A DNA stretch of 64,000 nucleotides from positions 7,748 through 71,747 of the forward strand of contig JBAYGI010000005.1 in the NCBI GenBank assembly GCA_041666745.1, written 5' to 3'. This document shows positions 1-64,000 of the stretch, one piece after another. Source of the stretch: Candidatus Magasanikiibacteriota bacterium (lineage in GTDB: Bacteria; Patescibacteriota; Patescibacteriia; Magasanikbacterales; GWA2-37-8). Within the stretch, counting starts at the first letter, position 1. Every line of letters begins with the position of its first letter. Below the pieces are notes generated by a model. It was given only the letters and a program-made list of their open reading frames with translations. It made no database searches and was not told where the DNA came from. Both the position numbers and the translations under genes were made by a program.

Positions 1-371
1 CCAACTATTATAAACCCAACTAACCCTACAGCTAAATAGCCAAAAGGTTTTTTATAATTGAAGTCAATTTTTTTAATAATAAATCCGGCCAACAGTCCCA
101 AAACTATCAGACTCACAACCAATAAATATGGAAACGATTCCAAAAAAGCAAAGACTCCACTATTGCCAAAACTCAAATATGCCAAATTATCCGATGCTTT
201 CAGATAAAATAAAACCAGATTGAAAAATAAAACCGCCAATAACACGGTTAGTACCAAAGCACTACGCAGTCCCAATTTTTCAGCTAAAAAAATATATTTG
301 GAACGTAATTGTACTCGCCCGCTTTTGATCTCCGCCATGACTTTTTTTTCAATTTGATTTTTATCAGTCAT
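1..371 (-). CDS. membrane protein encoded downstream of an ECF sigma factor (putative anti-sigma factor), C-terminus beyond window
   Basis: Minus-strand ORF starts at ATG 371..369, 1 nt after the sigma gene stop (373-375), and runs off the window. Translation is MTDKNQIEKKVMAEIKSG... followed by hydrophobic helices. The architecture parallels the partner of the second sigma gene at 50149..50541. Confidence 0.4.
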   Translation of the reverse strand, partial: MTDKNQIEKKVMAEIKSGRVQLRSKYIFLAEKLGLRSALVLTVLLAVLFFNLVLFYLKASDNLAYLSFGNSGVFAFLESFPYLLVVSLIVLGLLAGFIIKKIDFNYKKPFGYLAVGLVGFIIV

Positions 372-372
372 A

Positions 373-936
373 TTATTTCTTTTCTAAAAATTCTTTTAAG
401 GCGTTTTTGCCTCGCATGATAAGCGTGCCTACGGTATTGATGGGGATATGCAAAATGTCACTGATTTCTTCGTAAGATTTTTGTTCAAAAAAATATAATA
501 TTATCGGCTCACGATATTTTTCTTTCAAAAACGCGACCCCTTTTTCAATTTTGATTTTGGCGAAACCAATATCCGTATTTTTTTTCAAATCAATTTTTTC
601 ATCCACTATATCCAACTCATGCTCATCCAAAGAAATTTGTCCTCGGTTATTTTTTTTGATATGGTTGATGGCCTGATTATGGGCTATCCTATAAATCCAA
701 GCGGAAAACTTTCTCTCAATATCAAAATCGTATAAATTTTGGTAAGTCCTAATAAAAACTTCTTGAAGGACATCTTCAAGCTCATCTGGATTTTTAATAA
801 ATTTACGTAAATAGTGAGTCAGTTTCAACTGGTAACGCCTGATTATCTCAGCGTATTTTTCCTTATCATGCTCTCTGACTTCCACTACCAGCTGTTCGTC
901 GGTAAATTGATCAAGAGTCATATAACTATAATACAA
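373..936 (-). CDS. ECF-type RNA polymerase sigma-70 family factor
   Basis: 187 aa. Sigma-70 region 2 (…FIRTYQNLYDFD…FSAWIYRIAHNQAINHIKK) and region 4 HTH (…SYEEISDILHIPINTVGTLIMRGKNALKEFL). Confidence 0.8.
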   Translation of the reverse strand: MYYSYMTLDQFTDEQLVVEVREHDKEKYAEIIRRYQLKLTHYLRKFIKNPDELEDVLQEVFIRTYQNLYDFDIERKFSAWIYRIAHNQAINHIKKNNRGQISLDEHELDIVDEKIDLKKNTDIGFAKIKIEKGVAFLKEKYREPIILYFFEQKSYEEISDILHIPINTVGTLIMRGKNALKEFLEKK

Positions 937-988
937 GCGAAGAGTTTTTTTATTTCAAAATATCTCGATAGAATCGAGATATATTTTG

Positions 989-1059
989 TTCCGAGGCTTG
1001 GAATCGAACCAAGATAGACAGCTTCAAAGGCTGTTGTCCTACCTTTAGACGACCTCGGA
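989..1059 (-). tRNA. tRNA-Gln (anticodon UUG)
   Basis: Reverse complement folds as a cloverleaf: acceptor TCCGAGG/CCTCGGA with the U1:A72 typical of bacterial tRNA-Gln, anticodon loop CTTTGAA, T-loop TTCGATT. No encoded CCA. Confidence 0.7.
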
Positions 1060-1968
1060 TCATACGCGGAGTTGGCGACGCATGGCCAAACCGCTAGATA
1101 ATGTCGTGAGAATCAGTACACAAATAAACTGAACCCCAAACACATACAGGATATTCGAATTGTAGTAATTTGTCAAGGAGAAACCGTCGGTAAAAATTAC
1201 TGACAAATATGGGTCGATAAAACTCAAAGCAAAATAAAGTAGGACTACAGAAACTATCAAGCTTAAAATAGAAAAAATAAGAGATTCCACTAAATACGGC
1301 CCGCGAATAAACCAATTGCTTGCACCGACCAAACGTTTGATTCCAATCTCGGATTTTTGAGTATGAATAGCACTACGAACTGTATTGAACACTATCAAGA
1401 AAGATATACCGGCAAATAATAATACCAATCCAGCTACCGCCTTTTCGGTACGGCTGGTGATGTTTTGAATTTTTTCAATCGCACTTTCGTGTTCATCAAA
1501 ACTCTTTGCCTCGATCAGGTGTGAGTATTCGGGCACGCTCAACGCTTTGATAATTTTTTTATAATCCCCAGGTTCTTTGGTTTTAATCACCATGGTGGGA
1601 CCAAAGGGATTTTTGTCCAATTCAGACAGCGCGTCCAAAATATCTTTGCTTTGACTGTGTCTTTGTTTGAAAGAGTCCAGCACCTCGTCTGCATTTTGCA
1701 CCTTTACATTTACCACTTCCGGAAAAGCATTTACATATTTATTTATTTCCGCCACATTTTTTTCTCCGGCATCAGCACTGAAATATACACTAACATTTAC
1801 CTGATCCTTTATGAGATTGACCGCTTCTTTTGTGATAATTTTTACACACCAAAGAGCGTTGACTGACAAAAGCATCAAAATTAAAATCAAAACGGTCATA
1901 AAAGATAAACCGAAATTTCTCCAAATATCTTGCAAAGCAAATTTTAATATTCTTCCAATAAATATCAT
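1060..1968 (-). CDS. ftsX: cell division ABC transporter permease FtsX
   Basis: 302 aa with FtsX-like topology. Sits immediately downstream of the ftsE ATPase, as in the conserved ftsEX arrangement. Confidence 0.8.
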   Translation of the reverse strand: MIFIGRILKFALQDIWRNFGLSFMTVLILILMLLSVNALWCVKIITKEAVNLIKDQVNVSVYFSADAGEKNVAEINKYVNAFPEVVNVKVQNADEVLDSFKQRHSQSKDILDALSELDKNPFGPTMVIKTKEPGDYKKIIKALSVPEYSHLIEAKSFDEHESAIEKIQNITSRTEKAVAGLVLLFAGISFLIVFNTVRSAIHTQKSEIGIKRLVGASNWFIRGPYLVESLIFSILSLIVSVVLLYFALSFIDPYLSVIFTDGFSLTNYYNSNILYVFGVQFICVLILTTLSSGLAMRRQLRV

Positions 1969-1969
1969 A

Positions 1970-2650
1970 TTACAAAATATATTTTCCGGCCTCTTGATCC
2001 AATGTCAAATGGCCGTCGTGCAAAGTAATCACACGGCGACGCAAGGCATTGACCACTTCACGATTGTGAGTTAACAAAACAATTGTAGTTCCGAATTCAT
2101 TGATTTTTTTTAAAATCTGAATAATTTCCTCGGCATTGATAGTGTCTAGATTCCCAGTCGGCTCATCAGCTACTATAATTTTTGGTCTGTGCGCCAATGA
2201 TCGAGCGATAGCGACACGCTGTTGCTCACCACCAGATAATTGCATTGGATAACGTTTGTGACGATCAGACAAACCAACGATTTCCAACAATTGTGGTACC
2301 ACTTGCACGATACGGTGTTTCTTTTCGCCGGCTACTTCCAGAGCAAATGATACATTTTCATAAACAGTTTTTTGTGGTAACAGTTTATAATCCTGAAAAA
2401 TCATACCAATCTGACGGCGCAAAAAAGGAATCTCATTTTTTTTGATATTGGTGATATCCCAATCACCTATTTTGATTCGTCCTTTGGTAGGATTTTCTTC
2501 GGCAATCAAAAGCTTGGTAAAGGTGGTTTTACCACTACCGCTTTGACCGATAATCGAAACAAACTCACCGGCTTTGATATGTAAACTGATATCACGCAAG
2601 GCGACTGAATTTGCTGAATATATTTTTGTAATACCTTCAACTGTAATCAT
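1970..2650 (-). CDS. ftsE: cell division ABC ATPase FtsE
   Basis: Walker [13 protein letters not shown] signature [15 protein letters not shown], Walker [12 protein letters not shown]. 226 aa. Confidence 0.85.
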
Positions 2651-2701
2651 AAAGATTGATATATTATAACACAGTTTTCAAATAATCAAAAATCTAGATA
2701 T

Positions 2702-2777
2702 TGGAGCCATCTTCGGGAATCGAACCCGAGACCTTCTCGTTACGAGTGAGATGCTCTACCAACTGAGCTAAGATGGC
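2702..2777 (-). tRNA. tRNA-Thr (anticodon CGU), CCA encoded
   Basis: Reverse complement is GCCATCTTAGCTCAGTTGGTAGAGCATCTCACTCGTAACGAGAAGGTCTCGGGTTCGATTCCCGAAGATGGCTCCA. Anticodon loop CTCGTAA. Confidence 0.8.
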
Positions 2778-2791
2778 GTGATATTACATCG

Positions 2792-2862
2792 AGCGGGATA
2801 CGGGAATCGAACCCGCATCTTAGCCTTGGGAAGGCCACATACTACCACTGTACTAATCCCGC
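2792..2862 (-). tRNA. tRNA-Gly (anticodon CCC)
   Basis: Reverse complement is GCGGGATTAGTACAGTGGTAGTATGTGGCCTTCCCAAGGCTAAGATGCGGGTTCGATTCCCGTATCCCGCT, closely resembling canonical bacterial tRNA-Gly(CCC). No encoded CCA. Confidence 0.8.
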
Positions 2863-2865
2863 AAC

Positions 2866-2898
2866 AAAATGAGGGCTTGTTGCGCCCTCATTTTTATT
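2866..2898 (-). terminator. rho-independent terminator after the PPIase gene
   Basis: On the minus strand: AAAAATGAGGGCGCAACAAGCCCTCATTTTGTT (GAGGGC/GCCCTC stem followed by a U-run). Confidence 0.5.
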
Positions 2899-2902
2899 CA
2901 AC

Positions 2903-3949
2903 TTATTTATTTAGATCTAGAAACGGATTGTGTACCTTTGCATACAATTTGAAGGTGGCAGTTTTTGCCAACTGATCCAAAAATGTTTCCGGGGTTAAGA
3001 AACGGAACAATATATGACGTGCGTGCACTTTTTCCGCTGAAACAGTTTTGCCTTTGGCGTCTTTTGTTTTTTCGATTTTTCTTTCTTCCAATTTTATAAT
3101 GTGATAACCATATTCAGTTTGCACCAAATCCTGAGTGATTTCACTCGCCTTGAGCGCATATACCGCTTTTTCAAATTCCGGCACCATATCCCCTTTTCCA
3201 AACCAACCCAGATCACCGCCGTTGGCTTTGGTACCATCCTCACCGTATATTTTGGCTTCTTCAGCAAAATCTTTACCGGCTTTTATTTCATTTAGCACTG
3301 TCAACGCTTTATTGCGAATTTCTTCCTGAGCTTTTTGGTCACCTTGAATTTTTTCTCCGATTTTTTGTTGTAAAATAAAATTCTTAATTACTTTTTCTTC
3401 ATACTGTGCATAAGTCCAACCATAGCGTTGTTGGATTTCTTTTTCAACTTCCGTCATATCTTTAAACTGTTTCAACAAACTGGCTTTTAGATCTTCTATA
3501 TCTTTCGCTTCTACTTGTACACCGTATTTTATGGCCGCCTCTTTTACTAAAATATTATTGGCCAAACGCCACAAAACTTGATCCGACATTTGTTCGGCGG
3601 TCAAACCGGCAGCGTTACCTTGATTGGCTTTGTCGAAAGCAACCAACTTTTGAATTGCATGCACATCATCGACATAATTCGAATATAATATACTTTCGCC
3701 GTTGACCTTCAATACCGGTAGACACAAAATTCTGGCGACTGTCACGGTAAATTTATCGGTTGCCGCTTTTGCGTATACACGATAAATACCAACTCCGGTG
3801 GAAATTACGATTGCCGCTACCAAAATAGAAACCAAACCGGTTACAAACATTTTCATGTTTTTATTTTCGTCTGATGACTTATGTGTAGCCGAAACCGGCT
3901 CCTCCGCCACTGTTTTTTGTTGTTCCTCCTGAGGAATATTTTGTTCCAT
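2903..3949 (-). CDS. PpiC/parvulin-type peptidyl-prolyl isomerase (PrsA/SurA-like), membrane anchored
   Basis: N-terminal TM helix. C-terminal parvulin domain: …HARHILF…GGDLGWFGKGDMVPEFEKAVYAL…. Confidence 0.7.
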   Translation of the reverse strand: MEQNIPQEEQQKTVAEEPVSATHKSSDENKNMKMFVTGLVSILVAAIVISTGVGIYRVYAKAATDKFTVTVARILCLPVLKVNGESILYSNYVDDVHAIQKLVAFDKANQGNAAGLTAEQMSDQVLWRLANNILVKEAAIKYGVQVEAKDIEDLKASLLKQFKDMTEVEKEIQQRYGWTYAQYEEKVIKNFILQQKIGEKIQGDQKAQEEIRNKALTVLNEIKAGKDFAEEAKIYGEDGTKANGGDLGWFGKGDMVPEFEKAVYALKASEITQDLVQTEYGYHIIKLEERKIEKTKDAKGKTVSAEKVHARHILFRFLTPETFLDQLAKTATFKLYAKVHNPFLDLNK

Positions 3950-3957
3950 AGAATTAA

Positions 3958-4371
3958 TTAATTATTATTTTTAAAAAAGAAAAATTTAAACCACTTTATT
4001 GGATTTTTAACATTAGACCATTTTACCAAATTCGGTTCCGGTTGTCCAATATCGTTTTTTGATGAACCACTGGGTATTACTGCCATTTTTTCCCCCGGTT
4101 TTAATAAATTTAGCTCTGTACGGGCTTTTTCTTCCACAAAAGCTTGGGATTGGACATGTTTAAAAATCTCCATTGTCTCCAATTTTTTGGCTTCCAAATT
4201 ACCAACTTCTTCATGTAGTGTATTGATCTCACTACGAACTTTATACTCTTGATAATACGCCCGAATGTACGAAAAAATCAATAGCACCGCCAAGCCAAAC
4301 AAAACCAGTAAAAACCAGCGCGAATAAAAAACATTTTTCCAATTTCCATTTTTCGATTCTGCCATAATCAA
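3958..4371 (-). CDS. septum formation initiator FtsB/DivIC-like protein
   Basis: 137 aa with an N-terminal TM helix followed by a coiled coil (EINTLHEEVGNLEAKKLETMEIFKHVQ…). Confidence 0.5.
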   Translation of the reverse strand: MIMAESKNGNWKNVFYSRWFLLVLFGLAVLLIFSYIRAYYQEYKVRSEINTLHEEVGNLEAKKLETMEIFKHVQSQAFVEEKARTELNLLKPGEKMAVIPSGSSKNDIGQPEPNLVKWSNVKNPIKWFKFFFFKNNN

Positions 4372-4388
4372 ATTATACCACTTTTTTA

Positions 4389-5021
4389 TTATTCTTCAAT
4401 TTCTTGGTCGATTAACTTTAATTGTTCCTCAGTTAAATCGTGAATTTCACACAACTGCGCCTCATCTAAATCTGGAATTATATTTACAAATGCTTTATAT
4501 ACAGAATCCTGATCACGTAAATTTTTATTATTAACAAAATTATTTTTATGTTCCAGAATCAGATCCAAAATTCTTTGTGGATATTTAACCTGATTTAATT
4601 CCAATGACGCTTGTTCGTCATCAGTTTCAATCGTAACTGAACCGTAATTTAAAATATTTGGAAGAAAACCTTTTCTGCGAACATACACATCCACAATATC
4701 ATTGAAATGTATTACGGATAAATATTCGTCGAACCAACCGACACGATTGACATTTATCAAGCGCTCTGTGGTAATAATTGAAAAATTTTTATTATTAAAA
4801 TACCAAGTGCGAAAAATAATAAATAAACCGACAAACATCGCCAGTCCGTACAGTACATATCCCCAAGCACCTTGAGAAAACAACCAAAACATAAAAAATG
4901 AAGCACCGCTCAAAAATGCAAAGCCAAATAAGTATAACCAAAAATAAGTAAAGAAGAAAGCTTTAACAATCAAAATTATTTCTTCATTTTGTCTTAAATT
5001 AATTTTTTTGGCTAGCGACAT
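4389..5021 (-). CDS. hypothetical membrane protein (two TM helices plus a cytoplasmic PH-like domain)
   Basis: 210 aa with two N-terminal hydrophobic helices. No recognisable catalytic motif. Confidence 0.35.
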   Translation of the reverse strand: MSLAKKINLRQNEEIILIVKAFFFTYFWLYLFGFAFLSGASFFMFWLFSQGAWGYVLYGLAMFVGLFIIFRTWYFNNKNFSIITTERLINVNRVGWFDEYLSVIHFNDIVDVYVRRKGFLPNILNYGSVTIETDDEQASLELNQVKYPQRILDLILEHKNNFVNNKNLRDQDSVYKAFVNIIPDLDEAQLCEIHDLTEEQLKLIDQEIEE

Positions 5022-6306
5022 AATGTTCTAAAATTTCTCTAGCGGCGGTACGATCATCCCAAGGAATTTTTTCTCCGTTGGCAATAGCGATATACGGCTC
5101 AGTTCCTTTGGCGGTAAGCACAACCACATCTCCGGATTTTGCCAAACTAAAAGCTTTTTGAATACCTTTGAAACGATCAATCACTACAAATAAATCCTGT
5201 CCTTCTTTTTTTCCGGACAATACCGCGCCTTGAGCCAACATCTGAGCAATCTGCATCGGGTCTTCATCAAAACAATTTACATCCGAAATCACAATATAAT
5301 CACAAAGTTTGCCGGCGATCTCCCCCATTTTCGAACGCTTGGCAACATCTCGCCCACCACCATCAGAACCGATCAAAGCGATTATTTTGCCTTTGGAAAT
5401 TTTTCTTAAAGTTGTAAACAGTTCGGTCAAACTCATTGGTTCGTGAGCGTAATCCACAACTACTTTAAAATCTTGTCCCGCGTTGATAAACTCCATGCGT
5501 CCATCTATTTTCGCAATTTCTTTCAAACCGTTTGCTATTTTTTCTTCGGAAATATTTTGAGTTTTGCCGACCGCTATGGCGGCCAAGGCATTGTAAGCAT
5601 TGAAATCACCGACCAAATTTATATGATAATTTTTGTTATCCACTTTGAAACGCACCCCCAGCTCATCTGAAGACAAAATTTCTCCTTGTAAAACCTGTGA
5701 AACATTTGGGTTGGTTTTGGCATGCAAACTATAACCCACTTTTTTATCCGCCCAATATTTTAAATAAAATTCAGCGTTTTCATCATCTAAATTTACCGCG
5801 ATAACTTTTTCAATTTTTTTATCATTTAAAATTTTGTGAGAATATTTTTTTAGAGCAGAAAATAATTTGCCTTTGTCCGCTTTGAGATTTTCAAAACCTC
5901 CGTGGCGTTCACTATGTTCGGTACCCAAATTTGTAAAAACAGCGACGTCGTAATGCAAACCATAATGACGATATTGCAAAATCCCTTCAGACGATGTTTC
6001 CACTACCGCATACTGACAACCGGCTTCTACCATCTCCGCAAGCATTTTTTGAATTTGCCCCAAACCAAGCATGGTCATTTTTTTATCATTGAGCCAACGT
6101 TTTTCACCGATTTGAAACTCAACCGTCGACATCAAACCGACTTTGTACCCACCGGCTTTCAATACTTCGGCAATAAATTTGCAGGTGGTGGATTTCCCTT
6201 TCGTGCCTGTAACTCCCACTACGATTAATTTACGCGCTGGGCGACAATAGTACCAATATGCCACCAAAGCAATTATTAGATGTTTTAGATTTTTGATTTT
6301 TTGCAT
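4999..6306 (-). CDS. Mur ligase family protein (no N-terminal domain; MurT/FolC/CapB-like architecture)
   Basis: P-loop VVGVTGTKGKSTT at residue ~30 and a Mur-ligase central/C-terminal region with DYAHEP. 435 aa. Confidence 0.65.
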   Translation of the reverse strand: MQKIKNLKHLIIALVAYWYYCRPARKLIVVGVTGTKGKSTTCKFIAEVLKAGGYKVGLMSTVEFQIGEKRWLNDKKMTMLGLGQIQKMLAEMVEAGCQYAVVETSSEGILQYRHYGLHYDVAVFTNLGTEHSERHGGFENLKADKGKLFSALKKYSHKILNDKKIEKVIAVNLDDENAEFYLKYWADKKVGYSLHAKTNPNVSQVLQGEILSSDELGVRFKVDNKNYHINLVGDFNAYNALAAIAVGKTQNISEEKIANGLKEIAKIDGRMEFINAGQDFKVVVDYAHEPMSLTELFTTLRKISKGKIIALIGSDGGGRDVAKRSKMGEIAGKLCDYIVISDVNCFDEDPMQIAQMLAQGAVLSGKKEGQDLFVVIDRFKGIQKAFSLAKSGDVVVLTAKGTEPYIAIANGEKIPWDDRTAAREILEHYVASQKN

Positions 6307-6317
6307 AAAGCCCGATT

Positions 6318-6890
6318 TTAGTTTCTAATGGTAACTTCATAAACCACCTGCTCCAATTTTTGCAACGCTTGTTTGGCTTGATCAAATTTATTGCGATGAT
6401 AACCGGTCAAATCCATATCCATCAATTCACCAATAATCTCTTCAGCGTATTCGTAACATTTTTTTGTTAGATCAAAATTACGAGCAGTGGCCGCCCGAAT
6501 CGCATAACGACACAGCTCACCCGGTACATCACACAGACCGCTGATAAAAGCATCGGAATCCACCTCCACTACTTTTATTTTACCAACCGGTTTTTCGTGC
6601 ACATAGCTATTGAACAACACCGCTTCGACATATTCTTCCAAAGCGGCTTTGTAAGACCCCTCACCAAACAAGCGTCTGTCTGCCTTGAATTTTTTATTCA
6701 TTTCCAAAAGCAAGCCCTCAGCCAACTTCAGTCTTTCGCTACCACCTTCTTTATCATCGCGCTGGAGAGCAAAAATGGCCTTCTTAGCGTGTTGTTGAGC
6801 GTCACCTGACATCTTTATAACCTCACGTCTTTTTTGAGCATAGCTCAACAAATCTGACCTCACCGATTGAATATATTTCTTATCTAACAT
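6318..6890 (-). CDS. hypothetical alpha-helical protein
   Basis: 190-aa ORF with good coding periodicity. No diagnostic motif recognised. Confidence 0.4.
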   Translation of the reverse strand: MLDKKYIQSVRSDLLSYAQKRREVIKMSGDAQQHAKKAIFALQRDDKEGGSERLKLAEGLLLEMNKKFKADRRLFGEGSYKAALEEYVEAVLFNSYVHEKPVGKIKVVEVDSDAFISGLCDVPGELCRYAIRAATARNFDLTKKCYEYAEEIIGELMDMDLTGYHRNKFDQAKQALQKLEQVVYEVTIRN

Positions 6891-7009
6891 AAATTATCCA
6901 CTTTAAAAGTTAAGGGCACTTGATTTTTTATTGATTTTATTATATCATTCTTTTTGTTGTTTTGTCTATGCAAAATATACCCTCCTTCGCCAAGGCTATG
7001 GCGGGCAAA

Positions 7010-7082
7010 ATGGGCCGGTAGCTCAGCTGGTAGAGCAGATCCCTTTTAAGGATAAGGTCCCGGGTTCGAGCCCCGGCCGGCC
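7010..7082 (+). tRNA. tRNA-Lys (anticodon UUU)
   Basis: GGGCCGGTAGCTCAGCTGGTAGAGCAGATCCCTTTTAAGGATAAGGTCCCGGGTTCGAGCCCCGGCCGGCCCA. Anticodon loop CTTTTAA. No encoded CCA. Confidence 0.8.
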
Positions 7083-7130
7083 CACTAGAAAAAATACTCC
7101 AACTTGTTGGGGTATTTTTGTATATAATTA

Positions 7131-7263
7131 CGGCCGGGGCTCGAACAAAGGGGTGGTGGGGAAAGTATTTCCCCACATTGCTGAGGAAGGCTTGTGGAAA
7201 CCCGAAGGTTTCCGCAGGAGGATCCGCCGACAGGCGGAGACGACGTTCGCGCCCCGGCCGGCC
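7131..7263. other. structured GC-rich element bounded by an inverted copy and a direct copy of the tRNA-Lys 3' end
   Basis: 7131-7146 (CGGCCGGGGCTCGAAC) is the reverse complement of the tRNA T-arm/acceptor 3' half. 7246-7263 (GCGCCCCGGCCGGCCCAC) directly repeats tRNA 7066-7083. The interior carries GC hairpins (GTGGGGAAAGTATTTCCCCAC, GGAAACCCGAAGGTTTCC, CCGCCGACAGGCGG) in an AT-rich genome. Confidence 0.35.
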
Positions 7264-7316
7264 CACAAAGCAAAAACCCTCCGATTTGATTCGAAGGGTT
7301 TTTCTTTTTTATCTCT

Positions 7317-9314
7317 TTATTTCTCCGGACCAACATGCACACCTATTTTTGCCCCACCGGAAATTGATTTTCCAAAATATGTCAATTCCACATAAGGCGC
7401 ATCTTTTTTGAGGGTGTATTTCTTTTTTATATCAAGCTTCAAAGCTATGTTGGTACTTTTGGCGCCAGTCATTTTCAACCAAACATAGTTGTTGTTATAT
7501 TTAGTAACTTTAAATTGAAAAGCTACTCCACTATAAATAAATGATTTGTTGGTGCAAATAGTATAAACACCATCTACCCCTTTTTCATCAGTACAACTTT
7601 CACTGTATGAATCCTGCAAAGAAGTATTGGAATCTACTTTGAACAACGCCCTACCTTCGGCTCCGACACCAATATAAGTTATAGTCAAATATTTTCCCGG
7701 CTTATTGACAACATAGAAAGTTTCCGGAGTATTTAAAACCAAGTCTGCATCTTCTTCACTCAAGCCTGCGAGCTCTACATTGGCTTCCTCACCATCATTG
7801 CTAATCACTTTTATTTTTGTTCCACTCCAATAGTGATCAATAGCAAAACCATTACAAATCAAAACATTACTATTTCCAGATTTTATATCACTACAAGCTG
7901 GCAAAGGTTTGGTGGTTGGAGAGGAAGTGGCGGTAGTGGCGTAGGAAAAATTTACATAATCAGACCACTGGCCGGTAAAGCCATTTGGAAACATTGGTAA
8001 AACTCTAACTTTAAATTGACCGTCTCCCCATAATGGCGCAGTTTGCAAAGTGTTGGAATAAGTTTTCCATTTCATAACCGCTGACCACAATGGTTGAGAA
8101 CATTTTTCACAAGCTACTTCTACTTGATATTGGTTGGCATTATCTACTTTTTTCCAAATTAAATCCACAATTCGTGGGTAGTTTGTAAGAATAGAACCAT
8201 TGTCTGGTGAAGTAATTGTGGTTTTGGCCATTTCATCAACCCACGGAGTTTTGTTATCATCACTTTTTGGTTTAGCCAAGCAAGTTCCATCCGCACAACC
8301 ATATGGACATTTGTACCACTGAGTATGAACATAATTTTTACCACTGGCAGAACTGCAATGTGTTTCAGCTATAAAATTTCCTGACACTTTATTTTTATCA
8401 CCAATATATATACCACAAGAATCAGGATACACATCATAAGCTCCGGTTAATTCATCGTTACCGGTAGCGATACCAAAAACATTGTAATTTAATTTGTCGG
8501 TTTCTGTACATTTGGCATTTGGAGTAGCAACTGGTTTAATTTTGCACGCTCCTTTAAAACAACCATAATCGCATTTGTACCACTGGTCATGAACTTTGCC
8601 ATAAGAACAATTTTTTTCATCAATATAAGCACCCTCGGATTTTCCTGAATCCCCAACATAATTTCCACAACTATCTTCAAAAGTACCTTTGGATAAACCA
8701 TTTTCTGATTGACCGGTGGCGTTACCAAATACATTGTAATCCAAGCCTTTATCACTTTCACTACAAGCTGGAGTTTCGACGGGAGTTGGAGCCGTCATTT
8801 TTAAACAAGCGCCATTTTCACAACCGTTTTCACATTTATACCACTGGGTATGCACATAGCCATTGGAACAATTACGTTCAGCTATATATGAGCCTTTTTC
8901 TTTATTTAAATCACCTACACTGGCACCACAACTATCATTTACTGTAGCTATCGAAGTTGAACCCTCAATAATACCAGTCGCCCAACTGGAAGTGTAATAA
9001 TCTAATCCACTATCGCCTTCCGTACAACTAATTTTGGTGGCGGTTGCAGAGTCATCACAAGGTTTCCAATTTACATAATATTCAGTATCTGAAGTACATT
9101 TCATGGTATAAAACTGATAACCATACTCGGTTTTTCGACAAGCGGTCGTCAAAACATAAGTAGAATTATCTCTTGTTATCTGAATATCGTTGCCAACTTG
9201 TACACATTTGGTCACAGCTACTGGATTCCCACCAACATCTGGCAAAGCATACGTAGCCACTGGCACTGCCAACAAAAAGGCAAATACCACTAACGAAAGA
9301 AAAATTTTCTTCAT
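7317..9314 (-). CDS. secreted protein with three tandem Cys-rich modules
   Basis: Signal peptide MKKIFLSLVVFAFLLAVPVATYA. Three approximately 95-aa repeats each ending WYKC(E/D/P)xGCxxGxC(L/K)…. Confidence 0.6.
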   Translation of the reverse strand: MKKIFLSLVVFAFLLAVPVATYALPDVGGNPVAVTKCVQVGNDIQITRDNSTYVLTTACRKTEYGYQFYTMKCTSDTEYYVNWKPCDDSATATKISCTEGDSGLDYYTSSWATGIIEGSTSIATVNDSCGASVGDLNKEKGSYIAERNCSNGYVHTQWYKCENGCENGACLKMTAPTPVETPACSESDKGLDYNVFGNATGQSENGLSKGTFEDSCGNYVGDSGKSEGAYIDEKNCSYGKVHDQWYKCDYGCFKGACKIKPVATPNAKCTETDKLNYNVFGIATGNDELTGAYDVYPDSCGIYIGDKNKVSGNFIAETHCSSASGKNYVHTQWYKCPYGCADGTCLAKPKSDDNKTPWVDEMAKTTITSPDNGSILTNYPRIVDLIWKKVDNANQYQVEVACEKCSQPLWSAVMKWKTYSNTLQTAPLWGDGQFKVRVLPMFPNGFTGQWSDYVNFSYATTATSSPTTKPLPACSDIKSGNSNVLICNGFAIDHYWSGTKIKVISNDGEEANVELAGLSEEDADLVLNTPETFYVVNKPGKYLTITYIGVGAEGRALFKVDSNTSLQDSYSESCTDEKGVDGVYTICTNKSFIYSGVAFQFKVTKYNNNYVWLKMTGAKSTNIALKLDIKKKYTLKKDAPYVELTYFGKSISGGAKIGVHVGPEK

Positions 9315-9348
9315 AATTAGTTTAGATTATTAATAAATTATATTTTTA

Positions 9349-10431
9349 TTATAGCACACGACCTACCAACCGATCAATCGTACCAGTGATTTCTTCCGGT
9401 TTGGCTATTGGCATTACATTTGTTATTTTTTTACCCAATCTTCTTTTTTCGATATCATCGGCCAACAACTCTTTGATCAGTTTGGCTAAATAATTTCCAT
9501 CGGCTGTACGCTCATCAACAAAAATAGCCGCTTTTTCATCCGCGATAAATTTTACATTATCATATTGATGACCGGGTTTCGGGATTAAAATAGCCGGTTT
9601 GGACAAAGCCGCAATCTCACTAATCGATCCAAAACCACCGCGTGAAATTATGACATCAGCAATCGCATAGGCATCGGCCATTTCGTCGGTAAAAAATTGG
9701 TAGTGATGATAAAAATCAAAAAATTTTGAAGCGTGATCGACTAATTCCTGAGTCCGTTCTTTGCCTGAAAGATGAATTATTTCACAAACTCCTTGAAGGT
9801 GCGAAATGGATTCCACCACCAACTGATTTATTCTAAAAGATCCGGTACCGCCACCCATCGCGAAAATTACCGGCAAATCCGAATGAATATTGAATCTTTT
9901 TTTGGCACACTCTTTATCTCCTTGTAAAATTTGGGAACGAACCGGGTTGCCCAGCCAGACGGTTTTGTCTTGATTGAACTCGGGTAGATTTTTTTTCAAA
10001 GCTACCGTAATCGTATCAGCAAATGGAGCCATCAGTTTGTTCGCCAAACCAATTTGCCAGTCTTGTTGGTGAATCCATTGTGGAATACCGAGCAATGCCC
10101 CCGCCCAATGCAAAGGCACACTCACAAATCCACCGGCAGAAATCAAAAGATCCGGCTTTTCTTTCATTAAAAAAAAGAATGATTGAAAAAATCCAATCAC
10201 CACTAAAAAAATATCAAAAATATTCCAAATGGAAAAATATCGGCGCCATTTTCCGGAAGTCAACGCAACAAATCTAATTTGATTTTTTTCAACAAATTCT
10301 TTTTCAAGACCATTTTTGGTACCAACCCAAACAAATTCAGTATCCAGATATTTTTGAGCATAAACCTCCGCCACCGCAAGTAACGGCGTCACCGGCCCCA
10401 ACGTTCCCCCACCAGAAAAAATAATTTTCAT
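9349..10431 (-). CDS. murG: undecaprenyldiphospho-muramoylpentapeptide beta-N-acetylglucosaminyltransferase MurG
   Basis: N-terminal MKIIFSGGGTLGPVTPLLAVA Gly-rich loop and GT28 C-terminal domain. 360 aa. Confidence 0.85.
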   Translation of the reverse strand: MKIIFSGGGTLGPVTPLLAVAEVYAQKYLDTEFVWVGTKNGLEKEFVEKNQIRFVALTSGKWRRYFSIWNIFDIFLVVIGFFQSFFFLMKEKPDLLISAGGFVSVPLHWAGALLGIPQWIHQQDWQIGLANKLMAPFADTITVALKKNLPEFNQDKTVWLGNPVRSQILQGDKECAKKRFNIHSDLPVIFAMGGGTGSFRINQLVVESISHLQGVCEIIHLSGKERTQELVDHASKFFDFYHHYQFFTDEMADAYAIADVIISRGGFGSISEIAALSKPAILIPKPGHQYDNVKFIADEKAAIFVDERTADGNYLAKLIKELLADDIEKRRLGKKITNVMPIAKPEEITGTIDRLVGRVL

Positions 10432-10451
10432 AAATATTAAAGAGAGAGGAA

Positions 10452-10537
10452 GAATCCCAGTCGGTTATTTTTTGCGGGTTATGAGCCGAGGCTCATCCTT
10501 TCGACCTCGCGGTCGAAAAAAGCAAAAAAATAACCGA
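10452..10537. repeat. 20-bp inverted repeat enclosing two GC hairpins (complex terminator or structured element between rpoD and murG)
   Basis: ATCCCAGTCGGTTATTTTTT … AAAAAAATAACCGACTGGGAT flank GAGCCGAGGCTC and CGACCTCGCGGTCG hairpins. Confidence 0.4.
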
Positions 10538-10552
10538 CTGGGATGATAAAAA

Positions 10553-11905
10553 CTAGTAATCCTTTAGTTTAGAGATAAGATCAGAATGTTGAATTTTTTC
10601 CAGTGCTTTTGCTTCAATCTGACGAATACGTTCACGCGTCACCCCAAATTCCTGACCCACTTCCTCCAAGGTATGCGTAACCCCATCCCCCAATCCAAAC
10701 CTCATTTCCAAGATTTTCTGCTCACGTGGAGACAAAGATTTGATTGCCTCTTTGACATAGTCACGCAACAATTGCAAACCGGCCGCACGATCCGGTGAAA
10801 CATTTTTGACATCTTCAATAAAATCACCGAGTTGAGTATCTTCATCATCATCACCAACAGAAACATCAAGCGATACAGTATCCTGCGAAATTTTTATAAT
10901 ATGATTAATTTTTTCCACTTCTTCACCCATTTCAGCTGCTAATTCTTCCGGGGTAGGATCACGTCCCAAATCCTGAGTAAGACGACGCTGTACTTGTTGA
11001 AAACGATTGATTGTTTCCACCATATGCACCGGAATACGAATAGTGCGCGACTGATCAGCCAAAGCACGAGTGATCGCCTGACGAATCCACCAAGTAGCAT
11101 AAGTAGAAAATTTGTAGCCTTTGCGATGATCAAATTTTTTCACCGCTCTAAACAAACCGATATTTCCTTCTTGAATCAAATCTAACAGAGACAGGCTTTT
11201 ACCAACAAATTTTTTGGCAATCGAAACTACCAAACGCAAGTTGGCCTCAATGATTTTTCGCTCGGCCGCTTTGTCTCCGCGTTCTTTTCGTTTGGCCAAA
11301 GATACTTCTTGTTCGCCAGTCAATAGTGGAATTTTTCCAATTTCACGCAAATACATTTGGATTGAGTCCGAAGAAATTTCTCCCAAATCAAAAGGCACAT
11401 CCATATCCGGCTGTTCACCTTGAAACTCTTTCAAAACTTCTTGATTTTGTTGTTTGACTCCCAAAATACTTTGATTGGACTCCACCACACTGACACCATT
11501 TCTTTCGATCGCATCCAAAAAACCTTCATAGAGATCCAGATACAACTCCGGTCGCTTCATCAGCCCCAACATTTCCACGTCGGTAATAAAACCACGATGT
11601 CTACCTTTGTTTATCAATCTATAAAGATCATCGTTGGTTGGTTCAACTTCCGGTTCTGCTTCTGCAACCAGCGCTGTTCTTTTTTGTAAAAATTTTCCTT
11701 TTTTAAAAGGTTTTTCTTTTGGTAATTTAAAAATTTTCTTGCCGGCTATTTTGGGCGCTGGTTTACCAACCGTTTTATGCGCCACTTTTTTGATCACCAC
11801 TTCCTTTTTTTTAAACAACTTAACAACCGATTTTTTAATTGGTTTGATGTGAACAATTTTTTTTACTAATATTTTTTTCTTCGGTTGTTTTACCTTTTTT
11901 TGCAT
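10553..11905 (-). CDS. rpoD: primary RNA polymerase sigma factor RpoD
   Basis: 450 aa. Lys-rich N-terminus and regions 1.2-4 (…[41 protein letters not shown]…). Immediately downstream of dnaG, as in the classic dnaG-rpoD operon. Confidence 0.9.
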
Positions 11906-11920
11906 AAAATCTATAACTAA

Positions 11921-14866
11921 TTAAATACTTTGAAGTTCGATTAATAATTTTTCCATCTGTTGTTTGTCCGGATTTTTTTCAGCTGAAACCAACGCTAATT
12001 CTTGACCGATTTGTTTTCTTCTTTTTTTTGACCATTCATCTTTTATTTGCACTATCAATTCGGCCAACTCATCTTTAATCGAATCTTCTTCAATATTTTC
12101 CACCTGAATTTGGGCGATCATTTTTAAATTCTCAAAATCATCTTTGGATTCTGATTCATCAAAAAAACTTCGCCAAACTTCAACAGTATTGGCTTGGTTA
12201 GTATTATAATGTTTTTTTATGATTTCGTAAAGGTGTCCATAAAAACTCCCCTGCCAGCAACCGTCTTTTAAACCTGACCACAAAGAATTGATATATTGCG
12301 GAGAAAAAATCAAAATCATCAAAAATCTTTTTAACAACATGTCCAATCTATCCAAATCCGCCGCGCTTTTACTGTTTTCTTTATCTTTATTCTCTAGATT
12401 ATTTTTTTTGTTTTTGTCAAAACGTTTTATGTCATCTCTCAACACCGACGTGTCCGTACCCAATCTTCCCGCCAACTCTTTTAACCAGTAGTCTCTTTCG
12501 ACTGCAAACGGGATTAAATTGATAATCGGCAAAAGTTCATTGGCAATTTTTTGCTTGGCTTTTGGTTCAGAAGTATTTTTATTTAAAAAAGCCATTTCGA
12601 AAAACCAATGTAATACATCATCGGAATTTTTTACCGCCAAAAACCATACCTCCGGATTTTGTTTCAAACATTCATCGGCATCTTTTCCTTTTCCTTCCGG
12701 AATACGAATCGCTTTCACATTCAATCCCTCACCTAGAGCGATATCTATTCCGCGCTTCGCCGCTGCCACTCCGGCCGAATCACCGTCAAACGCCATGGCG
12801 ATATTGTTGGAATAGCGTTTGAGTAATTTTATTTGTTCTAGAGATAGAGCCGTACCGGAAGATGCCACCACATTTTTCATCCCCGCCTGATGACAAGCGA
12901 TCACATCCATTTGCCCCTCTACTAATACAACCAGATCCTGTGCTTTTATTTCAGTTTTGGCTTTGTCCAAACCATAGATCACTCGCGACTTGTCATAAAC
13001 CAAAGTTTGCGGTGTGTTTACATATTTTCCGCCACTATTTTCGGTCTCTACCAAAACTCGTCCGGTAAAACCAACTACATTTCCATGCACATCCCAAATC
13101 GGAAACATTATTCGTCCGCGGAAACGATCGTAAAATCCTTGTCCGGCGCGCGCCACATCTTTTTTTATTACCAAACCGGCCGCCACCAAATCATCGACTC
13201 CGATTCCTTTTTTTAAAAAATATTTTGTTAATAAATCCCACTGATCCGGGATAAAACCAATTTGCCATTTTTCGATTGTTTCTTTTTTCAAACCACGTTT
13301 TTCCAAATATTCACGCGCACCTTTGGCACCTTCCATCTCAGTCAAAATATGATGAAAAAAATAAGCCGCCTTTTGGTTGATTTCCAAAATGCGATTTTTT
13401 TGACTTTTATCTATTTCACTTCGATAGTTATCTATTTTTACCCCGGCGCGATCAGCCAATAATTTCAAAGTTTCAGGAAAATCCAGCCCCTCCATCTCTT
13501 GTACAAAAGAAAAAATATCTCCACCTTTTCCGCAATTACTAACTGCAAAATTCTCGGTCAAATACGAATGATCTTGTGATACGGTCAGATTAAAAACTGG
13601 CCCTTCAAAACTAGAACTTGTAATTTTTTTAATCGGATAGATAACAAACTTAGTCTCGCCATCCACCAGCCAATCCGTATATTTCGCTTGGACATCCTCG
13701 TACCACATTACATGGTATGACTTTTTATGATGGACTCCACGCTTATCCGTTTTTTCTTGATGTTGAAAAATACTAGGGATAATATTCAATCTCAACAATA
13801 TTTCCTTTAGTTGAAAAACTAAACTGTGTGATATCGTACTAACACTCCTATAATCAGGTCTTGATTTTTTACCACCTTTACTATTATGTCCGTCCCCTCG
13901 AAATATAGCTTCCAACAATATCCTTTGTTTACTAAAAGGCAGATACTCCCAACCATAAGGGATATGTTTATTGGCCGCGCCTTTGCCACATAAATTTTCA
14001 AAAATATTTGCTAAATTTGAATTACAACATGTTATTTCCAATCCAGTTTTTTTACCAGAACGTTTATGAATTGAAGCATTAATATTAAAAATGTTTTTAC
14101 ATAATTCAACAATATCCTGTGCGAATACCGGTTCATGACTGCCAACACTAAATCTTATATATCCACGATGATTACTACCTTCGGCTATCCAATAACCCAC
14201 TAATTTCAAAAAATCTTCGTTAATTTTTATATATTTAGGTAGCGCAAAAATCTTTTTGCCGACATTTTTTTTACCACGATTAAGATAATCAAAAAGTTTA
14301 ATTCTATTAATTTTAATTACTTTATCAACGACAGGATACAATAAATAATCATTCAATTTTAATTCGCCAGCGGAAATTTCTTCTATTTTATAACCTCTAA
14401 AAAATTTATGCGGGCAATTTTGTTTGCATTGTTTTTGGCACAATCTAGTCGCTCTTGATTTCTGTATACAATTCTTAGTTCTAACACAAAACACTTTGTG
14501 ATCATTTGTAATTTTTACTGGCATGTTTGATTTACGAATATATATTTGTCTTAACCCTCCCGAATAATTTCTAATCAGAGCACGAACAACATTGCATAAC
14601 TGTCCTTTGTGAGTATAAACAGAATCACCCACTTTAATATCCTCTATTTTGGTATGTCCACATTTAGTACGAATGAATGTTCCTGCCGGAAAACAACCAA
14701 AACATTTCCAAATTTGCTTTTCGGAATTGACCATGAAAGACGGCGTTTTTTCCTTGTGAAAAGGACACGGCGCTTTCCAATAAATGCCAGCTTTTTTGAG
14801 TGGCACATATTCTTGGATGGTCTGCACAATGTCAAGTTTTTCTTTGATGAGTTGAGTATCAGCCAT
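11921..14866 (-). CDS. dnaG: DNA primase DnaG with an in-frame intein
   Basis: Zn-ribbon CPFHKEKTPSF…KCFG, then the intein, then CGKGGDIFSFV. Primase/TOPRIM motifs follow (…VLVEGQMDVIA…AFDGDSAG…). 981 aa against about 590 aa for an intein-free DnaG. Confidence 0.85.
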   Translation of the reverse strand: MADTQLIKEKLDIVQTIQEYVPLKKAGIYWKAPCPFHKEKTPSFMVNSEKQIWKCFGCFPAGTFIRTKCGHTKIEDIKVGDSVYTHKGQLCNVVRALIRNYSGGLRQIYIRKSNMPVKITNDHKVFCVRTKNCIQKSRATRLCQKQCKQNCPHKFFRGYKIEEISAGELKLNDYLLYPVVDKVIKINRIKLFDYLNRGKKNVGKKIFALPKYIKINEDFLKLVGYWIAEGSNHRGYIRFSVGSHEPVFAQDIVELCKNIFNINASIHKRSGKKTGLEITCCNSNLANIFENLCGKGAANKHIPYGWEYLPFSKQRILLEAIFRGDGHNSKGGKKSRPDYRSVSTISHSLVFQLKEILLRLNIIPSIFQHQEKTDKRGVHHKKSYHVMWYEDVQAKYTDWLVDGETKFVIYPIKKITSSSFEGPVFNLTVSQDHSYLTENFAVSNCGKGGDIFSFVQEMEGLDFPETLKLLADRAGVKIDNYRSEIDKSQKNRILEINQKAAYFFHHILTEMEGAKGAREYLEKRGLKKETIEKWQIGFIPDQWDLLTKYFLKKGIGVDDLVAAGLVIKKDVARAGQGFYDRFRGRIMFPIWDVHGNVVGFTGRVLVETENSGGKYVNTPQTLVYDKSRVIYGLDKAKTEIKAQDLVVLVEGQMDVIACHQAGMKNVVASSGTALSLEQIKLLKRYSNNIAMAFDGDSAGVAAAKRGIDIALGEGLNVKAIRIPEGKGKDADECLKQNPEVWFLAVKNSDDVLHWFFEMAFLNKNTSEPKAKQKIANELLPIINLIPFAVERDYWLKELAGRLGTDTSVLRDDIKRFDKNKKNNLENKDKENSKSAADLDRLDMLLKRFLMILIFSPQYINSLWSGLKDGCWQGSFYGHLYEIIKKHYNTNQANTVEVWRSFFDESESKDDFENLKMIAQIQVENIEEDSIKDELAELIVQIKDEWSKKRRKQIGQELALVSAEKNPDKQQMEKLLIELQSI
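13535..14695 (-). mobile_element. intein (387 aa) with LAGLIDADG homing endonuclease, inserted in the DnaG zinc-finger CFG|CG site
   Basis: The intein begins CFPAGTFIRT… (Cys1) and ends …NFAVSN, followed by a +1 Cys. Two LAGLIDADG-like motifs are present (LVGYWIAEGSNHRGYI and LLEAIFRGDGH). The exteins rejoin as …WKCFGCGKGGD…, the canonical DnaG sequence. Confidence 0.7.
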
Positions 14867-15056
14867 ATACCATTAATTTAACACTGTTTACTATAAAAAA
14901 CAAGAGCAGGTCCAAACCAAAAACGAACGCTTAAATACTTGACAAAAGTGAGAAAAAATGATAGGTTTGGCCCATCCTCAGACGAGTGTTTGGAGGAAGT
15001 TCTGCATACCAACGCAGAATCTAGTTCCCTGACAATTCACAAGGCAGGAAAAATAC

Positions 15057-15554
15057 ATGCTTCCCAGTTTTCACTTGACCGACCTGTTCTTTTGGGTCGG
15101 ATTTCTTTTCCTTTTGCTCTTCGCGGGATACCATCTCATCATCTCCTGGCTTCGACGAGTGGATTCTTTCTCGAAGATCCAGGGAGACGTGAGTGTTGAA
15201 CGGACAATCCGTCACTTCCTGCGACCGGCCATCCTGACACTCCTAGCTATCACTGCGCTCATTTGCGTCACCATCGGCCAGGGCTCGCAGGCGAGCACGC
15301 AGAACGCCTCGCTCAATCCCGAGATGAAGGTCCGCGACGACTTCGTCAAGGCACAACAGGAGGAAGCCAAGACGGTGACCCCCAAGACTGTGCCAGCGAT
15401 GGAAGCCGAACGGAAACAGGTGGAGGAGACAAAGCGCAAACAGGCGGAGGAAGATGCGCGACGTCGCCAGGAACAGTCCGGCGAGGCGCTCAAGAACTTC
15501 CGCCAGCGAGTCATGGAGCGTGGCATCAATCCAACGGACATCACCACACCGTAG
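15057..15554 (+). CDS. membrane protein (two TM helices plus charged C-terminal tail) in GC-rich island
   Basis: 165 aa with GC3-rich codon usage (island about 60% GC against about 35% in the flanks). Two hydrophobic helices and a Glu/Lys/Arg/Gln-rich tail. Confidence 0.55.
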   Translation: MLPSFHLTDLFFWVGFLFLLLFAGYHLIISWLRRVDSFSKIQGDVSVERTIRHFLRPAILTLLAITALICVTIGQGSQASTQNASLNPEMKVRDDFVKAQQEEAKTVTPKTVPAMEAERKQVEETKRKQAEEDARRRQEQSGEALKNFRQRVMERGINPTDITTP

Positions 15555-15605
15555 CACAGAGCTTCGGTTCGGGTTTCCGTTTTTCAAGACAAGAGGAGAA
15601 TTCAG

Positions 15606-16655
15606 ATGAAGAGCTTTTCGATTCGCGCCGCAATCGCACTGATGGCGGCAATCACTCTCTCCACCCTCGCCGGCTGTGAGGGCTGTACCGGACGGGTTCC
15701 GGGCGGCTACGTCGGCATGGTCATGACCCCGAGCGGGTTTAACGGGGACATCCTTGCTCCCGGCAATCACTCCTGCTACGGCAAAGACAGGATGTACCTG
15801 CTCGAAGTGAGCGACACCCAGAAGGCCGTCGAGATCAACCAGTTGACCACCGACAAGATCAACTTCAAGGCGTCCATCGGAGTGCTTTTCTCGGTGGATC
15901 GTGGCAACAAGCAGGCGATCAAAGACGCGTTCGACAACCTCACGGCGGTGCAAACGGCCGACGCGAAGGTGTTCGTAATCTCCGCCGAGTATCTTTTCAA
16001 GACCTACGTCATGGCGATTGCGGACGAGCAGGGAAGAAAAGTATATTCAAGATACGAATCTTCAGAGGTGGTGTCCAACCGCTCGAAGATTGTCGAGGAG
16101 GTCCGAACCGGAGTCGTGACGGCCTTCCAGAACGGCCTAGTCAAGATCAAGCAGGTCACGGTCAACAACGATGACTTTCCGCACGACGTGAATATGTCTT
16201 GGGAGGCGCGTGCCAGGAAGATCATCGACACCGAGACCGAAAAGGCCGAGCAAACCCGACAACTGATCATCAAGAACAATGAGTTGGCGCTGGAGACACT
16301 CAATTACCAGATCGACTTGGTCAAGGCGGCGAACGTCGCCGACTCGAACAAGATCATCGGCTCGTCCATCACGCCCGAGTATCTGGCATACCAACAGATC
16401 AAGGTCATGGGCGACGCGGCCAAGGGTCCGAACAACTGGGGATTCATCCCCTTCACGGACTATGCCAACGGCAAGGTCAACGGTGGCCCGGCCGACCGCC
16501 TGACAAGCAAAGGTCTGGTCGACGCCGAGCTGATCAAGAGGATTCAGGATGCGCGCCAGAAAGGCGCCGACGCCAAAGCCCAACAGGACAAGGCCAAGGC
16601 ACCCACGGCACCGCCTCCCGCCGATCCTCCGGCGGCCGCTCCTGCCACTCCGTAG
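15606..16655 (+). CDS. SPFH/band-7 domain lipoprotein with Pro/Ala-rich C-terminal tail, in GC-rich island
   Basis: Strong SD AGGAGA. Signal peptide with lipobox LAGC. SPFH-like core. C-terminal …APTAPPPADPPAAAPATP. High GC3. Confidence 0.6.
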   Translation: MKSFSIRAAIALMAAITLSTLAGCEGCTGRVPGGYVGMVMTPSGFNGDILAPGNHSCYGKDRMYLLEVSDTQKAVEINQLTTDKINFKASIGVLFSVDRGNKQAIKDAFDNLTAVQTADAKVFVISAEYLFKTYVMAIADEQGRKVYSRYESSEVVSNRSKIVEEVRTGVVTAFQNGLVKIKQVTVNNDDFPHDVNMSWEARARKIIDTETEKAEQTRQLIIKNNELALETLNYQIDLVKAANVADSNKIIGSSITPEYLAYQQIKVMGDAAKGPNNWGFIPFTDYANGKVNGGPADRLTSKGLVDAELIKRIQDARQKGADAKAQQDKAKAPTAPPPADPPAAAPATP

Positions 16656-16782
16656 ATACTACACTCACCCTCGCCAGCTATCAGGCGTAAGATAGCCGAC
16701 GAAGCTCTTTCCCACCAATACGCCCGGTGACGCGTAAGCGTTCCGGTTCATCCGCCCTGTGCATTTTGTTGGCACGGGGCAA

Positions 16783-16825
16783 TCACAAAAGACACCATTT
16801 CAAATGATGTCTTTTGTTTTTATTT
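16783..16825 (+). terminator. rho-independent terminator closing the GC-rich island
   Basis: AAAAGACACCATTTCAAATGATGTCTTTTGTTTTTATTT. Confidence 0.45.
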
Positions 16826-17082
16826 ATAATTTTATTTTTTTCTGTTTATAACCCTCTAAAATTTTCTGAATTTGTTTTTTGAATTCAGGTAAATCGCTTT
16901 TTACGGTTTTCCAAACTACGAGATCATCTATTTGAAAATATTCATGTATCATTTTATCTCTCATAGTCTTGTGTCTTGCCGGATAATAAAAACTTTTCTT
17001 TGTTTAAATCGGCCACATAACTTTCCACCGCCTCAATGCTTTCAAAAATGTGTTCTAAATAAATTACAGGGTCTTTGCGCAT
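16824..17082 (-). pseudogene. HEPN/DUF86 (HepT-like) toxin gene remnant, internally deleted and frameshifted
   Basis: The N-terminal fragment MRKDPVIYLEHIFESIEAVESYV… ends in a stop after 42 codons. In the +1 frame …TMRDKMIHEYFQIDDLVVWKTVKSDLPEFKKQI… carries the conserved R-x4-HxY and C-terminal DUF86 signature. Its start codon lies 1 nt after the MNT stop. Confidence 0.5.
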
Positions 17083-17083
17083 A

Positions 17084-17386
17084 TTAAAATACTCGCACTA
17101 AATCTTTGTTAATATACGGTTTTAATTTTTTATCCACCGAACGAAAAGTAATCACATCAAATTTACGGCCAACTTTTTCTTCCAAAGAATTTTTTAAATT
17201 TACAAAAGCAAATAGGCCAACTTCTTTTTTGAAATCCACCAATAAATCTACGTCACTGTTTTTTCTTTCTTCTCCACGCGCGAACGAACCAAAAATAGAC
17301 GCCCTTTTTACTTGGTGCTTTTTTAAAATCGGAATTATGGATTTTTTTATTTTTTGGCAGGTTGTCATATGTTTGTATATTACCAT
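17084..17386 (-). CDS. MNT-type nucleotidyltransferase (antitoxin of HEPN/MNT module)
   Basis: 100 aa with the minimal nucleotidyltransferase motif GSFARGEERKNSDVDLLVDF. Confidence 0.7.
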   Translation of the reverse strand: MVIYKHMTTCQKIKKSIIPILKKHQVKRASIFGSFARGEERKNSDVDLLVDFKKEVGLFAFVNLKNSLEEKVGRKFDVITFRSVDKKLKPYINKDLVRVF

Positions 17387-17412
17387 ACCAAAACAGATGT
17401 GTCTATATTTTT

Positions 17413-18660
17413 TTATTCTCTACGCAATGCCTCAATCGGATTCAAATTCGCCGCTTTTTTGGCGGGATAAATTCCGAAGAGCAAACCGACAAAAGCGGAA
17501 AAACCCAATGACAATAAAATGGATGAAATTGGTATGGAATACACCCAAGAAAAATTATAATAGATTGCAATCCAATATACTAAAAGAGCTAATATCGCGC
17601 CCAAAGCAACTCCAACTACTCCGCCTAACAATGTCAAAGTAATCGCCTCGCTTAAAAACTGAAACAAAATATCTTTATTTTTCGCGCCTATCGCTTTGCG
17701 CAAACCGATTTCAAAAGTACGCTCGGAAACCGAAACATACATAATATTCATAATTCCCACCCCACCGACTAACAAAGAAACACAAACCAAAGCAACTAAT
17801 AAAAAGGTCAGACCATTGATTACACCGGACAACATATTCATCGCTTCTTCCATTGTGTTTACCGCAAAATCATCTTTATTTGGATCAGTTATATCATGAT
17901 TGGCGCGAATTATTTCTTCCAAATCGGTAACGGTATTTTTTATTTCATTTTTATCTTTGGCGCGCATAATAATCTCACGCACATAATCTATTCCCAAAAT
18001 TCTTTTCTGCATTGTTTTGGTTGGAATATACATCACATTGTCCATATCCATTCCAAAAATCGCGCCCCGTTTGGCGGCAATACCAACTATTTTGAATGGT
18101 TTTCCTTTTATATATACTGATTTTCCAACCGCGTCATCCTCTCCAAACAATGCGTCTTTGGTAACAGCGCCGATCACCGCCACTTGTGACAAAGAATTTT
18201 CTTCATCTTCGGTAAATAATCTGCCGGCAGATAAATTAAAAACTTCCACCTCTTGTAAATTTGCGCCTTCACCCCAGAGTAATGTGGTTTTGGTTGCTTG
18301 ATTGTATTTCACCACCGCTTGACCAATTACCATACCATACGCGGCGGCGATATTTGGATGTTTTCGAACATCATCAATATCCTTATCTTTTAAAGAAGTG
18401 ATAGTGATACCGGTAGATTGTCCCATCGCATTTTCATTGGAAGTTTTTTTTGTTGAAGGAACTTTTGTTTCAATAGTTATTGTATTGGGAGAATAAATTT
18501 CCAGTTGACCCAATACCAACTTGTCCAAACCTTTTCCAGCGGCCATAATGGTAATAACAACCGCGATTCCAATAGCAATACCAAGCACAGTCAAAAGAGT
18601 GCGTGTTTTTTGCGCTTTTAAAGATGATATAGCGAGTTGTAAATTTGTTTTTAAAAACAT
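17413..18660 (-). CDS. MacB-like ABC transporter permease (FtsX domain with large periplasmic domain)
   Basis: 415 aa with N-terminal TM, a periplasmic core of about 200 aa, and three C-terminal TM helices ending …IYPAKKAANLNPIEALRRE. Confidence 0.75.
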   Translation of the reverse strand: MFLKTNLQLAISSLKAQKTRTLLTVLGIAIGIAVVITIMAAGKGLDKLVLGQLEIYSPNTITIETKVPSTKKTSNENAMGQSTGITITSLKDKDIDDVRKHPNIAAAYGMVIGQAVVKYNQATKTTLLWGEGANLQEVEVFNLSAGRLFTEDEENSLSQVAVIGAVTKDALFGEDDAVGKSVYIKGKPFKIVGIAAKRGAIFGMDMDNVMYIPTKTMQKRILGIDYVREIIMRAKDKNEIKNTVTDLEEIIRANHDITDPNKDDFAVNTMEEAMNMLSGVINGLTFLLVALVCVSLLVGGVGIMNIMYVSVSERTFEIGLRKAIGAKNKDILFQFLSEAITLTLLGGVVGVALGAILALLVYWIAIYYNFSWVYSIPISSILLSLGFSAFVGLLFGIYPAKKAANLNPIEALRRE

Positions 18661-18663
18661 ATT

Positions 18664-19899
18664 TTATTCATAACGCAACGCTTCAATCGGATCCAATTGG
18701 CTGGCGCGTCGCGCCGGTACAATACCAAAGATCAAACCAATACCGACAGATACAACACACCCTACCACAATCGCCGAAATAGAAATCGCAAAATCCCAAT
18801 CATATCCCATATTCTGCGCCACTTTGGCCACAATATACGAAATTAAAATTCCTAAAATAATTCCGATAATTCCACCGATAAAAGTAATCCCAATGGATTC
18901 AATTAAAAACTGCTGAACGATATGACGATTTTTCGCGCCCAAGGCCTTTCGCAAACCAATCTCACGCGTGCGTTCTTGCACAGCCGCCAACATTATATTC
19001 ATAATCCCCACACCACCGACCAACAATGCAATAGAAGCCACGGCGGCGAGGAAAAATTTTAGAGCATTGGTAATTTTCGTAATTGCATCCAAACTTTGCG
19101 CCATAGAACGAACCGAAAAATCATCGTCTTCCGGCCGATCTATTTTGTGTCGTTCACGCAAAATCACATTTGCCTGATCCATCGCGTCATCTATATGATC
19201 GGCACTATCCACTTTCAAACGAGCAAAAGAAATATAATCAATACCCAACAAAAGTTTTTGCGCTGTGGTTATGGGAACAAAAATTTGATTATCCTGATTT
19301 TGCATACCGGAAGATCCGCGCGCGGCCATCACGCCGATAATATTAAAAGAAGTTTTTTTGATTTTTATTTGTTGGCCGATTGGATCTTGATCATCAAATA
19401 AATCTTTTGCGGTTTGACTGGCTAACACCGCTACTCGCGCGGAACCTTTGTCTTCATCATCGGTAAAAAAACGACCACTGGCGACTTTGGCGTCTTCTAC
19501 TTCCGGCAACGCCGCGTTCACACCAACAAAAGTGGTGTCGGTTTTTTGATCACCCCACACAACAGTATCTGTACCTTTTACATATCCGGTTGCCGCAATA
19601 AAATGTGGATATTCTTTGAGCAGTGCTTCAATATCATCTTCTTTCAACGAGGTGATAAGCACACCCATCACCGAAGCGGGCGGGCCTTTTTCGTCGGATT
19701 TTCCCGGAAGCACGCCAATTAAATTTGAGCCCAAACTTTTTACTTGATTGATAATCAAGCTCTGCGCGCCGGCACCGACCGACATCACGATAATCACGGC
19801 CATCACGCCGATAATAATCCCAAGCATCGTCAAAAACGACCGTATTTTATTACGACCGATTATGTGCCAGACGCTATGGATGTTTTCGGCGAGGTTCAT
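18664..19899 (-). CDS. MacB-like ABC transporter permease, paralog
   Basis: 411 aa with the same architecture. C-terminus …IVPARRASQLDPIEALRYE. Confidence 0.75.
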   Translation of the reverse strand: MNLAENIHSVWHIIGRNKIRSFLTMLGIIIGVMAVIIVMSVGAGAQSLIINQVKSLGSNLIGVLPGKSDEKGPPASVMGVLITSLKEDDIEALLKEYPHFIAATGYVKGTDTVVWGDQKTDTTFVGVNAALPEVEDAKVASGRFFTDDEDKGSARVAVLASQTAKDLFDDQDPIGQQIKIKKTSFNIIGVMAARGSSGMQNQDNQIFVPITTAQKLLLGIDYISFARLKVDSADHIDDAMDQANVILRERHKIDRPEDDDFSVRSMAQSLDAITKITNALKFFLAAVASIALLVGGVGIMNIMLAAVQERTREIGLRKALGAKNRHIVQQFLIESIGITFIGGIIGIILGILISYIVAKVAQNMGYDWDFAISISAIVVGCVVSVGIGLIFGIVPARRASQLDPIEALRYE

Positions 19900-19903
19900 G
19901 TAA

Positions 19904-20626
19904 TTATTTTATTAGATCCTCGGCGCCGTCGGCCATTAGGCGGTCTTTAACTTTTTCGTCACTGCTTATTTCTCCGTCTTTTATTCGCAAAATTCTTTTG
20001 GCGTGATCGGCGGTGTATTTTTCGTGTGTTACCAAAATTATAGTATGACCTTCTTTATTTAATTTTTGCAAAATTTTCATTACTTGCAAACCGGATTTAC
20101 TGTCTAAATTTCCGGTTGGTTCATCGGCAAAAATTACCGAGGGATTATTCACCAATGCGCGCGCGATTGCTACGCGCTGTTTTTCACCACCAGATAATTG
20201 GTTTGGTTGATAATTTTCACGATGTGATAATCCTACCGCGGCCAGCGCTTCTTTGGCGCGCTTGCGACGATCCTTGGCAGAAACATTGGAATATACCAAA
20301 GGCAATTCCACATTTTCCAAAACTGTGGTGCGAGGTAAAAGATGAAATGCTTGAAATACAAAACCAACTTCACTCCCGCGCATATCGGCCAACTCATCAT
20401 CGCTTAAAGTACTGACATCACGGCCATTAAAAACAAATTTTCCACAGCTGTGCTTATCCAAAAAACCCAAAATATGCATTAGGGTAGATTTGCCGGAACC
20501 AGACGGTCCCATTATCGCCACGAATTCCCCTTTTTCTATTGTGAAATTCAAATGATGCAAGACTTTGGTGGTCAAGTCCTCATTAACATAATCTTTACAA
20601 AGATCTGTTATTTCTATTAATGCCAT
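19904..20626 (-). CDS. ABC transporter ATP-binding protein (MacB/LolD family)
   Basis: Walker [10 protein letters not shown], signature [15 protein letters not shown], Walker [12 protein letters not shown]. Confidence 0.85.
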
Positions 20627-20627
20627 A

Positions 20628-22229
20628 TTATTTTGCGTTTGGATCTTTGATGCTTAAAATAACATCTTGGCCTTCTGTTAGACCTTCCACAATTTCTACT
20701 TTTCCATCATCAGCTTTCAAACCAATTTTTACTTCTACATCTTTTTCTTTTCCATTCTCCAAAACTTTTACATATTTGCCACTGTTTGTGCGTAAAGTTC
20801 TAAATGGAATATATAATACACTTTGTCGAGTTGCGCCTTTTACTATCACATTGGCAGTCATACCCGGTTTAACTTCTTTGTCGGTTTTATCCAAAGATAC
20901 CGTCACTTTGTAATACACTACATCTTGAATTTCTGTTGAAGCTAATTCAATTTGAGTAATTTTTCCGGTAAATTTCACATCATTACCAAAAGCGTCCAAA
21001 GTTATACCAGTAGTATCACCAACTTTTATTTTTGAAACATCGGTTTCTGGAATATCCACTTTTATCTGATAATTTGGCGCCAACACATTCATAATAATAT
21101 CTGCCGAAGTAACATTCTCACCAATTTTTTTATTTATTTTTGTCATTACTCCATCTATCGGTGATCGCACAGTGGCTTTATCACGATTGGCAATAGCCTG
21201 TGTCAAAGCGGCACGATATGATGCAATATCCACTTCACGCGGAGGGTTTTTGGCGTCATTTAAAGCAGATTGAGCTTTGTTTACTATTGCCTGATAAGAC
21301 ACATAACTATTTCGCGCGGTAATAATCGCATGTGCTTCATCGACAATGGTCGCATACTTCGTAGACAAAGTTGTGCGTGTAGTTTGAATACTGGTTTTCA
21401 TCGCATCTAGAGCTGTTTGGGTTAGAGTGCCGGAAGGTGGGGTCTTGTCCAGAACACCGGAAACATAAAACAAACAATCTTTCATCGCCAACATCGCTTC
21501 CTCTGATTTTTCAACCGCCTTATCGATATCCGTGTGTGAAGAATTCTTGGTGATAGAGTTCGCTACCGTGTCAAAATCAGTTTTAATTTGTTTGGCTACC
21601 AAATATTGACTTTTTGCCGGATTCAAATAACTATAATCATAAATTGATAAATAACTTTCAAAACTATCGTTAGCAAAACTATTATCAATTCCCAAAACGT
21701 TATCCGCCGCGGTTAGCGATGTGGATAATACAATTTGTACAGACTGCAAACTAACCACCAAATCATCATAGGCATTTTGAACCAATTTACTATCTTCAAT
21801 ACCATCACCGGTTCCCTTAGCTTGCATCAAATCATTTTTGGCTTTCTCTAGAGCAGACTGTAATTGCGCAATATATTCAGGTGTATTTCCGGCGAGTTGT
21901 TTGTTTAAATTGGCGTTTGCTTGCTCCACTGCCGCATTCAAATCCGCCGCTCTCAAATTCGCCAACACCTGTCCGGCTCTGACAGTTTGACCTTCTTTGG
22001 CGTATAAATTCTGAATAATACCGGAAATTTCAAACCTCAAAGGCAAGTCCTGCGCTGATTCGATTTTTCCTGTTGCATCAATGGTTTGAATCAGATCACC
22101 ACGCGTTACTTTGACAGTCTCATACACCGGTGGCGCGTTCTTTTTTTGGTATTGACTATATCCAAAATATCCGGCGATGGCGATTATCACCAGAATAAAA
22201 TAAAAACTTTTTCTCTTGAATATACTCAT
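20628..22229 (-). CDS. HlyD/MacA-family periplasmic adaptor with long coiled coil
   Basis: 533 aa. N-terminal TM, a long alpha-helical hairpin region, and C-terminal beta-barrel/lipoyl-like segments. Confidence 0.65.
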   Translation of the reverse strand: MSIFKRKSFYFILVIIAIAGYFGYSQYQKKNAPPVYETVKVTRGDLIQTIDATGKIESAQDLPLRFEISGIIQNLYAKEGQTVRAGQVLANLRAADLNAAVEQANANLNKQLAGNTPEYIAQLQSALEKAKNDLMQAKGTGDGIEDSKLVQNAYDDLVVSLQSVQIVLSTSLTAADNVLGIDNSFANDSFESYLSIYDYSYLNPAKSQYLVAKQIKTDFDTVANSITKNSSHTDIDKAVEKSEEAMLAMKDCLFYVSGVLDKTPPSGTLTQTALDAMKTSIQTTRTTLSTKYATIVDEAHAIITARNSYVSYQAIVNKAQSALNDAKNPPREVDIASYRAALTQAIANRDKATVRSPIDGVMTKINKKIGENVTSADIIMNVLAPNYQIKVDIPETDVSKIKVGDTTGITLDAFGNDVKFTGKITQIELASTEIQDVVYYKVTVSLDKTDKEVKPGMTANVIVKGATRQSVLYIPFRTLRTNSGKYVKVLENGKEKDVEVKIGLKADDGKVEIVEGLTEGQDVILSIKDPNAK

Positions 22230-22239
22230 ATATATTATA

Positions 22240-23694
22240 TTAATTTTTTTCCCAAGGTTGGGCGGAATTTAAAAATTTATCTTTAATTTTAAAAAAATAT
22301 TCTTTGGCTTCACTGTAATCATTTTTTATTTTTCCATCCAAAATCGCTTCCTCAATCGCTTCTTTTATTTTACCAATAGTTGGCCCGGATTTCAACCCAC
22401 ATGCTTTCATAATTTCGTCTCCTCTAAACGGTGACTGAAAAGCTCGTAGTTTATCGCGCTCCAACACTTGGGCAATCCGTTCTTCGAGGTGGTCGTAATT
22501 TTTTAAACGTTTTTCTTTTTTATTTGGATTGCCGGTCGTAATATCACTACGCCCCAAAATTAACAAGTCGTCAATTTCATCTCCCAAGCTCACTATCAAA
22601 CGCCGAACGGCTGAATCGGTAATACCTTCATCCATCAGGCTTATCGGCTGTTGATGCCAACGTACCAGTTTGGCCAAGTAAGCGGTTTTATCATTGGCAA
22701 TGCGCAATCGTTTACACAATTTTATAACAATTTTTTCTCCAAAAAATTCATGGGCGTGAAATGTCCAACCAATACCGCTGGCAAATCTCTTGGTTTTTGG
22801 TTTTCCAATATCGTGAAACAAACCGGCCAAACGCAACCAAATATTTTCACTGCGCAAGGCAATATTGTCCACTACTTTAAAAGTGTGGATTAAATTATTT
22901 TTGTGTTGATGTCCAAAAACTTCTTCTACTCCATCGAGAGCGACCACTTCCGGTAAAATAATATCCAACAATCCGGTTTGAAACATTAAAACCAAACACA
23001 CCGACGGAGTTTTGACCGCCAACATTTTCAATAATTCTTCCTGAACACGCTCAGCGGAAATTATTTTCAAACGCTCACAGTTTTTGTGAATTGATTCCAA
23101 AGTTTTTTTATCAATTCCAAATTCCAACTGACCGGCGAAACGAATAGCTCGCAACATTCGTAGTGGATCGTCGCTAAATGTAATATCTGGATCTAGCGGA
23201 GTACAAAGAATTTTATTTTGTAAATCTTTTTGTCCATTGAACGGATCAACTATTTGACTAATTATTTTTTTGACAGATGGCTTCAATAATCCCGCAAACG
23301 CCAAGACCGGCACGGCCATCGCGTTGACCGTAAAGTCACGTCGAGATAAATCATTTTCCAAAGTAGCGGTTTGAACTTTTGGTTTACGCGAAGTAGCTTC
23401 GTAATTTTCTGATCTCGCTCCGGCAAATTCTACGACTGTTTGTTTTTCACCCTCTCCCAACACATATCTGGCGGTATCAAAATCTGGAAATTCCACCAAA
23501 CTGCCCGACATTTTCATAAAAACATCAAATTTTTTGGCGAATTCCAAACCACTGCCAACTACCACAAAATCTATATCCTTTTTTTGTTCTCTTCCCAAAA
23601 TATAATCACGCACAAAACCACCAACCGCATAAACCGGTGTTTTTTCTTTTTTGGAACAGGTGTTGATTTTCTTTATAATTTTAAATACTTCCAT
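22240..23694 (-). CDS. cca: tRNA nucleotidyltransferase (CCA-adding enzyme) with HD domain
   Basis: PolyA-polymerase head motif GGFVRDYILGREQKKDIDFVV plus a C-terminal HD (…HDIGK…) region. Confidence 0.7.
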   Translation of the reverse strand: MEVFKIIKKINTCSKKEKTPVYAVGGFVRDYILGREQKKDIDFVVVGSGLEFAKKFDVFMKMSGSLVEFPDFDTARYVLGEGEKQTVVEFAGARSENYEATSRKPKVQTATLENDLSRRDFTVNAMAVPVLAFAGLLKPSVKKIISQIVDPFNGQKDLQNKILCTPLDPDITFSDDPLRMLRAIRFAGQLEFGIDKKTLESIHKNCERLKIISAERVQEELLKMLAVKTPSVCLVLMFQTGLLDIILPEVVALDGVEEVFGHQHKNNLIHTFKVVDNIALRSENIWLRLAGLFHDIGKPKTKRFASGIGWTFHAHEFFGEKIVIKLCKRLRIANDKTAYLAKLVRWHQQPISLMDEGITDSAVRRLIVSLGDEIDDLLILGRSDITTGNPNKKEKRLKNYDHLEERIAQVLERDKLRAFQSPFRGDEIMKACGLKSGPTIGKIKEAIEEAILDGKIKNDYSEAKEYFFKIKDKFLNSAQPWEKN

Positions 23695-23700
23695 AATTGA

Positions 23701-24735
23701 CTAAACTGATTTGTTACGACCAGAACGCTTTTCTGCGGTTTCTTCGGTAATCAATTTTTCTTTAAGCAATTGTTTGATAGAATTTTCCATACTCACCATA
23801 CCATCTTTGGATCCGGTTTGAATGGAAGATTTAATTTGATTGGTACTGTTTTCTTTGATCAAATTGGCCACACCCGAAGTGTTGACCAAAATTTCTCTGG
23901 CCGGAACACGACCACCATCTGTGGATGGCAATAACTGCTGAGCGACCACTACTTTCAAAACTGCGGATAATTGAATCAAAATTTGTTTTTGTTTTGATCC
24001 CTCAAACACATCGACAATACGCTCCACCGCTTCAGCCGCACTACTAGTATGTAGTGTAGATAACACCAAATGCCCGGTCTCCGCGGCGGTCAAAACTGTA
24101 GCGATGGTTTCCGGATCACGCATTTCACCAACCAAAATCACATTTGGATCCTGACGCAAAACGTGTTTTAGAGCGTTAGCAAAAGAATTTGTATCGGTAC
24201 CAACTTCACGCTGTTCAATTAAACATTTTTTATCTTCAAACAAAAATTCGATTGGGTCTTCGATTGTGACGATATGCGCTTTACGATTTTTATTTATTTC
24301 TTCAACGATAGATGCTAGGGTGGTAGATTTTCCACAACCGGTCGGGCCAGTTACCAAAACCAAACCATCCAACATGTTGGATACTTCTTTTAAAATCGGT
24401 TCAAAACGTAAATCTTCCGGGCTGGGAATAACAGCCGGAATCAAACGCGCGCTCAACCCGATAACATCTTCTTGGCGATGCAAATTCACACGAAAACGCA
24501 CTTCGTCTTGTTCGTAACTAAAATCCAATTCTTTTTCTTCTTCAAAACGATCTTTTTGTTCTTTATTGATTAATTCTTCAAAAACAGATACCTCCAATTC
24601 TTTGGCATTGAGTGGTTTTTGGTCTATTTCTTTTAATTCGCCTTCTACTCGAATCATCGGCAGTTCATTGCCAACCAAATGCAAGTCTGACGCTTCTTCT
24701 TTTATTGCTTCTTTAAAGTATTGTTTAATACTCAT
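23701..24735 (-). CDS. pilT: type IV pilus retraction ATPase PilT
   Basis: 344 aa. Walker A GPTGCGKSTT with PilT-type Asp box and His box. Confidence 0.85.
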   Translation of the reverse strand: MSIKQYFKEAIKEEASDLHLVGNELPMIRVEGELKEIDQKPLNAKELEVSVFEELINKEQKDRFEEEKELDFSYEQDEVRFRVNLHRQEDVIGLSARLIPAVIPSPEDLRFEPILKEVSNMLDGLVLVTGPTGCGKSTTLASIVEEINKNRKAHIVTIEDPIEFLFEDKKCLIEQREVGTDTNSFANALKHVLRQDPNVILVGEMRDPETIATVLTAAETGHLVLSTLHTSSAAEAVERIVDVFEGSKQKQILIQLSAVLKVVVAQQLLPSTDGGRVPAREILVNTSGVANLIKENSTNQIKSSIQTGSKDGMVSMENSIKQLLKEKLITEETAEKRSGRNKSV

Positions 24736-24878
24736 AAAAATAAAATAATAACTAAAAATAGCTTAATCCGCTAAATTAAGTATATCATTAAAATTAAAAC
24801 TTGAAAAGCGCAAAAAAGTGTGCTACGCTGAGGTTGACAACCCGCCGTCGCTCCTTCGGAGCTATGGCGAGGCGAGGA

Positions 24879-24951
24879 CGGGCTGTAGCGCAGTTGGTAG
24901 CGCGCGTGGTTCGGGACCACGAGGTCGCAGGTTCAAATCCTGTCAGCCCGA
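24879..24951 (+). tRNA. tRNA-Pro (anticodon CGG)
   Basis: CGGGCTGTAGCGCAGTTGGTAGCGCGCGTGGTTCGGGACCACGAGGTCGCAGGTTCAAATCCTGTCAGCCCGA with C1:G72. Putative promoter TTGAAA-17-TACGCT at 24801-24829. Confidence 0.8.
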
Positions 24952-26409
24952 CAATTCGGCAAAAGAGCAGTTTTTGGAGACCTCTGCCATACTTTGGTAG
25001 GGGTCTTTTAGTTTAAAACTAGCCAAAGTTTTGTTTTCAATAGTAAGGTTCCAAAGTATATTTCCGAGCACATTACGTTTTCTCAAATCATCACGTTGTT
25101 CAAATTCTTTTTTGGCTCTACTGGCGGTTAAAAACTTGTTTTTCGTAAGTTCCAAAGTAGTTTCACTGTTAAAATGTTTTTGTTGTAATGTTTTAAGTTG
25201 GCTTTCAGTAGCGGTAACTTCGTTGTTCAATGATTGTATTTTTGCGTTGTAGAGGTCTTCGGATACGTTACCGGCCAAATAGCTGTCCACGAGCTTGGAT
25301 TGCTTCTCACGGGCAAGCGTAAGCTGTTTGGTGAGATTCTGTAAGGCGGTTTCGGTATAGGTTTTGTCGTGTCCTAACTCTTCCTTTTTAGCTAAATACA
25401 TTATTTCGATTATTTCCTCGTCAAATTCAATATCGCTAAATATTTTAGACATGATATTATCGACACTTTCCGAGCGTAGGTATTTTTTGTGCTGTTCACA
25501 GTTGCCTTTGCCATTAGTGCAGTAATAATAATCGTGGCCTTTTTTGTTGGTAGCGGTTAAGGCACAACCGCAGACATGGCAGTTCATTAAACCACGATGT
25601 AGAAAATTGTGGGTTTGCTTCCGGCTTTTGTTTTTGCCATTGATAATGCTTTGAACATTATCAAAAAGTTCTTGACCGACAATCGAGGTGTGAGTGCCAA
25701 CAAAATATTTTCCGTTCTGCACAACAAAACCGCAATGTACCGGATTAGTAAGCGCGCGATGTAAAACGCTTTTGTGGACTTTGTAACCGCCGAGCGTTCG
25801 CAAACCTTTGTCGTACATGACATTTACTAAATCCTTTATGCTGTAATTTCCTGTTTCGTAAAGATTAAACATTTCCACTATGTTCGGTGCCCGAACCGGA
25901 TCAGGATAAATAATCTTGTTGGCTTTATCATTTAAATATCCAAACGGGGCTTTTGTCGGCCAACCGCCTTTTTCTATTTTCGTTCGTATTCCTCTTTTTA
26001 CGTTCGTGCTTAAATCGTCAACATATTTTTTGGCAATACCAAAATCTAAACTCATGAAAAATTTATCGTCCGAGATATTTTTGTAAATCTTTTCAAAAGT
26101 TCGAATTTCCACAATTAGTTTTCTGTCCATGAACCAAGATAATTGGCCACCGTCCAAAGCGTTGCGAGCGAGGCGGTCTAATTTCCAAACGTATAAAACA
26201 CATTGGCCACGTTTTTCAATATAGGCCATTACTTCTTTGAAAACTGGACGACCCGGAGCTTTGGCCGACATACTTTCGCTAAATATCTTGTCAAAAACAA
26301 TACCGTCCCGTTCAGCAAGGCGTTTCATTTCGTTTGTTTGTGATTCAATTGATAAAACTTGTCGATCCTCGGATTCAGTGGATTTGCGACAATAAGCGAT
26401 GTATTTCAT
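24943..26409 (-). CDS. large serine recombinase (integrase)
   Basis: N-terminal resolvase catalytic domain (MKYIAYCRKSTESEDRQVLSIESQ), recombinase domain, Cys-rich zinc ribbon, coiled coil. The 3' end overlaps the tRNA-Pro 3' end by 9 nt. Confidence 0.8.
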   Translation of the reverse strand: MKYIAYCRKSTESEDRQVLSIESQTNEMKRLAERDGIVFDKIFSESMSAKAPGRPVFKEVMAYIEKRGQCVLYVWKLDRLARNALDGGQLSWFMDRKLIVEIRTFEKIYKNISDDKFFMSLDFGIAKKYVDDLSTNVKRGIRTKIEKGGWPTKAPFGYLNDKANKIIYPDPVRAPNIVEMFNLYETGNYSIKDLVNVMYDKGLRTLGGYKVHKSVLHRALTNPVHCGFVVQNGKYFVGTHTSIVGQELFDNVQSIINGKNKSRKQTHNFLHRGLMNCHVCGCALTATNKKGHDYYYCTNGKGNCEQHKKYLRSESVDNIMSKIFSDIEFDEEIIEIMYLAKKEELGHDKTYTETALQNLTKQLTLAREKQSKLVDSYLAGNVSEDLYNAKIQSLNNEVTATESQLKTLQQKHFNSETTLELTKNKFLTASRAKKEFEQRDDLRKRNVLGNILWNLTIENKTLASFKLKDPYQSMAEVSKNCSFAELSG

Positions 26410-26429
26410 AACAAGAAAAATTAAGATTG

Positions 26430-27239
26430 TTACTGAGGCTTATTTAACACCAAATCAAACAGCCATGCAAGTGCTTTCGGATCGTTCCTAACGTCGTAAG
26501 TTGTTCTTGTTATTTTTCCACAATGTTTGTTATCAAAACTCACCGTGTTAATTTTCGTTTCTTCCGGCAACAATTCCACCACTAAACTAACCAAATCTTT
26601 ATCATACAAAACCGTCCAGCGTTTCAATCCCTTACTGGCAAAATATTTCTTTCGACCTTTTAATCTTCCGTCTTTCAAATTCTTTGTCATATACTTTACC
26701 ATATACCGGCCAAGGTCTTTTACATTTCGTACCGACTTCACGTTAATATTTCCATGTCGCCATATTCGTTTTATTTCGTCATACACTTTTTCAATAAATG
26801 GCAGATTGAAAAACAAAACATGATAGTGAATTACACCCTCTCTTGTTTTGTCTTGAAACTCCGTAACGGCGATGTAATGCAAAAAGTGTTTTTTTGAACC
26901 GCCAACAAAATAGTTAAGGCGTTGCATAGCGACCTTAAAAAAACTACTGGCAATATCCAAATCACGAATATCGTCCTCAAAAGTGAATGTAACAAAAATG
27001 GGCAGGTACGATGTGCCGTTTGCTTTTAACCATTTATGAGCGTTGGAATTTACAAGACGACGGACAGCCGACTTTGCACGATTGGCCGAGCTAATTTCGT
27101 TTTCTTCCGGCGTGGTCAAAGGGTGTCCGGTTGAAGTGTGTTTTTTACGATTGTCGGGGCCATACTTGATTGGCTGTTCCATAAAATCATATTCGACGAT
27201 ATGACCGGCAATCGTTATTTTCTGATTAGTAAATTGCAT
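26430..27239 (-). CDS. rolling-circle replication initiator (HUH Rep, phiX174 gpA/plasmid Rep-like)
   Basis: Motif I PIFVTFTFED, motif II HUH VIHYHVLFF, and motif III with two catalytic Tyr GRYMVKYMTK (YxxKY). Confidence 0.65.
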   Translation of the reverse strand: MQFTNQKITIAGHIVEYDFMEQPIKYGPDNRKKHTSTGHPLTTPEENEISSANRAKSAVRRLVNSNAHKWLKANGTSYLPIFVTFTFEDDIRDLDIASSFFKVAMQRLNYFVGGSKKHFLHYIAVTEFQDKTREGVIHYHVLFFNLPFIEKVYDEIKRIWRHGNINVKSVRNVKDLGRYMVKYMTKNLKDGRLKGRKKYFASKGLKRWTVLYDKDLVSLVVELLPEETKINTVSFDNKHCGKITRTTYDVRNDPKALAWLFDLVLNKPQ

Positions 27240-27269
27240 ATATTTTTCGGCGTAAGTGTTGTTTTAATA

Positions 27270-27400
27270 GAAATAACAGTGAGTGAACGGCGAACCGACG
27301 AGCGAACGAGTGAGCGACGACGAAAGCCTTAATCGGCAAAGCCGGTTTCCACAGGTCGCAATCGGGCAATTATTGCGACCCGTGGAAAGTCAATTAAAGT
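27270..27400. repeat. iteron-like GC-rich direct repeats plus a 16-bp imperfect inverted repeat (putative double-strand origin or recombination site)
   Basis: GAGTGAACGGCGAACCGACGAGCGAACGAGTGAGCGACGACG (degenerate GAG(Y)GAACG units), then TTCCACAGGTCGCAAT…ATTGCGACCCGTGGAA. Confidence 0.4.
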
Positions 27401-27691
27401 GGTGCTGACCGGTCTGGTGGTGGTTCATTGTCCCAGAACAAACCAAAAAGTTCCGCATAGGAATGCAGATATTGATTGGCCTGTTCAATAGTGATAGTTT
27501 TCTTTAAACGGTTTAAAAAATACAGTTGCAGGCGTTCGATGAGTTGTGGACTAAAATCTATGAGCATAGAAAATATTGAGGTTCTATGCCCTTTGTGGAC
27601 GAAATTTCGCTGTGAAACAAAAAAATCCCTTTGTTCTCACGAATCAAAGGGATTTTTTATGTTTACACCAGCCGAGAATTTTCCCGCCTCA

Positions 27692-28732
27692 TCAAACAGG
27701 CTTTAGAAATTCTCTTGATATTTTTGTTGTGTCGTAGATGTTCCGGTCTTTCCAATCATCTCGAAATTCCGGATCGGGTAATAACTTTATTTTTATCCTA
27801 TATTCCATATTTTCTTTGTCAGTTTCATAAAATGGGTCATCGGTAATTTGGAAATAGTCTTTGAGGTGTTGAGTGAGTGTTTGTTTTTGCTTTTTGCGTT
27901 TGGCTTTATCGGTGCCGGACAAGCGAGTGAGTGGAAAAACGCCGTTGCCGAGAGCGAGTAAGTTTAATAACTCCCAGCTTAATTTTGGTTTGGTTTCGTT
28001 GGGTTTGCGTTTGTCGGCAAAGCCCATTTGCTCGTGATTGGCGATGTATTCTTTGGTTTTATGTTTTATTCGCACTTCGTATTGGCTCCGAAAAGCAATT
28101 TCTAAATCTTCCCATTTACTATCCGGTGTTAAGCCAAGTTGTTTGACGGCCTCGGTTGGTTCTTTGGTAGTGGTGATGTTCGGCGATACCTCGTATTCTG
28201 CCAGCAAATTCATGAGCCGATGATGAAATTCATATACAGCACTTTTAATTGAAAACTGGAAACGGTATGACCCTCGCTCTATTCTGTTTTTAATGACTTC
28301 AATTTTCTTTTTAAACGGGATACGCAATATTAAGATTTGGTATGGTGTTTTAGAGAAAGCCAAACCCCAAGTGTCCAATTTCATTTTGTCTTCCTCGTGG
28401 TTTAGATTTTCGATTGGATTGTAAACAAAGCCGATTAAATATTCGTATTGTGCCCATAAGTGAAAGTGGTCAAAGTTGGACATTTGCAATGCAACCATTT
28501 CGTCTGATAGTTTTTGTTTTTCTAAATCCACCATGAAATGATACCAGCGTTTGTTTTCTTCAAAGATTAAGTCCTGTATGAGTGGGGTGGCCTCAACAAA
28601 TGCCATGTAGTCGTAAATTTTGGGAAAATCTACCACAAACACAATATTACCGTCCTTGTTTTTTGTTTCGGTGTAGGTAAGCGAAAAACGACGGTCGAGT
28701 TCTTGTTTGATTGTAGAAGTTGCGGTATTCAT
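27692..28732 (-). CDS. hypothetical protein (possibly cargo of the integrated element)
   Basis: 346-aa ORF with no recognisable motifs. Sits between the putative origin and trmB. Confidence 0.35.
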   Translation of the reverse strand: MNTATSTIKQELDRRFSLTYTETKNKDGNIVFVVDFPKIYDYMAFVEATPLIQDLIFEENKRWYHFMVDLEKQKLSDEMVALQMSNFDHFHLWAQYEYLIGFVYNPIENLNHEEDKMKLDTWGLAFSKTPYQILILRIPFKKKIEVIKNRIERGSYRFQFSIKSAVYEFHHRLMNLLAEYEVSPNITTTKEPTEAVKQLGLTPDSKWEDLEIAFRSQYEVRIKHKTKEYIANHEQMGFADKRKPNETKPKLSWELLNLLALGNGVFPLTRLSGTDKAKRKKQKQTLTQHLKDYFQITDDPFYETDKENMEYRIKIKLLPDPEFRDDWKDRNIYDTTKISREFLKPV

Positions 28733-28780
28733 ACCGCTATATTTTGGACGAAAAAGACGTAAAAGTCAAAGTTGACGAAT

Positions 28781-29584
28781 TTATACAGTCCTTAAGAATT
28801 TATCTGTAAGTTGTGGTTGAGCTTTGATTGGTTTTGATAATGGCCAAATCACTTCAAATTGTGTTTTTATCAAATCAACAAAATCGCGACTGTGAATAAC
28901 AAAACCAAAGCTCTCGGCACGAGAGGAAATAAACGCCACCTTGTCAGCATAAAGCCAATAACTCATATTCCACGTCATACTCTTTGGTGCTAAACGTAAT
29001 TCTCGCAAATGACCCTTACCCACCCCTAAAAACGGATGAGTTTTGAAATCTACTGCTTTGTCTCTCGGCCAAATTCCTCTAATTGAAATGCCTTGCTTTA
29101 TTCGTCTTCGGTTTAAATCCTCTAAATATTCTTTTCCTAAAATCTCAACCATTTCGCTAATTGGCCACATAGTTAAAGTTTCAATATCTTTGTACCACAA
29201 CATATCTTTTAAAACCTGCTTGATACCGGCCACGCCCGAATAGAATTTTATCTTTGGTTCCAAGGCTTTTGTTTTTGAAATTAAGTTTGGCAGTAAGTCG
29301 CTAATCGCTTGGTCGTTTTTCTTTAGATTCTCGATCCTTGAACGGACTAAATGCTGTAAATTTTTTACATCATCAACACTAAATAACTTTTTATTTTCTT
29401 CCTCTTTTTCAATTACCAAACCGCTGTTAATCAATACTTTTAAGCCATCATAAACAGTCGGGCGAGGTAGGTTAAGGTTTTCAGCCAATTGGCGAGCCGA
29501 GGAAAAGCCAGATTCTAAAAGACGGTCATAAATCCTTACACTATTGTCCGAAAACCCAATTTCTTTAAGTATTTTTTCTATCAT
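28781..29584 (-). CDS. TrmB-family transcriptional regulator
   Basis: N-terminal wHTH MIEKILKEIGFSDNSVRIYDRLLESGFSSARQLAENLNLPRPTVYDGLKVL. 267 aa. Divergent from the ABC transporter operon. Confidence 0.6.
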   Translation of the reverse strand: MIEKILKEIGFSDNSVRIYDRLLESGFSSARQLAENLNLPRPTVYDGLKVLINSGLVIEKEEENKKLFSVDDVKNLQHLVRSRIENLKKNDQAISDLLPNLISKTKALEPKIKFYSGVAGIKQVLKDMLWYKDIETLTMWPISEMVEILGKEYLEDLNRRRIKQGISIRGIWPRDKAVDFKTHPFLGVGKGHLRELRLAPKSMTWNMSYWLYADKVAFISSRAESFGFVIHSRDFVDLIKTQFEVIWPLSKPIKAQPQLTDKFLRTV

Positions 29585-29692
29585 ACTAAATTATGTTAGT
29601 TATCCTATTTGTCGGCTGTCGACGACAGTTTTACAAGTTGATGATATAGCACTATACTTTATTTGTCAAATTTAAGTATTTAACTAATTTTT

Positions 29693-30757
29693 ATGAAGAA
29701 AAAAATAGTCGTTGGTGTTATAGCATTAGTCGTAATTTCACTTGTTGCAATTTTAATATCAAAAAGTGCAACTAACAATGTAAGAAAGGCAGAACTAACA
29801 CCAATCCGCATTGGTTGGCAAACCTCTTGGGCACCACAGACGCAAATTGCCGAAGTTTTAAAGCATACCAATATTTTAGAAAAGAATGGTTTGGTTGGAG
29901 ATTTTAAAGGGTTTAACTATGGCGGACCATTGTCAGAAGCGGCCGTTGCCGGCCAAGTTGACGTTTTATTTATGGGTGACTTCCCAGCTATAAATTTAAT
30001 TTCTAAAACAGACAAATTCACTATCGTGGCGCGTTTAATGGATTTTAGAAATGGCATTATTGTTCCAGCTAGTTCCACCATACAATCTCTTGCCGATTTG
30101 AGGGGCAAAGTAATCTCCATTCCTTTTGGTTCCTCGCCTCATCTCCATACCTTAAATTTCATCAAAGAAAATGGTTTTGATCCGACCAAAGATTTTCAAT
30201 TGAAAAATTTAGATATTTTAGAGCAAACAAACGTCATTCAAAAAGGATCGTTAGCAAAATGGGACGGCGTTGACGCATTTGTCACTTGGGATCCAACTAT
30301 GGCTATATTTGAGGATAGTGGCAAGGCGAGGGTTTTAAAAAGATTCTCTCCAGTAGGTGTCGTTGTAATGTCCAATGATTATATTAGTCGGCATTCGGCA
30401 GCAGCCAAAGATTTTTTGAAGGCTTTCATTGAGGATTATTACTATTATGCGAAGAACCAACAGCAGGCCAACCAATGGTTTATTGATGAAACTAAATTTT
30501 CCGGTTCACAATCAGTGATAGATAAAATGTCTTCGTTAGAAAAAAATCTCTTGGCAAAAGAAATTAAAGACGTTGATGTTGGTCTTTACGATTCCCACAT
30601 TAAAACTTTACAAGCCATAGCTGATGAGGCGGAAGCAAATAAATTGATCACTAAAGCTCCGATCATATCTCAAAAAATAAATTTACAATTTCTTGATGAG
30701 GCTAAAAAAGAAATTGGTCAATCAAATTTTGATCTCAATAGTGTAAATATCAAATGA
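29693..30757 (+). CDS. ABC transporter substrate-binding protein, NMT1/SsuA/TauA family
   Basis: N-terminal TM/signal anchor and a periplasmic SBP fold. First gene of a three-gene NitT/TauT-type operon. Confidence 0.65.
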   Translation: MKKKIVVGVIALVVISLVAILISKSATNNVRKAELTPIRIGWQTSWAPQTQIAEVLKHTNILEKNGLVGDFKGFNYGGPLSEAAVAGQVDVLFMGDFPAINLISKTDKFTIVARLMDFRNGIIVPASSTIQSLADLRGKVISIPFGSSPHLHTLNFIKENGFDPTKDFQLKNLDILEQTNVIQKGSLAKWDGVDAFVTWDPTMAIFEDSGKARVLKRFSPVGVVVMSNDYISRHSAAAKDFLKAFIEDYYYYAKNQQQANQWFIDETKFSGSQSVIDKMSSLEKNLLAKEIKDVDVGLYDSHIKTLQAIADEAEANKLITKAPIISQKINLQFLDEAKKEIGQSNFDLNSVNIK

Positions 30758-31503
30758 AGCCAATAATATTAAAAATAATATTACCAATAACTACAATTCT
30801 GGTGTGGCATATATTTTCTGTAAGCGGTATGAACGCGTCGGAAATTTTGCCCGGGCCTGCCAAAGTAATATCAGCCATATTGACATTGTTTACTCAAGAA
30901 TCAGTTTTAACCGATGTAATAGTAAGCTTAAAGCATGTAGCTATTGGTTTTGCCCTAGCCACCCTTGGCGGTGTAATTGTGGGCATATTATCCGGTTACT
31001 CAAAAACTATAAAAATGATTATCGGTCCAATCTTGGAATTTCTGCGACCAATACCGCCTATAAGTTGGATTCCGTTATCAATTTTATGGTTTGGTATTGG
31101 TGATAACCCTGCTTACTTTTTGGTTTTCTTAGGTGCATTTTTCCCGATAATGAGTAATGTTTATTTTGGCGTTATATCAGTTGAAGAAAATCATAAACGT
31201 GCCGCCCTAAGCTTGGGTGCTGGAAAAAAAGAACATCTATTCGACATAATATTGCCTGCGGCTCTACCGTCTATTTTTACAGGATTAAAAACAGGTCTGG
31301 GTATTAGTTGGTTTATGGTTATTACTGCCGAACTGGTTGGTTCACAATCGGGGCTAGGCTACATGATACAGCTAAACAGGCTTTTGCTCCGAACCGATCG
31401 AGTAATCGGAGGAATGGTGATAATTGGCGTTTTGGGTTATCTCATGAGCAAGATAATGACGTATTCGGAACGCAAACTAATACCGTGGCGAGTTACTGTC
31501 TAG
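30754..31503 (+). CDS. ABC transporter permease (NitT/TauT family)
   Basis: 249 aa with six TM helices and an EAA-like loop. Start overlaps the SBP stop by 4 nt. Confidence 0.8.
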   Translation: MKPIILKIILPITTILVWHIFSVSGMNASEILPGPAKVISAILTLFTQESVLTDVIVSLKHVAIGFALATLGGVIVGILSGYSKTIKMIIGPILEFLRPIPPISWIPLSILWFGIGDNPAYFLVFLGAFFPIMSNVYFGVISVEENHKRAALSLGAGKKEHLFDIILPAALPSIFTGLKTGLGISWFMVITAELVGSQSGLGYMIQLNRLLLRTDRVIGGMVIIGVLGYLMSKIMTYSERKLIPWRVTV

Positions 31504-31509
31504 TTTGAT

Positions 31510-32274
31510 ATGGCTAAAATAATTCTTGATAATGTTTCAAAAAGATTTGTTGATAAAAGCAAACAGTCAATCCAATCTCTCAATAATTTATCTTTTGAAA
31601 TTGACGAATCGGAAATAGTCTGTATTTTGGGGCCTTCGGGGTGTGGAAAAACAACCCTGATAAATATGCTGGCCGGTTATATTTTCCCTGATGACGGTAA
31701 TATCTTGCATAATGACGAACGAATAAATGGGCCAAGTGCCGAGAGAGCAGTGGTTTTTCAAGATCACGCTCTTTTTTCATGGAAGACCGTCAGGGGAAAT
31801 ATTGATTTTGGGCTTAAATGTAAAAAAATTGATAAGGTAAAAAGGACAGAAATTATCAACGAATATATAAGCAAATTCAATCTTCACGGATTTGATAAAC
31901 ATTTTCCACATCAATTGTCTGGCGGTATGAAACAAAGGGTCGGATTAGCTCGTGCTTTGGCCATAAAACCGGAGGTATTGCTTATGGATGAACCATTTAG
32001 TTCTTTGGACGAACAAACGAGAGAATTTTTACAAGAAGATCTGTTGCGAATCCATAGCGATATTAAGCCGACGATTGTTTTAGTAACGCACAACATTGAA
32101 GAAGCTATTTTTCTTGCCGACAAAATTATTGTATTAACCAAAAGACCCGGTACCATAAAAACAATTATTAAAGTGCCTTTTAACAGGCCTCGCCAATACG
32201 AAATTAGAAACTGCACTGATTTTCTACAATTTCGACAAAGTATTTGGAAAATTATACGAGAAGAGATAAGATAG
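31510..32274 (+). CDS. ABC transporter ATP-binding protein (NitT/TauT family)
   Basis: Walker A GPSGCGKTT, signature LSGGMKQRVGLARAL, Walker B LLMDEPFSSLD. Confidence 0.85.
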   Translation: MAKIILDNVSKRFVDKSKQSIQSLNNLSFEIDESEIVCILGPSGCGKTTLINMLAGYIFPDDGNILHNDERINGPSAERAVVFQDHALFSWKTVRGNIDFGLKCKKIDKVKRTEIINEYISKFNLHGFDKHFPHQLSGGMKQRVGLARALAIKPEVLLMDEPFSSLDEQTREFLQEDLLRIHSDIKPTIVLVTHNIEEAIFLADKIIVLTKRPGTIKTIIKVPFNRPRQYEIRNCTDFLQFRQSIWKIIREEIR

Positions 32275-32399
32275 ACAAAAAATTAAGTTATTGGTATACT
32301 ATCCACCATAAATTGGTGTTGGACTAAATACGTTCCAACTTCGTCCCACAACCCCGACATCGGTCGCCATAGCCTTGGCGAAGGCGACCCCTCAACTCT

Positions 32400-33278
32400 C
32401 TATCTACCCCCTGTTTTTACAGCGGGTTTTTTAGTTCTCTCTTCAATCATCTTCAAATACATCACACTATTTTTTTTGTAAATACTAGACAGTCTAGAAG
32501 CAGACTCGAATTCTGACTTTGCTTTTGAAAAATTATTCGCAGAAAAATATGCTATCGCCAATTCAAAATGCAGATCAGGTTCTTTGTCTAAAATCAGTTT
32601 AAGGTGTTCCAAAGTAGATGTAGCAAAATCTATATCCCCTTCTCGCCTAGCAATCAAGGCACTATAATATATCCCTGGCAAATTTGTCGGATCATCTTGT
32701 AAAAATTTTTGCGCCATCGTCTTGGCTATAGCCAAACTGCTTTCGGTGGTTTTTTCATCTCCCAAAATAAAAGAATTATCCGCTAAAATTATAAAAACAC
32801 GCAGAGCGCTACGGGTGGTTTCATAATCGTTTGGGGTATTTTTCAAAACTTCCAAATAATTTTCCGCCGCCTCTTTTTCTATCCCCTCCATATACGGGAT
32901 TAAAAAGTCACAAATTTTTGCAACGGCCAAATAATTTAAATAATTTTTGGGATTTAATTCTTTGGCCTTGCGGTAATCTACCAATGCTATAGCGGACGTC
33001 TTTTGAAATTCTATTGCTTGCGCGTCGGATAAATTTTTGTTTTCACTAATCATTTGACGCATTTTTTTAAACAACACATCTCCGGATCGACGATAAAAAT
33101 TTTCATCTTTTTTAACTTCTAAATTTGTGACCGATTGTTTCAATTTGGAATCTTGTTTTGAAAAATAAATAAAAGTTCCTGCCAAAATAAAAATCAATAC
33201 CAACAACAAACAAAAAATAATAATTTTTTTCTTTTCAAATTTTAAAGTGAGAATATTTTTTGTTTTCCGTCGATACAT
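32400..33278 (-). CDS. TPR-repeat membrane-anchored protein
   Basis: N-terminal TM helix followed by TPR-like helical repeats. 292 aa. Confidence 0.5.
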   Translation of the reverse strand: MYRRKTKNILTLKFEKKKIIIFCLLLVLIFILAGTFIYFSKQDSKLKQSVTNLEVKKDENFYRRSGDVLFKKMRQMISENKNLSDAQAIEFQKTSAIALVDYRKAKELNPKNYLNYLAVAKICDFLIPYMEGIEKEAAENYLEVLKNTPNDYETTRSALRVFIILADNSFILGDEKTTESSLAIAKTMAQKFLQDDPTNLPGIYYSALIARREGDIDFATSTLEHLKLILDKEPDLHFELAIAYFSANNFSKAKSEFESASRLSSIYKKNSVMYLKMIEERTKKPAVKTGGR

Positions 33279-33299
33279 ATTTTGAAATTAATAAAATAA

Positions 33300-36200
33300 T
33301 TATGGTGTAGTGATAATTTCGGTAGCTGGTGGCACAGTCTCCGTTGGTGGTGTTTCAGCAGGAGGGGTTGTAGGGATACTTTCGACAGGAGGAGTTTCGG
33401 TTGTGATAACCGTAACTGGCTCAGTAGAAGTAGGTGCCCCTGTATCCACTATTGGCTCTGTTGAGCCAACAACAACATCACCTGACACAATATTTCCACC
33501 ATCTGTACTGCCCACAGCCGGTGCCACTACCTGATTTTTCTGTAACAAATCTTGCAACTGAGCTTCGGTAACACAAGTATTTCCAATGCACAATTCATTG
33601 GTGTGAATCTTTTCCGCAAAAAATTCTTTCACTTGCAAAAACCCGTCTTTAATAATCATTCCTAACTTACTCAAAGCATATTTTACAGTAATAGAAAATT
33701 TATCCAAAACTGTCGGAGTGCTAGTGCTGGTGGTACTGGTAACTAGTGTTTCAGGAATATCTTCCTCGGTCAAATCACCAATCGACCAATGTGGATTAAC
33801 AAAAATCTCAACTGTTCCGGTTGTGACAGTATCACCATTTGAAGACAAAGAAGTCAACGCAAAACCGATAACTCTGCCAGGTTCTTTTGCTTTTGTGGCA
33901 AAACCGGCAACGTTGGAAGCAGTGATTCCATCGCCGACATTAATTGTACCACTGGTAATGACAACATTCACAGGCACACGTCCGGCCAAAGCAACCAAAC
34001 GCGAAAATGTCGCGTCAGAATCATCTGAATTCAATCCTGACCCACCCAATATCATACCTGGGGCGGTGGAGATAACACCGATTGATTTATCACTTGATAA
34101 TTCAGAACATTTTTCTACAAAATAAACGCCCGTTGACGAACTATTTTTTGTACAAACTACATCACCGGCAACCGGACAAGAATTATTTTCCGCACAGCTT
34201 GGATCCACCGGATATGTTTCGGCCAAATCCAAAGTGGTTGTACCGGTTATAAACGAAGTGGCTTTAATGTATCCATTTACTCCAAGCCCGGCACCAGAAG
34301 CACCACCGGCATCGATGACCATTTTGTAACCAGTGACGTTGGTGGTGGTGTTCACTAAAATCGAACCAACAAAAGTAGTAGAAACTACATTCAAATTTTG
34401 AGACCAAACATTCTTCCAACGATAACTCGAAGTACCTAAATCATAAATAGAATCTGTTTCCGGAATTATGTCGTGTGTGGTAACTTTATTTAAACTAGTA
34501 TCACCGGTAACTTTCAGCGAAATCAAATTTTGATCATCACCAATTTTCAAAACATGATCAGTGTCATTGACAGATAATGCGCGGTAAATTGTATTGTTCC
34601 AACCAATGTTTACAAACACAGTAATAGACCCAACTGATGCGCCGGAATAACTTTCCATGGCGATACCAACAGTTGGTCCTTCGGCGGTTGCTTTCATAGC
34701 AACACCTGGAACATCCGAAGAAGTCAATTTGTCGCCTACCACAATCGCGCCATTCACAGTAGAAACTTTGGTCGGCACACGACCAGCCAAAGCCACTTTT
34801 CGCACACCAGCATTATCTTCCAAATTTCCAAAATCACCACCACCAAGCAACAACCCAGGATCAGTAGATACTATACCAATTACAGTATTGTCATACAAAT
34901 TAGAACATTTTTTTACTCCGGAATTCAAAGATGAATCCGAACAAACCAAATCACCTGCATTCGGACAACTTCCGTTGGCATAACAATTGGAATTTATCGG
35001 ATATGTCTCGGCGATATCTAATGTTGAAGAGCCGGTTATCAATGAAGTCGCATTAATCACCCCGCGCACTCCAATCCCATATCCTGTATCCGAACCAGAA
35101 TCTATAATCAATTTATACGCCGTAGCGCCCATATATGACGATGTGTTGATCAATACTTTACCGTCAGATTTCACTAAAAGTATATTTGCGGTTGAAGAAT
35201 TACTAACTTGAAAAATAGTTTCATAAGCTGCGTCAGTATATAATTGCAACCTTGCTGTGGGAGTGGTAGTCCCTATACCAACTTTACCACCTGAAGGAAC
35301 GATACCTAATAAACCTCCACTTGATACTGTAAAGGAAGAATAATTAGCCGAATCATAATTCAAACGAAGCTGTTCGGTTGTACTTAATACTTGCAGTTGG
35401 GAAGCTGGGGTTGATGTGCCTATACCAACTTTACCATTCATATTTATCCTCATCCTCTCAGACCAATCAGTAGTTTGATCAGACACTCCATTTGTGAAAA
35501 AAGCCAAACCAGATCTAAAATAATCTCCTTCTGCAGTTTGCAATATACCAGCAGATTTTTTCGTATATCCATTTCCATAACCTGTTTTCCATATTAAACC
35601 ACCACCAAAAGCAGTTCCAGTACCTGTTCCTGATGGGCCATTATTTATGCCGAACCTAACAGAGCTTGTATCAGTAAGACCTGTAGTAGCAAAATCAAGT
35701 TTTTCACTTGGTACAGCAGTGCCGGTACCAATACCAACATTGCCAGCATTAGAAATAATCATTCTCAGTGTTTCACCTGATCCAGTTATAAATCTAATAA
35801 CACCTTCTGTGCTTGCAGGGCTGGATGGACTACCAGCGGCAAAAAACAGATTGCCTCTTTGGTTTACAGTTGCACTATATGTATTACCACGCCCGCCGAA
35901 ATATGGACCATTTGCATTACTAAATGTTGGTGTCGCGCCAAACATATATCCACCAGTCATATCAGAACCACTCAAATATACCATGTTTGTGTCATAACTA
36001 TTCGAAGCAGCTGCTCCTAATTGTATATTGCCCTCTCCAGAACTATTGCCACCCGTCAGCTTCAAAGATGAGCCATTAGCAAAAGTAGTCGCAACAGAAT
36101 TTGCAGGAGTAATGGTCAAAGCACCGTCTGATCCTACAGAAAAATCCGTGTAGTTGGCGGCAGAACCGTCTGAATCGTTGTAGGTAAGTCGCAAATCAGC

Positions 36201-37589
36201 ACCGGTGGCGGAATTTATTTCTAATGCTTTGCCCGGTCCGGTGGTGCCAATACCTACATTTCTTGTACTATTTACCATATACAATGTTGGCGCAGTAAAA
36301 GTAATCGCCGAATCTGCATCGCCAGTAGCTGCTTGATAAAAAGAAATATCACCGTTAGAATCTCTATAATTTACAAGAGAAACATAATCTGCCGCAAGAC
36401 GTTTCCATCCACTGCTATTATATATATTATGACCCATGATAGAACCGCCAGCAATATCAAATACTAAACCGTATGCGGCACTCGCGCCGTCTAATTGTAA
36501 AGTTGATTTTGGTGTGATAGTACCAATTCCAATTTTACCGTCTCCTTTTATCGTCAAGCGAGCTGTGCTGTTGTATCCTGCATTATACAAAGAACCAAAC
36601 ACCATATCTACTGTTGTCCCATTATATCGCGTATCTATTTGACCAGTAATATTAGAGCTATCGCGCCAAGTAATAGCTTTTTGTGCGCCGTTGGCATTAT
36701 ATCCTGTTCTAAAATTTAAAATCTCACTATTTGCGGATGTTGTACCAGCATCTGTAATCTGAAATTTCGTAGTAGTACCTGTATTTGAAGGGGCAAGAGT
36801 AAGTGCTCCATTACTACCCACAGTGAAAGAAGAATAATTAGACGCGTCATAATTCAATCTCAGCTGTTCTGTAGTTGCTAAAACCCCCAACTTTGCCGAC
36901 GGTGTTGTCGTACCAATGCCTACATTACCTCCTGTAGTCGCAAAAGTCGCGCCGTATGGGAAAGTAGAAGTGGCCGAACCGTAAATCGTGGTGGTGGCTG
37001 TGCCATTTCCTACGCTAATTCCTGTGCCTGCGCCGGATTGTAATATGTTCAAGGCCGGTGAAGCGGAATTGGCAGTAATGGACAAAATATTACTAAATGT
37101 CCAAGTCGCTGTGATTGTTTCGTTTGTTGCCAACTTTGCATAAGAGGAAGAAGCTAACCCGCCAAGTTTACCTGCCTCAAATGCCGATGGCACTGTGCCA
37201 AGTTTTTTGCGAGGCAATAATGTTTCCATCGTCGTTGTGCTATTGTCACTCACCTGCATTTCAAGATACAAATCTTGATTGAAATTTACACTGTCTAAAT
37301 TCGCCACTGAACCAAGTAATACACTAAATAATCCATTGGTCACTTGCACTTGGTTGGTGCTGGTGCGCGTTTCTGTCCATAGTACCGAACTACAGCCATC
37401 ATCCGCGCACAATTGGAATTGCATGTTGTACACACCATCAGCTACCGCCGCGTCACTGTTATTAGTCAGCTTACCTTGGTAGTTTATTTGAGGGTTATAA
37501 GTGGTGGCTTTGGAAACGCCAAACATAGCCAAAGAGATCGTGGCTATTATGAGCACTATTGCTACTTTCCCAAACCGCCAATTGTACAT
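33300..37589 (-). CDS. giant Gly/Thr/Ser-rich surface protein with internal repeats (the ORF track extends to 37682; the likely start is the Met before the TM helix)
   Basis: N-terminal TM VAIVLIIATISLAMFG. Three copies of TTEQLRLNYDASNYSSFTV(G/S)S-like units. Two copies of an approximately 90-aa Cys-containing module (…LDIAETYPINSNCYANGSCPNAGDLVC… and …LDLAETYPVDPSCAENNSCPVAGDVVC…). Pro/Thr-rich C-terminus. Confidence 0.6.
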   Translation of the reverse strand: MYNWRFGKVAIVLIIATISLAMFGVSKATTYNPQINYQGKLTNNSDAAVADGVYNMQFQLCADDGCSSVLWTETRTSTNQVQVTNGLFSVLLGSVANLDSVNFNQDLYLEMQVSDNSTTTMETLLPRKKLGTVPSAFEAGKLGGLASSSYAKLATNETITATWTFSNILSITANSASPALNILQSGAGTGISVGNGTATTTIYGSATSTFPYGATFATTGGNVGIGTTTPSAKLGVLATTEQLRLNYDASNYSSFTVGSNGALTLAPSNTGTTTKFQITDAGTTSANSEILNFRTGYNANGAQKAITWRDSSNITGQIDTRYNGTTVDMVFGSLYNAGYNSTARLTIKGDGKIGIGTITPKSTLQLDGASAAYGLVFDIAGGSIMGHNIYNSSGWKRLAADYVSLVNYRDSNGDISFYQAATGDADSAITFTAPTLYMVNSTRNVGIGTTGPGKALEINSATGADLRLTYNDSDGSAANYTDFSVGSDGALTITPANSVATTFANGSSLKLTGGNSSGEGNIQLGAAASNSYDTNMVYLSGSDMTGGYMFGATPTFSNANGPYFGGRGNTYSATVNQRGNLFFAAGSPSSPASTEGVIRFITGSGETLRMIISNAGNVGIGTGTAVPSEKLDFATTGLTDTSSVRFGINNGPSGTGTGTAFGGGLIWKTGYGNGYTKKSAGILQTAEGDYFRSGLAFFTNGVSDQTTDWSERMRINMNGKVGIGTSTPASQLQVLSTTEQLRLNYDSANYSSFTVSSGGLLGIVPSGGKVGIGTTTPTARLQLYTDAAYETIFQVSNSSTANILLVKSDGKVLINTSSYMGATAYKLIIDSGSDTGYGIGVRGVINATSLITGSSTLDIAETYPINSNCYANGSCPNAGDLVCSDSSLNSGVKKCSNLYDNTVIGIVSTDPGLLLGGGDFGNLEDNAGVRKVALAGRVPTKVSTVNGAIVVGDKLTSSDVPGVAMKATAEGPTVGIAMESYSGASVGSITVFVNIGWNNTIYRALSVNDTDHVLKIGDDQNLISLKVTGDTSLNKVTTHDIIPETDSIYDLGTSSYRWKNVWSQNLNVVSTTFVGSILVNTTTNVTGYKMVIDAGGASGAGLGVNGYIKATSFITGTTTLDLAETYPVDPSCAENNSCPVAGDVVCTKNSSSTGVYFVEKCSELSSDKSIGVISTAPGMILGGSGLNSDDSDATFSRLVALAGRVPVNVVITSGTINVGDGITASNVAGFATKAKEPGRVIGFALTSLSSNGDTVTTGTVEIFVNPHWSIGDLTEEDIPETLVTSTTSTSTPTVLDKFSITVKYALSKLGMIIKDGFLQVKEFFAEKIHTNELCIGNTCVTEAQLQDLLQKNQVVAPAVGSTDGGNIVSGDVVVGSTEPIVDTGAPTSTEPVTVITTETPPVESIPTTPPAETPPTETVPPATEIITTP

Positions 37590-37596
37590 AACCTGT

Positions 37597-38052
37597 TTAC
37601 GGTCTTGTTGAGGATGCCGTAAAACCCGAAGAAACCTCTGACGAGTGTTCAGAATAAATGGTATTAAGCTGAAACGCGCCAAAGTTGAGATCTTTTTTAG
37701 AGGTAAAATCTTCTTTGGTTGTAGAGAATTTGGCTACATATAAGTAAAAAATTAATAATAAAATAATTAAAAAACCGGCCACAATAAGACCGGCTGGTTT
37801 GTTTTTTAAATTTTGTTGTTTTGAAGACACTACTACGAGCTTATCGTCACCCAATTTTTTGACCATGAACATCCGCAAGTCCGACTCCCTCACACACCAA
37901 TTTCTACCCAATCGCTCGCCGTGTAATTTACTACCACGAATTAGAGAACTCAAATAGTCCTGGTGATAACCAGAAATACGGGAGGCCTCTTTTAAAGAAA
38001 TAAGCCCACTCATATAGTATATTTTACCCATATCGTCTATCCGAGATCTCAT
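37597..38052 (-). CDS. small membrane protein with N-terminal HTH-like segment
   Basis: 151 aa. MerR/excisionase-like N-terminal helix-turn-helix (…LISLKEASRISGYHQDYLSSLIRGSKL…) and one TM helix. Confidence 0.35.
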   Translation of the reverse strand: MRSRIDDMGKIYYMSGLISLKEASRISGYHQDYLSSLIRGSKLHGERLGRNWCVRESDLRMFMVKKLGDDKLVVVSSKQQNLKNKPAGLIVAGFLIILLLIFYLYVAKFSTTKEDFTSKKDLNFGAFQLNTIYSEHSSEVSSGFTASSTRP

Positions 38053-38151
38053 ATCGGATATCCGATGTTAATAATATAAACATATTATAACACAAAAAAG
38101 CATTCCGAAGAATGCTTTTGCTCTAAAAATAAAAAAATGTGTGGATAACTA

Positions 38152-39342
38152 TTATTTTTTTCGTCGACGCTTACTCAAGAGACGTAAAATCAAAAATAAA
38201 ATTATCATAATCGACGACACCCACTGCCAAAAATATTTTTGCGCCACTGTTTTTTTAACGACACCGATCGCGGTAGATAATATTGGTGCTTTGGGTATTT
38301 GTGGAACTATTTCAGTTTGAGGAGAAACCAACACCGCTTTAGAATTAATTAAACCCTCAACACTCCCAATCATCAAGTTGTTGTTATTTAAAAAAGAAAA
38401 AATGGCTTTGATACTACCATCTACACAAAAAGCTGGTAAACCCACTACATGAGCCAAAATATCCTGATCATTTTTCAGCAAAAAAGTCTGTATTTGCCCT
38501 TTATTATCCAAAGTCACTATTACGGTTTTGGTGCCTTTGGGGATTTTTTTGTTGTCCAAATAAATATTGATCGGTAAATTATTCAAAACATCCACCTTTT
38601 TGTTATCTTCTGAAACAAAATTCTGACCATTTTGTTCAAAAATAAAATCACTAAACTCCACCGGTCGCCCCTTTGGTGGCTGTATTACTTTTGGAACACT
38701 CAATTCAGGTGTTTTTTCAATCGGTTTTACTTCTAGTTTTTTAATTTGATCCATCTCCGGTGATTGCGGAAGAGCCGAAACACTGGCTCCGGAAGAAAAA
38801 ACATTGCCGGTATTGTAAACAAAAACAGTATAAAAATACCTGACTCCATTTTTTAAACCTATATCCGCGTATTCAAAAGTATTTTTGCCAATCTCTAAAC
38901 CGACACCTTGATACAACAACCCACCGACGTCAACATTGGTTGGGAAAAAAACAGTTGACCGACGAATCATTATACCGCCGTAATCTATCAAATCTACCGG
39001 CTTCGTCCAGCGCAATACTACCTGTTTGTCCCCTGCTTGCGCTGATAGATTGTCCACATTTAAAACTATCACTACTACCGGTTTTTGTGTCACAGGAATT
39101 CCAGTGCCTCCACTGCTTGGAGCGACTACAGGGGTTACCGGTGGTGTGGTAGTGGCGACTGGGCAGTCCGCTGGACAAACCGTAGTATTTTCACCACTTT
39201 CACAAACGCCATTATTATTACAACTGGATACTAATAGATTTATGTCTATGTTTTTGCTACTATTGGTGGCCGAAACAAAAATAGGCCTAAAAAGTATGCC
39301 ATCAAAAAATAGAATAATTAAAAAAACTTTTGAACCACGCAT
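38152..39342 (-). CDS. cell-surface protein with C-terminal TM anchor and basic tail
   Basis: Signal peptide, Thr/Pro-rich linker, an FN3-like segment, and a C-terminal TM followed by KRRRKK. Confidence 0.45.
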   Translation of the reverse strand: MRGSKVFLIILFFDGILFRPIFVSATNSSKNIDINLLVSSCNNNGVCESGENTTVCPADCPVATTTPPVTPVVAPSSGGTGIPVTQKPVVVIVLNVDNLSAQAGDKQVVLRWTKPVDLIDYGGIMIRRSTVFFPTNVDVGGLLYQGVGLEIGKNTFEYADIGLKNGVRYFYTVFVYNTGNVFSSGASVSALPQSPEMDQIKKLEVKPIEKTPELSVPKVIQPPKGRPVEFSDFIFEQNGQNFVSEDNKKVDVLNNLPINIYLDNKKIPKGTKTVIVTLDNKGQIQTFLLKNDQDILAHVVGLPAFCVDGSIKAIFSFLNNNNLMIGSVEGLINSKAVLVSPQTEIVPQIPKAPILSTAIGVVKKTVAQKYFWQWVSSIMIILFLILRLLSKRRRKK

Positions 39343-39344
39343 GT

Positions 39345-40103
39345 TTAATTGGATGTTCCGGTTATTACAATTGTGGCGGTATATTCACCGCTTTGTTGAA
39401 CATTTTGAGAGCCGGATTTTGCTTTTACTTTTATTGTGGTCGTAGCGACCGTCGGATCGTTTGAGCTGTCCGATGAGCTAACCTGTTCGTCGGTAGTCAA
39501 AAAATAATCCCAACATTTGTCTGCCGTGTCACTACCACCACTTTGGTTGCAAATACTGCCATTATCTAAATATTTCTGAACCAAATCCGCCCCTTCCGGT
39601 GTAAAACCGAAAGCTGATGAAGTTTCAGCCGAGCTCCATGTAAAATCTGAATTTACCCCAGCCGGATAATTTGGAAACGAACTTGATGCGGATTTTAATG
39701 CCGGATCAGTAGTGGATTTTATTTTCAAAGAATAACCCGCAGAATTATTGGTCAAAACACCGACTGCCAATGAACCGTTTGATTCTCCACCAGTTAAACC
39801 GCCAATACTTGATAAAACAACCGGACTACCACTTACCGACATTGTTAAAAAAGTACTTTGATCCATTTGCTGATAGCCCGCTCGCAATTTAAAATTTGTA
39901 CTAGTCGCTGAACCGCTGGCAATTTCACCCATCGTATCCTCTATTTTGTAATTTGTAGAAGTTCCTATCCCTCCAGCATTATTTACAGAATCAAACTGTA
40001 CACGATAGTTGGTACTGGACATCACATACGCAAAAACCGGCTGAGAAAATATCGCGGCTAATACTACCAACAAAATGAAGTATTTTAGGGAAAACTTTTT
40101 CAT
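39345..40103 (-). CDS. secreted beta-rich surface protein (paralog of 41150..41800)
   Basis: Signal peptide. Shared blocks GLTGGESNGS…YSLKIKSTTDPALKS…SSFPNY… and a C-terminal GEYTATIVITGTSN. Confidence 0.5.
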   Translation of the reverse strand: MKKFSLKYFILLVVLAAIFSQPVFAYVMSSTNYRVQFDSVNNAGGIGTSTNYKIEDTMGEIASGSATSTNFKLRAGYQQMDQSTFLTMSVSGSPVVLSSIGGLTGGESNGSLAVGVLTNNSAGYSLKIKSTTDPALKSASSSFPNYPAGVNSDFTWSSAETSSAFGFTPEGADLVQKYLDNGSICNQSGGSDTADKCWDYFLTTDEQVSSSDSSNDPTVATTTIKVKAKSGSQNVQQSGEYTATIVITGTSN

Positions 40104-40108
40104 ACTGT

Positions 40109-41086
40109 TTATTCTTGGTCTTTCCTTTTGATTTCAAAGTTTTCCTTAAACCAACCGTGAAGAAGTTTTAATAGACCAATCAAAATTAGGAATCCGGCAA
40201 CAATCGCAGTTACTACTTTCCATGGCAAAATCCAAAAATATACTGTTTTTGTATCTATAACATCTTGATACCCTCTATTCATCTGCAAAACTGCTTTATA
40301 AAACCCAAACATGAATTTCCTTTCTACCAGATAGTCTTTTTGACGTACCGATCCGGGCATTACAAAATATGGATTGACAACTTGTTCTTCTATTTTTGTG
40401 CCCAAACTATTGTAAACAGTCAAAATACCGTACGGATTTAAATATATATTACCGGTATTTTCGTATAAAGATTTGAATGGAATCTGTGGATCGGAATAAA
40501 ACTTGGCACTGGCATAAAAATCTTGCAATTGACCACTGGTTTTGATTTCCCCATTGACTCTCACAAAAAACAATGAAGCCAATCTAGAAATAACAGTGAT
40601 GTTTCCAGCCACCACTTCTGAACCAACCGCATTTGTAGTAGTTGCCGGCCTGGTAGTTACTATAACCGCACCATACAAACCACTAGGTTGGGCATCGCGC
40701 GGTATTTCGATTTTAATAGGAATAGTAATACGCTGGCCATGTTGCAAAGTAAATTCCGCTATTTCCGGATGTAAAAAATCTCGCAAAGAATAAGGGCCCT
40801 TTTCTGACCCCAATAACACCAATGGTTCTAGTGGATTTCTTGATCCAGCAAAGTCCTCTATTTCTATTTTGAAAGACATGTCTTGACCATAACGATTGGT
40901 CACTATTAAATTTTTTGCCGCCGAACCCCCCGGATCAAGTGATAGCTCTGTTTTTCCCGGACCGATTACATAATCACCAGCAACTGGCGTTGTTACTAAA
41001 TTTTCTATTTGTATAGCCAAAACTGGACGCGCAAAAAAACAGGCAAATATAAAAATAGCTAAAAAGATGATTTTTTTACAAAACAT
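40109..41086 (-). CDS. surface protein with C-terminal TM anchor (DUF916/DUF3324-like topology)
   Basis: Signal peptide, a beta-rich ectodomain, and a C-terminal TM followed by a KENFEIKRKDQE tail. Confidence 0.45.
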   Translation of the reverse strand: MFCKKIIFLAIFIFACFFARPVLAIQIENLVTTPVAGDYVIGPGKTELSLDPGGSAAKNLIVTNRYGQDMSFKIEIEDFAGSRNPLEPLVLLGSEKGPYSLRDFLHPEIAEFTLQHGQRITIPIKIEIPRDAQPSGLYGAVIVTTRPATTTNAVGSEVVAGNITVISRLASLFFVRVNGEIKTSGQLQDFYASAKFYSDPQIPFKSLYENTGNIYLNPYGILTVYNSLGTKIEEQVVNPYFVMPGSVRQKDYLVERKFMFGFYKAVLQMNRGYQDVIDTKTVYFWILPWKVVTAIVAGFLILIGLLKLLHGWFKENFEIKRKDQE

Positions 41087-41149
41087 ACATTAAATAAAAA
41101 CTACCTTTTGTATATAGATAGTTTATCATCATTATAGAAAAATTGCAAA

Positions 41150-41800
41150 TTAAAGTGTAGCTGCTGTGATTGTTATGGTAGCGGAATAACTACCGGATGG
41201 TTGACCCTTTGCATTGCCCACTTCTGCCTTATATCGAACAGTAGTGGTAACACCACTAACAGTGGTTTGAATACTTTTGGATGCTATTTGTGTCGCATTT
41301 GTACCGTCAAAACCTACAAAACAATGATCAAGTCCGATCACTGAACCAGGTGCGCCACAAGCACTAGCACCATCATTTTTAAACGCAGCCACAACATCGG
41401 TAGAAGTAACTGAAAAACCAAATTTTGCTTCAGCAGCGGCCACAGTCCAAGAGTAATCGGGAGTAGAGGTGGCAATATAATTAGCAAAAGAACTGTGTCC
41501 GTCAGCAGTCATGAGGGCTGGCGACGTTGTTGGAGTAAGAGTAAGAGTATAGCCATTGTAATTATTAGTTTTTACATTGCAATCCACATCGGCAGTTGCA
41601 GAGCCACCGGTTAAACCAGCTATGGTGCCTAAATTAGCCGTAGCGACCGGACAAGCTAATGATAATTCATCTGATACCGTCAAAGATACTGTGGTAGTAG
41701 AAACAGAAGAAGTAGCCAAAACCACATCAGCCTCCAAAGCCGCAAAAATCCCGTAGCTTAACAAGATTGCGATAACTGATAAAAACAAAACCTTTTTCAT
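41150..41800 (-). CDS. secreted beta-rich surface protein (paralog of 39345..40103)
   Basis: Signal peptide, GLTGGSATADVDCNVKTNNYNGYTLTLTPTTSPALMT…SSFANY…, and a C-terminal GSYSATITITAATL. Confidence 0.5.
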   Translation of the reverse strand: MKKVLFLSVIAILLSYGIFAALEADVVLATSSVSTTTVSLTVSDELSLACPVATANLGTIAGLTGGSATADVDCNVKTNNYNGYTLTLTPTTSPALMTADGHSSFANYIATSTPDYSWTVAAAEAKFGFSVTSTDVVAAFKNDGASACGAPGSVIGLDHCFVGFDGTNATQIASKSIQTTVSGVTTTVRYKAEVGNAKGQPSGSYSATITITAATL

Positions 41801-41874
41801 ATAAATACATTATACCACATATTCGATATTCTGTGATCAATACACAGGTGGATAATATGTGGATAAGAATATTT

Positions 41875-43503
41875 TTATTTCAAAGTCGCTTTAATTAGCC
41901 CGACAAATAGTGGGTGCGGATGTGTTGGGCGCGATTTTAATTCCGGATGAAACTGTGTTCCTACAAAAAATGGATGATTTTTTAATTCCACAATTTCTAC
42001 GAGATCTTTTTCTTTGTTAATACCAACCACCTTTAAACCGGCCTTATCCATCATTTCACGATATGCGTTGTTGAATTCATAGCGATGGCGATGGCGCTCG
42101 CTAATTTCTTTTATACCATACAATTTGGCTGTTTTACTGTCTGTTTCAAGTGAACAATCATAAGCCCCCAAACGCATTGTGCCACCATACCTGTTTTTAC
42201 TGACATTTTGAGCTTGCTGTTTGTTGATATGAATAATCAAATTTTTAGTTTTAGGATTTACTTCTATGGTATGCGCATCTTTTAAGCCCAATACATGGCG
42301 AGCGAATTCTACTGATGCCAATTGCATTCCATAGCACAAACCAAGATATGGCAAATTGTTTTCACGAGCAAATTGAATCGCCAATATTATACCTTCGATA
42401 CCGCGAGTACCAAATCCACCCGGGACAATCAAAGCATCATAATTGGACAGTTCCTTCAGTTTTTTTGCGTCTTTTTCATAATCTTCTGAATCAATCCACG
42501 CCATCTCTGCTTCCGCGCCCAAACTCCACGCCGCATGTTTTACCGCTTGAATTACTGAAATATATGAATCTGCCAAAGTAAAATCACCGGTAGCAAAGTA
42601 TTTACCAACGACAGCGACTTTGACTTTCTTTTTGGCTGACTTCATTTTGGTAATAAACTGATCCCATTCAGTGCTTTTGTGTCCTTTATCTAACTTAATT
42701 TTTAATCTCTTGGCCAACAAATGACCAAATTTTTGTTTTTCCAAAACTTCCGGTATATCATAAATACTCTCCACATCCGGGGCAGACACTACGTCTTCTT
42801 TTGATTGCATCCAACAAAAGAAAGCCAATTTTTCACGTCTAGGCTGATCCAATTCATGTTGACCGCGAGCCACAATGAAATCCGGTTGAATTCCACAATT
42901 ATTTAAAGTACGAGCGGCGTGTTGAGTTGGTTTGGTTTTCATTTCACCCAAATGAGAGGGTACCGGTAAATAACTCACTAGCACAAAAGCCACATCGTTT
43001 GGATTGTCCAATTTCATCATGCGAGCGGCGTCCAAAAACAAAATATTTTCATACTCACCTACTGTCCCGCCAATTTCGACTACCATAATATCCGCTTTGG
43101 TTTTTTCTGACGCGGCTTTGATACGAGCAATAATTTCCATTGGAATATGTGGCACTACCTGAACACAACGTCCTTTGTAACCCATATTGCGTTCTTTTTC
43201 AATCACACTAAGATAAACACGCCCAGTAGTCATATAGTTGGTGGAATACAAGTTGGTATCCAAAAATCTCTCATAATTACCGAGATCCTGATCGGTTTCA
43301 TCACCATCTTCAGTCACAAACACTTCACCGTGCTCGACCGGATTCATCGTGCCGGCATCTACATTGATATATGGATCAATTTTAATCGCTGAAACATTAA
43401 ATCCATAATTTTTAAAAATACGACCAATCGAAGCGGCGGTAATACCCTTGCCCACACCACTCAAAACACCTCCAATAATGAAAATATACTTTGTTTTACG
43501 CAT
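41875..43503 (-). CDS. pyrG: CTP synthase PyrG
   Basis: N-terminal KYIFIIGGVLSGVGKGI and a C-terminal glutamine amidotransferase domain. 542 aa. Confidence 0.9.
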   Translation of the reverse strand: MRKTKYIFIIGGVLSGVGKGITAASIGRIFKNYGFNVSAIKIDPYINVDAGTMNPVEHGEVFVTEDGDETDQDLGNYERFLDTNLYSTNYMTTGRVYLSVIEKERNMGYKGRCVQVVPHIPMEIIARIKAASEKTKADIMVVEIGGTVGEYENILFLDAARMMKLDNPNDVAFVLVSYLPVPSHLGEMKTKPTQHAARTLNNCGIQPDFIVARGQHELDQPRREKLAFFCWMQSKEDVVSAPDVESIYDIPEVLEKQKFGHLLAKRLKIKLDKGHKSTEWDQFITKMKSAKKKVKVAVVGKYFATGDFTLADSYISVIQAVKHAAWSLGAEAEMAWIDSEDYEKDAKKLKELSNYDALIVPGGFGTRGIEGIILAIQFARENNLPYLGLCYGMQLASVEFARHVLGLKDAHTIEVNPKTKNLIIHINKQQAQNVSKNRYGGTMRLGAYDCSLETDSKTAKLYGIKEISERHRHRYEFNNAYREMMDKAGLKVVGINKEKDLVEIVELKNHPFFVGTQFHPELKSRPTHPHPLFVGLIKATLK

Positions 43504-43539
43504 AAAACATTAGTTATTTATAATTAAATATTTAAAAGA

Positions 43540-43572
43540 AAAAATATAAACAAACTAAAAACGGACAGTGAT
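43540..43572 (-). terminator. bidirectional hairpin terminator after rplI
   Basis: AAAACGGACAGTGATACGTCCGTTTTTT. Confidence 0.45.
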
Positions 43573-43583
43573 ACGTCCGTTTT

Positions 43584-44030
43584 TTAGAGGGTTTCAACCC
43601 TGACCATGATCTGGGCCTCTAGACCGTGGTTTAACTTTACTTTTACTTTGTATTCTCCGGATTTTTTAATGTTTAAATTTTCAATCCGATTTTTTTCAAT
43701 TTTGAAACCACGTTTGTGGAGCTCCTGGGCTAGCCGCTGGGATCCTATCGAAGCGTATAAAATACCGGCCTCGCTCGCCTTTTCTTTGACTACAATCTCT
43801 ACTCCATCTAGACGTCCGGCCAAAGACTGCAATTCCTTCAACTCTTTCTCGGCTGATTTGACTTCTTTGTGCTTACGTTCGCTTAATTCTTTAATATTTT
43901 TTTCTAGGGCATGTACCGCTAGGTGCTTCGGGAACAAAAAATTGCGAGCATATCCTTCGCTTACTTCCGTGATTTCGTCTGCTTTCCCTACCCCTTTTAC
44001 ATCCTGTAATAAAACAACTTTCATAGCCAT
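43584..44030 (-). CDS. rplI: 50S ribosomal protein L9
   Basis: MAMKVVLLQDVKGVGKADEITEVSEGYARNFLFPKHLA. Confidence 0.8.
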   Translation of the reverse strand: MAMKVVLLQDVKGVGKADEITEVSEGYARNFLFPKHLAVHALEKNIKELSERKHKEVKSAEKELKELQSLAGRLDGVEIVVKEKASEAGILYASIGSQRLAQELHKRGFKIEKNRIENLNIKKSGEYKVKVKLNHGLEAQIMVRVETL

Positions 44031-44089
44031 CTTGCTTTTTCCTCTAAATTACGCTAGTATTATATCACTAATGAATTAAAACTGCAATT

Positions 44090-44974
44090 ATGACAAAAGT
44101 TAAACACATTGAAGAAAAACCGCTATTCAAATCCGGCTTTATCACCATGGTTGGCCGTTCCAATAGTGGCAAGTCCACTTTACTCAATACCTTGATTGGA
44201 ACTAAGATTGCGGCTGTAACTCACAAGCCACAAACTACCAGAGATATTATACACGGAGTATTGAATACTGTGCAAGGGCAGGCCATTTTTATTGACACCC
44301 CTGGTATTCTAAAAGAACGACACAATCCATTGGCCGGCAAACTTACTGAACGCGCGCAAGAAGCTCTAAAAGAAATTGATGAGATTTTGTATGTCGTAGA
44401 TCCAACCAAAGCAATCGGCGCGGAGGAAAGATTTATTTTATCTATTCTACGAAAATTGGAAGTTCCAAAAATTTTGGTACTCAACAAATGTGATCTTCCG
44501 GAAACAGAAAAATTATATTTGGAAGATTACAAACAATTATCCAATGAGTTTGATGCTACTTTTGAATTGTCAGCTCTTTTGAATCGCCATATTCAACCAT
44601 TGGTAGAAAAAGTATTTGAACTTTTACCGGAAGGAATACCGATGTATGAAGGTGATCAAATTACGAATATTGGCAAAGGAAAATGGGTAGCGGAAGTTAT
44701 TCGTGAAAAAATATTATTGGCTTTACGCAAAGAAGTACCATATAGCATAAATGTAGAGGTACGAAACATTGAAGAGAAGCCGGACATAATTGTAATCGAA
44801 GCGGTGATTTTGACTTCTGATGCCAGATACAAAAAAATGATTATTGGTGCCGGTGGAAGGGCAATAAAAGAAATAGGGATTGCGGCGCGCAAAGAATTGA
44901 CGACGGCTTTGAACAAAAAAATATATTTGGAATTGGAAGTGGAAACTGACAGACATTGGGAAGAACGCGCTTAA
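44090..44974 (+). CDS. era: GTPase Era
   Basis: G1 GRSNSGKST, G3 DTPG, G4 NKCD, and a C-terminal KH domain. Confidence 0.85.
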   Translation: MTKVKHIEEKPLFKSGFITMVGRSNSGKSTLLNTLIGTKIAAVTHKPQTTRDIIHGVLNTVQGQAIFIDTPGILKERHNPLAGKLTERAQEALKEIDEILYVVDPTKAIGAEERFILSILRKLEVPKILVLNKCDLPETEKLYLEDYKQLSNEFDATFELSALLNRHIQPLVEKVFELLPEGIPMYEGDQITNIGKGKWVAEVIREKILLALRKEVPYSINVEVRNIEEKPDIIVIEAVILTSDARYKKMIIGAGGRAIKEIGIAARKELTTALNKKIYLELEVETDRHWEERA

Positions 44975-44977
44975 CTT

Positions 44978-46285
44978 TTATTTTATAGTTGCTACTGGTT
45001 TTACTACGACTGGTTTTTTGTTTAAAACTTCCAAAGCTTTTTTAACCATCACATCCTCACCTATTTTTTCTTTGGACCAGTCCTCTTTTACTTCAATATC
45101 TGGTTTGATGCCTTGTTCGTTTATGTTTTTATTATTTGGGGTATACCATAGGGCGACGGTAATTTTTAATGATGATCCATCGGATAAATTTTCATACTCC
45201 TGTACCGATCCTTTACCGAAAGTTTTTGTACCGACTATGGTGGCTTTGTTGTGATCCTGCAAGGCACCAGCCAAGATTTCTGACGCGGAAGCCGAACCTT
45301 CATTTACCAAAACAACTGTCTTGATATTTTGTAATGGATGATCGCCGTATGTTTCGTGATTGTTGATATCGCCATTGCTATATTTTTCAGTGACAATTTT
45401 TCCATCAACTACCCATTTGCTAGCTACGTCTACGGCTGAATCCAGATAGCCTCCCGGATTATTTCTCAAATCAATAATCAATTTACTGATTTTTTTAGTT
45501 TGAATTTGTTTGATGTATTTTTCAAATTCAGGCAGAGTGTTTTGATTGAATTGCATAATGCGCAGATATGCAACATTTTTATTTTTTATCGAAAACATTA
45601 CGGATGGAATATTAATTTTCTCACGAATAATAGAAATTTCTTTGGTCTTGGTAAAACCATTGCGCATAATAGTCAAAACCACCGGTGTGCCGGCTTGACC
45701 GCGAATTTTTTGTACCGCTATCCCGGCATCCATACCAATGGTGATTGTTTTATCGATCGCATAAATTTTATCACCCGGCAACAATCCCGCTTTATCCGCC
45801 GGAGTACCCGGTAACGGGGCGATGACTACCAGCTCATTATTTTTAACCCCAACTTCCGCGCCTATACCGCTAAATTCACCATCTAAACTTTTATTAAATT
45901 CTTCAGCGGCTTTGGGTGGAAAATAAACAGTGTATGGATCCCCCACTCCCGCCGCCAATCCCTGCATCGCGCCATAAAAAAGATCTGAGTCCTTTACCGG
46001 TTGTTTGGCATATTTAGTTTTTACTTTTTGCCAAACTTCCCAAAACTGATTAAATTCAACATCTTTGGTTAAACTTTTATCGGTTGTAAAATTAATAATA
46101 TTTGTGCTCCAATCGCTATTTTCCGCCGCATTGGTTATTGGTCTTTTGATTGCCAAAAATTGACCGGCTAAAATTCCAAAACCAAACAATACCACCGCCA
46201 TGATTACACTAAAATATATACCCGCGTATTTACGAGCACGCGCTTTGGTTGGAGTGAGATTTTCTGCTTGCATATTTTTATTCAT
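44978..46285 (-). CDS. S41 family C-terminal processing peptidase (CtpA)
   Basis: TM anchor, PDZ domain, and S41 catalytic region VLVNEGSASASEILAGALQD. Confidence 0.8.
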   Translation of the reverse strand: MNKNMQAENLTPTKARARKYAGIYFSVIMAVVLFGFGILAGQFLAIKRPITNAAENSDWSTNIINFTTDKSLTKDVEFNQFWEVWQKVKTKYAKQPVKDSDLFYGAMQGLAAGVGDPYTVYFPPKAAEEFNKSLDGEFSGIGAEVGVKNNELVVIAPLPGTPADKAGLLPGDKIYAIDKTITIGMDAGIAVQKIRGQAGTPVVLTIMRNGFTKTKEISIIREKINIPSVMFSIKNKNVAYLRIMQFNQNTLPEFEKYIKQIQTKKISKLIIDLRNNPGGYLDSAVDVASKWVVDGKIVTEKYSNGDINNHETYGDHPLQNIKTVVLVNEGSASASEILAGALQDHNKATIVGTKTFGKGSVQEYENLSDGSSLKITVALWYTPNNKNINEQGIKPDIEVKEDWSKEKIGEDVMVKKALEVLNKKPVVVKPVATIK

Positions 46286-47582
46286 TGATAATTTTAATAT
46301 CCGCGCCTACGGAATTTAAAGTTTGATATAAATTTTCATAACCACGCTCGATCGCATAAGTATTTCTCAATACTGATTTACCGCTAGCCGCCAACATACA
46401 AATCAGGATATTGACCGCTGGCCGCAAAGCCGGTGGACAAATCACTTCATTGGCAATAAACTTCGTCGGACCTTCCACCCACAAACGATGCGCATCAAGC
46501 AAAGTTACATTAGCGCCAAGTTTTTGTAATTCCAACGCCAGGACAGCACGGTTTTCATAAGCCCAGTCATGAACCAAGGTACGCCCCTGCGCCTGTGTTA
46601 AAATCGGGATAAATAATGGCAAGTTGTCAATATTTAAACCCGGAAAAGGTCGCCCATAAATTTTATCTGACAAGGCCGATAGCACGCTTGGAATAATTTC
46701 GATATCTACCAAAGTAAATTTATCATTTTTGGATTTTCTTTCATTTTTTAGTTTATACTTTTGCCCCATCACTTCCAATTTGCATAATTCCAATTCCAAA
46801 AATTCCAATGGGCAACTTTTGATTGTAATGTTTGATCCGGTGGTAATAGCAACCGCAACATATGTCATGGCTACTATTGGATCCGGCATGATCGGATAAT
46901 TTTTTACCGGTTTTAATTGTTTTGTGCCATCTATTTCCAAAGTAGTTGTACTGATGCCTTTGATTTTGGCTCCGGCTTTGTTTAAAAAATAACACAGATC
47001 CTGAACCATATAATTGGCTGAGGCCATTTTGATGATGGTTTTTCCTTGAGCCAAAACGGCGGCCATGATAGTGTTTTCCGTAGTGGTATCTCCTGATTCA
47101 TACATTACAATTTTCGCGCCTTTCAACGGAGAGTTTTTTACAACGTAAAAACAATCTTTTGAAGCTACTTGCACGCCCAATTTTTCCAAAGCATACCAAT
47201 GTGGTCGAACTGTGCGTTCACCCAAATGACATCCGCCGGATTTTGGAATTTTGTATGATTTTACACGAGCCGCCAATGCTCCCCATAAAAAAATCGAGGC
47301 GCGTGTTTTTTGTGAAGCATTGGGATCTATTTTTTCCAAATTCAAATCACCCGATGCGTCCACTTCCAGCTTTCCTTTGCCAAGCCATTTTATTTTAACA
47401 CCGATACTTTGTAACAATTCAATAATTCTCTTGACTTCTTCGATTTCCGGCATATCCACCAAAGTCGTTTTACCTAAAATTGAAACACAAGCACACAAAA
47501 TAGCCACGGCCGAATTTTTGGCTGACTGATTTTCGATAGTACCCCGCAATTTTTTACCACCGTTTATTATTAGATAGGACAT
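46278..47582 (-). CDS. murA: UDP-N-acetylglucosamine 1-carboxyvinyltransferase MurA
   Basis: MSYLIINGGKKLRGTIENQSAKNSAVAILCA… with the EPSP-synthase fold. 434 aa. Confidence 0.85.
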   Translation of the reverse strand: MSYLIINGGKKLRGTIENQSAKNSAVAILCACVSILGKTTLVDMPEIEEVKRIIELLQSIGVKIKWLGKGKLEVDASGDLNLEKIDPNASQKTRASIFLWGALAARVKSYKIPKSGGCHLGERTVRPHWYALEKLGVQVASKDCFYVVKNSPLKGAKIVMYESGDTTTENTIMAAVLAQGKTIIKMASANYMVQDLCYFLNKAGAKIKGISTTTLEIDGTKQLKPVKNYPIMPDPIVAMTYVAVAITTGSNITIKSCPLEFLELELCKLEVMGQKYKLKNERKSKNDKFTLVDIEIIPSVLSALSDKIYGRPFPGLNIDNLPLFIPILTQAQGRTLVHDWAYENRAVLALELQKLGANVTLLDAHRLWVEGPTKFIANEVICPPALRPAVNILICMLAASGKSVLRNTYAIERGYENLYQTLNSVGADIKIINE

Positions 47583-47682
47583 AGCTTACGCCTTTATTTT
47601 TTTATCATTTTATACTATACTACAAATAATAAAATTTTGCAAACTCAAATTTTAGTTAATTCTGGCTTAAATAACGATATAT

Positions 47683-49032
47683 ATGGAATATCCCGGAACA
47701 AATTTTACTCGCCCTTGGAGATTGGCTTTCCTAGCCTTTTTTATTGTTGCTTTTCTGATTTTTTCCCCACTTTTGATTTTATATACCTCCGGCTACCGTT
47801 ATGATTTTACCAATGGCATTATTCAAGAAACCGGAGCAATCAGTATCGACGTCCTACCCAAAAACACCACGGCTTATCTAAACGATGCCAAGTTAAATAT
47901 TAAAATCCCCATTCGATTAAAAAACTTAGCGAGAGGTAAATATAAAATCAAATTAACCGCCGATGGATTTTATGATTGGGAAAAAGAAGTTATAGTGGAA
48001 AACAAACAAACAGTATACATCAAAGAAATCAAGCTGATTCAAAAGTCAAAACCGCAAAAAATTTCTGATAACAAAATCGACAAGCTATATCTTGCCGGTA
48101 GTGATAATTTTATTATTTACAAAACCATTGATAACCCAACGGTATTTTGGTTGAGAGATTTAAACCAAAACAGTGAAGCGCCGATTGTTCGAGGAACTGC
48201 CGGAAAAAATTATCAAGTAAGTTGGTCAAATTCGAAAAATAATTTCGCGATGATTTCCAGTGATGATCTGTCGGAGATATATGTGATTGATGCCGATAAG
48301 CCCGAACTAATGTGGAATTTGGCTAAGGAAGAAAAAAATAAAATTACAAAAATTCAATGGGGTAATTCTCCTCAGTTGGAAATATTTTATTCTACCAAAA
48401 ATCAACTATCAATTATAAGCGCAACCAATAAACAAAAAACAACTATCGGCAAAAATATTTTTATAGATTGGTTTGTGGAAAATGATCAAATTTGGACACT
48501 GCAAAATTCTTCATCGACCGATCAAATCGATATTACCAAAGATACTTTTGGTTTTTCTAAAATCCTAAATCAGCTAAGCGGCATTTCAAATAATAACAAA
48601 GAAATAGTTTGGCAGATTGTCAGCGCAAAAGATGACCTCATTTTATTAAAAAAATCCGGCCTGTCAGACATGATATTATTCAACCATGATAAACAATTTT
48701 CCATCGTCGGTGACAAATTCCTACCTTCCAATTTCAATAACTGGTGGATAATTTGGACACCTTGGGAAATAACCACCTACAGCCAAGGTGAGGATCCATT
48801 TTTATTAAACCGCTCCGGTGAACAATTGCAAAAAGTAATCGTGCTGGATGAATACAACACTTTGGGTTTGATCTGGGCGGACAAAATGACCGCACTTTTC
48901 CCATATTATTTTGTTAGTCACAATTTAATAAACAATAAGATCAACGATGCGGTAGCTGATAGCGAAAAAAGAGAACTGTATTTCAGCGCAAACATCGACA
49001 ACCAAGATGGTTTGTGGAAAATAAAACATTAA
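47683..49032 (+). CDS. hypothetical membrane-anchored protein (PEGA-like N-terminal domain plus beta-rich region)
   Basis: 449 aa with one N-terminal TM. No catalytic motifs. Confidence 0.35.
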   Translation: MEYPGTNFTRPWRLAFLAFFIVAFLIFSPLLILYTSGYRYDFTNGIIQETGAISIDVLPKNTTAYLNDAKLNIKIPIRLKNLARGKYKIKLTADGFYDWEKEVIVENKQTVYIKEIKLIQKSKPQKISDNKIDKLYLAGSDNFIIYKTIDNPTVFWLRDLNQNSEAPIVRGTAGKNYQVSWSNSKNNFAMISSDDLSEIYVIDADKPELMWNLAKEEKNKITKIQWGNSPQLEIFYSTKNQLSIISATNKQKTTIGKNIFIDWFVENDQIWTLQNSSSTDQIDITKDTFGFSKILNQLSGISNNNKEIVWQIVSAKDDLILLKKSGLSDMILFNHDKQFSIVGDKFLPSNFNNWWIIWTPWEITTYSQGEDPFLLNRSGEQLQKVIVLDEYNTLGLIWADKMTALFPYYFVSHNLINNKINDAVADSEKRELYFSANIDNQDGLWKIKH

Positions 49033-49038
49033 AAAAAT

Positions 49039-49437
49039 ATGAAACTAACTACTTTTACAGATGGCGGAGCGCGTGGCAACCCGGGACCGGCAGCAACCGG
49101 CGTGGTAATAAAAGATGAAAATAATCTTACCTTGGACGCCTACGGTGAATACCTTGGGGAACAAACAAATAATTTCGCCGAGTATTCCGCTTTGATCTCC
49201 GCGTTAAAACGAGCCAAAGAATTGGGTGCTACCGAAGTGGAATGCGTTTTGGATAGCGAATTGGTTACCAAACAAATGCAAGGTTTTTATAAAGTGCGCG
49301 AACCCGGTCTACAGAAATTATTCATTCAGGCATACAATGCGGCGGCACAATTCAAAAAAGTAAAATATCGACACACGATGCGAGAAAACAACAAAGAAGC
49401 GGATGCTCAAGTAAATAAAATATTGGATAATCAATAA
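49039..49437 (+). CDS. ribonuclease H
   Basis: TDGGARGNPGPAATGVV…NNFAEYSALISALKRA…, the RNase H catalytic DEDD-type fold. 132 aa. Confidence 0.7.
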   Translation: MKLTTFTDGGARGNPGPAATGVVIKDENNLTLDAYGEYLGEQTNNFAEYSALISALKRAKELGATEVECVLDSELVTKQMQGFYKVREPGLQKLFIQAYNAAAQFKKVKYRHTMRENNKEADAQVNKILDNQ

Positions 49438-49486
49438 TAAAAAAATACCACAGTTCAAATCTGTGGTATTTTATTTACTGTTGTTC

Positions 49487-50125
49487 TTATTGATTGGTAC
49501 TGGTACTAACAGGGGCTGGAATGGTGGTTGTGGCGGAAATAGCACTTTGCATTTTATCTACTGCGGCTTTTTTGGCGGCGACATACACATCTTCGGCTGC
49601 CTTCTTTGAAGCATTCAACTTATCCAGCGCTGCTTTCTTGGCTACTTTAAAAACTTCTTTTGCAGCAGTTTTTTCTGCAGTTGTTTTCGCAGAAATCAAA
49701 GCTGTTTTTAAATTTGCGTTAGCGACAGCCAAAGCGGCATTATATTCTTTTTTTGCAATATTTATAGCTACATCTTTTGCTTTTTTGGCCGCATTAAAAG
49801 CGGCGTTCTTGATTTTGGTTGCTTCATTTTTTGCTTTTATTTTCGCGACTAATTCATCTTTTTTTGCTTTTAACCTATCTGCCAAATTCTTTTTTTCGAT
49901 TTTCAATTTTTCTATTTGAGCTTTTTTTTCAGCATTAACTTTTTCTATCGCTTCTTTTTTTTCTGTTTTAATTTGAACTACTTTGCCTTTTGCGTCTTTC
50001 TTTACTTCTTTGATAGAAGTCTGAATATTCTTCAAATTTGTAGTAGTGATATTTTCTTGAGCGAGAGCTGGTACGGCTGACAATATTAAACCGGCAATAA
50101 TTAATGTATATAATTTTTTTTGCAT
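49487..50125 (-). CDS. secreted Lys/Ala-rich coiled-coil protein
   Basis: Signal peptide and low-complexity KAKxxEAxK repeats. Confidence 0.35.
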   Translation of the reverse strand: MQKKLYTLIIAGLILSAVPALAQENITTTNLKNIQTSIKEVKKDAKGKVVQIKTEKKEAIEKVNAEKKAQIEKLKIEKKNLADRLKAKKDELVAKIKAKNEATKIKNAAFNAAKKAKDVAINIAKKEYNAALAVANANLKTALISAKTTAEKTAAKEVFKVAKKAALDKLNASKKAAEDVYVAAKKAAVDKMQSAISATTTIPAPVSTSTNQ

Positions 50126-50148
50126 ATGATTAATAACTATTTTAAAAA

Positions 50149-50541
50149 TTAATTTTTGTTAAATTTCTCGACCTTTGAGAAAAGAACCCTCCGATATTTT
50201 AATATAATAATAAAAATAAATATAAATAAAATTATGGCTGTGACCGCAAACGCGAATTGATACCAAGGAATAAATTCTGCTAGCTCGCTATAAAAATCTG
50301 TAATTAAAGAAAAATCTATTTTGATACTATCTATAAATTCGGATAAAAATGTCCACCCTTGATCGGCCAATAATTCTGTATAAAACAAATATCCAAAAAT
50401 CAACGCGCTAAATAAAAATCCACAAAACAATCCAATTAAATAATATTTTCGCTTCGCAACTTTCACAGCTTTCATAATCTCTTGGTGCATTTTGCTAGAA
50501 ACCGCTTTTTCATCATTTAAATTTTGAAACATTTCATTCAT
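50149..50541 (-). CDS. membrane protein downstream of an ECF sigma factor (putative anti-sigma factor)
   Basis: 130 aa with a short cytoplasmic N-terminus and two TM helices. Overlaps the sigma gene stop by 4 nt. Confidence 0.4.
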   Translation of the reverse strand: MNEMFQNLNDEKAVSSKMHQEIMKAVKVAKRKYYLIGLFCGFLFSALIFGYLFYTELLADQGWTFLSEFIDSIKIDFSLITDFYSELAEFIPWYQFAFAVTAIILFIFIFIIILKYRRVLFSKVEKFNKN

Positions 50542-51086
50542 AAAATATCTCCTATATATTTTTGTAATTCGATTTTAGCTCGACGTAAATTTGTTTTGAC
50601 AGTATTAATCGAAATTTTTAAAACTCCGGCGATGTCGTCGTAAGTTAGCTGGTCGCGATAATACAGAAGTAAAATATTCTGATATGCCGGCTTTACTTTT
50701 TGTAATATCCTTTCTACCAAGTCTTTGTCCTCTATCTTCTTATACGACCAACTTTCATCAATTGTTTCAAATGGATTTTCTGGGTCATCTACTATATATA
50801 ACTCCGTGCTTTTTTTGGCTTTTCTTAGTCAATCATAAACCGTGTTGGTGGCCACCGTATAAACCCAAGTTCTAAATTTATACTGTGGATCAAAAGTTTT
50901 GATGGCCCTAAAAATCTTGATAAATGTTTCCTGCGTCAAATCCTCAGCATTTTCTTTGTGTTGAATAAAACGAAAAATATGCCCAAAAACCGGCTTTTCA
51001 TACAAAAACAAGAGCTGTTCAAATGCTTTGATATCCCCTGCTTGGGCGCGAGCGATAATTTCACTTTCCGAAATATTTTCTACCAT
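50538..51086 (-). pseudogene. ECF sigma-70 family factor interrupted by an in-frame TGA (codon 50829-50831)
   Basis: The region 2 ORF (…IFRFIQHKENAEDLTQETFIKIFRAIKTFDPQYKFRTWVYTVATNTVYD*) and the region 4 ORF (…AYQNILLLYYRDQLTYDDIAGVLKISINTVKTNLRRAKIEL) are in the same frame, separated only by a TGA. Confidence 0.5.
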
Positions 51087-51218
51087 ATATATTTCATATA
51101 AACTCCTCGGCTCGGAAAAGCAAAATATTTTGCTTTTCTCTCGCCTTCGTCGTTTATAAAAAGCATACCATTTTTGATATGCTTTTTCAACTTGTGATTT
51201 AACACTATTTAATCCGGA

Positions 51219-52313
51219 TCAAATTTCACTCTTTAAATCTTCCAATTTTTTACGAGCTTCGCGTGAAACTTTTTTTGGCACACGAATTTTTATTTTTACA
51301 AAATGATCGGCGCGAGTTGTTCTGCCCAAATGAGAAATTCCGTGTCCTTTCATTTTTATCAGCTGACCGGATTCTATTCCTTCGGGAATTGTCAAAGTAA
51401 CCGGACCGTCGATTGTTTCCACTTCTATTTTGTCACCAAGCACCGCTTGAGTAAAATTGATTTCGTTTTCAGTATATACATCAAAACCTTCACGATGAAA
51501 ATATTTGTTTGGTTTGATATGCGCGCGCACATAAAGATCACCACTTTGACCACCGTGCGGAGCGGCCTCACCATACCCCGACAACCGCAAAGATTCGCCG
51601 GTATTTATCCCAGCCGGAATTTTTACTTTGAGATCACTGGATTTGGCTACGATGCCATCACCACCACAATGTTTGCATTTTTTGCTTGGCCGTTCTCCCC
51701 TGCCCTGACAGGTCGGACAGGTCACGATAGCTTGCATCGTCCCCAAAAAAGTTCTTTGATTTTGCGCGACTTGTCCTTGTCCGCCACAGGTGTTGCATTT
51801 TTCCATTTTACTTCCCGGTTCACCACCGTTTCCACCACAAACATCACAAGCACTTTGTTTGCGCAAATGAATTTCTTTTTCAATACCAAAAGCCGCTTCT
51901 TTAAAATCTAATTCGACATCGACCTGGATATCACTGCCACGCTCTTGTCTGGAACTACGAGATCGTCCTCCTCCGAAAATATTTCCAAAGATATCACCGA
52001 GATCTTCACCACCAAAATCAAACTGAAAACCGCCACCTTGACCACCACGAGCCTGGCGCATAAAATCTTCCCAACTGGCACCACCACCAAAACCGCCTTG
52101 TTGTTCGAAATCCGAACCAAACTGATCGTATTTAGTACGTTTGTCAGTATCGTTAAGCACCTGATAAGCCTCATTCACCTCCTTGAATTTCTTTTCGTCA
52201 CCACCCGGACGATCCGGATGGTATTGCATGGCGGCTTTTTTGAAAGCTTTTTTGATCTCATCGGTGGTGGCATTTTTTTCTATGCCTAATATTTTGTAAT
52301 AATCTTTGGACAT
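51219..52313 (-). CDS. dnaJ: chaperone DnaJ
   Basis: J-domain with HPD, a G/F region, and four CxxCxGxG zinc-finger repeats. Confidence 0.9.
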   Translation of the reverse strand: MSKDYYKILGIEKNATTDEIKKAFKKAAMQYHPDRPGGDEKKFKEVNEAYQVLNDTDKRTKYDQFGSDFEQQGGFGGGASWEDFMRQARGGQGGGFQFDFGGEDLGDIFGNIFGGGRSRSSRQERGSDIQVDVELDFKEAAFGIEKEIHLRKQSACDVCGGNGGEPGSKMEKCNTCGGQGQVAQNQRTFLGTMQAIVTCPTCQGRGERPSKKCKHCGGDGIVAKSSDLKVKIPAGINTGESLRLSGYGEAAPHGGQSGDLYVRAHIKPNKYFHREGFDVYTENEINFTQAVLGDKIEVETIDGPVTLTIPEGIESGQLIKMKGHGISHLGRTTRADHFVKIKIRVPKKVSREARKKLEDLKSEI

Positions 52314-52316
52314 AAT

Positions 52317-52622
52317 TTATCTGCGATCTATATTTCCTTCACCGGTAATATTTTCTCTAACAAAATTATCAAATTCGGCAATTTGTTCCGGTGTGTGTTT
52401 TTTATCTTCACCCTCCCAAACATTTTTTGAATCTGTTACAATTGAGTTAATCAATATTTTTTTCTGGTCTTCACTGTCTAAATACATGTCGCCATACTCC
52501 AAAAACATACAACGACCACATATGGTATGTGAAAAACCTTCGCCTTCTATTTCCATATCTTTTTTAAATGTTCTTCCACATGTACCACATTGCACAATAG
52601 TCATATAATTTACTTTAAGCAC
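52317..52622 (-). CDS. small zinc-ribbon protein
   Basis: CGTCG…CGRC pairs. 101 aa. Sits between dnaK and dnaJ. Confidence 0.4.
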   Translation of the reverse strand: MLKVNYMTIVQCGTCGRTFKKDMEIEGEGFSHTICGRCMFLEYGDMYLDSEDQKKILINSIVTDSKNVWEGEDKKHTPEQIAEFDNFVRENITGEGNIDRR

Positions 52623-52665
52623 AGAATTAAATTTCTGACTCCTAGATTATACCACTTTAAAACAA

Positions 52666-54582
52666 TTATTTCACTACTTCACCTTCAATTGGGCCTTTGT
52701 CATCTGTCGGTGCACCACCAGCCGGGTTTTCGCCTTGTGGAGCGTTGTCAGTTTTATTTTTGGCGTCCGTCTGTTCCTTCTGATACATTTTCATACCAAC
52801 CGCTTGAGCGGCTTTGGAAAGTTCTTCAGCGGTTTTTTTGATTGCTTCGACATCATCTTTATCTTTTACTTCTTTGACCGCTTTCAAAGTTTCTTCCACT
52901 TTGGATTTTTCTTCGGCGGTAATTTCTATTTTCTTTTCTTCCACATCTTTCATCATTTTTTCGGTAGTGTAAATCATCGAATCGGCAATATTGCGAGCTT
53001 CGATTAATTCTTGTTTTTTCTTATCTTCATCGGCATGCAACTCCGCTTCTTTTTTCATCTTTTCGATTTCTTCTTTACTCAAACCGGAAGATGATTCGAT
53101 ACGAATACTTTGTTCTTTGTTGGTACCTTTGTCTTTGGCCTTTACATTCAAAATACCATTGGCATCAATATCAAAAGTAACTTCCACCTGAGGAATACCG
53201 CGTGGCGCCATTGGAATACCATCCAAAATAAAGCGACCCAAAGATTTGTTGTCAGCGGCCATTGGACGCTCCCCTTGCAAAACATGAATTTCTACACTTG
53301 GTTGGTTGTCTGCGGCAGTAGAAAATGTTTGAGATTTGGAAGTTGGAATAGTAGTATTGCGTTCGATCAACTTAGTCATCACCGAACCCATAGTTTCGAT
53401 ACCAAAGGAAAGTGGTGTTACATCGAGCAACAACACATCTTTGACGTCACCTTTGAGCACACCACCTTGCACGGCTGCGCCCACGGCTACTACTTCATCC
53501 GGATTCACATTAATATTTGGTTTTTTACCAAAGAATTTTTCTACCATTTGTAATACCAACGGCATGCGAGTCATACCACCGACCATTACTACTTCATTGA
53601 GATCGCCAACTTTTAATTTGGCATCTTCGAGTGCTTTTTTTACCGGCTCCAAAGTTTTTTCCACCAAAGCGCCAACCAATTCTTCCAATTTGGAACGGGT
53701 TAGTTTCATTACCAAATGTTTTGGGCCATTGGCATCGGAAGTAATAAACGGCTGGTTGATTTCACTTTCTTGAGCGGTGGACAATTCGATTTTGGCTTTT
53801 TCGGCCGCTTCCTTAATACGTTGTAAAGACAACGGGTCATTGCCCAAATCAATACCTTGATCTTTTTTAAATTCATCCAAAATCCAACGAATAATCACTT
53901 GATCAAAATCATCACCACCAAGATGAGTATCTCCATTGGTGGAAAGCACCTGAACATTATCCGGCGCAACTTCGAGAATAGAGATATCAAAAGTACCGCC
54001 ACCCAAATCATAGACAGCGATTTTTTGTTCAGTCTTTTTATCAAAACCATAAGCCAAAGCGGCGGCGGTTGGTTCATTCACTATGCGCAATACTTTCAAA
54101 CCGGCAATTTCACCGGCGTCTTTGGTCGCCTGACGTTGAGAGTCGTTGAAATAAGCTGGCACGGTAATTACCGCTTCAGTAATTTTTTCACCCAAACGTT
54201 CTTCGGCATCCGCTTTCATTTTTTGCAAAATCATCGCTGAAATTTCCTGCGGACTATATTCTTTTCCTTGTAATATCACTTTCACGCCTTCGCCGGCTTT
54301 GACGATTTTGTATGGCATGAGTTTGAGATCTCGTTGTACTTCTTCGTCATTCCAACTGCGACCGATAAGACGCTTGATGGAAAACAAAGTGTTTTCCGGA
54401 TTAGTTACCGCCTGACGTTTTGCCAACTGACCAACCAAACGTTCGCCACTTTTTGAAATAGCCACGATGGATGGAGTAGTGCGAGCGCCTTCTTTATTTT
54501 CCAATACCTTTGGCTGACCACCTTCGATGATGGACATACAACTATTGGTTGTGCCGAGATCGATTCCTAATACTTTGGACAT
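52666..54582 (-). CDS. dnaK: chaperone DnaK (Hsp70)
   Basis: [16 protein letters not shown], the Hsp70 signatures. 638 aa. Confidence 0.95.
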
Positions 54583-54600
54583 ATATGTATATTCTTACCT

Positions 54601-54624
54601 GTCATTCCCACGAAAGTGGGAATC
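54601..54624. repeat. palindromic repeat element copy (GTCATTCCCACGAAAGTGGGAATC)
   Basis: 8-bp stem with GAAA loop, 19 nt upstream of the dnaK start. Confidence 0.7.
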
Positions 54625-54655
54625 CCAGAGTTATTAATTTATTTTATTTTTTATT

Positions 54656-54679
54656 GTCATTCCCGCGAAAGCGGGAATC
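54656..54679. repeat. palindromic repeat element copy (GTCATTCCCGCGAAAGCGGGAATC)
   Basis: Consensus copy in the dnaK 5' region. Confidence 0.7.
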
Positions 54680-54995
54680 TGCGATTATTGATTACTTAAA
54701 AATCAAATTCTTTTTTTCTGCCTTGAGCTTGATCTAACCAGCTGTTTTTGTAACCAATCTTATATCCTTCTTTGTAAACCAAATACATGATAAAAACGAT
54801 ACCAACTAATTTTAATGTCAATTCCATATATAAAAATAATTTAAATTTATTCATCATTTGGATTAATTTTTCTTTTAATTCGCCACACATCGTTTTGCAA
54901 ACCAATTATTCTACTTTTAATATCTACCACAAAATAGATCATTACGACTAATAAAACTGAAAGAATTAATAATAAAATATTTGTCATATATAAAA

Positions 54996-55352
54996 TTAAT
55001 TTAAATTTAAAATATAATTTTTATCAGAGACACCACCATCTTGCTTCGCCTTATCAAATCTATTAAATTCCAAAAAATGTTTTATTTCCATTAAAACATG
55101 GATAAACAATTCCCAATGCATACCAACATTAACATTGATTTGTTTTATCTTTTTTACGCAAAAATGAATATTATGAATTTTAGTTCCATGAACATCAACT
55201 ACTAAAATATATTCCCAATAACCCATTTTATTTTCAATTTCATGTATCAAAGTACAATTAATTTTATAATTATTAAATAAATAAACATACTTGCCTTTTA
55301 TAGAGGAACTCGCTGGGGATGTTATTAAATTAAAATCTTCATTTTGACTCAT
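54996..55352 (-). CDS. hypothetical protein in AT-rich insertion
   Basis: 118-aa ORF in a very AT-rich (<30% GC) block. Confidence 0.3.
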   Translation of the reverse strand: MSQNEDFNLITSPASSSIKGKYVYLFNNYKINCTLIHEIENKMGYWEYILVVDVHGTKIHNIHFCVKKIKQINVNVGMHWELFIHVLMEIKHFLEFNRFDKAKQDGGVSDKNYILNLN

Positions 55353-55358
55353 AAATTT

Positions 55359-56003
55359 TTAATTATTTTGCTTCAAAATATTCTGCATTTTATTACTAAA
55401 ACTAAAACATGTGATACCTAATAGCGAAAAAATAGATAAAACTAACAAAATTCCACTAGGTATATTGAACCCTCCGACAAATAATAAATGTAATAAAACC
55501 ACAAATATTAACAGTACGCAAGCCAAAGAAATTATCATGAGCATAGCTATTCTAAAATCTGTGTCGCTTCTAATTATATTAATATTAATTAAAATAAAAG
55601 CCAAAATAGCGGTAAAAATACCCATAATTTCTATAAAATTGATTTGTAAATTTTTGCTTTTTTCATCTATTTTTTTATCTATTTGATTTAAAAAATCTGT
55701 TTGCTCAATCTTTAATTTATTTACATCAAGAATCAATGGCGTTATTTCTTTCTGTATTATATCTCTTGTGTGTTCGTCAGCATATGTTCCTTTGTCGCTG
55801 TCTGATAATTTTGTAAAAACACATTCACCGGTTGCTGTGCATTTTAAACCATAATTTGGATTTGTAACATTAGACAGACTATATGAAGATGGTGTTGTAA
55901 TAGATGAAAATTCTATTCCTTTTGTAGTATCATTAGATTTACAACCAGCACCCATTAACATAACTACTACTACTACTAATACTGTAAAAATTTTTAATTT
56001 CAT
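55359..56003 (-). CDS. lipoprotein with two C-terminal TM helices
   Basis: Lipobox LMGAGC, a central coiled-coil-like region, and two TM helices. 214 aa. Confidence 0.45.
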   Translation of the reverse strand: MKLKIFTVLVVVVVMLMGAGCKSNDTTKGIEFSSITTPSSYSLSNVTNPNYGLKCTATGECVFTKLSDSDKGTYADEHTRDIIQKEITPLILDVNKLKIEQTDFLNQIDKKIDEKSKNLQINFIEIMGIFTAILAFILININIIRSDTDFRIAMLMIISLACVLLIFVVLLHLLFVGGFNIPSGILLVLSIFSLLGITCFSFSNKMQNILKQNN

Positions 56004-56009
56004 AAAAAA

Positions 56010-56561
56010 TTAAATTTTAATTTTTTCCAAACATTTTTTATATAATTCTTTTCCAATTTCTTTCGCTCTGTCCATCATCCGATTATACATATACTCAATT
56101 TTGAACTTTCCATTTTCTTTACCGTGATTTACTAAATATGGATCAAAATTGGAGTCAAAAAATGATAAACTATCTGCGTCCATTAAATAATTCGCATCCT
56201 CATCGCCACCCACCTCGTGTTTTTCCACCAATGTTTTTACCAGTTGAATAAACTTTTCATCAAAATTATACTTTTTTAATAATTCAGCAATAATTCTACC
56301 ACTTTCGTTTGCGTGCGCTTGTTTATATTCTTCATAATTAGAATATTTATCTCCCCACTGCCCTTCATTTATTCTGTTGGCACCATGAAAACCTCGCTCA
56401 ATATCGTGACCCAAAGCGGCGATTTGCAGGGCTTCGTCTGCGTCGGGTTTTAATTTCAACAACCATTTCAGAGTTGTTTGTGAGTGTTGTGCGTCAGTTT
56501 TAATAACCGAGTTAGTCATCAACCGTTCTATCTCCTTTTTTATTTCTTCAAAATTATTCAT
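56010..56561 (-). CDS. HD-domain phosphohydrolase-like protein
   Basis: H…ALGHDIER…D motif arrangement. 183 aa. Confidence 0.5.
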   Translation of the reverse strand: MNNFEEIKKEIERLMTNSVIKTDAQHSQTTLKWLLKLKPDADEALQIAALGHDIERGFHGANRINEGQWGDKYSNYEEYKQAHANESGRIIAELLKKYNFDEKFIQLVKTLVEKHEVGGDEDANYLMDADSLSFFDSNFDPYLVNHGKENGKFKIEYMYNRMMDRAKEIGKELYKKCLEKIKI

Positions 56562-56655
56562 ATTGCAATTTTTGTATTTTATGATATATTACATTCATCA
56601 CGATGAGAGGTTACCCGAAGGGTTCTGTCCCTAGGCTATACCTCTTTTTTTTGTT

Positions 56656-56700
56656 GTCATTCCCGCACCCGCTTCGCGAGTATAAACTCCAGCGGGGATC
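56656..56700. repeat. palindromic repeat element, expanded variant
   Basis: GTCATTCCCGC-[ACCCGCTTCGCGAGTATAAACTCCAGC]-GGGGATC, with a 27-nt insertion in the loop. Confidence 0.5.
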
Positions 56701-56707
56701 TTTTTAT

Positions 56708-56998
56708 TTAAAATGGTTTTAACGTTGGATAAAGATCGTTCCACTCTGGATTATCTTTTTCTATCAATTCTGTTTTCCATTTTCTATTCCACTTTTTAAT
56801 TTGTTTTTCTCTGGTTATGGCATTTCTTACATCGTCATATTGTTCGTAATAAACTAAATTGTGAATGTGATATTTTTGGGTGAAACCTTCTATTGTCTCT
56901 TGTTTGTGTTCGTGGATTCTTCTTAATAGATTATTTGTCACACCTACATACAATACGCCATTTTTCTGGTTGGATAATATGTAGATGTAATAAGTCAT
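56708..56998 (-). CDS. standalone GIY-YIG nuclease family protein
   Basis: MTYYIYILSNQKNGVLYVGVTNNLLRRIHEHKQ carries the GIY…YVG and R/E/N motif arrangement. 96 aa. Confidence 0.75.
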   Translation of the reverse strand: MTYYIYILSNQKNGVLYVGVTNNLLRRIHEHKQETIEGFTQKYHIHNLVYYEQYDDVRNAITREKQIKKWNRKWKTELIEKDNPEWNDLYPTLKPF

Positions 56999-57010
56999 AG
57001 CCCCCTCTTA

Positions 57011-57125
57011 GATCCCCGTTTTCACGGGGATGACAATTGATTAGATTCCCATTTACATGGGAATGACAATGTTTATTAGATTCCCGCTTTCGCGGGAATG
57101 ACACAATTTTATTTATTAGAATGAC
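57011..57125. repeat. tandem cluster of three and a half palindromic repeat copies (reverse orientation) upstream of the GIY-YIG gene
   Basis: GATCCCCGTTTTCACGGGGATGAC (57011-57034), GATTCCCATTTACATGGGAATGAC (57044-57067), GATTCCCGCTTTCGCGGGAATGAC (57079-57102), and partial GAATGAC (57119-57125). Stem positions covary. Confidence 0.7.
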
Positions 57126-57139
57126 AAATTAAAAATAAA

Positions 57140-57574
57140 TTATTTTGTCTTTTTTGTAATTTTTATTTCTACTTTTTTTGGTTCGGCTGTTTTGGTTTTT
57201 GGACAAGTGATTTTCAGTATTCCATCTTCAAAACTAGCTTCTACATCATTTTCCAATACCACTGTCGGCAAAGCTATCTGACGGTAAAAAGCACCACTGC
57301 GAACTTCTTTGCGATAATAATTTTTTTCTTCAATCTCATGTTCTTTGTGATTTTCACCTTGTAAAGTGAGCACACCGTTTTCTACACTCACTTTCACGTC
57401 TTCCGGGTTGAATCCGGCCAAAGGTGTTTCCACCACCACCGCCTTATCTGTTTCATAAACATCCACCGCCGGTGTAAAAGCTTTCATGGTTGAATTTACG
57501 GCCGGCAGACGATTGAAAGCTTCGTCTACTTGATCAAATGGATCCCACATTGGAGACCAACGAATTAATGACAT
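57140..57574 (-). CDS. Hsp20/alpha-crystallin small heat-shock protein
   Basis: 144 aa with the alpha-crystallin domain (…AFTPAVDVYETDKAVVVETPLAGFNPEDVKVSVENGVLTLQGE…). Confidence 0.8.
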   Translation of the reverse strand: MSLIRWSPMWDPFDQVDEAFNRLPAVNSTMKAFTPAVDVYETDKAVVVETPLAGFNPEDVKVSVENGVLTLQGENHKEHEIEEKNYYRKEVRSGAFYRQIALPTVVLENDVEASFEDGILKITCPKTKTAEPKKVEIKITKKTK

Positions 57575-57607
57575 ATATATTTTTTATTAATTGATTTAAT
57601 TTAAATG

Positions 57608-57631
57608 GATTCCCGCTTTCGCGGGAATGAC
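57608..57631. repeat. palindromic repeat element copy in the hsp20 5' region
   Basis: GATTCCCGCTTTCGCGGGAATGAC. Confidence 0.7.
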
Positions 57632-57633
57632 AA

Positions 57634-58203
57634 TCACTTCGTGATTATCACTTTTGCTACTTTTACTATTTTATTTCCCATTTTATAACCTCCAGACACC
57701 TCTTTGATTATTTCGCCAGTTTCTTTTCCTTCCATTTCCTCCTCGCCTACACTTTCGTGCATAGCGGGATCAAATTTTTCACCAACTGTTTTTATTTCTT
57801 CAATACCATGACTTTTCAAAACATCTCCAAACTGTTTCATGATATATCCGATACCATCTGTCCAACTTTTTATTTGTTTGTGTTCTTCGTTGTCTGGTTG
57901 TAAAACCGGGTGGTGGAAAAAAGCGGTTTTGAAATTTTCATATACTGGAATAAAATCCTCCAAAATCATCACTTTACTCATTTGCGCCCATTCACCGCGA
58001 CGCTCACTGGTTTCTTTTTGTAAATTTTTGTAATCCGCCAAAGCGCGTTGCCAATCTTTTTTATATTCTTCCGCTTTGTTGTTATTTTCTTCGCAATTTT
58101 TACATTTCTTATTAAAAAACTTTGATTTTTCTTTTATATCTTCGCTCGGAATGACAACTTCTTCGTCTGGTTTTTCTTCTAATGGTTTTTGATCATCACT
58201 CAT
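57634..58203 (-). CDS. grpE: nucleotide exchange factor GrpE
   Basis: N-terminal coiled coil and C-terminal GrpE beta-domain. 189 aa. Confidence 0.8.
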   Translation of the reverse strand: MSDDQKPLEEKPDEEVVIPSEDIKEKSKFFNKKCKNCEENNNKAEEYKKDWQRALADYKNLQKETSERRGEWAQMSKVMILEDFIPVYENFKTAFFHHPVLQPDNEEHKQIKSWTDGIGYIMKQFGDVLKSHGIEEIKTVGEKFDPAMHESVGEEEMEGKETGEIIKEVSGGYKMGNKIVKVAKVIITK

Positions 58204-58204
58204 A

Positions 58205-58885
58205 TTATTTTGTTAAAATAGTTTTTACCATTTCTAAAAGTGTATAATTGCGTTTGTAGTTGGTGCGTAATGGAGATAATAAAGTAACCAGACTGTTGCC
58301 AAATTTAAACGACGTGGCAGACAGCATACTTCCAAACGGATGTTCGTCACCAATAAAAATTTTTATTTCTTCAGATACTAAATTATAAAATTCCGGAATA
58401 CAATCTTCACATCGATCAAACACCTGTGAAATATCCCCTACCACACCAAGCTCTACAAATTCCGGCTTGGAAAATAAATTGGATAATCCGGTGTAATAAA
58501 TAGAATTTGGTGAAAAAGCAAAAATCACTGTTTCTTGAGTAATCACCGCCAACGATTTTGATAAATTTTTCTGAGCCTGAATTTTGTCTTCCAGAGCAAA
58601 AAAACTTTCCAAAGCATCTGCTTCTTTTTTGTTAATTTTTAATTTATCCCATTCTATTTTTTCCAAATAATATTTATAACCCTTTTCGGTAGGAATACGA
58701 CCGGCACTGGTATGAGGATGAGTAAGATAACCCACTTCCTCAAGCTCGCGAAGTTCATTGCGTACAGTAGCTTCACTCAAATCCAGCTCGGCATCCGATA
58801 CCAAAAACTTAGACCCGATTGGTTGGGCGGTATCAATGTATTTTTCAATAACCAAGGTGAGTAGTTGTTCTTGACGAGGGTTCAT
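58205..58885 (-). CDS. hrcA: heat-inducible transcription repressor HrcA (start revised to ATG 58885; the track ORF extends to a TTG at 58927 that lies inside the promoter spacer)
   Basis: MNPRQEQLLTLVIEKYIDTAQPIGSKFL…, the HrcA N-terminal wHTH. The CIRCE operator sits immediately upstream. Confidence 0.8.
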   Translation of the reverse strand: MNPRQEQLLTLVIEKYIDTAQPIGSKFLVSDAELDLSEATVRNELRELEEVGYLTHPHTSAGRIPTEKGYKYYLEKIEWDKLKINKKEADALESFFALEDKIQAQKNLSKSLAVITQETVIFAFSPNSIYYTGLSNLFSKPEFVELGVVGDISQVFDRCEDCIPEFYNLVSEEIKIFIGDEHPFGSMLSATSFKFGNSLVTLLSPLRTNYKRNYTLLEMVKTILTK

Positions 58886-58886
58886 A

Positions 58887-58940
58887 TTAGCACTCAAACT
58901 ATACGAGTGATAATATACCACCCCCAAAATTAGCTGTCAA
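58887..58940 (-). promoter_or_regulatory. sigma-70-type promoter (TTGACA-17-TATATT) overlapped by a CIRCE inverted repeat
   Basis: On the minus strand: TTGACAgctaattttgggggtggTATATTATCACTCgtatagtttGAGTGCTAA. The CIRCE consensus TTAGCACTC-N9-GAGTGCTAA is matched with one mismatch. Confidence 0.6.
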
Positions 58941-58949
58941 GGGTAAAAA

Positions 58950-59278
58950 CTTATCCACACGCGTTCGGGCTGGACTATTGCTAAAAATCCCAAACCATGC
59001 TTTAATATGGCCTATCTGCGACTGGAATGAATGGAGGCTCACAAGTGTCCAACCTAGACGCTTTTGCGCTTATGGAGCGGTACCACTTTGTCCGGCGGCA
59101 CCATGACAGAACGCGCAAGACTCTAGGTTATACTGGAGTACAACGATTCTTACCCAGTAGACAGATCCTGGACGGTTCCATGTTACTTCACGCGTCTGTC
59201 AGGCGCGAAAAAGTACGGGGACCGTCCAGGCCCCCATACTAAAATCAAAATACCAACTAAATTAGTTGGTATTTTTTT
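58950..59278 (+). ncRNA. candidate structured RNA or foreign fragment: about 300-nt block of about 52% GC ending in a hairpin terminator
   Basis: GC content is well above the flanks. Multiple GC helices (e.g. GGACGGTTCC…GGGGACCGTCC). Terminator ACCAACTAAATTAGTTGGTATTTTTTT at 59248-59278. The only ORF (59027..59242) looks spurious. Confidence 0.3.
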
Positions 59279-59280
59279 TA

Positions 59281-59304
59281 GATCCCCGTTTTCACGGGGA
59301 TGAC
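59281..59304. repeat. palindromic repeat element copy plus two 3' partial copies (59318-59326, 59340-59348)
   Basis: GATCCCCGTTTTCACGGGGATGAC, then GGGAATGAC and GGGGATGAC fragments. Confidence 0.65.
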
Positions 59305-59353
59305 AATTCTTTATGTTGGGAATGACATTTCTTTATTTTGGGGATGACATTTG

Positions 59354-59923
59354 TTATTTTATCGTCTGAACTTCATGTAAAAGTACATTTTCTACATATA
59401 TACCACGGGCATAAAAGATCCGTTCTAATTCGTTTTTTAGCTCCATTTCTACCGCATCACGTTTGGTGCTAGTGATTTCCTGTAAAGCAAATTTGCTAAA
59501 TACCATACGCACCCGACTACGAATGGTTGGACGGATAATCTTGGCTACAAAATCTTCGCCAATCTGTTGCCAAATCGAAGGAATCTGGTGAACATCCAAA
59601 CGCAACAATATTGTCCCCTCTACTGCCACACGTAGACCATCTTGAGTCAAGGCGGCAATTGGAATATCCCCCAAAGCCTTTTCATTTTCAACACCAAACT
59701 GGCGACTGATAGTATATTCCAAAGTTTGAACATTAAACAACTTGGCCTTTTGCCAAAACGGAATTTTGAGATGTAGTCCAGGGGTCAGTACTTTTTTCAA
59801 TACTCCCCGTCCCAGATCATAAACACAGGCCACATAACCGGGTGGAACCGAAATAAAAAACCCCTTCAAAACATCATCCATTACAAATGAATACATCAAT
59901 TTGTCCAAAGAATCTCCAGCCAT
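59354..59923 (-). CDS. SPFH/band-7 domain protein
   Basis: 189 aa. …PGYVACVYDLGRGVLKKVLTPGLHLKIPFWQKAKLFNVQTLEY…, an SPFH core without an obvious TM. Confidence 0.55.
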   Translation of the reverse strand: MAGDSLDKLMYSFVMDDVLKGFFISVPPGYVACVYDLGRGVLKKVLTPGLHLKIPFWQKAKLFNVQTLEYTISRQFGVENEKALGDIPIAALTQDGLRVAVEGTILLRLDVHQIPSIWQQIGEDFVAKIIRPTIRSRVRMVFSKFALQEITSTKRDAVEMELKNELERIFYARGIYVENVLLHEVQTIK

Positions 59924-59933
59924 ATATAAATAA

Positions 59934-60632
59934 TTAGTTTTTACTTTTTCTAAACGGTAAAGTTAATAGATGAATTATATCGGAAAATAGCATAGAAGTC
60001 AAAATAAACAACGACTTCACCATCGGCAATACCCACAAGATACCAAAAGTAAACAAGGGGAAAACAAACAAAAATACCACCTGACTGGATTGCCATTTTT
60101 TCTGACCACGATTTTCCAAAATAATAGAAAAAAATAAATAAATCGCTGTTATACCGGACCAAACCCAATCGTGTAATTTACCAATTTCAAAACCATAAAA
60201 AAGTGTATTTACTTTCCCAGGAAAATCTATCCATGAATACAATATCTTGGCCATTTTTTCACCGGTGATACCACGCACAAATACCTGATAAAGCAAAACC
60301 AACACCAACAACTGAATAAGCAGGGTGAGGGTTTTTGCCCAAGGAGAAATACGATTCTTTTTCATTATTTTGCGAATTTCTTCTTGTTGAGCGACATGAT
60401 CATGGCGAAAAGCTTTGGCGGCCAGCGTAGCTTCGGCTTCGGCTTTTTCTTGTTTGCTACTATTGCTTTCAGAAATAATGGTGAGAGGTAACAAAACAAT
60501 ACGCAAAAAAACAGTCAGCCAAACTACCGCCCAACCCAAATTGTGGTCAGTGAGATTGCTATAAATCCAAATCAAAGCGTTAAACAACGGTATCAGCAGA
60601 TATTGGTTCCAAATTAGTGAGAGTATTGCCAT
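59934..60632 (-). CDS. YidC/Oxa1-family membrane insertase (short form)
   Basis: …GWAVVWLTVFLRIVLLPLTI…, the conserved YidC TM2 LLPLT motif, followed by a charged loop and further TM helices. 232 aa. Confidence 0.5.
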   Translation of the reverse strand: MAILSLIWNQYLLIPLFNALIWIYSNLTDHNLGWAVVWLTVFLRIVLLPLTIISESNSSKQEKAEAEATLAAKAFRHDHVAQQEEIRKIMKKNRISPWAKTLTLLIQLLVLVLLYQVFVRGITGEKMAKILYSWIDFPGKVNTLFYGFEIGKLHDWVWSGITAIYLFFSIILENRGQKKWQSSQVVFLFVFPLFTFGILWVLPMVKSLFILTSMLFSDIIHLLTLPFRKSKN

Positions 60633-60724
60633 AGTTATTAAATATATAATAGCACAAATTCAGTTTATAGGCAACAAAAAAACCGCCCTCCACTAGGGAA
60701 AGACGGTTTTAAAAATTTTGGGCT

Positions 60725-61483
60725 TTAAACTACTCTCGGCTGTTCGCTCTGCACAAACTTCTTGATATCTGAAATAGTGCTCATCATTTGAGCTGGAAAT
60801 ATAATAGTGGAATTTTTCTCAACACTAATCTCTGCCATTGTTTGTAAGTTTCTTAGCTGTAAAGCTATTGGGTGAGCCGCTATAATATCCGCGGCATCAG
60901 CCAATTTTTGAGCAGATAAAAATTCACCTTCGGCGGCGATAATTTTGGCGCGCTTTTCTCGTTCCGCTTCGGCCTGTTTGGCCATTGCTCTTTGCATACT
61001 CTCTGGCAGTTCGATATCTTTTATCTCTACTACTGATACCAAAACTCCCCAAGCTTCAGTATGAGCATCCAACACAGCTGCAATTTCTTTGTTGATAGCT
61101 TCACGTTCACTCAAAATTTCATCCAATTGAAAACGTCCGACAATATTTCGCACTGATGTTTGCGCGATTTGGTTGATTGCTGACATCACATTTTCAATAG
61201 CCACAATACTTTTCACTCCATCGACTACTTTGTAATAGGCTACCGCGGATACATCTACTGACACATTATCCTTGGTAATAATTTTTTGTGGTGAAATTGG
61301 CAAAGTTATAACTCGAAAATCCACTTTGCGAACTTGGTCAATAAATGGAATAACCCAATTTAGACCCGGCTCTTTGGTGGTGATGATCTTTCCCAAACGA
61401 AATACTACTCCTTTTTCGTATTGTTGAATAATACGCAATCCGGCCAAGATTATGGCCACTACTACGGCTATTGCTTGATACAT
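60725..61483 (-). CDS. stomatin-like SPFH/band-7 membrane protein
   Basis: N-terminal TM plus the SPFH domain (…[12 protein letters not shown]…[33 protein letters not shown]…). Confidence 0.75.
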
Positions 61484-61597
61484 AGATGTAGATAAATTAA
61501 ATAACTTAATGATTCTAGCCTACGCCAGAGTGGTTGTTTTGTCAAAGGACACATTGACTAAACCGCTTTTTTCTGGTATAATCGGCTTTTGAAACTA

Positions 61598-61621
61598 GAT
61601 TCCCGCCTTCGCGGGAATGAC
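61598..61621. repeat. palindromic repeat element copy in the 5' leader of the ABC-F gene
   Basis: GATTCCCGCCTTCGCGGGAATGAC, between an extended -10 TGGTATAAT (61573-61581) and the start codon at 61633. Confidence 0.65.
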
Positions 61622-61632
61622 ATGATAAAAAT

Positions 61633-63093
61633 ATGGATCACGGCGATGTCATTGTCCGTTTTGACAATGTAACATTTTATTATGATGAAAATAAAACACT
61701 TTTAGAAGAAGCGAGTTTTTCGGTGCGTGAAAATGCCAAAATTACTATCATGGGACAAAATGGCGCCGGCAAAAGTACAATTTTCAAAATGATTACCGGC
61801 GAACTAAAACCGATAAGTGGCCATGTTCATCTGGGTTTAGGCGCGACTATCGCTATCGCCACCCAAGTAATGAAACAAGAAAATTTGGAAAAAACTATAG
61901 AAGAATTTTTTTCGGCGGCGTTTGATAAAAAAATGTACGATCTACCAAAACGCATCAAAGATGTTTTGGCCGTTGTTCACATGGATGCACCACTCAATAA
62001 AAAAATAAAAAAATATTCAGGTGGACAACAAGCTCGTTTGCTCTTGGCGTACGCGTTGATTCAACAACCGGATATTTTATTACTTGATGAACCGACCAAC
62101 AATTTGGATGTCGATGGTATTTGTCATCTCACAAAATTTTTAATGGAATATCCAAAAACTTGTTTAGTAATTTCCCACGATGCCAATTTTTTAAATGCTT
62201 TTACTGAAGGAATTTTGTATTTAGATTCTTATACCAAAAAAGTAGAACAATACGTTGGCGACTATTATGTAGCGCTCGAAGAAATAGAAGCCCAGATCGA
62301 ACGCGAACGCGCCAAAAATGCTCAACTGCAAAGAAGTATTCAAGATAGAAAAGATAAAATAAATTTCTTTTCCCACAAAGGTGGCAAGATGCGTGCCTTG
62401 GCCAGCAAACTGCGCGATCAGGTGGAAGAAGCCGAAGAAAATATGGTCGAGGAACGTCGAGAAGACAAAACTATTACAGAATTTAATATCCCCACTCAAA
62501 CTGAAATTGTTGGTCCGGTAGTGGAAATAAATTCAGTCGGTGTAATGATCAACTACGAACCGGTACGTAAAAAATTGTTATCCCCGGTTTCTTTACGCAA
62601 AAAACAAAAATTATTAATTAGTGGCCCAAACGGAATCGGAAAAAGCACACTATTGCGAGCGCTGGCCAGCAACAAAGAAGCTGGGGCGACAATCAGCAAA
62701 GATGTGAAAATCGGATATTATCGCCAAGATTTTTCCGGTCTAGATTTTGACAAAACCGGTTATCAGGCATTAGCGGATATGATGGATGATCCTTGGAATC
62801 AAGAAATTTATGCCACGGCCTCTAGATTTTTATTGTCTTCTGATATTTTAAAAAATAAAATCGGTTCATTGTCTGAAGGACAAAAAGGTTTACTTTGTTA
62901 CGCTCAATTTGTTTTGCAAAAACCCGGACTGTTGATCATGGACGAACCTACCAACCACATCAACTTCCGCCACTTGCCAATCATCGCCAAAGCACTGGAT
63001 GAATTTGAGGGGGCGGTAATTTTGGTCAGTCACGCTTATGAATTTGTTGATCAAATCAAAATCGATCAAACTCTAGATCTTAGTTTGTTGTAA
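61633..63093 (+). CDS. ABC-F family ATPase (two ABC domains, no TM)
   Basis: Two Walker A sites (GQNGAGKST; GPNGIGKST) and two signature motifs (SGGQQARL; SEGQKGLL). 486 aa. Confidence 0.85.
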   Translation: MDHGDVIVRFDNVTFYYDENKTLLEEASFSVRENAKITIMGQNGAGKSTIFKMITGELKPISGHVHLGLGATIAIATQVMKQENLEKTIEEFFSAAFDKKMYDLPKRIKDVLAVVHMDAPLNKKIKKYSGGQQARLLLAYALIQQPDILLLDEPTNNLDVDGICHLTKFLMEYPKTCLVISHDANFLNAFTEGILYLDSYTKKVEQYVGDYYVALEEIEAQIERERAKNAQLQRSIQDRKDKINFFSHKGGKMRALASKLRDQVEEAEENMVEERREDKTITEFNIPTQTEIVGPVVEINSVGVMINYEPVRKKLLSPVSLRKKQKLLISGPNGIGKSTLLRALASNKEAGATISKDVKIGYYRQDFSGLDFDKTGYQALADMMDDPWNQEIYATASRFLLSSDILKNKIGSLSEGQKGLLCYAQFVLQKPGLLIMDEPTNHINFRHLPIIAKALDEFEGAVILVSHAYEFVDQIKIDQTLDLSLL

Positions 63094-63163
63094 AATCACA
63101 TCCGGCTTTTACTAAATTCAAAAAAGGTGTTAAAATATAGCCAATAAATTTTAACACCTTTTT

Positions 63164-63643
63164 ATGTTACAAAAAATTCGCGGATTTTTTCTTCGTTTCG
63201 TAGATATAAAAAAATCGCTCAAAATCGCGATCATAATCATCGGGCTGATTGGTTTGACCGACGCCTCATATCTGACCTATACCCATTTCAGCAACAACAA
63301 AATCAATTGCTTTACCGAAACTCAAAAAGTGAATTCCTGCCAGGTGGTAGCCGATAGCGCTTATTCCACTATACTTGGCGTCCCTATTTCTTTGATCGGC
63401 ATGTGTTTTTATTTGGTGGTTATCGCTATTGGAGCAATCAGTTTTCAAAAAGATTTTACTTTTTTGTTAAATCTTTTATTGCCATTTTCAATCATCGCCG
63501 TGTTGTTCAGTATGCGACTTATTTATTTACAAGTTTATATCATTGGCTACATCTGTTATTACTGCCTACTATCCGCCGCTTTATCCTGTACTCTGTTGGG
63601 CATCTCTTGGAAAATTTATAATAAAATCAGTGTTCCAAACTAA
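63164..63643 (+). CDS. VKOR-family (vitamin K epoxide reductase-like) thiol oxidoreductase
   Basis: Four or five TM helices. Loop Cys pair C…C (NCFTETQKVNSC) and TM CxxC (ICYYC). Confidence 0.55.
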   Translation: MLQKIRGFFLRFVDIKKSLKIAIIIIGLIGLTDASYLTYTHFSNNKINCFTETQKVNSCQVVADSAYSTILGVPISLIGMCFYLVVIAIGAISFQKDFTFLLNLLLPFSIIAVLFSMRLIYLQVYIIGYICYYCLLSAALSCTLLGISWKIYNKISVPN

Positions 63644-64000
63644 ACCTTCTTTTGAGCGCACTCGCGCTTGGGAATTTTTTCAGTGATCTTGGAAACAAGT
63701 TTGTATTTTTCGCAATACTCCATTACCGCTTCAAGAAAAATATTACCATATTTGGACAGTTTGATATCTCCAAATCCGGAAATTTTTCGCACTTCTTCCA
63801 TTGTTTGTGGTAAATATGTCGCCAACTCCAACAAGGTAGCATCAGAAAAAATAAGATAGGCCGGCACATTTTCTTTTTGCGCGATATCAATACGCACCAG
63901 TTTGAGTTTGAGAAACAAAGCTTTTTCATAGGGCAGATCAGACAAAGCCACCTCCGCTTTGTCCACCATTTTAACTAGAAAAACTTTTTCTTTTCCCGAA
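63640..64000 (-). CDS. C-terminal HRDC domain of a RecQ-like helicase (gene continues beyond window end)
   Basis: …VPAYLIFSDATLLELATYLPQTMEEVRKISGFGDIKLSKYGNIFLEAV… matches the HRDC domain. The reading frame stays open through the window edge. Confidence 0.5.
   Translation of the reverse strand, partial: SGKEKVFLVKMVDKAEVALSDLPYEKALFLKLKLVRIDIAQKENVPAYLIFSDATLLELATYLPQTMEEVRKISGFGDIKLSKYGNIFLEAVMEYCEKYKLVSKITEKIPKRECAQKKV

Follow-up and report, generated by a model that had tools for sequence, protein, structure and literature searches.

What kind of element places a serine recombinase gene and a rolling-circle replication gene side by side against a host tRNA-Pro gene, and did these genes arrive there as a unit or descend with the chromosome? 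The question is raised by a locus in the genome of an uncultured member of Candidatus Magasanikbacteria (Patescibacteria, candidate phyla radiation), analysed within a stretch of 64,000 nucleotides (the window). An earlier note had described the locus as a replicon that is integrated at tRNA-Pro and encodes a serine integrase and an HUH Rep, and this description holds, with the genes patchily distributed at the locus and copies present elsewhere. The element (Table 1) carries four genes, which encode a serine integrase, a rolling-circle Rep, a 57-aa ORF that the note had not mentioned and the 346-aa protein that it had listed as hypothetical.

Table 1. Features of the integrated element and its host site, in window coordinates
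Feature	Position	Strand	Basis
Host tRNA-Pro(CGG)	24879-24952	+	ARAGORN; Rfam: 24879-24951, 71 bits
Large serine recombinase (integrase), 488 aa	24943-26409	-	Domain and PHROG matches
attL crossover region, CAA	24952-24954	.	Junction alignments A1, A2 and att reconstruction
Whole integrated element, 3,815 bp (one CAA counted)	24955-28769	-	Homology limits and junctions
Two-tyrosine HUH rolling-circle Rep, 269 aa	26430-27239	-	Pfam PF23343, PHROG, motifs
Candidate double-strand origin nick region, GTTATTTCTATTAAAACAACACTTA	27253-27277	-	Conservation and alignment
G+C-rich, purine/pyrimidine-skewed block	27276-27330	.	58% GC versus ~38% around
Inverted repeat, 17-nt arms, 9-nt loop	27346-27388	.	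94% complementary
Conserved 57-aa ORF, not hydrophobic	27394-27567	-	Gene calls in relatives
Stem-loop, 23-nt arms and T runs	27611-27667	.	Inverted repeat I2, 83% complementary
346-aa orphan core protein	27692-28732	-	ORF
Promoter-like site TTGACT-17 nt-CAAAAT, for 346-aa gene	28741-28769	-	Consensus match only
attR crossover region, CAA	28767-28769	.	Homology with other copies stops; att reconstruction

Extent of the element and its copies

Homology to the related loci L003, L004 and L008 spans window positions 28770 to 24878 and breaks off on both sides; in L003 and L004, the only loci where the far flank is readable, that flank is unlike the one in the window. The copy in L003 is 3,817 bp long, and the copies in L003 and L008, which lie on other contigs, are found at tRNA-Pro(TGG) genes and are 85-89% identical to the window element. 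About 20 related Magasanikbacteria genomes retain the synteny of tRNA-Pro(CGG) and pilT with Int and Rep absent at the locus, which provides the comparison with an element-free site that the note had proposed, although an exact empty attB was searched for and not found. The opposite case that the note had raised, namely Rep motifs that align to no family and genes that are syntenic and universal in relatives, does not describe this locus, as the Rep aligns and these 20 or so genomes lack the genes at this site. Taken together, these comparisons support a mobile insertion of 3.8 kb, and not a set of ancestral genes.

Purifying selection (dN/dS) acts on each of the four genes, and Int, Rep and the 346-aa gene can be taken as functional from their values of 0.02-0.07 (0.05-0.07 for the integrase and 0.02-0.06 for Rep); what had been called a domesticated replicon is better viewed as a mobile insertion under purifying selection. 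The dS between copies is 0.6-1.0, so that very recent transposition is undocumented. The predicted attP junction of the excised circle was absent from IMG/VR and from JGI metagenome contigs, and none of the small contigs with a close copy was circular. Genes for a capsid, a Zot ATPase, a coupling protein or secretion are absent from the element.

The serine integrase and its attachment sites

The integrase matches the Pfam families Resolvase (7.7e-20) and Recombinase (7.4e-12), as well as the integrase family phrog_95 (9e-75), while its match to Zn_ribbon_recom (25.1 bits) falls just under the cut-off of 25.3 and those to the XisF and Ccr models are below their cut-offs. As the earlier note had observed, the gene ends inside the 3' end of tRNA-Pro: its stop and last two codons come from the tRNA gene across attL, giving an overlap of 9-10 nt. 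The copy in L003 is longer (506 aa) because its reading frame extends further into tRNA-Pro(TGG).

In the junction alignment, the first 49 nt (5') of tRNA-Pro(CGG) are the same in L016 and L054, and the left arm of attB is the 3' half of this gene, comprising the T-arm and the acceptor strand. The CAA of attL lies 1-3 nt beyond the discriminator base, and CAA is the sole sequence common to attL and attR in the junction alignments and the att reconstruction, an overlap as expected for a serine integrase. With crossover in CAA, past the discriminator base, tRNA-Pro is thus kept whole. The classic integrase-at-tRNA arrangement, which the note had recognized here, is that of tyrosine integrases; here the crossover falls immediately beyond the tRNA and the shared sequence is no longer than 3 bp. 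No convincing dyad symmetry was seen in the att arms of the reconstruction. The host flank beyond attR holds a TrmB-like gene (28781-29584).

The Rep protein and a candidate origin

The three rolling-circle motifs ascribed to the HUH Rep are borne out (LPIFVTFTFED, HYHVLFF and RYMVKYMTK), and residues T84, T86, F87, H138-Y-H140, Y179 and Y183 are invariant across 21 homologues. The protein matches PF23343 (REP_ORF2-G2P) at 7e-19 and 68 bits (cut-off 27.8), and also matches phrog_3584 and phrog_3419. Its nearest named relatives are the Reps of two tiny Firmicutes plasmids, pHT926 of Brevibacillus borstelensis (1,786 bp; 7e-34) and pGTG5 of Geobacillus sp. 1121 (1,540 bp; Rep5, 1e-31), with 31-33% identity and 91-97% of the Rep length covered. 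In these plasmids, as in the window element, a G+C-rich hairpin region and then a conserved motif precede rep at a short distance; unlike it, they are free plasmids with no integrase and have Firmicutes as hosts.

The conserved motif in the window is A+T-rich, 25 nt long, and sits 14-38 nt upstream of the rep ATG. It is unchanged in L003 and L006, while L010, L012 and L096, with Reps that are ~50% identical, retain it with 3-5 changes. The pHT926 sequence CTGTTAACTTGATTATAGCGACACATTA can be aligned with it column by column, as can the ACTTGAT motifs present in pGTG5, in L098 and in the Zot phage L099; ACTTGAT resembles the nick sequence of pC194/phiX174-type origins. Because of this alignment with a nick-like sequence, the 25-nt motif is likely to be the replication origin; in the clade of the window, TTTCTAT takes the place of the plasmids' ACTTGAT, so that any nick position is an alignment-based guess only.

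The earlier note had looked for the double-strand origin or the att core in the interval 27270-27400, in a G+C-rich block of 9-nt direct repeats and an inverted repeat. The block and the inverted repeat (arms at 27346-27362 and 27372-27388) are present, but the degenerate 9-nt repeats find no support: self-similarity of the block is best at offsets of 4, 8 and 12 (0.43-0.45) and is 0.11 at offset 9, the 4/8-nt periodicity is equalled by 157 of 2000 shuffles and is not significant, and Tandem Repeats Finder reported nothing in the block. Nor is this interval the att core, as the att sites are the two CAA-bearing ends of the element, and the best origin candidate is the 25-nt motif beside the block. 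Small insertions and deletions distinguish the block between copies, and relatives have G+C-rich hairpins in the equivalent place; it is possibly a Rep-binding region. The inverted repeat, which lies directly past the stop of the 57-aa ORF and has a fold z of -3.4 as single-stranded DNA, keeps its stem with a variable loop in L003, L005 and L006, and is a candidate origin accessory, single-strand origin or terminator.

Related elements

The wider family occupies other tRNA genes and combines different modules. L012 has a serine integrase at tRNA-Asp, while L010, also at tRNA-Asp, has Rep, HTH_17 and a tyrosine integrase in 7.19 kb, with a 21-nt stretch of the 3' end of tRNA-Asp repeated at its flanks, carries defence-like cargo, and stands in tandem with another integrase element. 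L046 has an element at tRNA-Glu, as well as a ~120-nt remnant of the 3' end of a related integrase adjoining tRNA-Pro(CGG), which indicates that such elements decay in place. Judged from these sequences, the family is mobile and modular.

Proposed mechanism

The locus is probably occupied by a 3.8-kb integrative mobile element that inserts at tRNA-Pro through its serine integrase and replicates by rolling circle after excision. The large serine recombinase would join the circular form (attP ...GTAAAAGT-CAA-TTCGGCAAAAGAGCAG...) to a chromosomal target comprising the 3' half of tRNA-Pro and ~20 bp downstream, with crossover in CAA; integration and its junctions are documented by comparison among the loci. 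Once excised, the circle would be replicated by rolling circle, with the two-tyrosine Rep nicking the 25-nt motif (by alignment between T27269 and A27268 of the minus strand), and a host helicase and polymerase completing the process, as suggested by the pHT926-type Rep homology and the conserved origin-like motif. Excision, which the model supposes, should require a directionality factor, and only the 57-aa ORF and the 346-aa protein come into consideration for this role. Neither a definite directionality factor nor a single-strand origin or transfer function was identified in the element, and spread between cells would have to rely on a helper element or DNA uptake.

Comparison with known systems and alternative explanations

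Once excised, actinomycete integrative and conjugative elements of the pSAM2 type replicate through a rolling-circle Rep (RepSA), and the target of pSAM2 is tRNA-Pro. The RepSA Pfam model reaches the window Rep with E = 0.09 only. These elements share integration in tRNA genes with the window element, but differ in having a tyrosine integrase with an excisionase, an FtsK-like transfer protein and a size of 9-24 kb (PMC2440964).

Similar elements are already known in the streptococcal integrative mobilizable elements (IMEs) and in phiRSM, which makes the combination less unusual than had been thought (PMC4471427, PMC5357655); the window element is of a real yet fairly ordinary kind, and what sets it apart is mainly how small it is and which host carries it. 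In streptococcal IMEs the integrase is of the tyrosine or the serine type, and a compact order of relaxase, excisionase and tyrosine integrase is found in those that have a pHT926-type (PHA00330) RCR protein (Coluzzi et al. 2017, PMC5357655). The window element is like them in being small and integrated with an outward-facing integrase at one end, in the pHT926-lineage RCR-type HUH protein that adjoins the integrase (the link to the PHA00330 type being the tblastn match to the pHT926 Rep), in the swapping of tyrosine and serine integrases among related elements, in inserting site-specifically where conserved genes, tRNA genes among them, have their 3' end, and in tandem accretion and decayed copies (PMC5357655). 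It differs in its host, a member of the Patescibacteria and not a Firmicute, in its smaller size of 3.8 kb, in having an unrelated 346-aa orphan protein in place of TcpA/VirD4, and in a serine integrase that targets a tRNA gene, whereas those of streptococci mostly disrupt protein genes (PMC5357655).

From this likeness it could be argued that the Rep is mainly a relaxase, which would nick the 25-nt motif as an oriT for export of the single strand by a helper conjugative or pilus system, with replication secondary. The streptococcal elements have a similarly compact layout of RCR-type 'relaxase' (pHT926/PHA00330), excisionase and integrase, undergo integrase-module swaps and tandem accretion, and have Rep-family proteins that are read as relaxases and not as replication initiators (PMC5357655), and L010 has precisely Rep, HTH_17 and a tyrosine integrase in tandem with a second integrase element. 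We nevertheless regard this as unlikely, since TcpA is encoded by 83 of the 118 streptococcal IMEs whose relaxase is RCR-related (PMC5357655), whereas neither TcpA, VirD4 nor any P-loop protein was found in the window element by Pfam and PHROG, and the flanking regions of the loci examined showed no conjugation genes. Moreover, the closest named Rep relatives belong to plasmids of 1.5-1.8 kb that encode little else, where the protein is most simply a replication initiator.

RS1 and TLC of Vibrio cholerae are satellites packaged via the coat proteins and Zot ATPase of a helper phage, and the window element might similarly be a satellite or defective filamentous (Tubulavirales) prophage, with genes for replication, integration and regulation only and its ssDNA packaged by a helper phage, although we give this less credence still. 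The Rep family does reach inovirus and microvirus Reps (25-36% identity) and a distant relative in a circular 4.3-kb Zot phage genome with small ORFs (L099/L100), and the name of PF23343 derives from phage Rep proteins. That an inovirus can integrate at a tRNA gene by means of a serine recombinase is seen in phiRSM of Ralstonia solanacearum, which like the window element is a rolling-circle replicon with a self-encoded recombinase, there at tRNA-Ser (PMC4471427). However, the phiRSM enzyme is of the small resolvase/invertase type with a 13-bp shared core, as opposed to a large serine recombinase with 3 bp, and phiRSM has the coat and assembly genes of a complete filamentous phage, whereas the window element is without virion genes (PMC4471427). 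Zot, a hydrophobic coat-like ORF and a capsid fold are all absent from it, plasmid Reps are closer than any phage Rep and match at full length, IMG/VR contains no close relative, and no helper phage is known for this host.

An immobile relic of an old integration, with genes kept for a host function such as a developmental or regulatory recombinase, would agree with the age of the copies (dS 0.6-1.0), with the decayed integrase of L046 and with the failure to find a circular form (IMG/VR, JGI contigs) or an empty site (attB search), but is very improbable given that all four genes are intact and conserved, as are the origin motif and the two junctions, that the distribution is patchy across related genomes, that the element occurs at different tRNA-Pro genes with relatives at tRNA-Asp and tRNA-Glu, and that purifying selection acts on a Rep with no obvious host use.

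Remaining genes and minor signals

The stem-loop that separates the 346-aa gene from the 57-aa ORF resembles, by eye, an intrinsic terminator, though a consensus terminator scan did not list it, and is possibly a single-strand origin. The promoter-like site has its -35 hexamer at the attR junction; such sites occur in the region at chance level. The 57-aa ORF is predicted as a gene in L002, L005, L006 and L007, and has homologues in L003 and L006 and a weak match in L012, with a dN/dS of 0.14-0.35; it has no match in Pfam, PHROG or NCBIfam, and is a candidate small DNA-binding or directionality factor. The 346-aa protein has a helical bundle at its N terminus and, at its C terminus, an alpha/beta domain that is conserved.

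Site and limits of the insertion

In the window, tRNA-Pro(CGG) is followed by four ORFs, all on the minus strand, which belong to a precisely delimited minimal integrating replicon that is not categorically new. The earlier note had read this region as an integrated rolling-circle replicon at tRNA-Pro, and that reading was essentially right. The sequence comes from an 80-kb metagenome contig, and the pilT gene beside the tRNA places the host in Candidatus Magasanikbacteria. About 20 related genomes share the window's arrangement of tRNA-Pro(CGG) upstream of pilT, with neither an integrase nor a rep gene after the tRNA. Over its first 49 nt, the window tRNA matches its counterparts in L016 and L054, the two closest relatives, without a difference. 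Close copies of the element are found on other contigs, where nucleotide identity to the window is 89% (L003/L004) or 85% (L006/L007/L008), and the homology of these copies spans window positions 28770 to 24878 and ends at both sides. The copies in L003 and L008 adjoin tRNA-Pro(TGG), a different isoacceptor gene, and the far flank in L003/L004 carries genes that differ from those of the window. The T-arm and acceptor strand beside each copy vary, pairing with their own 5' half; element-type sequence begins only past ...CCCGACA, and homology at the far end begins at ...AAAAGTCA.

Features of the element and its host tRNA gene in the window
Feature	Position	Strand	Remarks
tRNA-Pro(CGG)	24879-24952 (ARAGORN); 24879-24951 (Rfam, 71 bits)	+	Host gene
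Large serine recombinase	24943-26409	-	488 aa; Pfam and PHROG domain matches
HUH rolling-circle Rep	26430-27239	-	269 aa; PF23343, phrog_3584, phrog_3419
Candidate double-strand origin motif, GTTATTTCTATTAAAACAACACTTA (25 nt)	27253-27277	-	14-38 nt upstream of rep ATG; conserved
Inverted repeat	27346-27362 and 27372-27388	.	17-nt arms, 94% complementary
57-aa ORF	27394-27567	-	No family match; absent from the gene list of the earlier note
346-aa protein	27692-28732	-	No family match

The two junctions have only CAA in common (24952-24954 and 28767-28769 in the window, and likewise in L003), and the element measures 3,815 bp in the window and 3,817 bp in L003. The predicted attP is ...GACGTAAAAGT-CAA-TTCGGCAAAAGAGCAG... 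and the predicted empty attB is ...CAGCCCGA-CAA-AGTTGACGAATTT.... A common core of 3 bp and the lack of a long direct repeat are the expected trace of a serine integrase. The crossover falls 1-3 nt past the discriminator base and so leaves the tRNA intact. Dyad symmetry was sought in both attB and attP, and whichever centre is taken, no more than 9 of 22 positions are complementary, which is near the chance level; known sites often show only weak symmetry, so the doubt this raises concerns the exact core and not the family assignment. In the reconstructed attP (28739-28769 joined to 24955-24982), a G(C/T)AAAAG repeat flanks the CAA core in both the window and L003, and it is direct, as opposed to the inverted repeat expected at serine-integrase sites.

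Other readings of the locus were rejected. One of them took 28772-28797 for the 3' end of the host tRNA, moved there by a crossover in the T-arm, but in each copy the T-arm and acceptor strand vary together with the 5' half of the same tRNA, and sequence of the element type appears only after ...CCCGACA. That the tRNA is cargo of the element is contradicted by the synteny kept where the element is missing and by the anticodon, which differs between copies (CGG versus TGG). In two other contigs, L017 and L036, tRNA-Pro(GGG) and tRNA-Pro(CGG) are separated by inserts of 4-6 kb, which hold ordinary metabolic genes and were not accepted as further islands. The predicted attP junction had no match in IMG/VR or JGI metagenome contigs, and the predicted empty attB had none in JGI metagenome contigs. 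Terminal overlaps were absent from the small contigs with close copies (L003-L009), and no circular contig was found among them. When the TrmB-like and PilT proteins of the flanks were looked up by exact sequence for a conspecific empty site, the source contig alone came back.

The integrase

Judged by its domains, the 488-aa ORF is a large serine recombinase (serine integrase). Its N-terminus matches the PF00239 Resolvase catalytic domain (Pfam, 7.7e-20) and contains the motifs YCRKS(10)TE and WKLDRLAR of a serine-nucleophile resolvase domain, and its C-terminus matches PF07508 Recombinase (Pfam, 7.4e-12). The PF13408 Zn_ribbon_recom profile scores 25.1 bits, just below the cut-off of 25.3, with a CxxC...CxxxxxxxC pattern present; phrog_95, annotated as integrase, covers residues 1-461 at 9e-75 (PHROGs), and the NCBIfam models XisF and CcrA/B/C match with scores under their cut-offs.

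The integrase ORF overlaps tRNA-Pro by 9-10 nt, such that its stop codon and last two codons are supplied by the tRNA gene, and in L003 the ORF continues to 506 aa. Entry of the integrase ORF into the target tRNA gene is also seen at two loci with more distant relatives of the element, so that the window (24943-24952), L012 (12271-12346) and L046 (6038-6110) between them have overlaps of 10, 39 and 42 nt. Because these ORFs run into the target tRNA, the C-terminal tail of the enzyme depends on the integration state.

Rep and the candidate origin

The Rep protein is of the pHT926/phiX174-like two-tyrosine HUH type; it scores 68.3 bits against PF23343 REP_ORF2-G2P (cut-off 27.8, E = 7e-19) and matches two PHROGs annotated as rolling-circle initiators, phrog_3584 (1e-16) and phrog_3419 (8e-14). 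Its motifs occur in the expected order, with motif I at T84, T86 and F87, HUH at H138-Y139-H140 and YxxKY at Y179 and Y183; motif I, HUH and both tyrosines are invariant across 21 aligned homologues, whose identity goes as low as 33%. Among named proteins, the Reps of plasmids pHT926 (1,786 bp, 7e-34) and pGTG5 (1,540 bp, 1e-31) come closest, with 31-33% identity over 91-97% of the protein, and inovirus and microvirus Reps match in part, at 24-39% identity. A search of IMG/VR gave distant Rep relatives only, and no relative with a solved structure was detectable by sequence.

Upstream of rep, the 25-nt motif is unchanged in L003 and L006, and it is retained with 3-5 changes in L010 and L012, which hold more distant relatives of the element, and in L096, which holds a relative of Rep, despite surrounding DNA that can no longer be aligned. 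It can be aligned with CTGTTAACTTGATTATAGCGACACATTA of pHT926, and also with the ACTTGAT motifs that pGTG5, L098 (a further Rep relative) and L099 (a small circular genome described below) have at the equivalent place; the element clade reads TTTCT at the positions aligned with ACTTG of these relatives. Sequences of the CTTGATA type are nick sites in pC194/phiX174-type replicons. G+C-rich hairpins lie directly upstream of the motif in all compared replicons. The conservation of the motif, its alignment with ACTTGAT and the hairpins upstream together suggest that it is the nick region of a putative double-strand origin, and the G+C-rich block and hairpin at 27276-27388 are probably accessory or binding sites.

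An inverted repeat had been described in the earlier note, and it is genuine, with a fold z-score of -3.4 for the region. The 9-nt direct repeats described with it were not recovered: offset 9 scores 0.11 in the block 27276-27330, where Tandem Repeats Finder reports no repeat. This block has 58% G+C and a weak 4/8/12-nt periodicity, which is equalled in 157 of 2000 shuffles.

The 57-aa ORF and the 346-aa protein

The product of the 57-aa ORF is hydrophilic. For the 346-aa protein, nothing specific was returned by Pfam, PHROGs, NCBIfam or a PDB sequence profile, and a profile search gave about 50 clusters, none of them annotated. In its AlphaFold2 model (pLDDT 80), residues 1-190 form a helical bundle and residues 200-320 an alpha/beta domain, and the model had no match in BFVD or the PDB. 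Distant homologues, about 300 aa long, occupy the first position in small islands that end in a tyrosine integrase, on two contigs from outside the Patescibacteria, one of them 2.3 Mb (L103 7001-10522 and L105 1955-6886), and these islands have no recognised PF23343 Rep. That the homologues head such islands suggests a general role in integrative elements. One of the two islands also bears a ParB_N-methyltransferase gene. No directionality factor is recognisable in the element; by position alone, this function could fall to the product of the 57-aa ORF or to the 346-aa protein.

A modular family under selection

The search for Rep proteins gave 30 clusters, nearly all without annotation, one of which is named as Magasanikbacteria. 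The gene order of 346-aa homologue, small ORF, Rep and integrase recurs in L003, L006, L010 and L012. In L012, a serine integrase adjoins tRNA-Asp(GTC), and in L010 HTH_17 and tyrosine integrase genes are found, likewise at tRNA-Asp(GTC), where the element extends over 7.19 kb between 21-nt direct repeats of the tRNA-Asp 3' end and carries SMODS/AGS_C (CBASS-like) and DUF559 genes as cargo. On the strength of these sequence comparisons, site-specific insertion at tRNA-Pro 3' ends, the limits of the element and a modular family with exchangeable integrases can be taken as established. The family illustrates how serine and tyrosine integrases are exchanged on one backbone with tRNA targeting kept.

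For the window compared with L003 or L006, the integrase and the 346-aa gene each have a dN/dS of 0.05-0.07, Rep has 0.02-0.06 and the 57-aa ORF 0.14-0.35, with dS at 0.2-1.0. These values indicate that the genes are maintained by selection and that the copies are not recent.

Several further loci were seen in passing. In L010 (3409-12348; GCA_017991415.1, Magasanikbacteria), the relative stands in tandem with a second HTH_17 and tyrosine-integrase element, and the pair looks like a small defence island formed by accretion at one tRNA. In L046 (GW2011_GWA2_56_11), a distant integrase-Rep pair (6038-8819) overlaps tRNA-Glu(CTC); at 2717-2904 of the same contig, about 120 nt akin to the integrase 3' end directly follow tRNA-Pro(CGG) with the element absent, which looks like the scar of a lost or deleted copy.

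The most distant member of the Rep family is encoded by a circular Zot genome. Its two contigs, L099 (1-4326) and L100 (1-4323), come from different sequencing runs and represent the same genome of roughly 4.3 kb in circularly permuted form, the ends of each contig overlapping by 30 and 27 nt, respectively. Encoded are a PF23343 Rep, a Zot (PF05707) of only 187 aa, a protein of 372 aa and several small ORFs (53-71 aa), and the genome resembles a filamentous phage of unusually small size.

Mode of life and relation to known systems

In the proposed mechanism, the element would excise to a circle, Rep would start rolling-circle replication at the conserved motif, and one of the two small or uncharacterised proteins may act as the directionality factor. 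A precedent for a rolling-circle replicon with a serine recombinase acting at a tRNA gene is the filamentous phage phiRSM (PMC4471427); phiRSM has the full set of phage genes, and its recombinase is a small one of the resolvase type. The element is set apart from the pSAM2-type actinomycete elements on three counts: RepSA matches its Rep only at E = 0.09, it has no FtsK-like transfer gene, and its integrase is of the serine and not the tyrosine type. A Microviridae jelly-roll capsid (VP1/F) was not found either, the 346-aa model being a helical bundle with a small alpha/beta domain.

A life style like that of an integrative mobilizable element (IME) of the compact relaxase-excisionase-integrase type, with Rep acting as a relaxase, has the gene layout in its favour, as an integrase at the element end beside an RCR-type relaxase/Rep is found in the window, L003, L006, L010 and L012. 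Streptococcal IMEs with a pHT926-type (PHA00330) RCR protein beside the integrase share this architecture and the Rep lineage of the element, and integrase swaps and tandem accretion have been described among them (PMC5357655). The element is smaller than these IMEs, belongs to another phylum and lacks a coupling protein such as TcpA or VirD4, no coupling-protein or ATPase domain having been found in the four products. This life style is considered unlikely. Also unlikely is that the family represents previously unrecognised minimal temperate ssDNA elements of Patescibacteria, in which the 346-aa protein would serve packaging, transfer or excision control as opposed to being cargo; if so, the elements would either spread between cells unaided or depend, as dedicated satellites, on tiny Zot phages of the L099 kind. 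That the element is a satellite of a filamentous phage, a role for which the Rep kinship with L099 could speak, is doubtful indeed, with no PF05707 (Zot) hit in the element and no small hydrophobic coat protein, the 57-aa product being hydrophilic. Finally, an immobile relic is scarcely credible, one point against it being the low dN/dS of Rep.

As a minimal integrating replicon, the element brings a known class into a new host group and overturns nothing current. Mobile elements of this group are little studied, and the searchable literature gave no description of the family or of integrase-bearing elements of Magasanikbacteria. A 3.8-kb unit with defined ends, a conserved tRNA target and a probable origin is a natural start for integration or shuttle vectors in a host group for which few genetic tools are known. 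In addition, the 346-aa protein is a conserved orphan that leads small integrative islands in several phyla.

Other features of the window

Outside the element, positions 15000-16700 have 51-56% G+C, compared with about 38% elsewhere, and hold a 349-aa Band_7/SPFH-type gene (15606-16655, Pfam) and a 165-aa ORF; this stretch may be horizontally acquired DNA. At 11921-14866, a 981-aa DnaG-primase-like ORF has an apparent intein-like insert, seen by eye in the translation: past the zinc-finger region come a block that starts with Cys and the LAGLIDADG-like sequence LVGYWIAEGS.

What the first reader, a model, noticed from the sequence alone, without database searches (positions are those of the whole stretch)
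33300..41800. Cell-surface gene cluster: 1460-aa Gly/Thr-rich giant protein, two paralogous secreted beta proteins and C-terminally anchored partners
Five consecutive minus-strand genes all encode exported proteins. The giant protein has an N-terminal TM, three copies of a (L)TTEQLRLNYDxxNYSSFTV unit and two copies of an approximately 90-aa Cys-containing module, ending in a Pro/Thr-rich stalk. 39345..40103 and 41150..41800 are clear paralogs with shared blocks and a G(E/S)Y(T/S)ATI(V/T)IT C-terminus. 38152..39342 and 40109..41086 end in a TM plus a basic tail. The arrangement of secreted paralogs plus C-terminally anchored proteins is reminiscent of the WxL/DUF916/DUF3324 surface clusters of Firmicutes. 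It could be an attachment or host-interaction apparatus, which is relevant if the organism is an episymbiont.
Basis: partly seen in the sequence, partly recalled or inferred. Interest (0 to 1): 0.55.

Follow-up and report, generated by a model that had tools for sequence, protein, structure and literature searches.

The report
Usher-less donor-strand pilus cluster in CPR
This gene cluster from an ultrasmall Candidatus Magasanikbacteria (CPR) genome most likely builds a thin surface filament by the strand-swapping trick of Gram-negative chaperone-usher pili, but with a membrane-tethered chaperone and no usher, next to a variable tail-fibre-like adhesin, so it is a strong candidate for how these bacteria attach to other cells.

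Summary
The genes are real, co-directional and tightly packed, but there are six of them, not five. A and C are paralogs (BLASTP E 9e-26; profile comparison E 2.6e-57). B and D end in a transmembrane helix plus a basic tail.

**Component evidence**
- **B:** the model (pLDDT 92.6) shows two Ig-like domains plus an anchor. Its best PDB match is the E. faecium WxL-interacting protein (DUF916/DUF3324), followed by chaperone-usher chaperones.
- **D:** this family carries fibronectin type III (FnIII) domains.
- **F:** a mosaic tail-fibre-like protein.

**Synteny:** the order A-B-C-D-(E)-F recurs in 80 CPR loci.

**New evidence:** the 11-residue N-terminal strand of A-type pilins recurs at the mature N-terminus of the D anchor (44 of 60, 4 expected). 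It co-varies with A by lineage. It is absent from C-type pilins.

**Proposed roles:** C is the tip, A the polymerising pilin, D the membrane anchor and B the chaperone.

**Verdict:** this is a compact variant of the Pam pilus described in a 2026 preprint. No filament or assembly was tested.

The parts
41150..41800 (-). A: 216-aa secreted single-domain pilin, proposed to be the polymerising (donor plus acceptor) subunit.
   Evidence: It has a signal-like N-terminus and is a paralog of C. Pilins upstream of the chaperone carry the A-type N-terminal strand in 72 of 76 loci and never carry the C-type extension. The C-terminal GxYxATITITA motif is family-wide.
41669..41701 (-). N-terminal extension of A (STTTVSLTVSD), the proposed donor strand.
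   Evidence: This is a conserved block with alternating hydrophobic residues in the A-family alignment. A scoring matrix built from it matches the mature N-terminus of D-family proteins. Coordinates were checked.
40109..41086 (-). B: 325-aa membrane-tethered chaperone, WxLIP-like and PapD-like, with a signal peptide, two Ig-like domains and a C-terminal TM.
   Evidence: The AF2 model has pLDDT 92.6. Foldseek hits are WxLIP 9i1y/9i25 at E 9e-12, then RbmA and the CfaA, CsuC, Caf1M and FimC chaperones. PF06030 hits 48 of 56 family members. The family profile hits EfmWxLIP1 in the PDB at E 4e-4.
40556..40681 (-). Long hairpin of B (residues 136-177) with a low-confidence tip and the conserved strand ISRLASLFFVRV. 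This is the proposed donated strand.
   Evidence: Strands 136-147 and 167-177 flank a loop with pLDDT below 50 at residues 153-159. R168, L172, F174 and R176 are nearly invariant. The region aligns with the EfmWxLIP1 region. The WxLIP hairpin completes the WxL beta-sandwich (PMC10599100). The equivalence is inferred.
39345..40103 (-). C: 252-aa secreted pilin paralog, PamT-like, proposed to be the acceptor-only tip subunit.
39858..40028 (-). N-terminal extension of C: three S-x-N-Y/F repeats ending in AGYQQM.
   Evidence: This region is densely conserved in the C family, with D38, G44, G59 and G76 invariant. Yet its pLDDT is below 50 in the monomer model. It lies within the stretch matched by the PamT model, residues 10-133.
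38152..39342 (-). D: 396-aa FnIII protein with an N-terminal pilin-like strand, a Cys-rich mini-module, Pro/Thr linkers and a C-terminal TM plus KRRRKK tail. It is the proposed donor-only terminator and membrane anchor, PamR-like.
   Evidence: Pfam fn3 hits 29 of 39 family members. The family profile hits FnIII domains in the PDB at E 7e-12. A C-terminal TM is present in 49 of 55. The best match to the A-strand matrix lies at the mature N-terminus in 44 of 60, against 4.1 expected.
39223..39255 (-). N-terminal strand of D (KNIDINLLVSS), the counterpart of the A donor strand.
   Evidence: This is the best A-strand matrix hit in the window's D, 12 aa after the signal h-region. Taken alone it is weak (p about 0.1). 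Family-wide position enrichment is p about 1e-26, and same-locus co-variation with A was matched in 0 of 5000 permutations.
37597..38052 (-). E: 151-aa HTH_17/excisionase-like domain followed by one TM. It is a possible membrane-bound regulator.
   Evidence: Pfam HTH_17 E 0.0025 and TIGR01764 E 0.0022. The TM spans residues 82-113. E-like genes occur in 41 of 80 loci, either between D and F or, as longer forms, upstream of A.
33300..37589 (-). F: 1429-aa secreted tail-fibre-like mosaic adhesin.
   Evidence: PHROG 9942 tail fiber gives E 1.1e-11. NCBIfam Bdello_MAT_N gives E 3.2e-7. The N-terminal ~200-250 residues are conserved in most of 52 F-like ORFs (36-48 per 50-residue bin over residues 1-200) while the rest varies. 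Homologs carry LVIVD, Peptidase_S74, Peptidase_G2, PA14 and beta-helix domains. F-like genes follow D in 51 of 80 loci.
36840..37505 (-). Conserved N-terminal domain of F. The mature N-terminus is TTYNPQINYQGKLT.
   Evidence: It is conserved across related loci directly after AxA-type cleavage sites. Part of it matches Bdello_MAT_N.
34542..35198 (-). F module 1, about 210 aa with 4 Cys. It is distantly Peptidase_G2-like.
   Evidence: It is 44% identical to module 2, E 1e-47. It aligns to homolog P0359 at 1639-1779, where Pfam places Peptidase_G2 at 1647-1705.
33780..34403 (-). F module 2, the second copy.
   Evidence: It gives a weak Peptidase_G2 hit at E 0.041.
41809..41837 (-). Promoter-like site upstream of A (ATCACA-17-TATAAT with a TG extension).
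   Evidence: This is a consensus scan only, matching 10 of 12 positions. It lies in the 74-nt gap between pyrG and A.
38096..38119 (-). Terminator-like hairpin between D and E.
   Evidence: A 10-pair stem followed by a T-rich tail, from a consensus scan only. It lies in the 99-nt gap between D and E.

Best explanation
The cluster encodes a compact, usher-independent donor-strand pilus of the CPR 'Pam' type, together with a tail-fibre-like adhesin.

**Proposed mechanism**
1. A, B, C, D and F are exported by Sec. This is inferred from their signal-like N-termini.
2. B stays in the cytoplasmic membrane through its C-terminal helix. It caps the incomplete Ig-like fold of newly exported pilins with its long conserved hairpin strand. 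This is inferred from homology to WxLIP and to chaperone-usher chaperones.
3. C is PamT-like. It has no pilin-type N-terminal strand, so it only accepts a strand and starts the fibre at the distal tip.
4. A has both a short N-terminal strand and the acceptor domain. It polymerises head to tail by displacing the chaperone strand.
5. D has the same N-terminal strand but no pilin domain. It plugs the last subunit and ties the fibre to the membrane through FnIII spacers and a C-terminal helix.
6. F is a secreted, probably trimeric fibre. It has an invariant N-terminal docking domain and a lineage-variable distal part, and it supplies target specificity.
7. E may regulate the locus.

**Shown here:** the folds, the remote homologies, the topologies, the synteny, and the shared, co-varying strand of A and D.

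**Inferred:** strand exchange itself, the order of subunits, filament formation, and any physical link between F and the fibre.
For: - **Organism:** the window is a Candidatus Magasanikbacteria MAG (100% hits WCT11_03115 and WCT11_03120).
- **C:** NF058579 CPR_pilus_PamT gives E 1.6e-10, hits 56 of 60 family members, and NF058581 Pam pilin C-domain hits 5 of 60.
- **B fold:** pLDDT 92.6, with two beta-sandwiches plus a TM. Hits are WxLIP at E 9e-12, then RbmA and the CfaA, CsuC, Caf1M and FimC chaperones.
- **D:** fn3 in 29 of 39 and a C-terminal TM in 49 of 55. This matches the PamR description in preprint 10.64898/2026.03.03.709456.
- **Shared strand:** the A-strand matrix finds its best hit at the mature N-terminus of D in 44 of 60, against 4.1 expected. 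Controls were B 5 of 79 (7.7 expected) and F 0 of 48.
- **Co-variation:** same-locus A and D strands score 15.8 against a permuted 9.6+-1.4, matched in 0 of 5000 permutations.
- **Two pilin classes:** upstream pilins carry the strand in 72 of 76 cases; downstream pilins carry it in 1 of 72.
- **Synteny:** conserved in 80 CPR loci, with no further conserved gene such as an usher or sortase.
- **Adhesin:** a tail-fibre-like gene is adjacent, as reported for pam operons.
- **Family size:** 9317 representative clusters match the B-family profile at E<=1e-3.
Against:
- Sequence similarity to the Pam system rests on PamT only, at 40.8 bits against a cut-off of 240.
- A, B and D hit no Pam model.
- The two-domain major pilins that define the solved Pam filaments are absent.
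- B could not be compared directly with PamC or PamD.
- For the window's own D, the strand match alone is weak (p about 0.1). The strength comes from the family.
- The permutation test ignores phylogenetic relatedness.
- The matrix for the A strand was built from many of the same upstream pilins it was then scored on.
Confidence: 0.65

Rival explanations
1. The cluster is a non-filamentous surface-display complex of the WxL/Csc type. The membrane-anchored WxLIP-like protein B permanently holds A and C on the cell surface by completing their beta-sandwich. There is no polymerisation. D and F are independent surface proteins.
For: - The best sequence and structure relative of B is WxLIP.
- The commonest WxL cluster has one WxLIP plus two partner paralogs, and the WxLIP hairpin completes the partner's sandwich (PMC10599100).
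- No evidence of polymerisation was obtained here.
Against: - A and C have no WxL domain or motif.
- C is a PamT relative.
- A-type pilins carry a conserved N-terminal strand that D shares and that co-varies with it. A static 1:1 complex does not explain this.
- The pilin fold matches polymerising subunits.
Confidence: 0.2
2. The cluster serves the giant fibre F. On this view A-D are accessory wall or anchor proteins that hold or export the tail-fibre-like adhesin, or they are simply co-located surface proteins, and they do not form a pilus of their own.
For: - F-like genes follow D in 51 of 80 loci.
- F has an invariant N-terminal domain of the kind proposed to dock Bdellovibrio MAT fibres to an unknown surface element (PMC10769870).
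Against: - Several loci keep A-B-C with no D called, or with F displaced by more than 4 kb (L008, L021, L022, L027, L032, L041).
- The chaperone-like and pilin-like folds, and the donor-strand logic, are self-sufficient.
- F lacks the A-type strand (0 of 48).
Confidence: 0.1
3. The cluster is a prophage or phage-derived tail module inserted in the chromosome.
For: F matches a PHROG tail-fibre family. Its homologs carry Peptidase_S74 and Peptidase_G2 domains typical of phage fibres.
Against: - No B relative was found in 2.9 million IMG/VR viral contigs.
- The cluster sits between housekeeping genes (pyrG, rplI, era, an ABC transporter).
- It is syntenic across many CPR lineages.
- No other phage genes are nearby.
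Confidence: 0.03

Closest known systems
Pam pilus of Candidatus Mycosynbacter amalyticus (CPR, Saccharimonadia); preprint 10.64898/2026.03.03.709456; NCBIfam NF058579 and NF058581
   Same: - Sec-exported Ig-like pilins assembled by donor-strand exchange.
- A PapD/FimC-like chaperone held in the membrane by a C-terminal helix.
- An FnIII protein with an N-terminal strand and a C-terminal helix, proposed as terminator and anchor (PamR).
- A single-domain tip pilin of about 25 kDa (PamT), to which C is a significant though distant match.
- No usher.
- A tail-fibre-like gene next to the operon.
- Restricted to CPR.
   Different: - No two-domain major pilins (PamA 55 kDa, PamB 39 kDa, PamE). Here the putative major pilin is a 216-aa single domain with a short N-terminal strand, as in classical chaperone-usher pilins.
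- One chaperone, not two.
- The gene order differs.
- Only PamT is detectable by sequence, at 41 bits against a cut-off of 240.
- The lineage is Magasanikbacteria, with relatives labelled Paceibacterota, Kaiser-, Nomura- and Zambryskiibacteria and others. [quoted passage not shown]
- No ATP synthase genes lie within 10 kb.
- An HTH-TM gene is part of the cluster.
WxL / Csc cell-surface clusters of Firmicutes, with WxLIP = DUF916 + DUF3324 + TM (PMC10599100; PDB 9i1y, 9i25)
   Same: - B has the WxLIP architecture and is its closest structural and sequence relative in the PDB.
- The layout is one WxLIP-like gene flanked by two secreted paralogs plus a small C-terminally anchored protein.
- A WxLIP hairpin strand completes the partner's beta-sandwich.
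   Different: - The partners A and C have no WxL domain or Trp-x-Leu motifs.
- B itself does not reach any Pfam PF06030 hit at E<=1.
- The organism is CPR, not Firmicutes.
- The shared A and D N-terminal strand implies polymerisation and anchoring, which has not been proposed for WxL clusters.
Chaperone-usher pili of Gram-negative bacteria, especially the archaic Csu/CupE type and the Fim, Pap and CFA/I types
   Same: - A C-terminal G-x-Y-x-x-x-hydrophobic strand at the very end of the pilin.
- A short N-terminal strand with alternating hydrophobic residues on the polymerising subunit.
- The logic of a tip subunit without a donor strand.
   Different: - No outer membrane and no usher.
- The chaperone is membrane-tethered.
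- Termination is by a membrane-anchored donor-only protein, not by a PapH-like pilin.
- No Pfam PapD, usher or fimbrial domain hits.
Mosaic adhesive trimer (MAT) fibres of Bdellovibrio bacteriovorus (PMC10769870) and phage tail fibres
   Same: - F has an invariant N-terminal domain (weak Bdello_MAT_N match).
- It has fibre repeats of the GxVGIGTxxP type and a PHROG tail-fibre match.
- Its distal domains are swapped between homologs.
- It carries intramolecular-chaperone-type modules.
   Different: - The Bdello_MAT_N score is 30 bits against a cut-off of 60.
- The chaperone-like module is Peptidase_G2-like, duplicated and internal, rather than a terminal S74 domain.
- The gene is syntenic with a pilus cluster.
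- It has a C-terminal Pro/Thr-rich tail.

Membership tests
CPR Pam pilus system | PamT tip pilin, NCBIfam NF058579 equivalog, cut-off 240 bits. | tested here: not met
   C scores 40.8 bits, E 1.6e-10, over residues 10-133. 56 of 60 family members hit, best E 1.3e-15. C is a significant distant homolog, not an equivalog.
CPR Pam pilus system | [quoted passage not shown] | tested here: inconclusive
   Neither A nor C hits. 5 of 60 C-family members (best E 1.1e-5) and 1 of 45 A-family members (E 0.0088) hit. The fold is that of chaperone-usher pilins.
CPR Pam pilus system | Two-domain major pilins: a nine-strand N-terminal sandwich, a linker donor strand and a C-terminal domain, 39-55 kDa. | tested here: not met
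   A is 216 aa and C is 252 aa. The C model has one folded domain (residues 85-252) plus a disordered extension. No larger pilin gene is conserved in the 80 loci.
CPR Pam pilus system | PapD/FimC-like chaperone with a C-terminal transmembrane helix. | tested here: met
   The B model has two beta-sandwich domains plus helix 289-316. Foldseek hits CfaA, CsuC, Caf1M, FimC and DraB at E 1e-9 to 1e-6. A C-terminal TM is present in 75 of 77 family members. No direct comparison with PamC or PamD was possible.
CPR Pam pilus system | FnIII (RbmA-like) protein with an N-terminal strand and a C-terminal TM (PamR). | tested here: met
   fn3 in 29 of 39 members. FnIII hits in the PDB at E 7e-12. TM in 49 of 55. 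Pilin-type N-terminal strand in 44 of 60. No NCBIfam Pam model hit.
CPR Pam pilus system | No usher or trans-envelope machine; a tail-fibre-like gene adjacent; restricted to CPR. | tested here: met
   No further conserved family was found in the 80 loci. F-like genes occur in 51 of 80. Named homologs are nearly all CPR/Patescibacteria; the few TPA bins titled Gammaproteobacteria or Nanoarchaeia are probable mislabels.
CPR Pam pilus system | Forms extracellular filaments by donor-strand exchange. | not testable with these tools
   No multimer prediction or experimental data were available. The only support is indirect: the shared, co-varying N-terminal strand of A and D.
WxL / Csc cluster (Firmicutes) | WxLIP: signal peptide, DUF916 (PF06030), DUF3324 and a C-terminal TM. 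| tested here: inconclusive
   The architecture and the top structural hit agree. The family profile hits EfmWxLIP1 at E 4e-4, and 48 of 56 members hit PF06030 weakly. The window's B has no Pfam hit at E<=1, and PF11797 was never reported.
WxL / Csc cluster (Firmicutes) | Secreted partners carry a WxL domain (PF13731) with two Trp-x-Leu motifs. | tested here: not met
   No PF13731 hit in 60 C-family members at E<=1. The Trp contexts are WTV, WSS and WDY only. No WxL chain appears among the PDB sequence or fold hits shown.
Chaperone-usher pili | Outer-membrane usher encoded in the operon. | tested here: not met
   The window cluster has six genes and none is large and beta-barrel-like. No extra conserved family exists in the 80 loci.
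Chaperone-usher pili | Pilin with an incomplete Ig-like fold, completed by a chaperone or by a neighbour's strand. | tested here: inconclusive
   [not shown]
MAT / tail-fibre family (for F) | MAT N-terminal domain, NF053851, cut-off 60 bits. | tested here: not met
   30.3 bits, E 3.2e-7, at residues 52-128 in the 1460-aa numbering.
MAT / tail-fibre family (for F) | Invariant N-terminal domain with mosaic, swappable C-terminal domains. | tested here: met
   Coverage of F by 52 syntenic homologs falls from 36-48 over residues 1-200 to fewer than 10 after residue 350. Database homologs carry LVIVD, S74, G2, PA14, beta-helix or LamG domains.
MAT / tail-fibre family (for F) | Autoproteolytic intramolecular chaperone domain (Peptidase_S74 or Peptidase_G2). 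| tested here: inconclusive
   F has no S74 hit. Module 2 hits Peptidase_G2 at E 0.041. Module 1 aligns to the region of P0359 that Pfam calls Peptidase_G2.

The most novel reading that the evidence does not exclude
This four-gene module consists of an acceptor-only tip, a donor-plus-acceptor pilin, a donor-only membrane anchor and a membrane-tethered chaperone. On the most novel reading, it is the minimal form of an ancient monoderm donor-strand assembly system. That system would unite the CPR Pam pili with the Firmicute WxL/Csc clusters through the shared WxLIP-type chaperone. The syntenic MAT-like fibre F would dock on the system through its invariant N-terminal domain. That would make the pilus the long-sought kind of 'surface element' that holds such fibres, and F would be the host-range determinant of CPR episymbionts.
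Probability: 0.25. Interest if true: 0.78.

Novelty: new variant of a known kind. Interest (0 to 1): 0.55.

Why it matters
CPR bacteria are a very large share of bacterial diversity and appear to live attached to other cells, yet their attachment machinery is almost unannotated. All six genes here are 'hypothetical' with no precomputed Pfam hit.

If the reading is right, three things follow:
- A simple, widespread module builds thin surface fibres without an usher or sortase. The chaperone-family profile matches 9317 representative clusters (E<=1e-3), and 159 genome stretches encoding a relative (of which 80 loci were fetched) were confirmed, nearly all with CPR/Patescibacteria titles.
- The roles of its parts can be read from sequence alone. 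The donor strand is present on the pilin and on the anchor and absent from the tip.
- The module links three literatures that do not cite each other: Pam pili, WxL/WxLIP clusters and chaperone-usher pili.

The adjacent variable fibre gives a concrete candidate for host specificity that could be tested in cultured CPR-host pairs.

Tried and rejected
- **Direct family scans:** Pfam scans of A, B, C, D and F gave nothing. NCBIfam gave only the sub-threshold hits noted above, PamT for C and Bdello_MAT_N for F, and nothing for A, B or D.
- **PDB sequence searches:** searches with B, C and F as single sequences (A and D only as family profiles) gave nothing useful. Only family profiles reached WxLIP and FnIII.
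- **WxL-domain identity for A and C:** rejected.
- **Pam models for the A, B and D families:** no hits. Membership beyond PamT therefore rests on fold and architecture.
- **Extra conserved components:** usher, sortase, dedicated peptidase, ATPase and ATP synthase were sought by clustering unassigned ORFs in the 80 loci. Only the housekeeping neighbours gatB and obg recur.
- **G (32400-33278, TM plus TPR):** probably not a core part, since it occurs in 5 of 80 loci.
- **Phage origin:** rejected.
- **Literature link:** searches found no paper behind PDB 9i1y/9i25, and none linking WxL clusters to chaperone-usher or Pam pili.
- **F self-comparison:** a first self-BLAST of F listed no off-diagonal hits. 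Segment-against-segment BLAST was needed.

Full report
**1. What is in the sequence**

Between 33300 and 41800 the minus strand carries six tightly spaced genes:

| Gene | Coordinates | Length |
|---|---|---|
| A | 41150-41800 | 216 aa |
| B | 40109-41086 | 325 aa |
| C | 39345-40103 | 252 aa |
| D | 38152-39342 | 396 aa |
| E | 37597-38052 | 151 aa |
| F | 33300-37589 | 1429 aa |

The gaps are A-B 63, B-C 5, C-D 2, D-E 99 and E-F 7 nt.

- The ATG at 37589 restores a signal peptide. It agrees with the ENA gene call and with homologs whose genes start 3-4 nt after the E-like gene.
- A, B, C, D and F begin with hydrophobic signal-like segments. B and D end in a transmembrane segment and a basic tail.
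- A consensus scan places a promoter-like site in the gap between pyrG and A, and a terminator-like hairpin between D and E. These are pattern matches only.
- The window comes from a Candidatus Magasanikbacteria MAG, with identical proteins WCT11_03115 and WCT11_03120.

**2. The paralogs and the giant protein**

- A and C share their whole folded domain: BLASTP E 9e-26 and family profile comparison E 2.6e-57 over 170 columns.
- Both families always end in G-x-Y-x-A-T-(I/T)-x-(V/L)-T-A-x-x-N at the extreme C-terminus and never have a C-terminal anchor.

F has the following layout:
- a signal peptide and a conserved N-terminal domain;
- six GxVGIGTxxP fibre motifs;
- two near-identical copies and one divergent copy of the TEQLRLNYD..NYSSFTV unit;
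- two modules of about 210 aa, each with 4 Cys, 44% identical, E 1e-47;
- a Pro/Thr-rich tail.

**3. Identity of the parts**

Neither Pfam nor the precomputed annotations recognise any of A-D or F.

*C.* NCBIfam gives one informative hit. C matches NF058579, 'CPR-type pilus protein PamT', at E 1.6e-10 but only 40.8 bits against a cut-off of 240. 56 of 60 C-family members hit it, and 5 hit the Pam pilin C-domain model. The source is a 2026 preprint (10.64898/2026.03.03.709456) that solved two filaments of Ca. Mycosynbacter amalyticus. It proposed an usher-less, donor-strand-exchange pilus with these parts:
- two-domain pilins (PamA, PamB, PamE);
- a single-domain tip pilin (PamT);
- PapD-like chaperones with a C-terminal helix (PamC, PamD);
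- an FnIII protein with an N-terminal strand and a C-terminal helix (PamR);
- a conserved neighbouring tail-fibre-like gene.

*B.* The AF2 model (pLDDT 92.6) shows two beta-sandwich domains and a C-terminal helix.
- Its best PDB matches are the E. faecium WxL-interacting protein (9i1y/9i25, E 9e-12), then RbmA and the chaperones CfaA, CsuC, Caf1M, FimC and DraB.
- At sequence level, 48 of 56 family members weakly hit PF06030 (DUF916).
- The family profile finds EfmWxLIP1 at E 4e-4.

*C model.* It has a confident beta-sandwich at residues 85-252 and a low-confidence N-terminal extension that is nevertheless densely conserved.
- No WxL chain appears among them.

*D.* The family has FnIII domains (29 of 39; PDB FnIII hits at E 7e-12) and a C-terminal TM (49 of 55).

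*E.* It combines an excisionase/HTH_17-like domain with one TM. Longer relatives have one or two HTH copies, a TM and a conserved outer domain.

*F.* It matches a PHROG tail-fibre family (E 1.1e-11) and, weakly, the N-terminal domain of Bdellovibrio MAT fibres.
- Only the N-terminal ~200-250 residues are conserved among syntenic homologs.
- Database homologs swap in LVIVD, Peptidase_S74, Peptidase_G2, PA14, beta-helix or LamG domains.
- The duplicated module is distantly Peptidase_G2-like.

**4. Conservation**

A scan of one genome per species found 159 stretches encoding a B relative, and 80 loci were fetched. Nearly all have CPR/Patescibacteria titles; a few bins are evidently mislabelled.

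- Searching the six-frame ORFs of these loci with the window proteins gives B in 79, C in 74, D in 60, A in 59, F in 51 and E in 41 loci.
- The order is almost always (E)-A-B-C-D-(E)-F on one strand. Many loci are cut by contig ends.
- No other gene family is conserved with the cluster. There is no usher, sortase or ATPase.
- No relative of B is found in viral contigs.
- The B-family profile matches 9317 representative clusters at E<=1e-3.

**5. A test of the donor-strand logic**

The A family has a conserved 11-residue strand just after the signal peptide. In the window it is STTTVSLTVSD; in many lineages it is D-Q-F-T-V-T-Q-x-V-T-S. Four results follow from a position-specific matrix built from this strand.

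- **It marks the D N-terminus.** The best match anywhere in D-family proteins lies at their mature N-terminus in 29 of 39 aligned members (binomial p about 1e-26). Across all D ORFs it does so in 44 of 60, against 4.1 expected by position. Controls show no enrichment: B 5 of 79 (7.7 expected) and F 0 of 48.
- **It co-varies with A.** Within a locus, the A and D strands resemble each other more than across loci: mean BLOSUM62 score 15.8 against 9.6+-1.4, matched in 0 of 5000 permutations. An example is L054, with LTYPVELAVTS against VQYPVEVTVFS.
- **It separates two pilin classes.** Pilins encoded upstream of B carry the strand in 72 of 76 cases and never carry the C-type extension. Pilins downstream of B carry it in 1 of 72 and have the GYQQ extension in 50 of 72.
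- **The roles can then be read off.** The cluster encodes one subunit that can donate and accept (A), one that can only accept (C) and one that can only donate and is membrane-anchored (D).

Caveats:
- The window's own D strand is individually weak (p about 0.1).
- The permutation test does not correct for phylogeny.
- The matrix was trained on many of the upstream pilins it was then scored on.

**6. Most likely mechanism**

1. B remains in the membrane and caps the pilin domain of A and C. It would use its long conserved hairpin (residues 136-177, strand ISRLASLFFVRV). The WxLIP hairpin does this for WxL proteins (PMC10599100), and the G1 strand does it in chaperone-usher chaperones.
2. C primes the tip.
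3. A subunits add by strand exchange.
4. The strand of D closes the last groove and anchors the fibre through its FnIII and Pro/Thr spacers and its TM.
5. F is a separately secreted, probably trimeric adhesin whose variable distal part gives target specificity. Its invariant N-terminal domain presumably docks on a cell-surface element, as proposed for MAT fibres (PMC10769870). Whether that element is this pilus is unknown.

Folds, homologies, topology, synteny and the shared strand are shown. Strand exchange, subunit order and filament formation are inferred.

**7. Comparison and novelty**

The nearest described system is the Pam pilus.
- The architectural features are met: a tethered chaperone, an FnIII anchor with an N-terminal strand, no usher, a neighbouring fibre gene and CPR restriction.
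- The defining two-domain pilins are absent, and the PamT match is far below the equivalog threshold.
- I therefore file the cluster as a compact variant, not as a member in the strict sense.

The Pam preprint does not mention WxL or DUF916, and no paper in the library connects the two. The finding that the CPR pilus chaperone is WxLIP-like therefore appears to be a new link. It still needs a direct check on PamC and PamD.

**8. Verdict**

The feature is real, strongly conserved and biologically coherent. Its kind was described in 2026. This version is simpler and comes from different CPR lineages, and the roles of its parts can be read from sequence.

- Interest: 0.55.
- Novelty: new variant of a known kind.
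- Confidence in the pilus reading: 0.65.
- Main rival: a static WxL-type display complex, at 0.2.

Noticed in passing
It has an HTH_17/excisionase-like domain followed by one TM. In other CPR lineages, longer relatives sit upstream of the first pilin gene. They have one or two HTH copies, a TM and a conserved outer domain ending in SFSDEVxVKPDxxxSGIIxPVF. This may be a ToxR-like membrane-bound regulator of the locus.
   Followed up: partly
window 41711-41800 (-), signal region of A; alignment A4: A-type pilin signal regions carry a nearly invariant Glu (44 of 45) about 7 residues before the predicted cleavage site. It is followed by Pro (32) or Gly (8). This is unusual for a Sec signal peptide. 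It could mark a dedicated peptidase or a different mature N-terminus. It remains unexplained.
   Followed up: partly
L012:11938-14130, L017:4261-6579, L024:4543-6831, L070:6102-8294; window 32400-33278 (-): In four related loci a polytopic membrane protein of about 730-760 aa lies within or beside the cluster (between C and D in L012, L017 and L024; upstream of A in L070); C-terminal TPR repeats were confirmed for the L012 copy only. The window's G (TM plus TPR, downstream of F) resembles ORFs of about 760-850 aa in L020, L045, L048 and L066. The type of the membrane domain was not determined. A pilin-glycosylation role is conceivable, since the Pam preprint saw a sugar on PamA Ser356.
   Followed up: partly
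L021, L027, L032, L041 (about 11740-16400): In these loci, one of them on a 770-kb Magasanikbacteria contig, no D-type anchor follows C. A 222-aa secreted protein and other genes intervene, and the F-like gene (found in L027, L032 and L041; none in L021) lies about 4.4 kb further on. This may be a sub-variant with a different anchor.
   Followed up: no
window 33300-37682 (-): The NCBI annotation of F (WCT11_03100, 1408 aa) starts 21 codons inside the signal peptide. The ENA call (1429 aa, ATG at 37589) keeps the signal peptide. Public annotation would therefore miss that F is exported.
   Followed up: yes
window 39201-39260 (-), D residues 28-47; D-family N-termini: Just after its N-terminal strand, D carries a Cys-rich mini-module (CNNNGVCESGENTTVCPADC). 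The module is repeated two or three times in some relatives (L006, L012, L016). It is probably what produces the weak NCBIfam hits to a myxobacterial MXAN_2561 family.
   Followed up: no
loci L001, L004, L032, L041, L042 (record titles): Several third-party 'binchicken' bins that carry this CPR-specific cluster are titled Gammaproteobacteria or Nanoarchaeia. Many others are titled Saccharibacteria. These are probably taxonomic mislabels, so the lineage distribution read from titles is approximate.
   Followed up: no
window 29693-32274 (+) and 41875-46285: The cluster is flanked by ordinary housekeeping genes. One side has an NMT1/OpuAC-type ABC transporter (binding protein, permease, ATPase). 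The other has pyrG, rplI, era and an S41 C-terminal processing peptidase. The ATP synthase genes reported next to pam operons are not within 10 kb.
   Followed up: partly

Follow-up and report, generated by a model that had tools for sequence, protein, structure and literature searches.

The 64,000-nucleotide stretch of DNA analyzed here (the window) carries the heat-shock cluster hrcA-grpE-hsp20-dnaK-dnaJ, into which a block of 2,557 bp (54583-57139) is inserted between hsp20 and dnaK, with every gene on the minus strand. The features of the block and its surroundings, including the Ssn-related motifs (SRMs) discussed below, are the following:

52666-54582, minus strand: dnaK
54600-54624, plus strand: SRM copy with the stem variant CCCACG/CGTGGG, an 8-bp stem, a 4-nt loop and the conserved 5' TGTC
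54655-54680, plus strand: canonical SRM copy, fitting the published degenerate SRM motif
54696-54905, minus strand: p69, small single-TM peptide (64 aa in the gene calls of the source contig)
54847-54987, minus strand: p46, small single-TM peptide
54996-55352, minus strand: p118, soluble protein, predicted to be beta-rich
55359-56003, minus strand: p214, with a signal peptide, a lipobox-like MGAGC and about three C-terminal TM segments
56010-56561, minus strand: HD/DUF4202 metal-dependent phosphohydrolase with a YpgQ-like fold
56598-56650, no strand assigned: imperfect hairpin motif, terminator-like (hairpin and T-run) on the plus strand
56655-56700, plus strand: SRM variant with a long loop, immediately after the stop codon of ssnA, between ssnA and the HD gene
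56708-56998, minus strand: ssnA, 96-aa single-domain GIY-YIG protein, homolog of the Neisseria site-specific ssDNA nuclease
57010-57035, 57043-57068 and 57078-57103, minus strand: three SRM copies in tandem, immediately upstream of ssnA
57118: SRM half-copy beside the tandem array
57140-57574, minus strand: hsp20
57608-57632, minus strand: SRM copy beyond the block, in the hsp20/grpE spacer
59278-59306, minus strand: SRM copy of the same variant as that at 57010, in the band7/hrcA spacer
59319 and 59341: two SRM half-copies preceding the 59278-59306 copy in the same spacer
61598-61622, minus strand: SRM copy in the spacer that separates the band-7 and ABC-F genes

The genes listed in an earlier, sequence-only reading of this DNA are present, with two amendments: p46 had been missed, and p214 has about three TM segments by hydropathy instead of two. 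The same reading had described the block as very low in G+C, which agrees with the composition, as two 2-kb windows over the block are the lowest of the whole 64 kb and G+C is 0.23-0.27 across 54600-56000, compared with 0.384 for the window. A clearly deviant composition is nevertheless limited to the genes from p214 to p69 (G+C 0.23-0.26), with a GC3 of about 0.19 in p214, p118 and p46, against about 0.30-0.37 in the neighbors; ssnA (0.30) and the HD gene (0.335) are close to the neighboring genes.

Among the block proteins, Pfam recognizes only the HD protein (DUF4202 and HD) and the GIY-YIG protein (PF01541), and scans of the six proteins against NCBIfam, PADLOC and PHROGs returned only generic GIY-YIG and HD matches. 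No riboswitch or sRNA was found with Rfam in 54.3-58.3 kb, in 58.85-59.4 kb or in the whole window. A scan for consensus promoters and terminators was uninformative, giving 15 promoter-like sites where 18 are expected and no terminators.

The hsp20-dnaK slot and its occupants

In two of the relatives compared hsp20 adjoins dnaK, with a gap of 22 bp (L007) or 34 bp (L012), and since the two genes lie only 22-34 bp apart there, the 2,557-bp interval of the window is an insertion. These empty sites bear out the earlier proposal that a gene-bearing stretch of about 2.5 kb interrupts the heat-shock cluster. The insertion is lineage-specific, and the five block genes were not found in this synteny in any relative compared.

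The slot is hyper-variable within the Magasanikbacteria and holds different cargo in nearly every relative. It contains queF in L004 and L009, yhhQ-queF in L006, an added membrane protein in L008, an NYN gene and a membrane protein in L010, and 4.1 kb with NUDIX and methyltransferase genes in L011. The modules of the block are separable at this same position. Taken together, L005 and L020 give the order hsp20-yhhQ-queF-SRM-ssnA-TM55-SRM-lipo41-dnaK, with ssnA present in L020 and HD, p214 and p118 absent, while in L102 and L103 a DUF4202 gene (58% identity) is followed by 25 bp and then dnaK.

The presence of an HD phosphohydrolase-like protein, suspected from the sequence, is corroborated, and the protein belongs to DUF4202 (PF13875). 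It combines a Pfam match above the gathering cutoff (5.6e-22; 78.9 bits against 35.1), an HD fold, and the metal ligands H..HD..H..H..D, which are invariant across 55 DUF4202 homologs. The family lies within the stand-alone HD phosphohydrolases of the YpgQ/2pq7 type, to whose solved structures the window protein has only 17-21% sequence identity. The protein is most likely a YpgQ-type nucleotide pyrophosphohydrolase or phosphatase. Its homologs are found in varied, unrelated, housekeeping-like contexts, and in none of the contexts examined is there an ssnA or p214-like gene. No functional link of the HD protein to ssnA could be demonstrated, and a full-text literature search for DUF4202 found no paper.

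The four AT-rich genes are nearly without relatives. No homolog of p118 or p214 was found by a word-indexed search of 5.8 billion proteins, and an exhaustive HMMER search of 1.8 billion representatives recovered a single p118 homolog (P0002, 48% identity). For p214 only the protein itself was recovered, and p69 has no homolog in the window or in the fetched loci. The contig that carries P0002 (L100) starts at the hairpin motif of 56.6 kb and ends in SRMs, and the p118 homolog has different companion genes there. The hairpin motif itself (56598-56650) is present in L100 and also in one viral contig of IMG/VR (L110). An AlphaFold2 model of p118 made without an alignment was unusable (pLDDT 49), and the central polar stretch of p214 looks coiled-coil-like by eye. 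The likeliest reading of p214-p118-p46-p69 is that of recently acquired or fast-evolving cell-envelope genes.

The GIY-YIG protein and its hairpin repeats

The 96-aa product of ssnA had been noted as a standalone GIY-YIG nuclease, in line with the PF01541 match (residues 3-75, 7e-16), which is its sole domain. In its sequence, it is a homolog of the Ssn-family nucleases. The criteria for this family are a single GIY-YIG domain of about 94 aa without an added DNA-binding domain, an E-value to SsnA below 1e-10 (the threshold of PMC11893778), and a top CDD assignment to cd10448 (GIY-YIG_unchar_3) instead of cd10456 (UPF0213). Compared with a 94-aa ORF of N. gonorrhoeae, the window protein shows 51% identity in an ungapped alignment of 90 aa (BLASTP 2e-36; tblastn 1e-25 in 7.3 Gb), and the E < 1e-10 threshold is passed in this comparison with the gonococcal ORF, which was treated as the SsnA ortholog by its length and NTS context, not by annotation. 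That ORF sits amid nine canonical NTS repeats. The residues Y6, Y17 and E64, at which mutation abolishes cleavage by the N. meningitidis SsnA (PMC11893778), are found at identical positions in the ungapped alignment. The match to the solved UPF0213 proteins 1zg2 and 1ywl is weak (E 0.004-0.014), which fits a subfamily other than UPF0213.

The repeat of the block, TGTCATTCCCGCGAAAGCGGGAATC, is a near-exact fit to the NTS consensus CGTCATTCCCGCGMAVGCGGGAATCYRG. The short copies form an 8-bp stem with a 4-nt loop (dG -6.6 to -9.0, z -3.1 to -5.0); in their alignment the stem cells are paired in 100% of cases, with fully compensatory changes at three of the eight pairs, and the invariant, non-palindromic 5' flank TGTCAT gives each copy an orientation. 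The published motif HGTCWYN(0-2)YYVSBRHN(0-5)WNVSBRGN(0-2)RNCYNB has three strict matches in the window (54655, 57605 and 61595), compared with a mean of 0.07 in 100 shuffles, and five more perfect hairpin copies fall outside this strict expression. Likewise, the 25-mer occurs five times with up to three mismatches and never in 100 shuffles. A sub-threshold Rfam match to FtrB was observed at each SRM.

All SRM copies of the window are confined to 54.6-61.6 kb, and they reach up to 4.5 kb past the block. The one at 54600 lies 17 nt from the start codon of dnaK, ahead of the gene, and a perfect inverted pair of 26 nt is formed by 54655-54680 and 57078-57103. The nuclease gene itself has SRMs on both sides, three copies 12-105 bp upstream and the long variant 8 bp downstream. 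The sequence-only reading had the repeats bracketing the block, with two copies on the dnaK side and three in tandem on the GIY-YIG side; those copies stand, and their restriction to the borders does not, given the further ones at 56655, 57608, 59282 and 61598.

The association of gene and repeat extends to 80 metagenome loci with ssnA homologs (58-86% identity), which comprise 58 distinct flank contexts and a locus G+C of 0.26-0.62. An SRM core is located upstream of the gene in 70 of 79 loci (median 45 bp), downstream in 61 of 75 (median 28 bp), and on both sides in 53 of 74, where it encloses ssnA alone in a unit of about 400 bp; the background density is 0.135 cores per kb. Conversely, relatives without a close ssnA homolog at the locus have no SRMs locally either, and the GIY-YIG protein of L010, about 5 kb upstream, is only 38% identical. 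The SRMs thus go with the GIY-YIG gene and with no other gene of the block, which does not support a reading of them as the ends of a single island. On the evidence of motif and fold, they are NTS-like SRMs, the predicted target hairpins of the ssDNA nuclease SsnA.

Two copies of ssnA in one locus (L023) were considered as evidence of transposition and rejected. Their 97.8% identity runs into the upstream flank, indicating a segmental duplication that is uninformative on transposition.

Origin of the block

The block is probably a mosaic of three unrelated modules that share a hyper-variable slot. The first of them (56655-57103) is SRM-ssnA-SRM, in which the gene for the Ssn-family GIY-YIG nuclease lies between its cognate hairpins, and the dnaK-side repeats together with those at 57.6, 59.3 and 61.6 kb are members of the same repeat family scattered in the spacers around ssnA. 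The second is the stand-alone DUF4202 phosphohydrolase, and the third the tightly packed p214-p118-p46-p69, whose products are a polytopic membrane protein resembling a lipoprotein (p214), a soluble protein (p118) and a pair of single-TM peptides (p46 and p69).

The whole 2.5 kb could instead be a single mobile element, with the repeats as terminal inverted repeats, the GIY-YIG protein as the mobilizing enzyme and the rest as cargo, close to the repeat-bounded mobile island of the sequence-only reading. The layout has some appeal in this respect: the left copies are on the plus strand and the right ones on the minus strand, a perfect inverted pair lies at the outer edges, the G+C is low, empty sites exist in relatives, a 2,383-bp contig of a different sample stops close to the positions of the repeats, and the contig with the only p118 homolog is delimited by the hairpin motif and SRMs. 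However, the same repeats recur at 56655 within the block and at 57608, 59282 and 61598 beyond it, and in 53 of 74 homolog loci what they enclose is ssnA by itself; both ssnA and the HD gene occupy the slot without the other modules, and G+C is unequal among the modules. The block does not have the makeup of a TIR-bounded transposon or insertion sequence: no target-site duplication is visible by eye, the flanks TTCTTACC and CAATTTTA differ, there is no transposase, integrase or tRNA nearby, and ARAGORN detected no tRNA or tmRNA as a possible integration site. A single element is improbable, and the island view is not supported.

A remnant of a prophage or plasmid, for instance a lysis-type cassette of TM peptides and a lipoprotein, would account for the low GC3 and the gene types of the AT-rich part, and two observations point toward phages, namely the hairpin motif in one IMG/VR contig and weak PHROG matches of p214 to families of unknown function (E 4e-4). 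Those matches sit on hydrophobic, low-complexity stretches, and the PHROGs matches of the block are weak throughout, the best being generic GIY-YIG homing endonucleases. Moreover, genes for structural proteins, an integrase or a lysin are missing from the block, and p214 and p118, the cargo proteins searched for in IMG/VR, have no phage match or relative there. This origin is very improbable.

Even less can be said for an anti-phage defence system of nuclease, HD hydrolase and membrane effectors, whose probability is slight. The gene mix resembles defence islands superficially, the site varies among relatives, and the L010 slot contains an NYN-domain gene. Assignment with PADLOC-DB v2 takes at least one protein matching a defence model, and no convincing match was obtained: five of the six proteins drew a blank, and the GIY-YIG protein gave three chance-level hits to GIY-YIG-like regions (E 0.007-0.012, 12-14 bits). 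HD, p214 and p118 occur in none of the 80 ssnA loci, the DUF4202 contexts speak of housekeeping, and the other slot occupants, queF and yhhQ, are metabolic. The defence-type cargo once proposed for this block is therefore not upheld; a system described in 2025 accounts for both the nuclease and its repeats, and there is no support for a novel island of either the defence or the mobile kind.

Within the mosaic reading, the enzyme of N. meningitidis suggests a mechanism. It binds the hairpin of one repeat strand in ssDNA and places its nick a few nucleotides to the 5' side, leaving dsDNA and RNA untouched (PMC11893778), so that it acts on ssDNA intermediates. By extrapolation from the Neisseria and Wolbachia enzymes, the window protein would cleave ssDNA site-specifically as well, for example transforming DNA, and may thereby take part in transformation and modulate the recombination of repeat-flanked genes. 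A further step, unlikely as it stands, would make the slot, and perhaps other SRM-marked spacers, a site of cassette exchange, where SRMs and the 56.6-kb motif delimit cassettes swapped between CPR genomes and nicking by SsnA promotes or polices the exchange. The hints for it are the ends and companion genes of L100, the turnover of cargo among relatives and the flip of repeat orientation at ssnA.

Relation to known systems

The closest parallel is the SsnA/NTS system of Neisseria meningitidis (Chenal et al., Nat Commun 2025, PMC11893778), which shares the single-domain GIY-YIG protein of about 95 aa, the near-identical repeat with its directional 5' flank, and repeats that flank the gene and are also concentrated in neighboring intergenic spacers beside membrane-protein genes. 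Unlike in the Neisseria system, the host here is a CPR bacterium (Magasanikbacteria), and neither Patescibacteria nor 'candidate phyla' are mentioned in the main text of PMC11893778. Only about nine SRM copies were counted in the 64-kb window, all within 7 kb. Finally, the gonococcal locus has repeats in mixed orientations, whereas those of the window flip exactly at ssnA.

An analogy drawn in PMC11893778 is that with REP/BIME sequences and their RAYT (IS200/IS605-type) transposases, where a small nuclease gene is flanked by inverted hairpin copies, its presumed ssDNA targets, and repeats are scattered in intergenic spacers, as the SRMs are here. The nuclease folds are unrelated, GIY-YIG in one case and HUH in the other. 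A full-text literature search for GIY-YIG with 'repetitive extragenic palindromic' found no paper.

The minimal mobile elements of Neisseria are cassettes of changing content set between conserved genes, in many cases close to dRS3 repeats. The slot resembles them in its conserved flanks (hsp20 and dnaK), in cargo that differs in almost every relative, and in the lack of a mobility gene; the likeness is one of gene layout, and exchange by transformation and homologous recombination would be a further parallel.

Reduced-genome CPR organisms depend on DNA uptake, and for this reason an ssDNA-specific nuclease, as part of an Ssn/SRM pair in such a genome, could matter for gene flow. A slot with this turnover of cargo offers a compact natural test bed for whether SRMs mark or drive recombination, and the window protein, like each of the 80 close homologs, comes with cognate repeats and so adds a candidate enzyme/site pair to those available for ssDNA tools, a use proposed for the Ssn family.

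The hsp20-dnaK slot

The spacer between hsp20 and dnaK (2,557 bp) is probably a composite slot. The elements that would make it up are a module in which a GIY-YIG nuclease gene (ssnA) stands between Ssn-related motifs (SRMs), additional SRM copies seeded into neighbouring spacers, a DUF4202 hydrolase gene (HD) as a separate occupant, and an AT-rich run of putative envelope-protein genes almost without homologs. The window belongs to an 80-kb metagenomic contig (ENA ERZ27249449, k141_294892), and its GrpE relatives assign it to Candidatus Magasanikbacteria, within CPR/Patescibacteria. All genes of the region lie on the minus strand:

58205-58927, minus, hrcA
57634-58203, minus, grpE
57140-57574, minus, hsp20
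56708-56998, minus, GIY-YIG gene (ssnA)
56010-56561, minus, HD
55359-56003, minus, p214
54996-55352, minus, p118
54847-54987, minus, p46, a 46-aa single-TM ORF
54696-54905, minus, p69
52666-54582, minus, dnaK
52317-52622, minus, 101-aa ORF
51219-52313, minus, dnaJ

The gene inventory of the sequence-only reading holds, except that p46 had been missed. In a tblastn comparison of the window proteins with related genome loci, hrcA-grpE-hsp20 and dnaK-dnaJ are conserved in every locus, and the content of the hsp20-dnaK spacer differs almost everywhere. Relatives carry queF (L004, L009), yhhQ (Vut_1) and queF (L006), yhhQ, queF and a 144-aa membrane protein (L008), an NYN-domain gene with a 167-aa membrane protein (L010), or 4.1 kb with NUDIX and methyltransferase genes (L011). 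The spacer is empty in L012 (34 bp) and in L007 (22 bp), where the hsp20 TAA is followed by TTAATATATACACAT and the dnaK ATG. The final dozen bases of this empty site are common to the window, and the block is therefore a genuine lineage-specific insertion, as had been supposed.

In one relative (L005, 219-4097), a 3.9-kb insertion lies between the band-7 gene and hrcA, so that variable slots flank the heat-shock cluster on both sides. The 101-aa ORF between dnaK and dnaJ, with CxxC...CxxC zinc-ribbon-like motifs, has no detectable homolog in the relatives, whose dnaK-dnaJ spacer is about 520 bp; this spacer is a second variable slot of the same operon. The taxonomic labels of L005, L008 and L009, MAGs titled 'uncultured Gammaproteobacteria bacterium', look wrong: their heat-shock cluster proteins are 73-98% identical to those of Magasanikbacteria.

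The nuclease gene and its repeats

The palindromic repeat TGTCATTCCCGCGAAAGCGGGAATC occurs in two copies on the dnaK side and in three tandem copies beside the GIY-YIG gene, the outermost pair forming a perfect 26-nt inverted repeat; the 25-mer, allowing up to three mismatches, is found five times in the window and never in 100 shuffles. The repeats had thus been rightly placed at both ends of the block, but they are not limited to its borders. A hairpin-aware census of the window counts eight short copies that are perfect (54601, 54656, 57012, 57045, 57080, 57609, 59282 and 61599), one long-loop variant (56655-56700) and several half-copies; they all fall within 54.6-61.6 kb, with none in the other 54 kb. 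Seen from the GIY-YIG gene, copies towards dnaK are on the plus strand and copies towards hsp20 on the minus strand. In every short copy, a stem of 8 bp closes a 4-nt loop (dG -6.6 to -9.0 kcal/mol, z -3.1 to -5.0). Across ten aligned copies the 5' TGTCAT is invariant and all stem positions are paired, with full compensation in three of eight pairs.

Eighty metagenome loci were fetched that encode homologs 58-86% identical to the 96-aa GIY-YIG protein. The core GTCATTCC lies upstream of the homolog gene in 70 of 79 evaluable loci (median 45 bp), its complement downstream in 61 of 75 (median 28 bp), and cores are present on both sides in 53 of 74, against a background of 0.135 cores per kb at more than 600 bp from the gene. 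These loci are diverse (G+C 0.26-0.62, at least 58 distinct flank contexts). On all these data, the repeats belong to the nuclease gene and not to the 2.5-kb block.

This arrangement is known from Neisseria, where SsnA, a 94-aa single-domain GIY-YIG protein of the ssDNA nuclease family Ssn, binds the repeat NTS (CGTCATTCCCGCGMAVGCGGGAATCYRG) only when it is single-stranded DNA and makes its cut a few nt upstream; SRMs flank SsnA homologs across phyla, and in N. meningitidis transformation by DNA with flanking NTS is restricted by SsnA together with its repeat (Chenal et al. 2025, PMC11893778). The window repeat is nearly the same as NTS, and the published degenerate SRM motif (PMC11893778) has three matches in the window against 0.07 expected. 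The window protein shares 51% identity over 90 ungapped residues with a 94-aa ORF of N. gonorrhoeae (tblastn 1e-25, BLASTP 2e-36) that sits among nine canonical NTS copies, and keeps Y6, Y17 and E64, the residues mutated in PMC11893778, at the same positions. On these grounds the gene is named ssnA, with a predicted nuclease as its product, and its repeats SRMs; together they are a CPR representative of the already known Ssn/SRM kind. The activity of this SsnA, and an effect on transformation or recombination of repeat-flanked genes, would follow by extrapolation from Neisseria, where, in a close parallel, NTS clusters likewise surround membrane-protein genes (PMC11893778).

The N. gonorrhoeae comparison used two chromosomes filed in the plasmid collection PLSDB, in which complete chromosomes (2.17 Mb) are listed as plasmids, for example L101 (NZ_CP119140.1), whose ssnA ORF is unannotated in the PLSDB table. 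Every SRM copy produces a sub-threshold match to Rfam FtrB (Francisella sRNA B; 54628-54712, 57032-57127, 57575-57651, 59240-59328), because the hairpin GUCAUUCCCGCG..CGCGGGAAUC is also part of the FtrB consensus; FtrB may include an Ssn-related repeat. The metagenome contig L023 carries two ssnA copies 4.2 kb apart (3850-4450, 8050-8275), which share 97.8% identity, upstream flank included, and so stem from a segmental duplication and not from copying limited to an element.

Separable modules and rival readings

Beyond the nuclease and its repeats, the block is an ordinary accessory region. The HD protein matches Pfam DUF4202 (78.9 bits, cutoff 35.1); its 845 homologs come mainly from CPR bacteria and DPANN archaea. 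The four contexts inspected are all different, the homolog adjoining an intein-containing gyrA, a nucleotidyltransferase, a glyoxalase and acetyltransferase, or a deaminase. Ligands H26, H52-D53, H83, H115 and D130 vary little or not at all, the AlphaFold2 model from 55 homologs is confident (pLDDT 94.8), and the protein can reasonably be predicted to be a nucleotide phosphohydrolase.

The very low G+C reported for the block is confirmed as the minimum of the 64 kb, at 0.23-0.27 for 54600-56000 compared with 0.384 for the whole, but strong AT-richness is confined to p214-p69 (0.23-0.26; GC3 about 0.19 for p214, p118 and p46), ssnA (0.30) and HD (0.335) being close to neighbouring genes. These four AT-rich genes lie 6-8 bp apart or overlap, and a single transcription unit with HD would fit. 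The p214 product is lipoprotein-like, as described, with a signal peptide and a lipobox-like MGAGC, but has about three C-terminal hydrophobic segments instead of two. It finds no homolog except itself; p118 has one, 48% identical, among 1.8 billion cluster representatives.

The block is separable into independently occurring parts. The MAG contig L005 and L020, which overlaps its tail, together give the order hsp20-yhhQ-queF-SRM-ssnA-55-aa TM ORF-SRM-41-aa lipoprotein-like ORF-dnaK; the ssnA there is 86% identical to that of the window, and HD, p214 and p118 are absent. In L102 and L103 the gene that ends 25 bp before dnaK encodes the closest DUF4202 homolog (58% identity), and ssnA, SRMs and p214-p69 are all missing; L103 stems from the sample that yielded the window. 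Relatives without a close ssnA homolog at the locus have no SRMs either within the 5-20 kb sampled; L010 has just a 38%-identical GIY-YIG gene, about 5 kb upstream.

A single TIR-bounded element would account for the outermost inverted repeat, but the repeats belong to ssnA, the modules are separable, and neither a transposase or integrase gene nor a tRNA or target-site duplication is found with the block; this also tells against the mobile island of the sequence-only reading. Its defence-type cargo fares no better, as none of the small block proteins has a significant PADLOC match; nor has any a significant match in PHROG or Pfam, and p214 and p118 have no relatives in IMG/VR. Element, defence system and prophage remnant are each left without support and are very improbable.

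A further reading comes from a conserved, imperfect 50-nt hairpin between ssnA and HD (56598-56650), which ends in CCTCTCATCGTGA and on the opposite, plus strand is terminator-like, with a T-run following it. Because L100, a contig that carries the only p118 homolog and ends in SRMs, begins with this hairpin (1-30), and one IMG/VR viral contig also has it (L110, 5005-5050), SRMs and hairpin might delimit small gene cassettes swapped between CPR genomes with SsnA nicking involved, though the probability of this is low. By eye, the stem of the IMG/VR copy shows a compensatory change, T-A to C-G.

Other features of the window

Between the band-7 terminator and hrcA lies an unannotated GC-rich (~45%) stretch of about 270 nt (58975-59240, minus strand), where most relatives have only tens to ~200 bp. 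Folded as RNA, it outperforms each of 200 shuffles (z -3.5), but no family in Rfam matches; the stretch could be either a new ncRNA or a remnant.

The segment 15000-16700 has a G+C of 0.54 in a 0.38 genome and holds two plus-strand ORFs of 165 and 349 aa, the latter lipoprotein-like with a Pro/Ala-rich tail by eye. A high-GC donor is its probable origin; rRNA is ruled out, as Rfam gives only five tRNAs in the window.

The DnaG primase ORF (11921-14866, minus strand, 981 aa) appears, by eye, to be interrupted by an intein-like stretch bearing a LAGLIDADG-type motif. At 50538-51086 (minus strand), an ECF-type sigma factor seems to be split into an 85-aa ORF with Sigma70_r2 and a separate 60-aa ORF resembling region 4 by eye, which could reflect a frameshift or a pseudogene.
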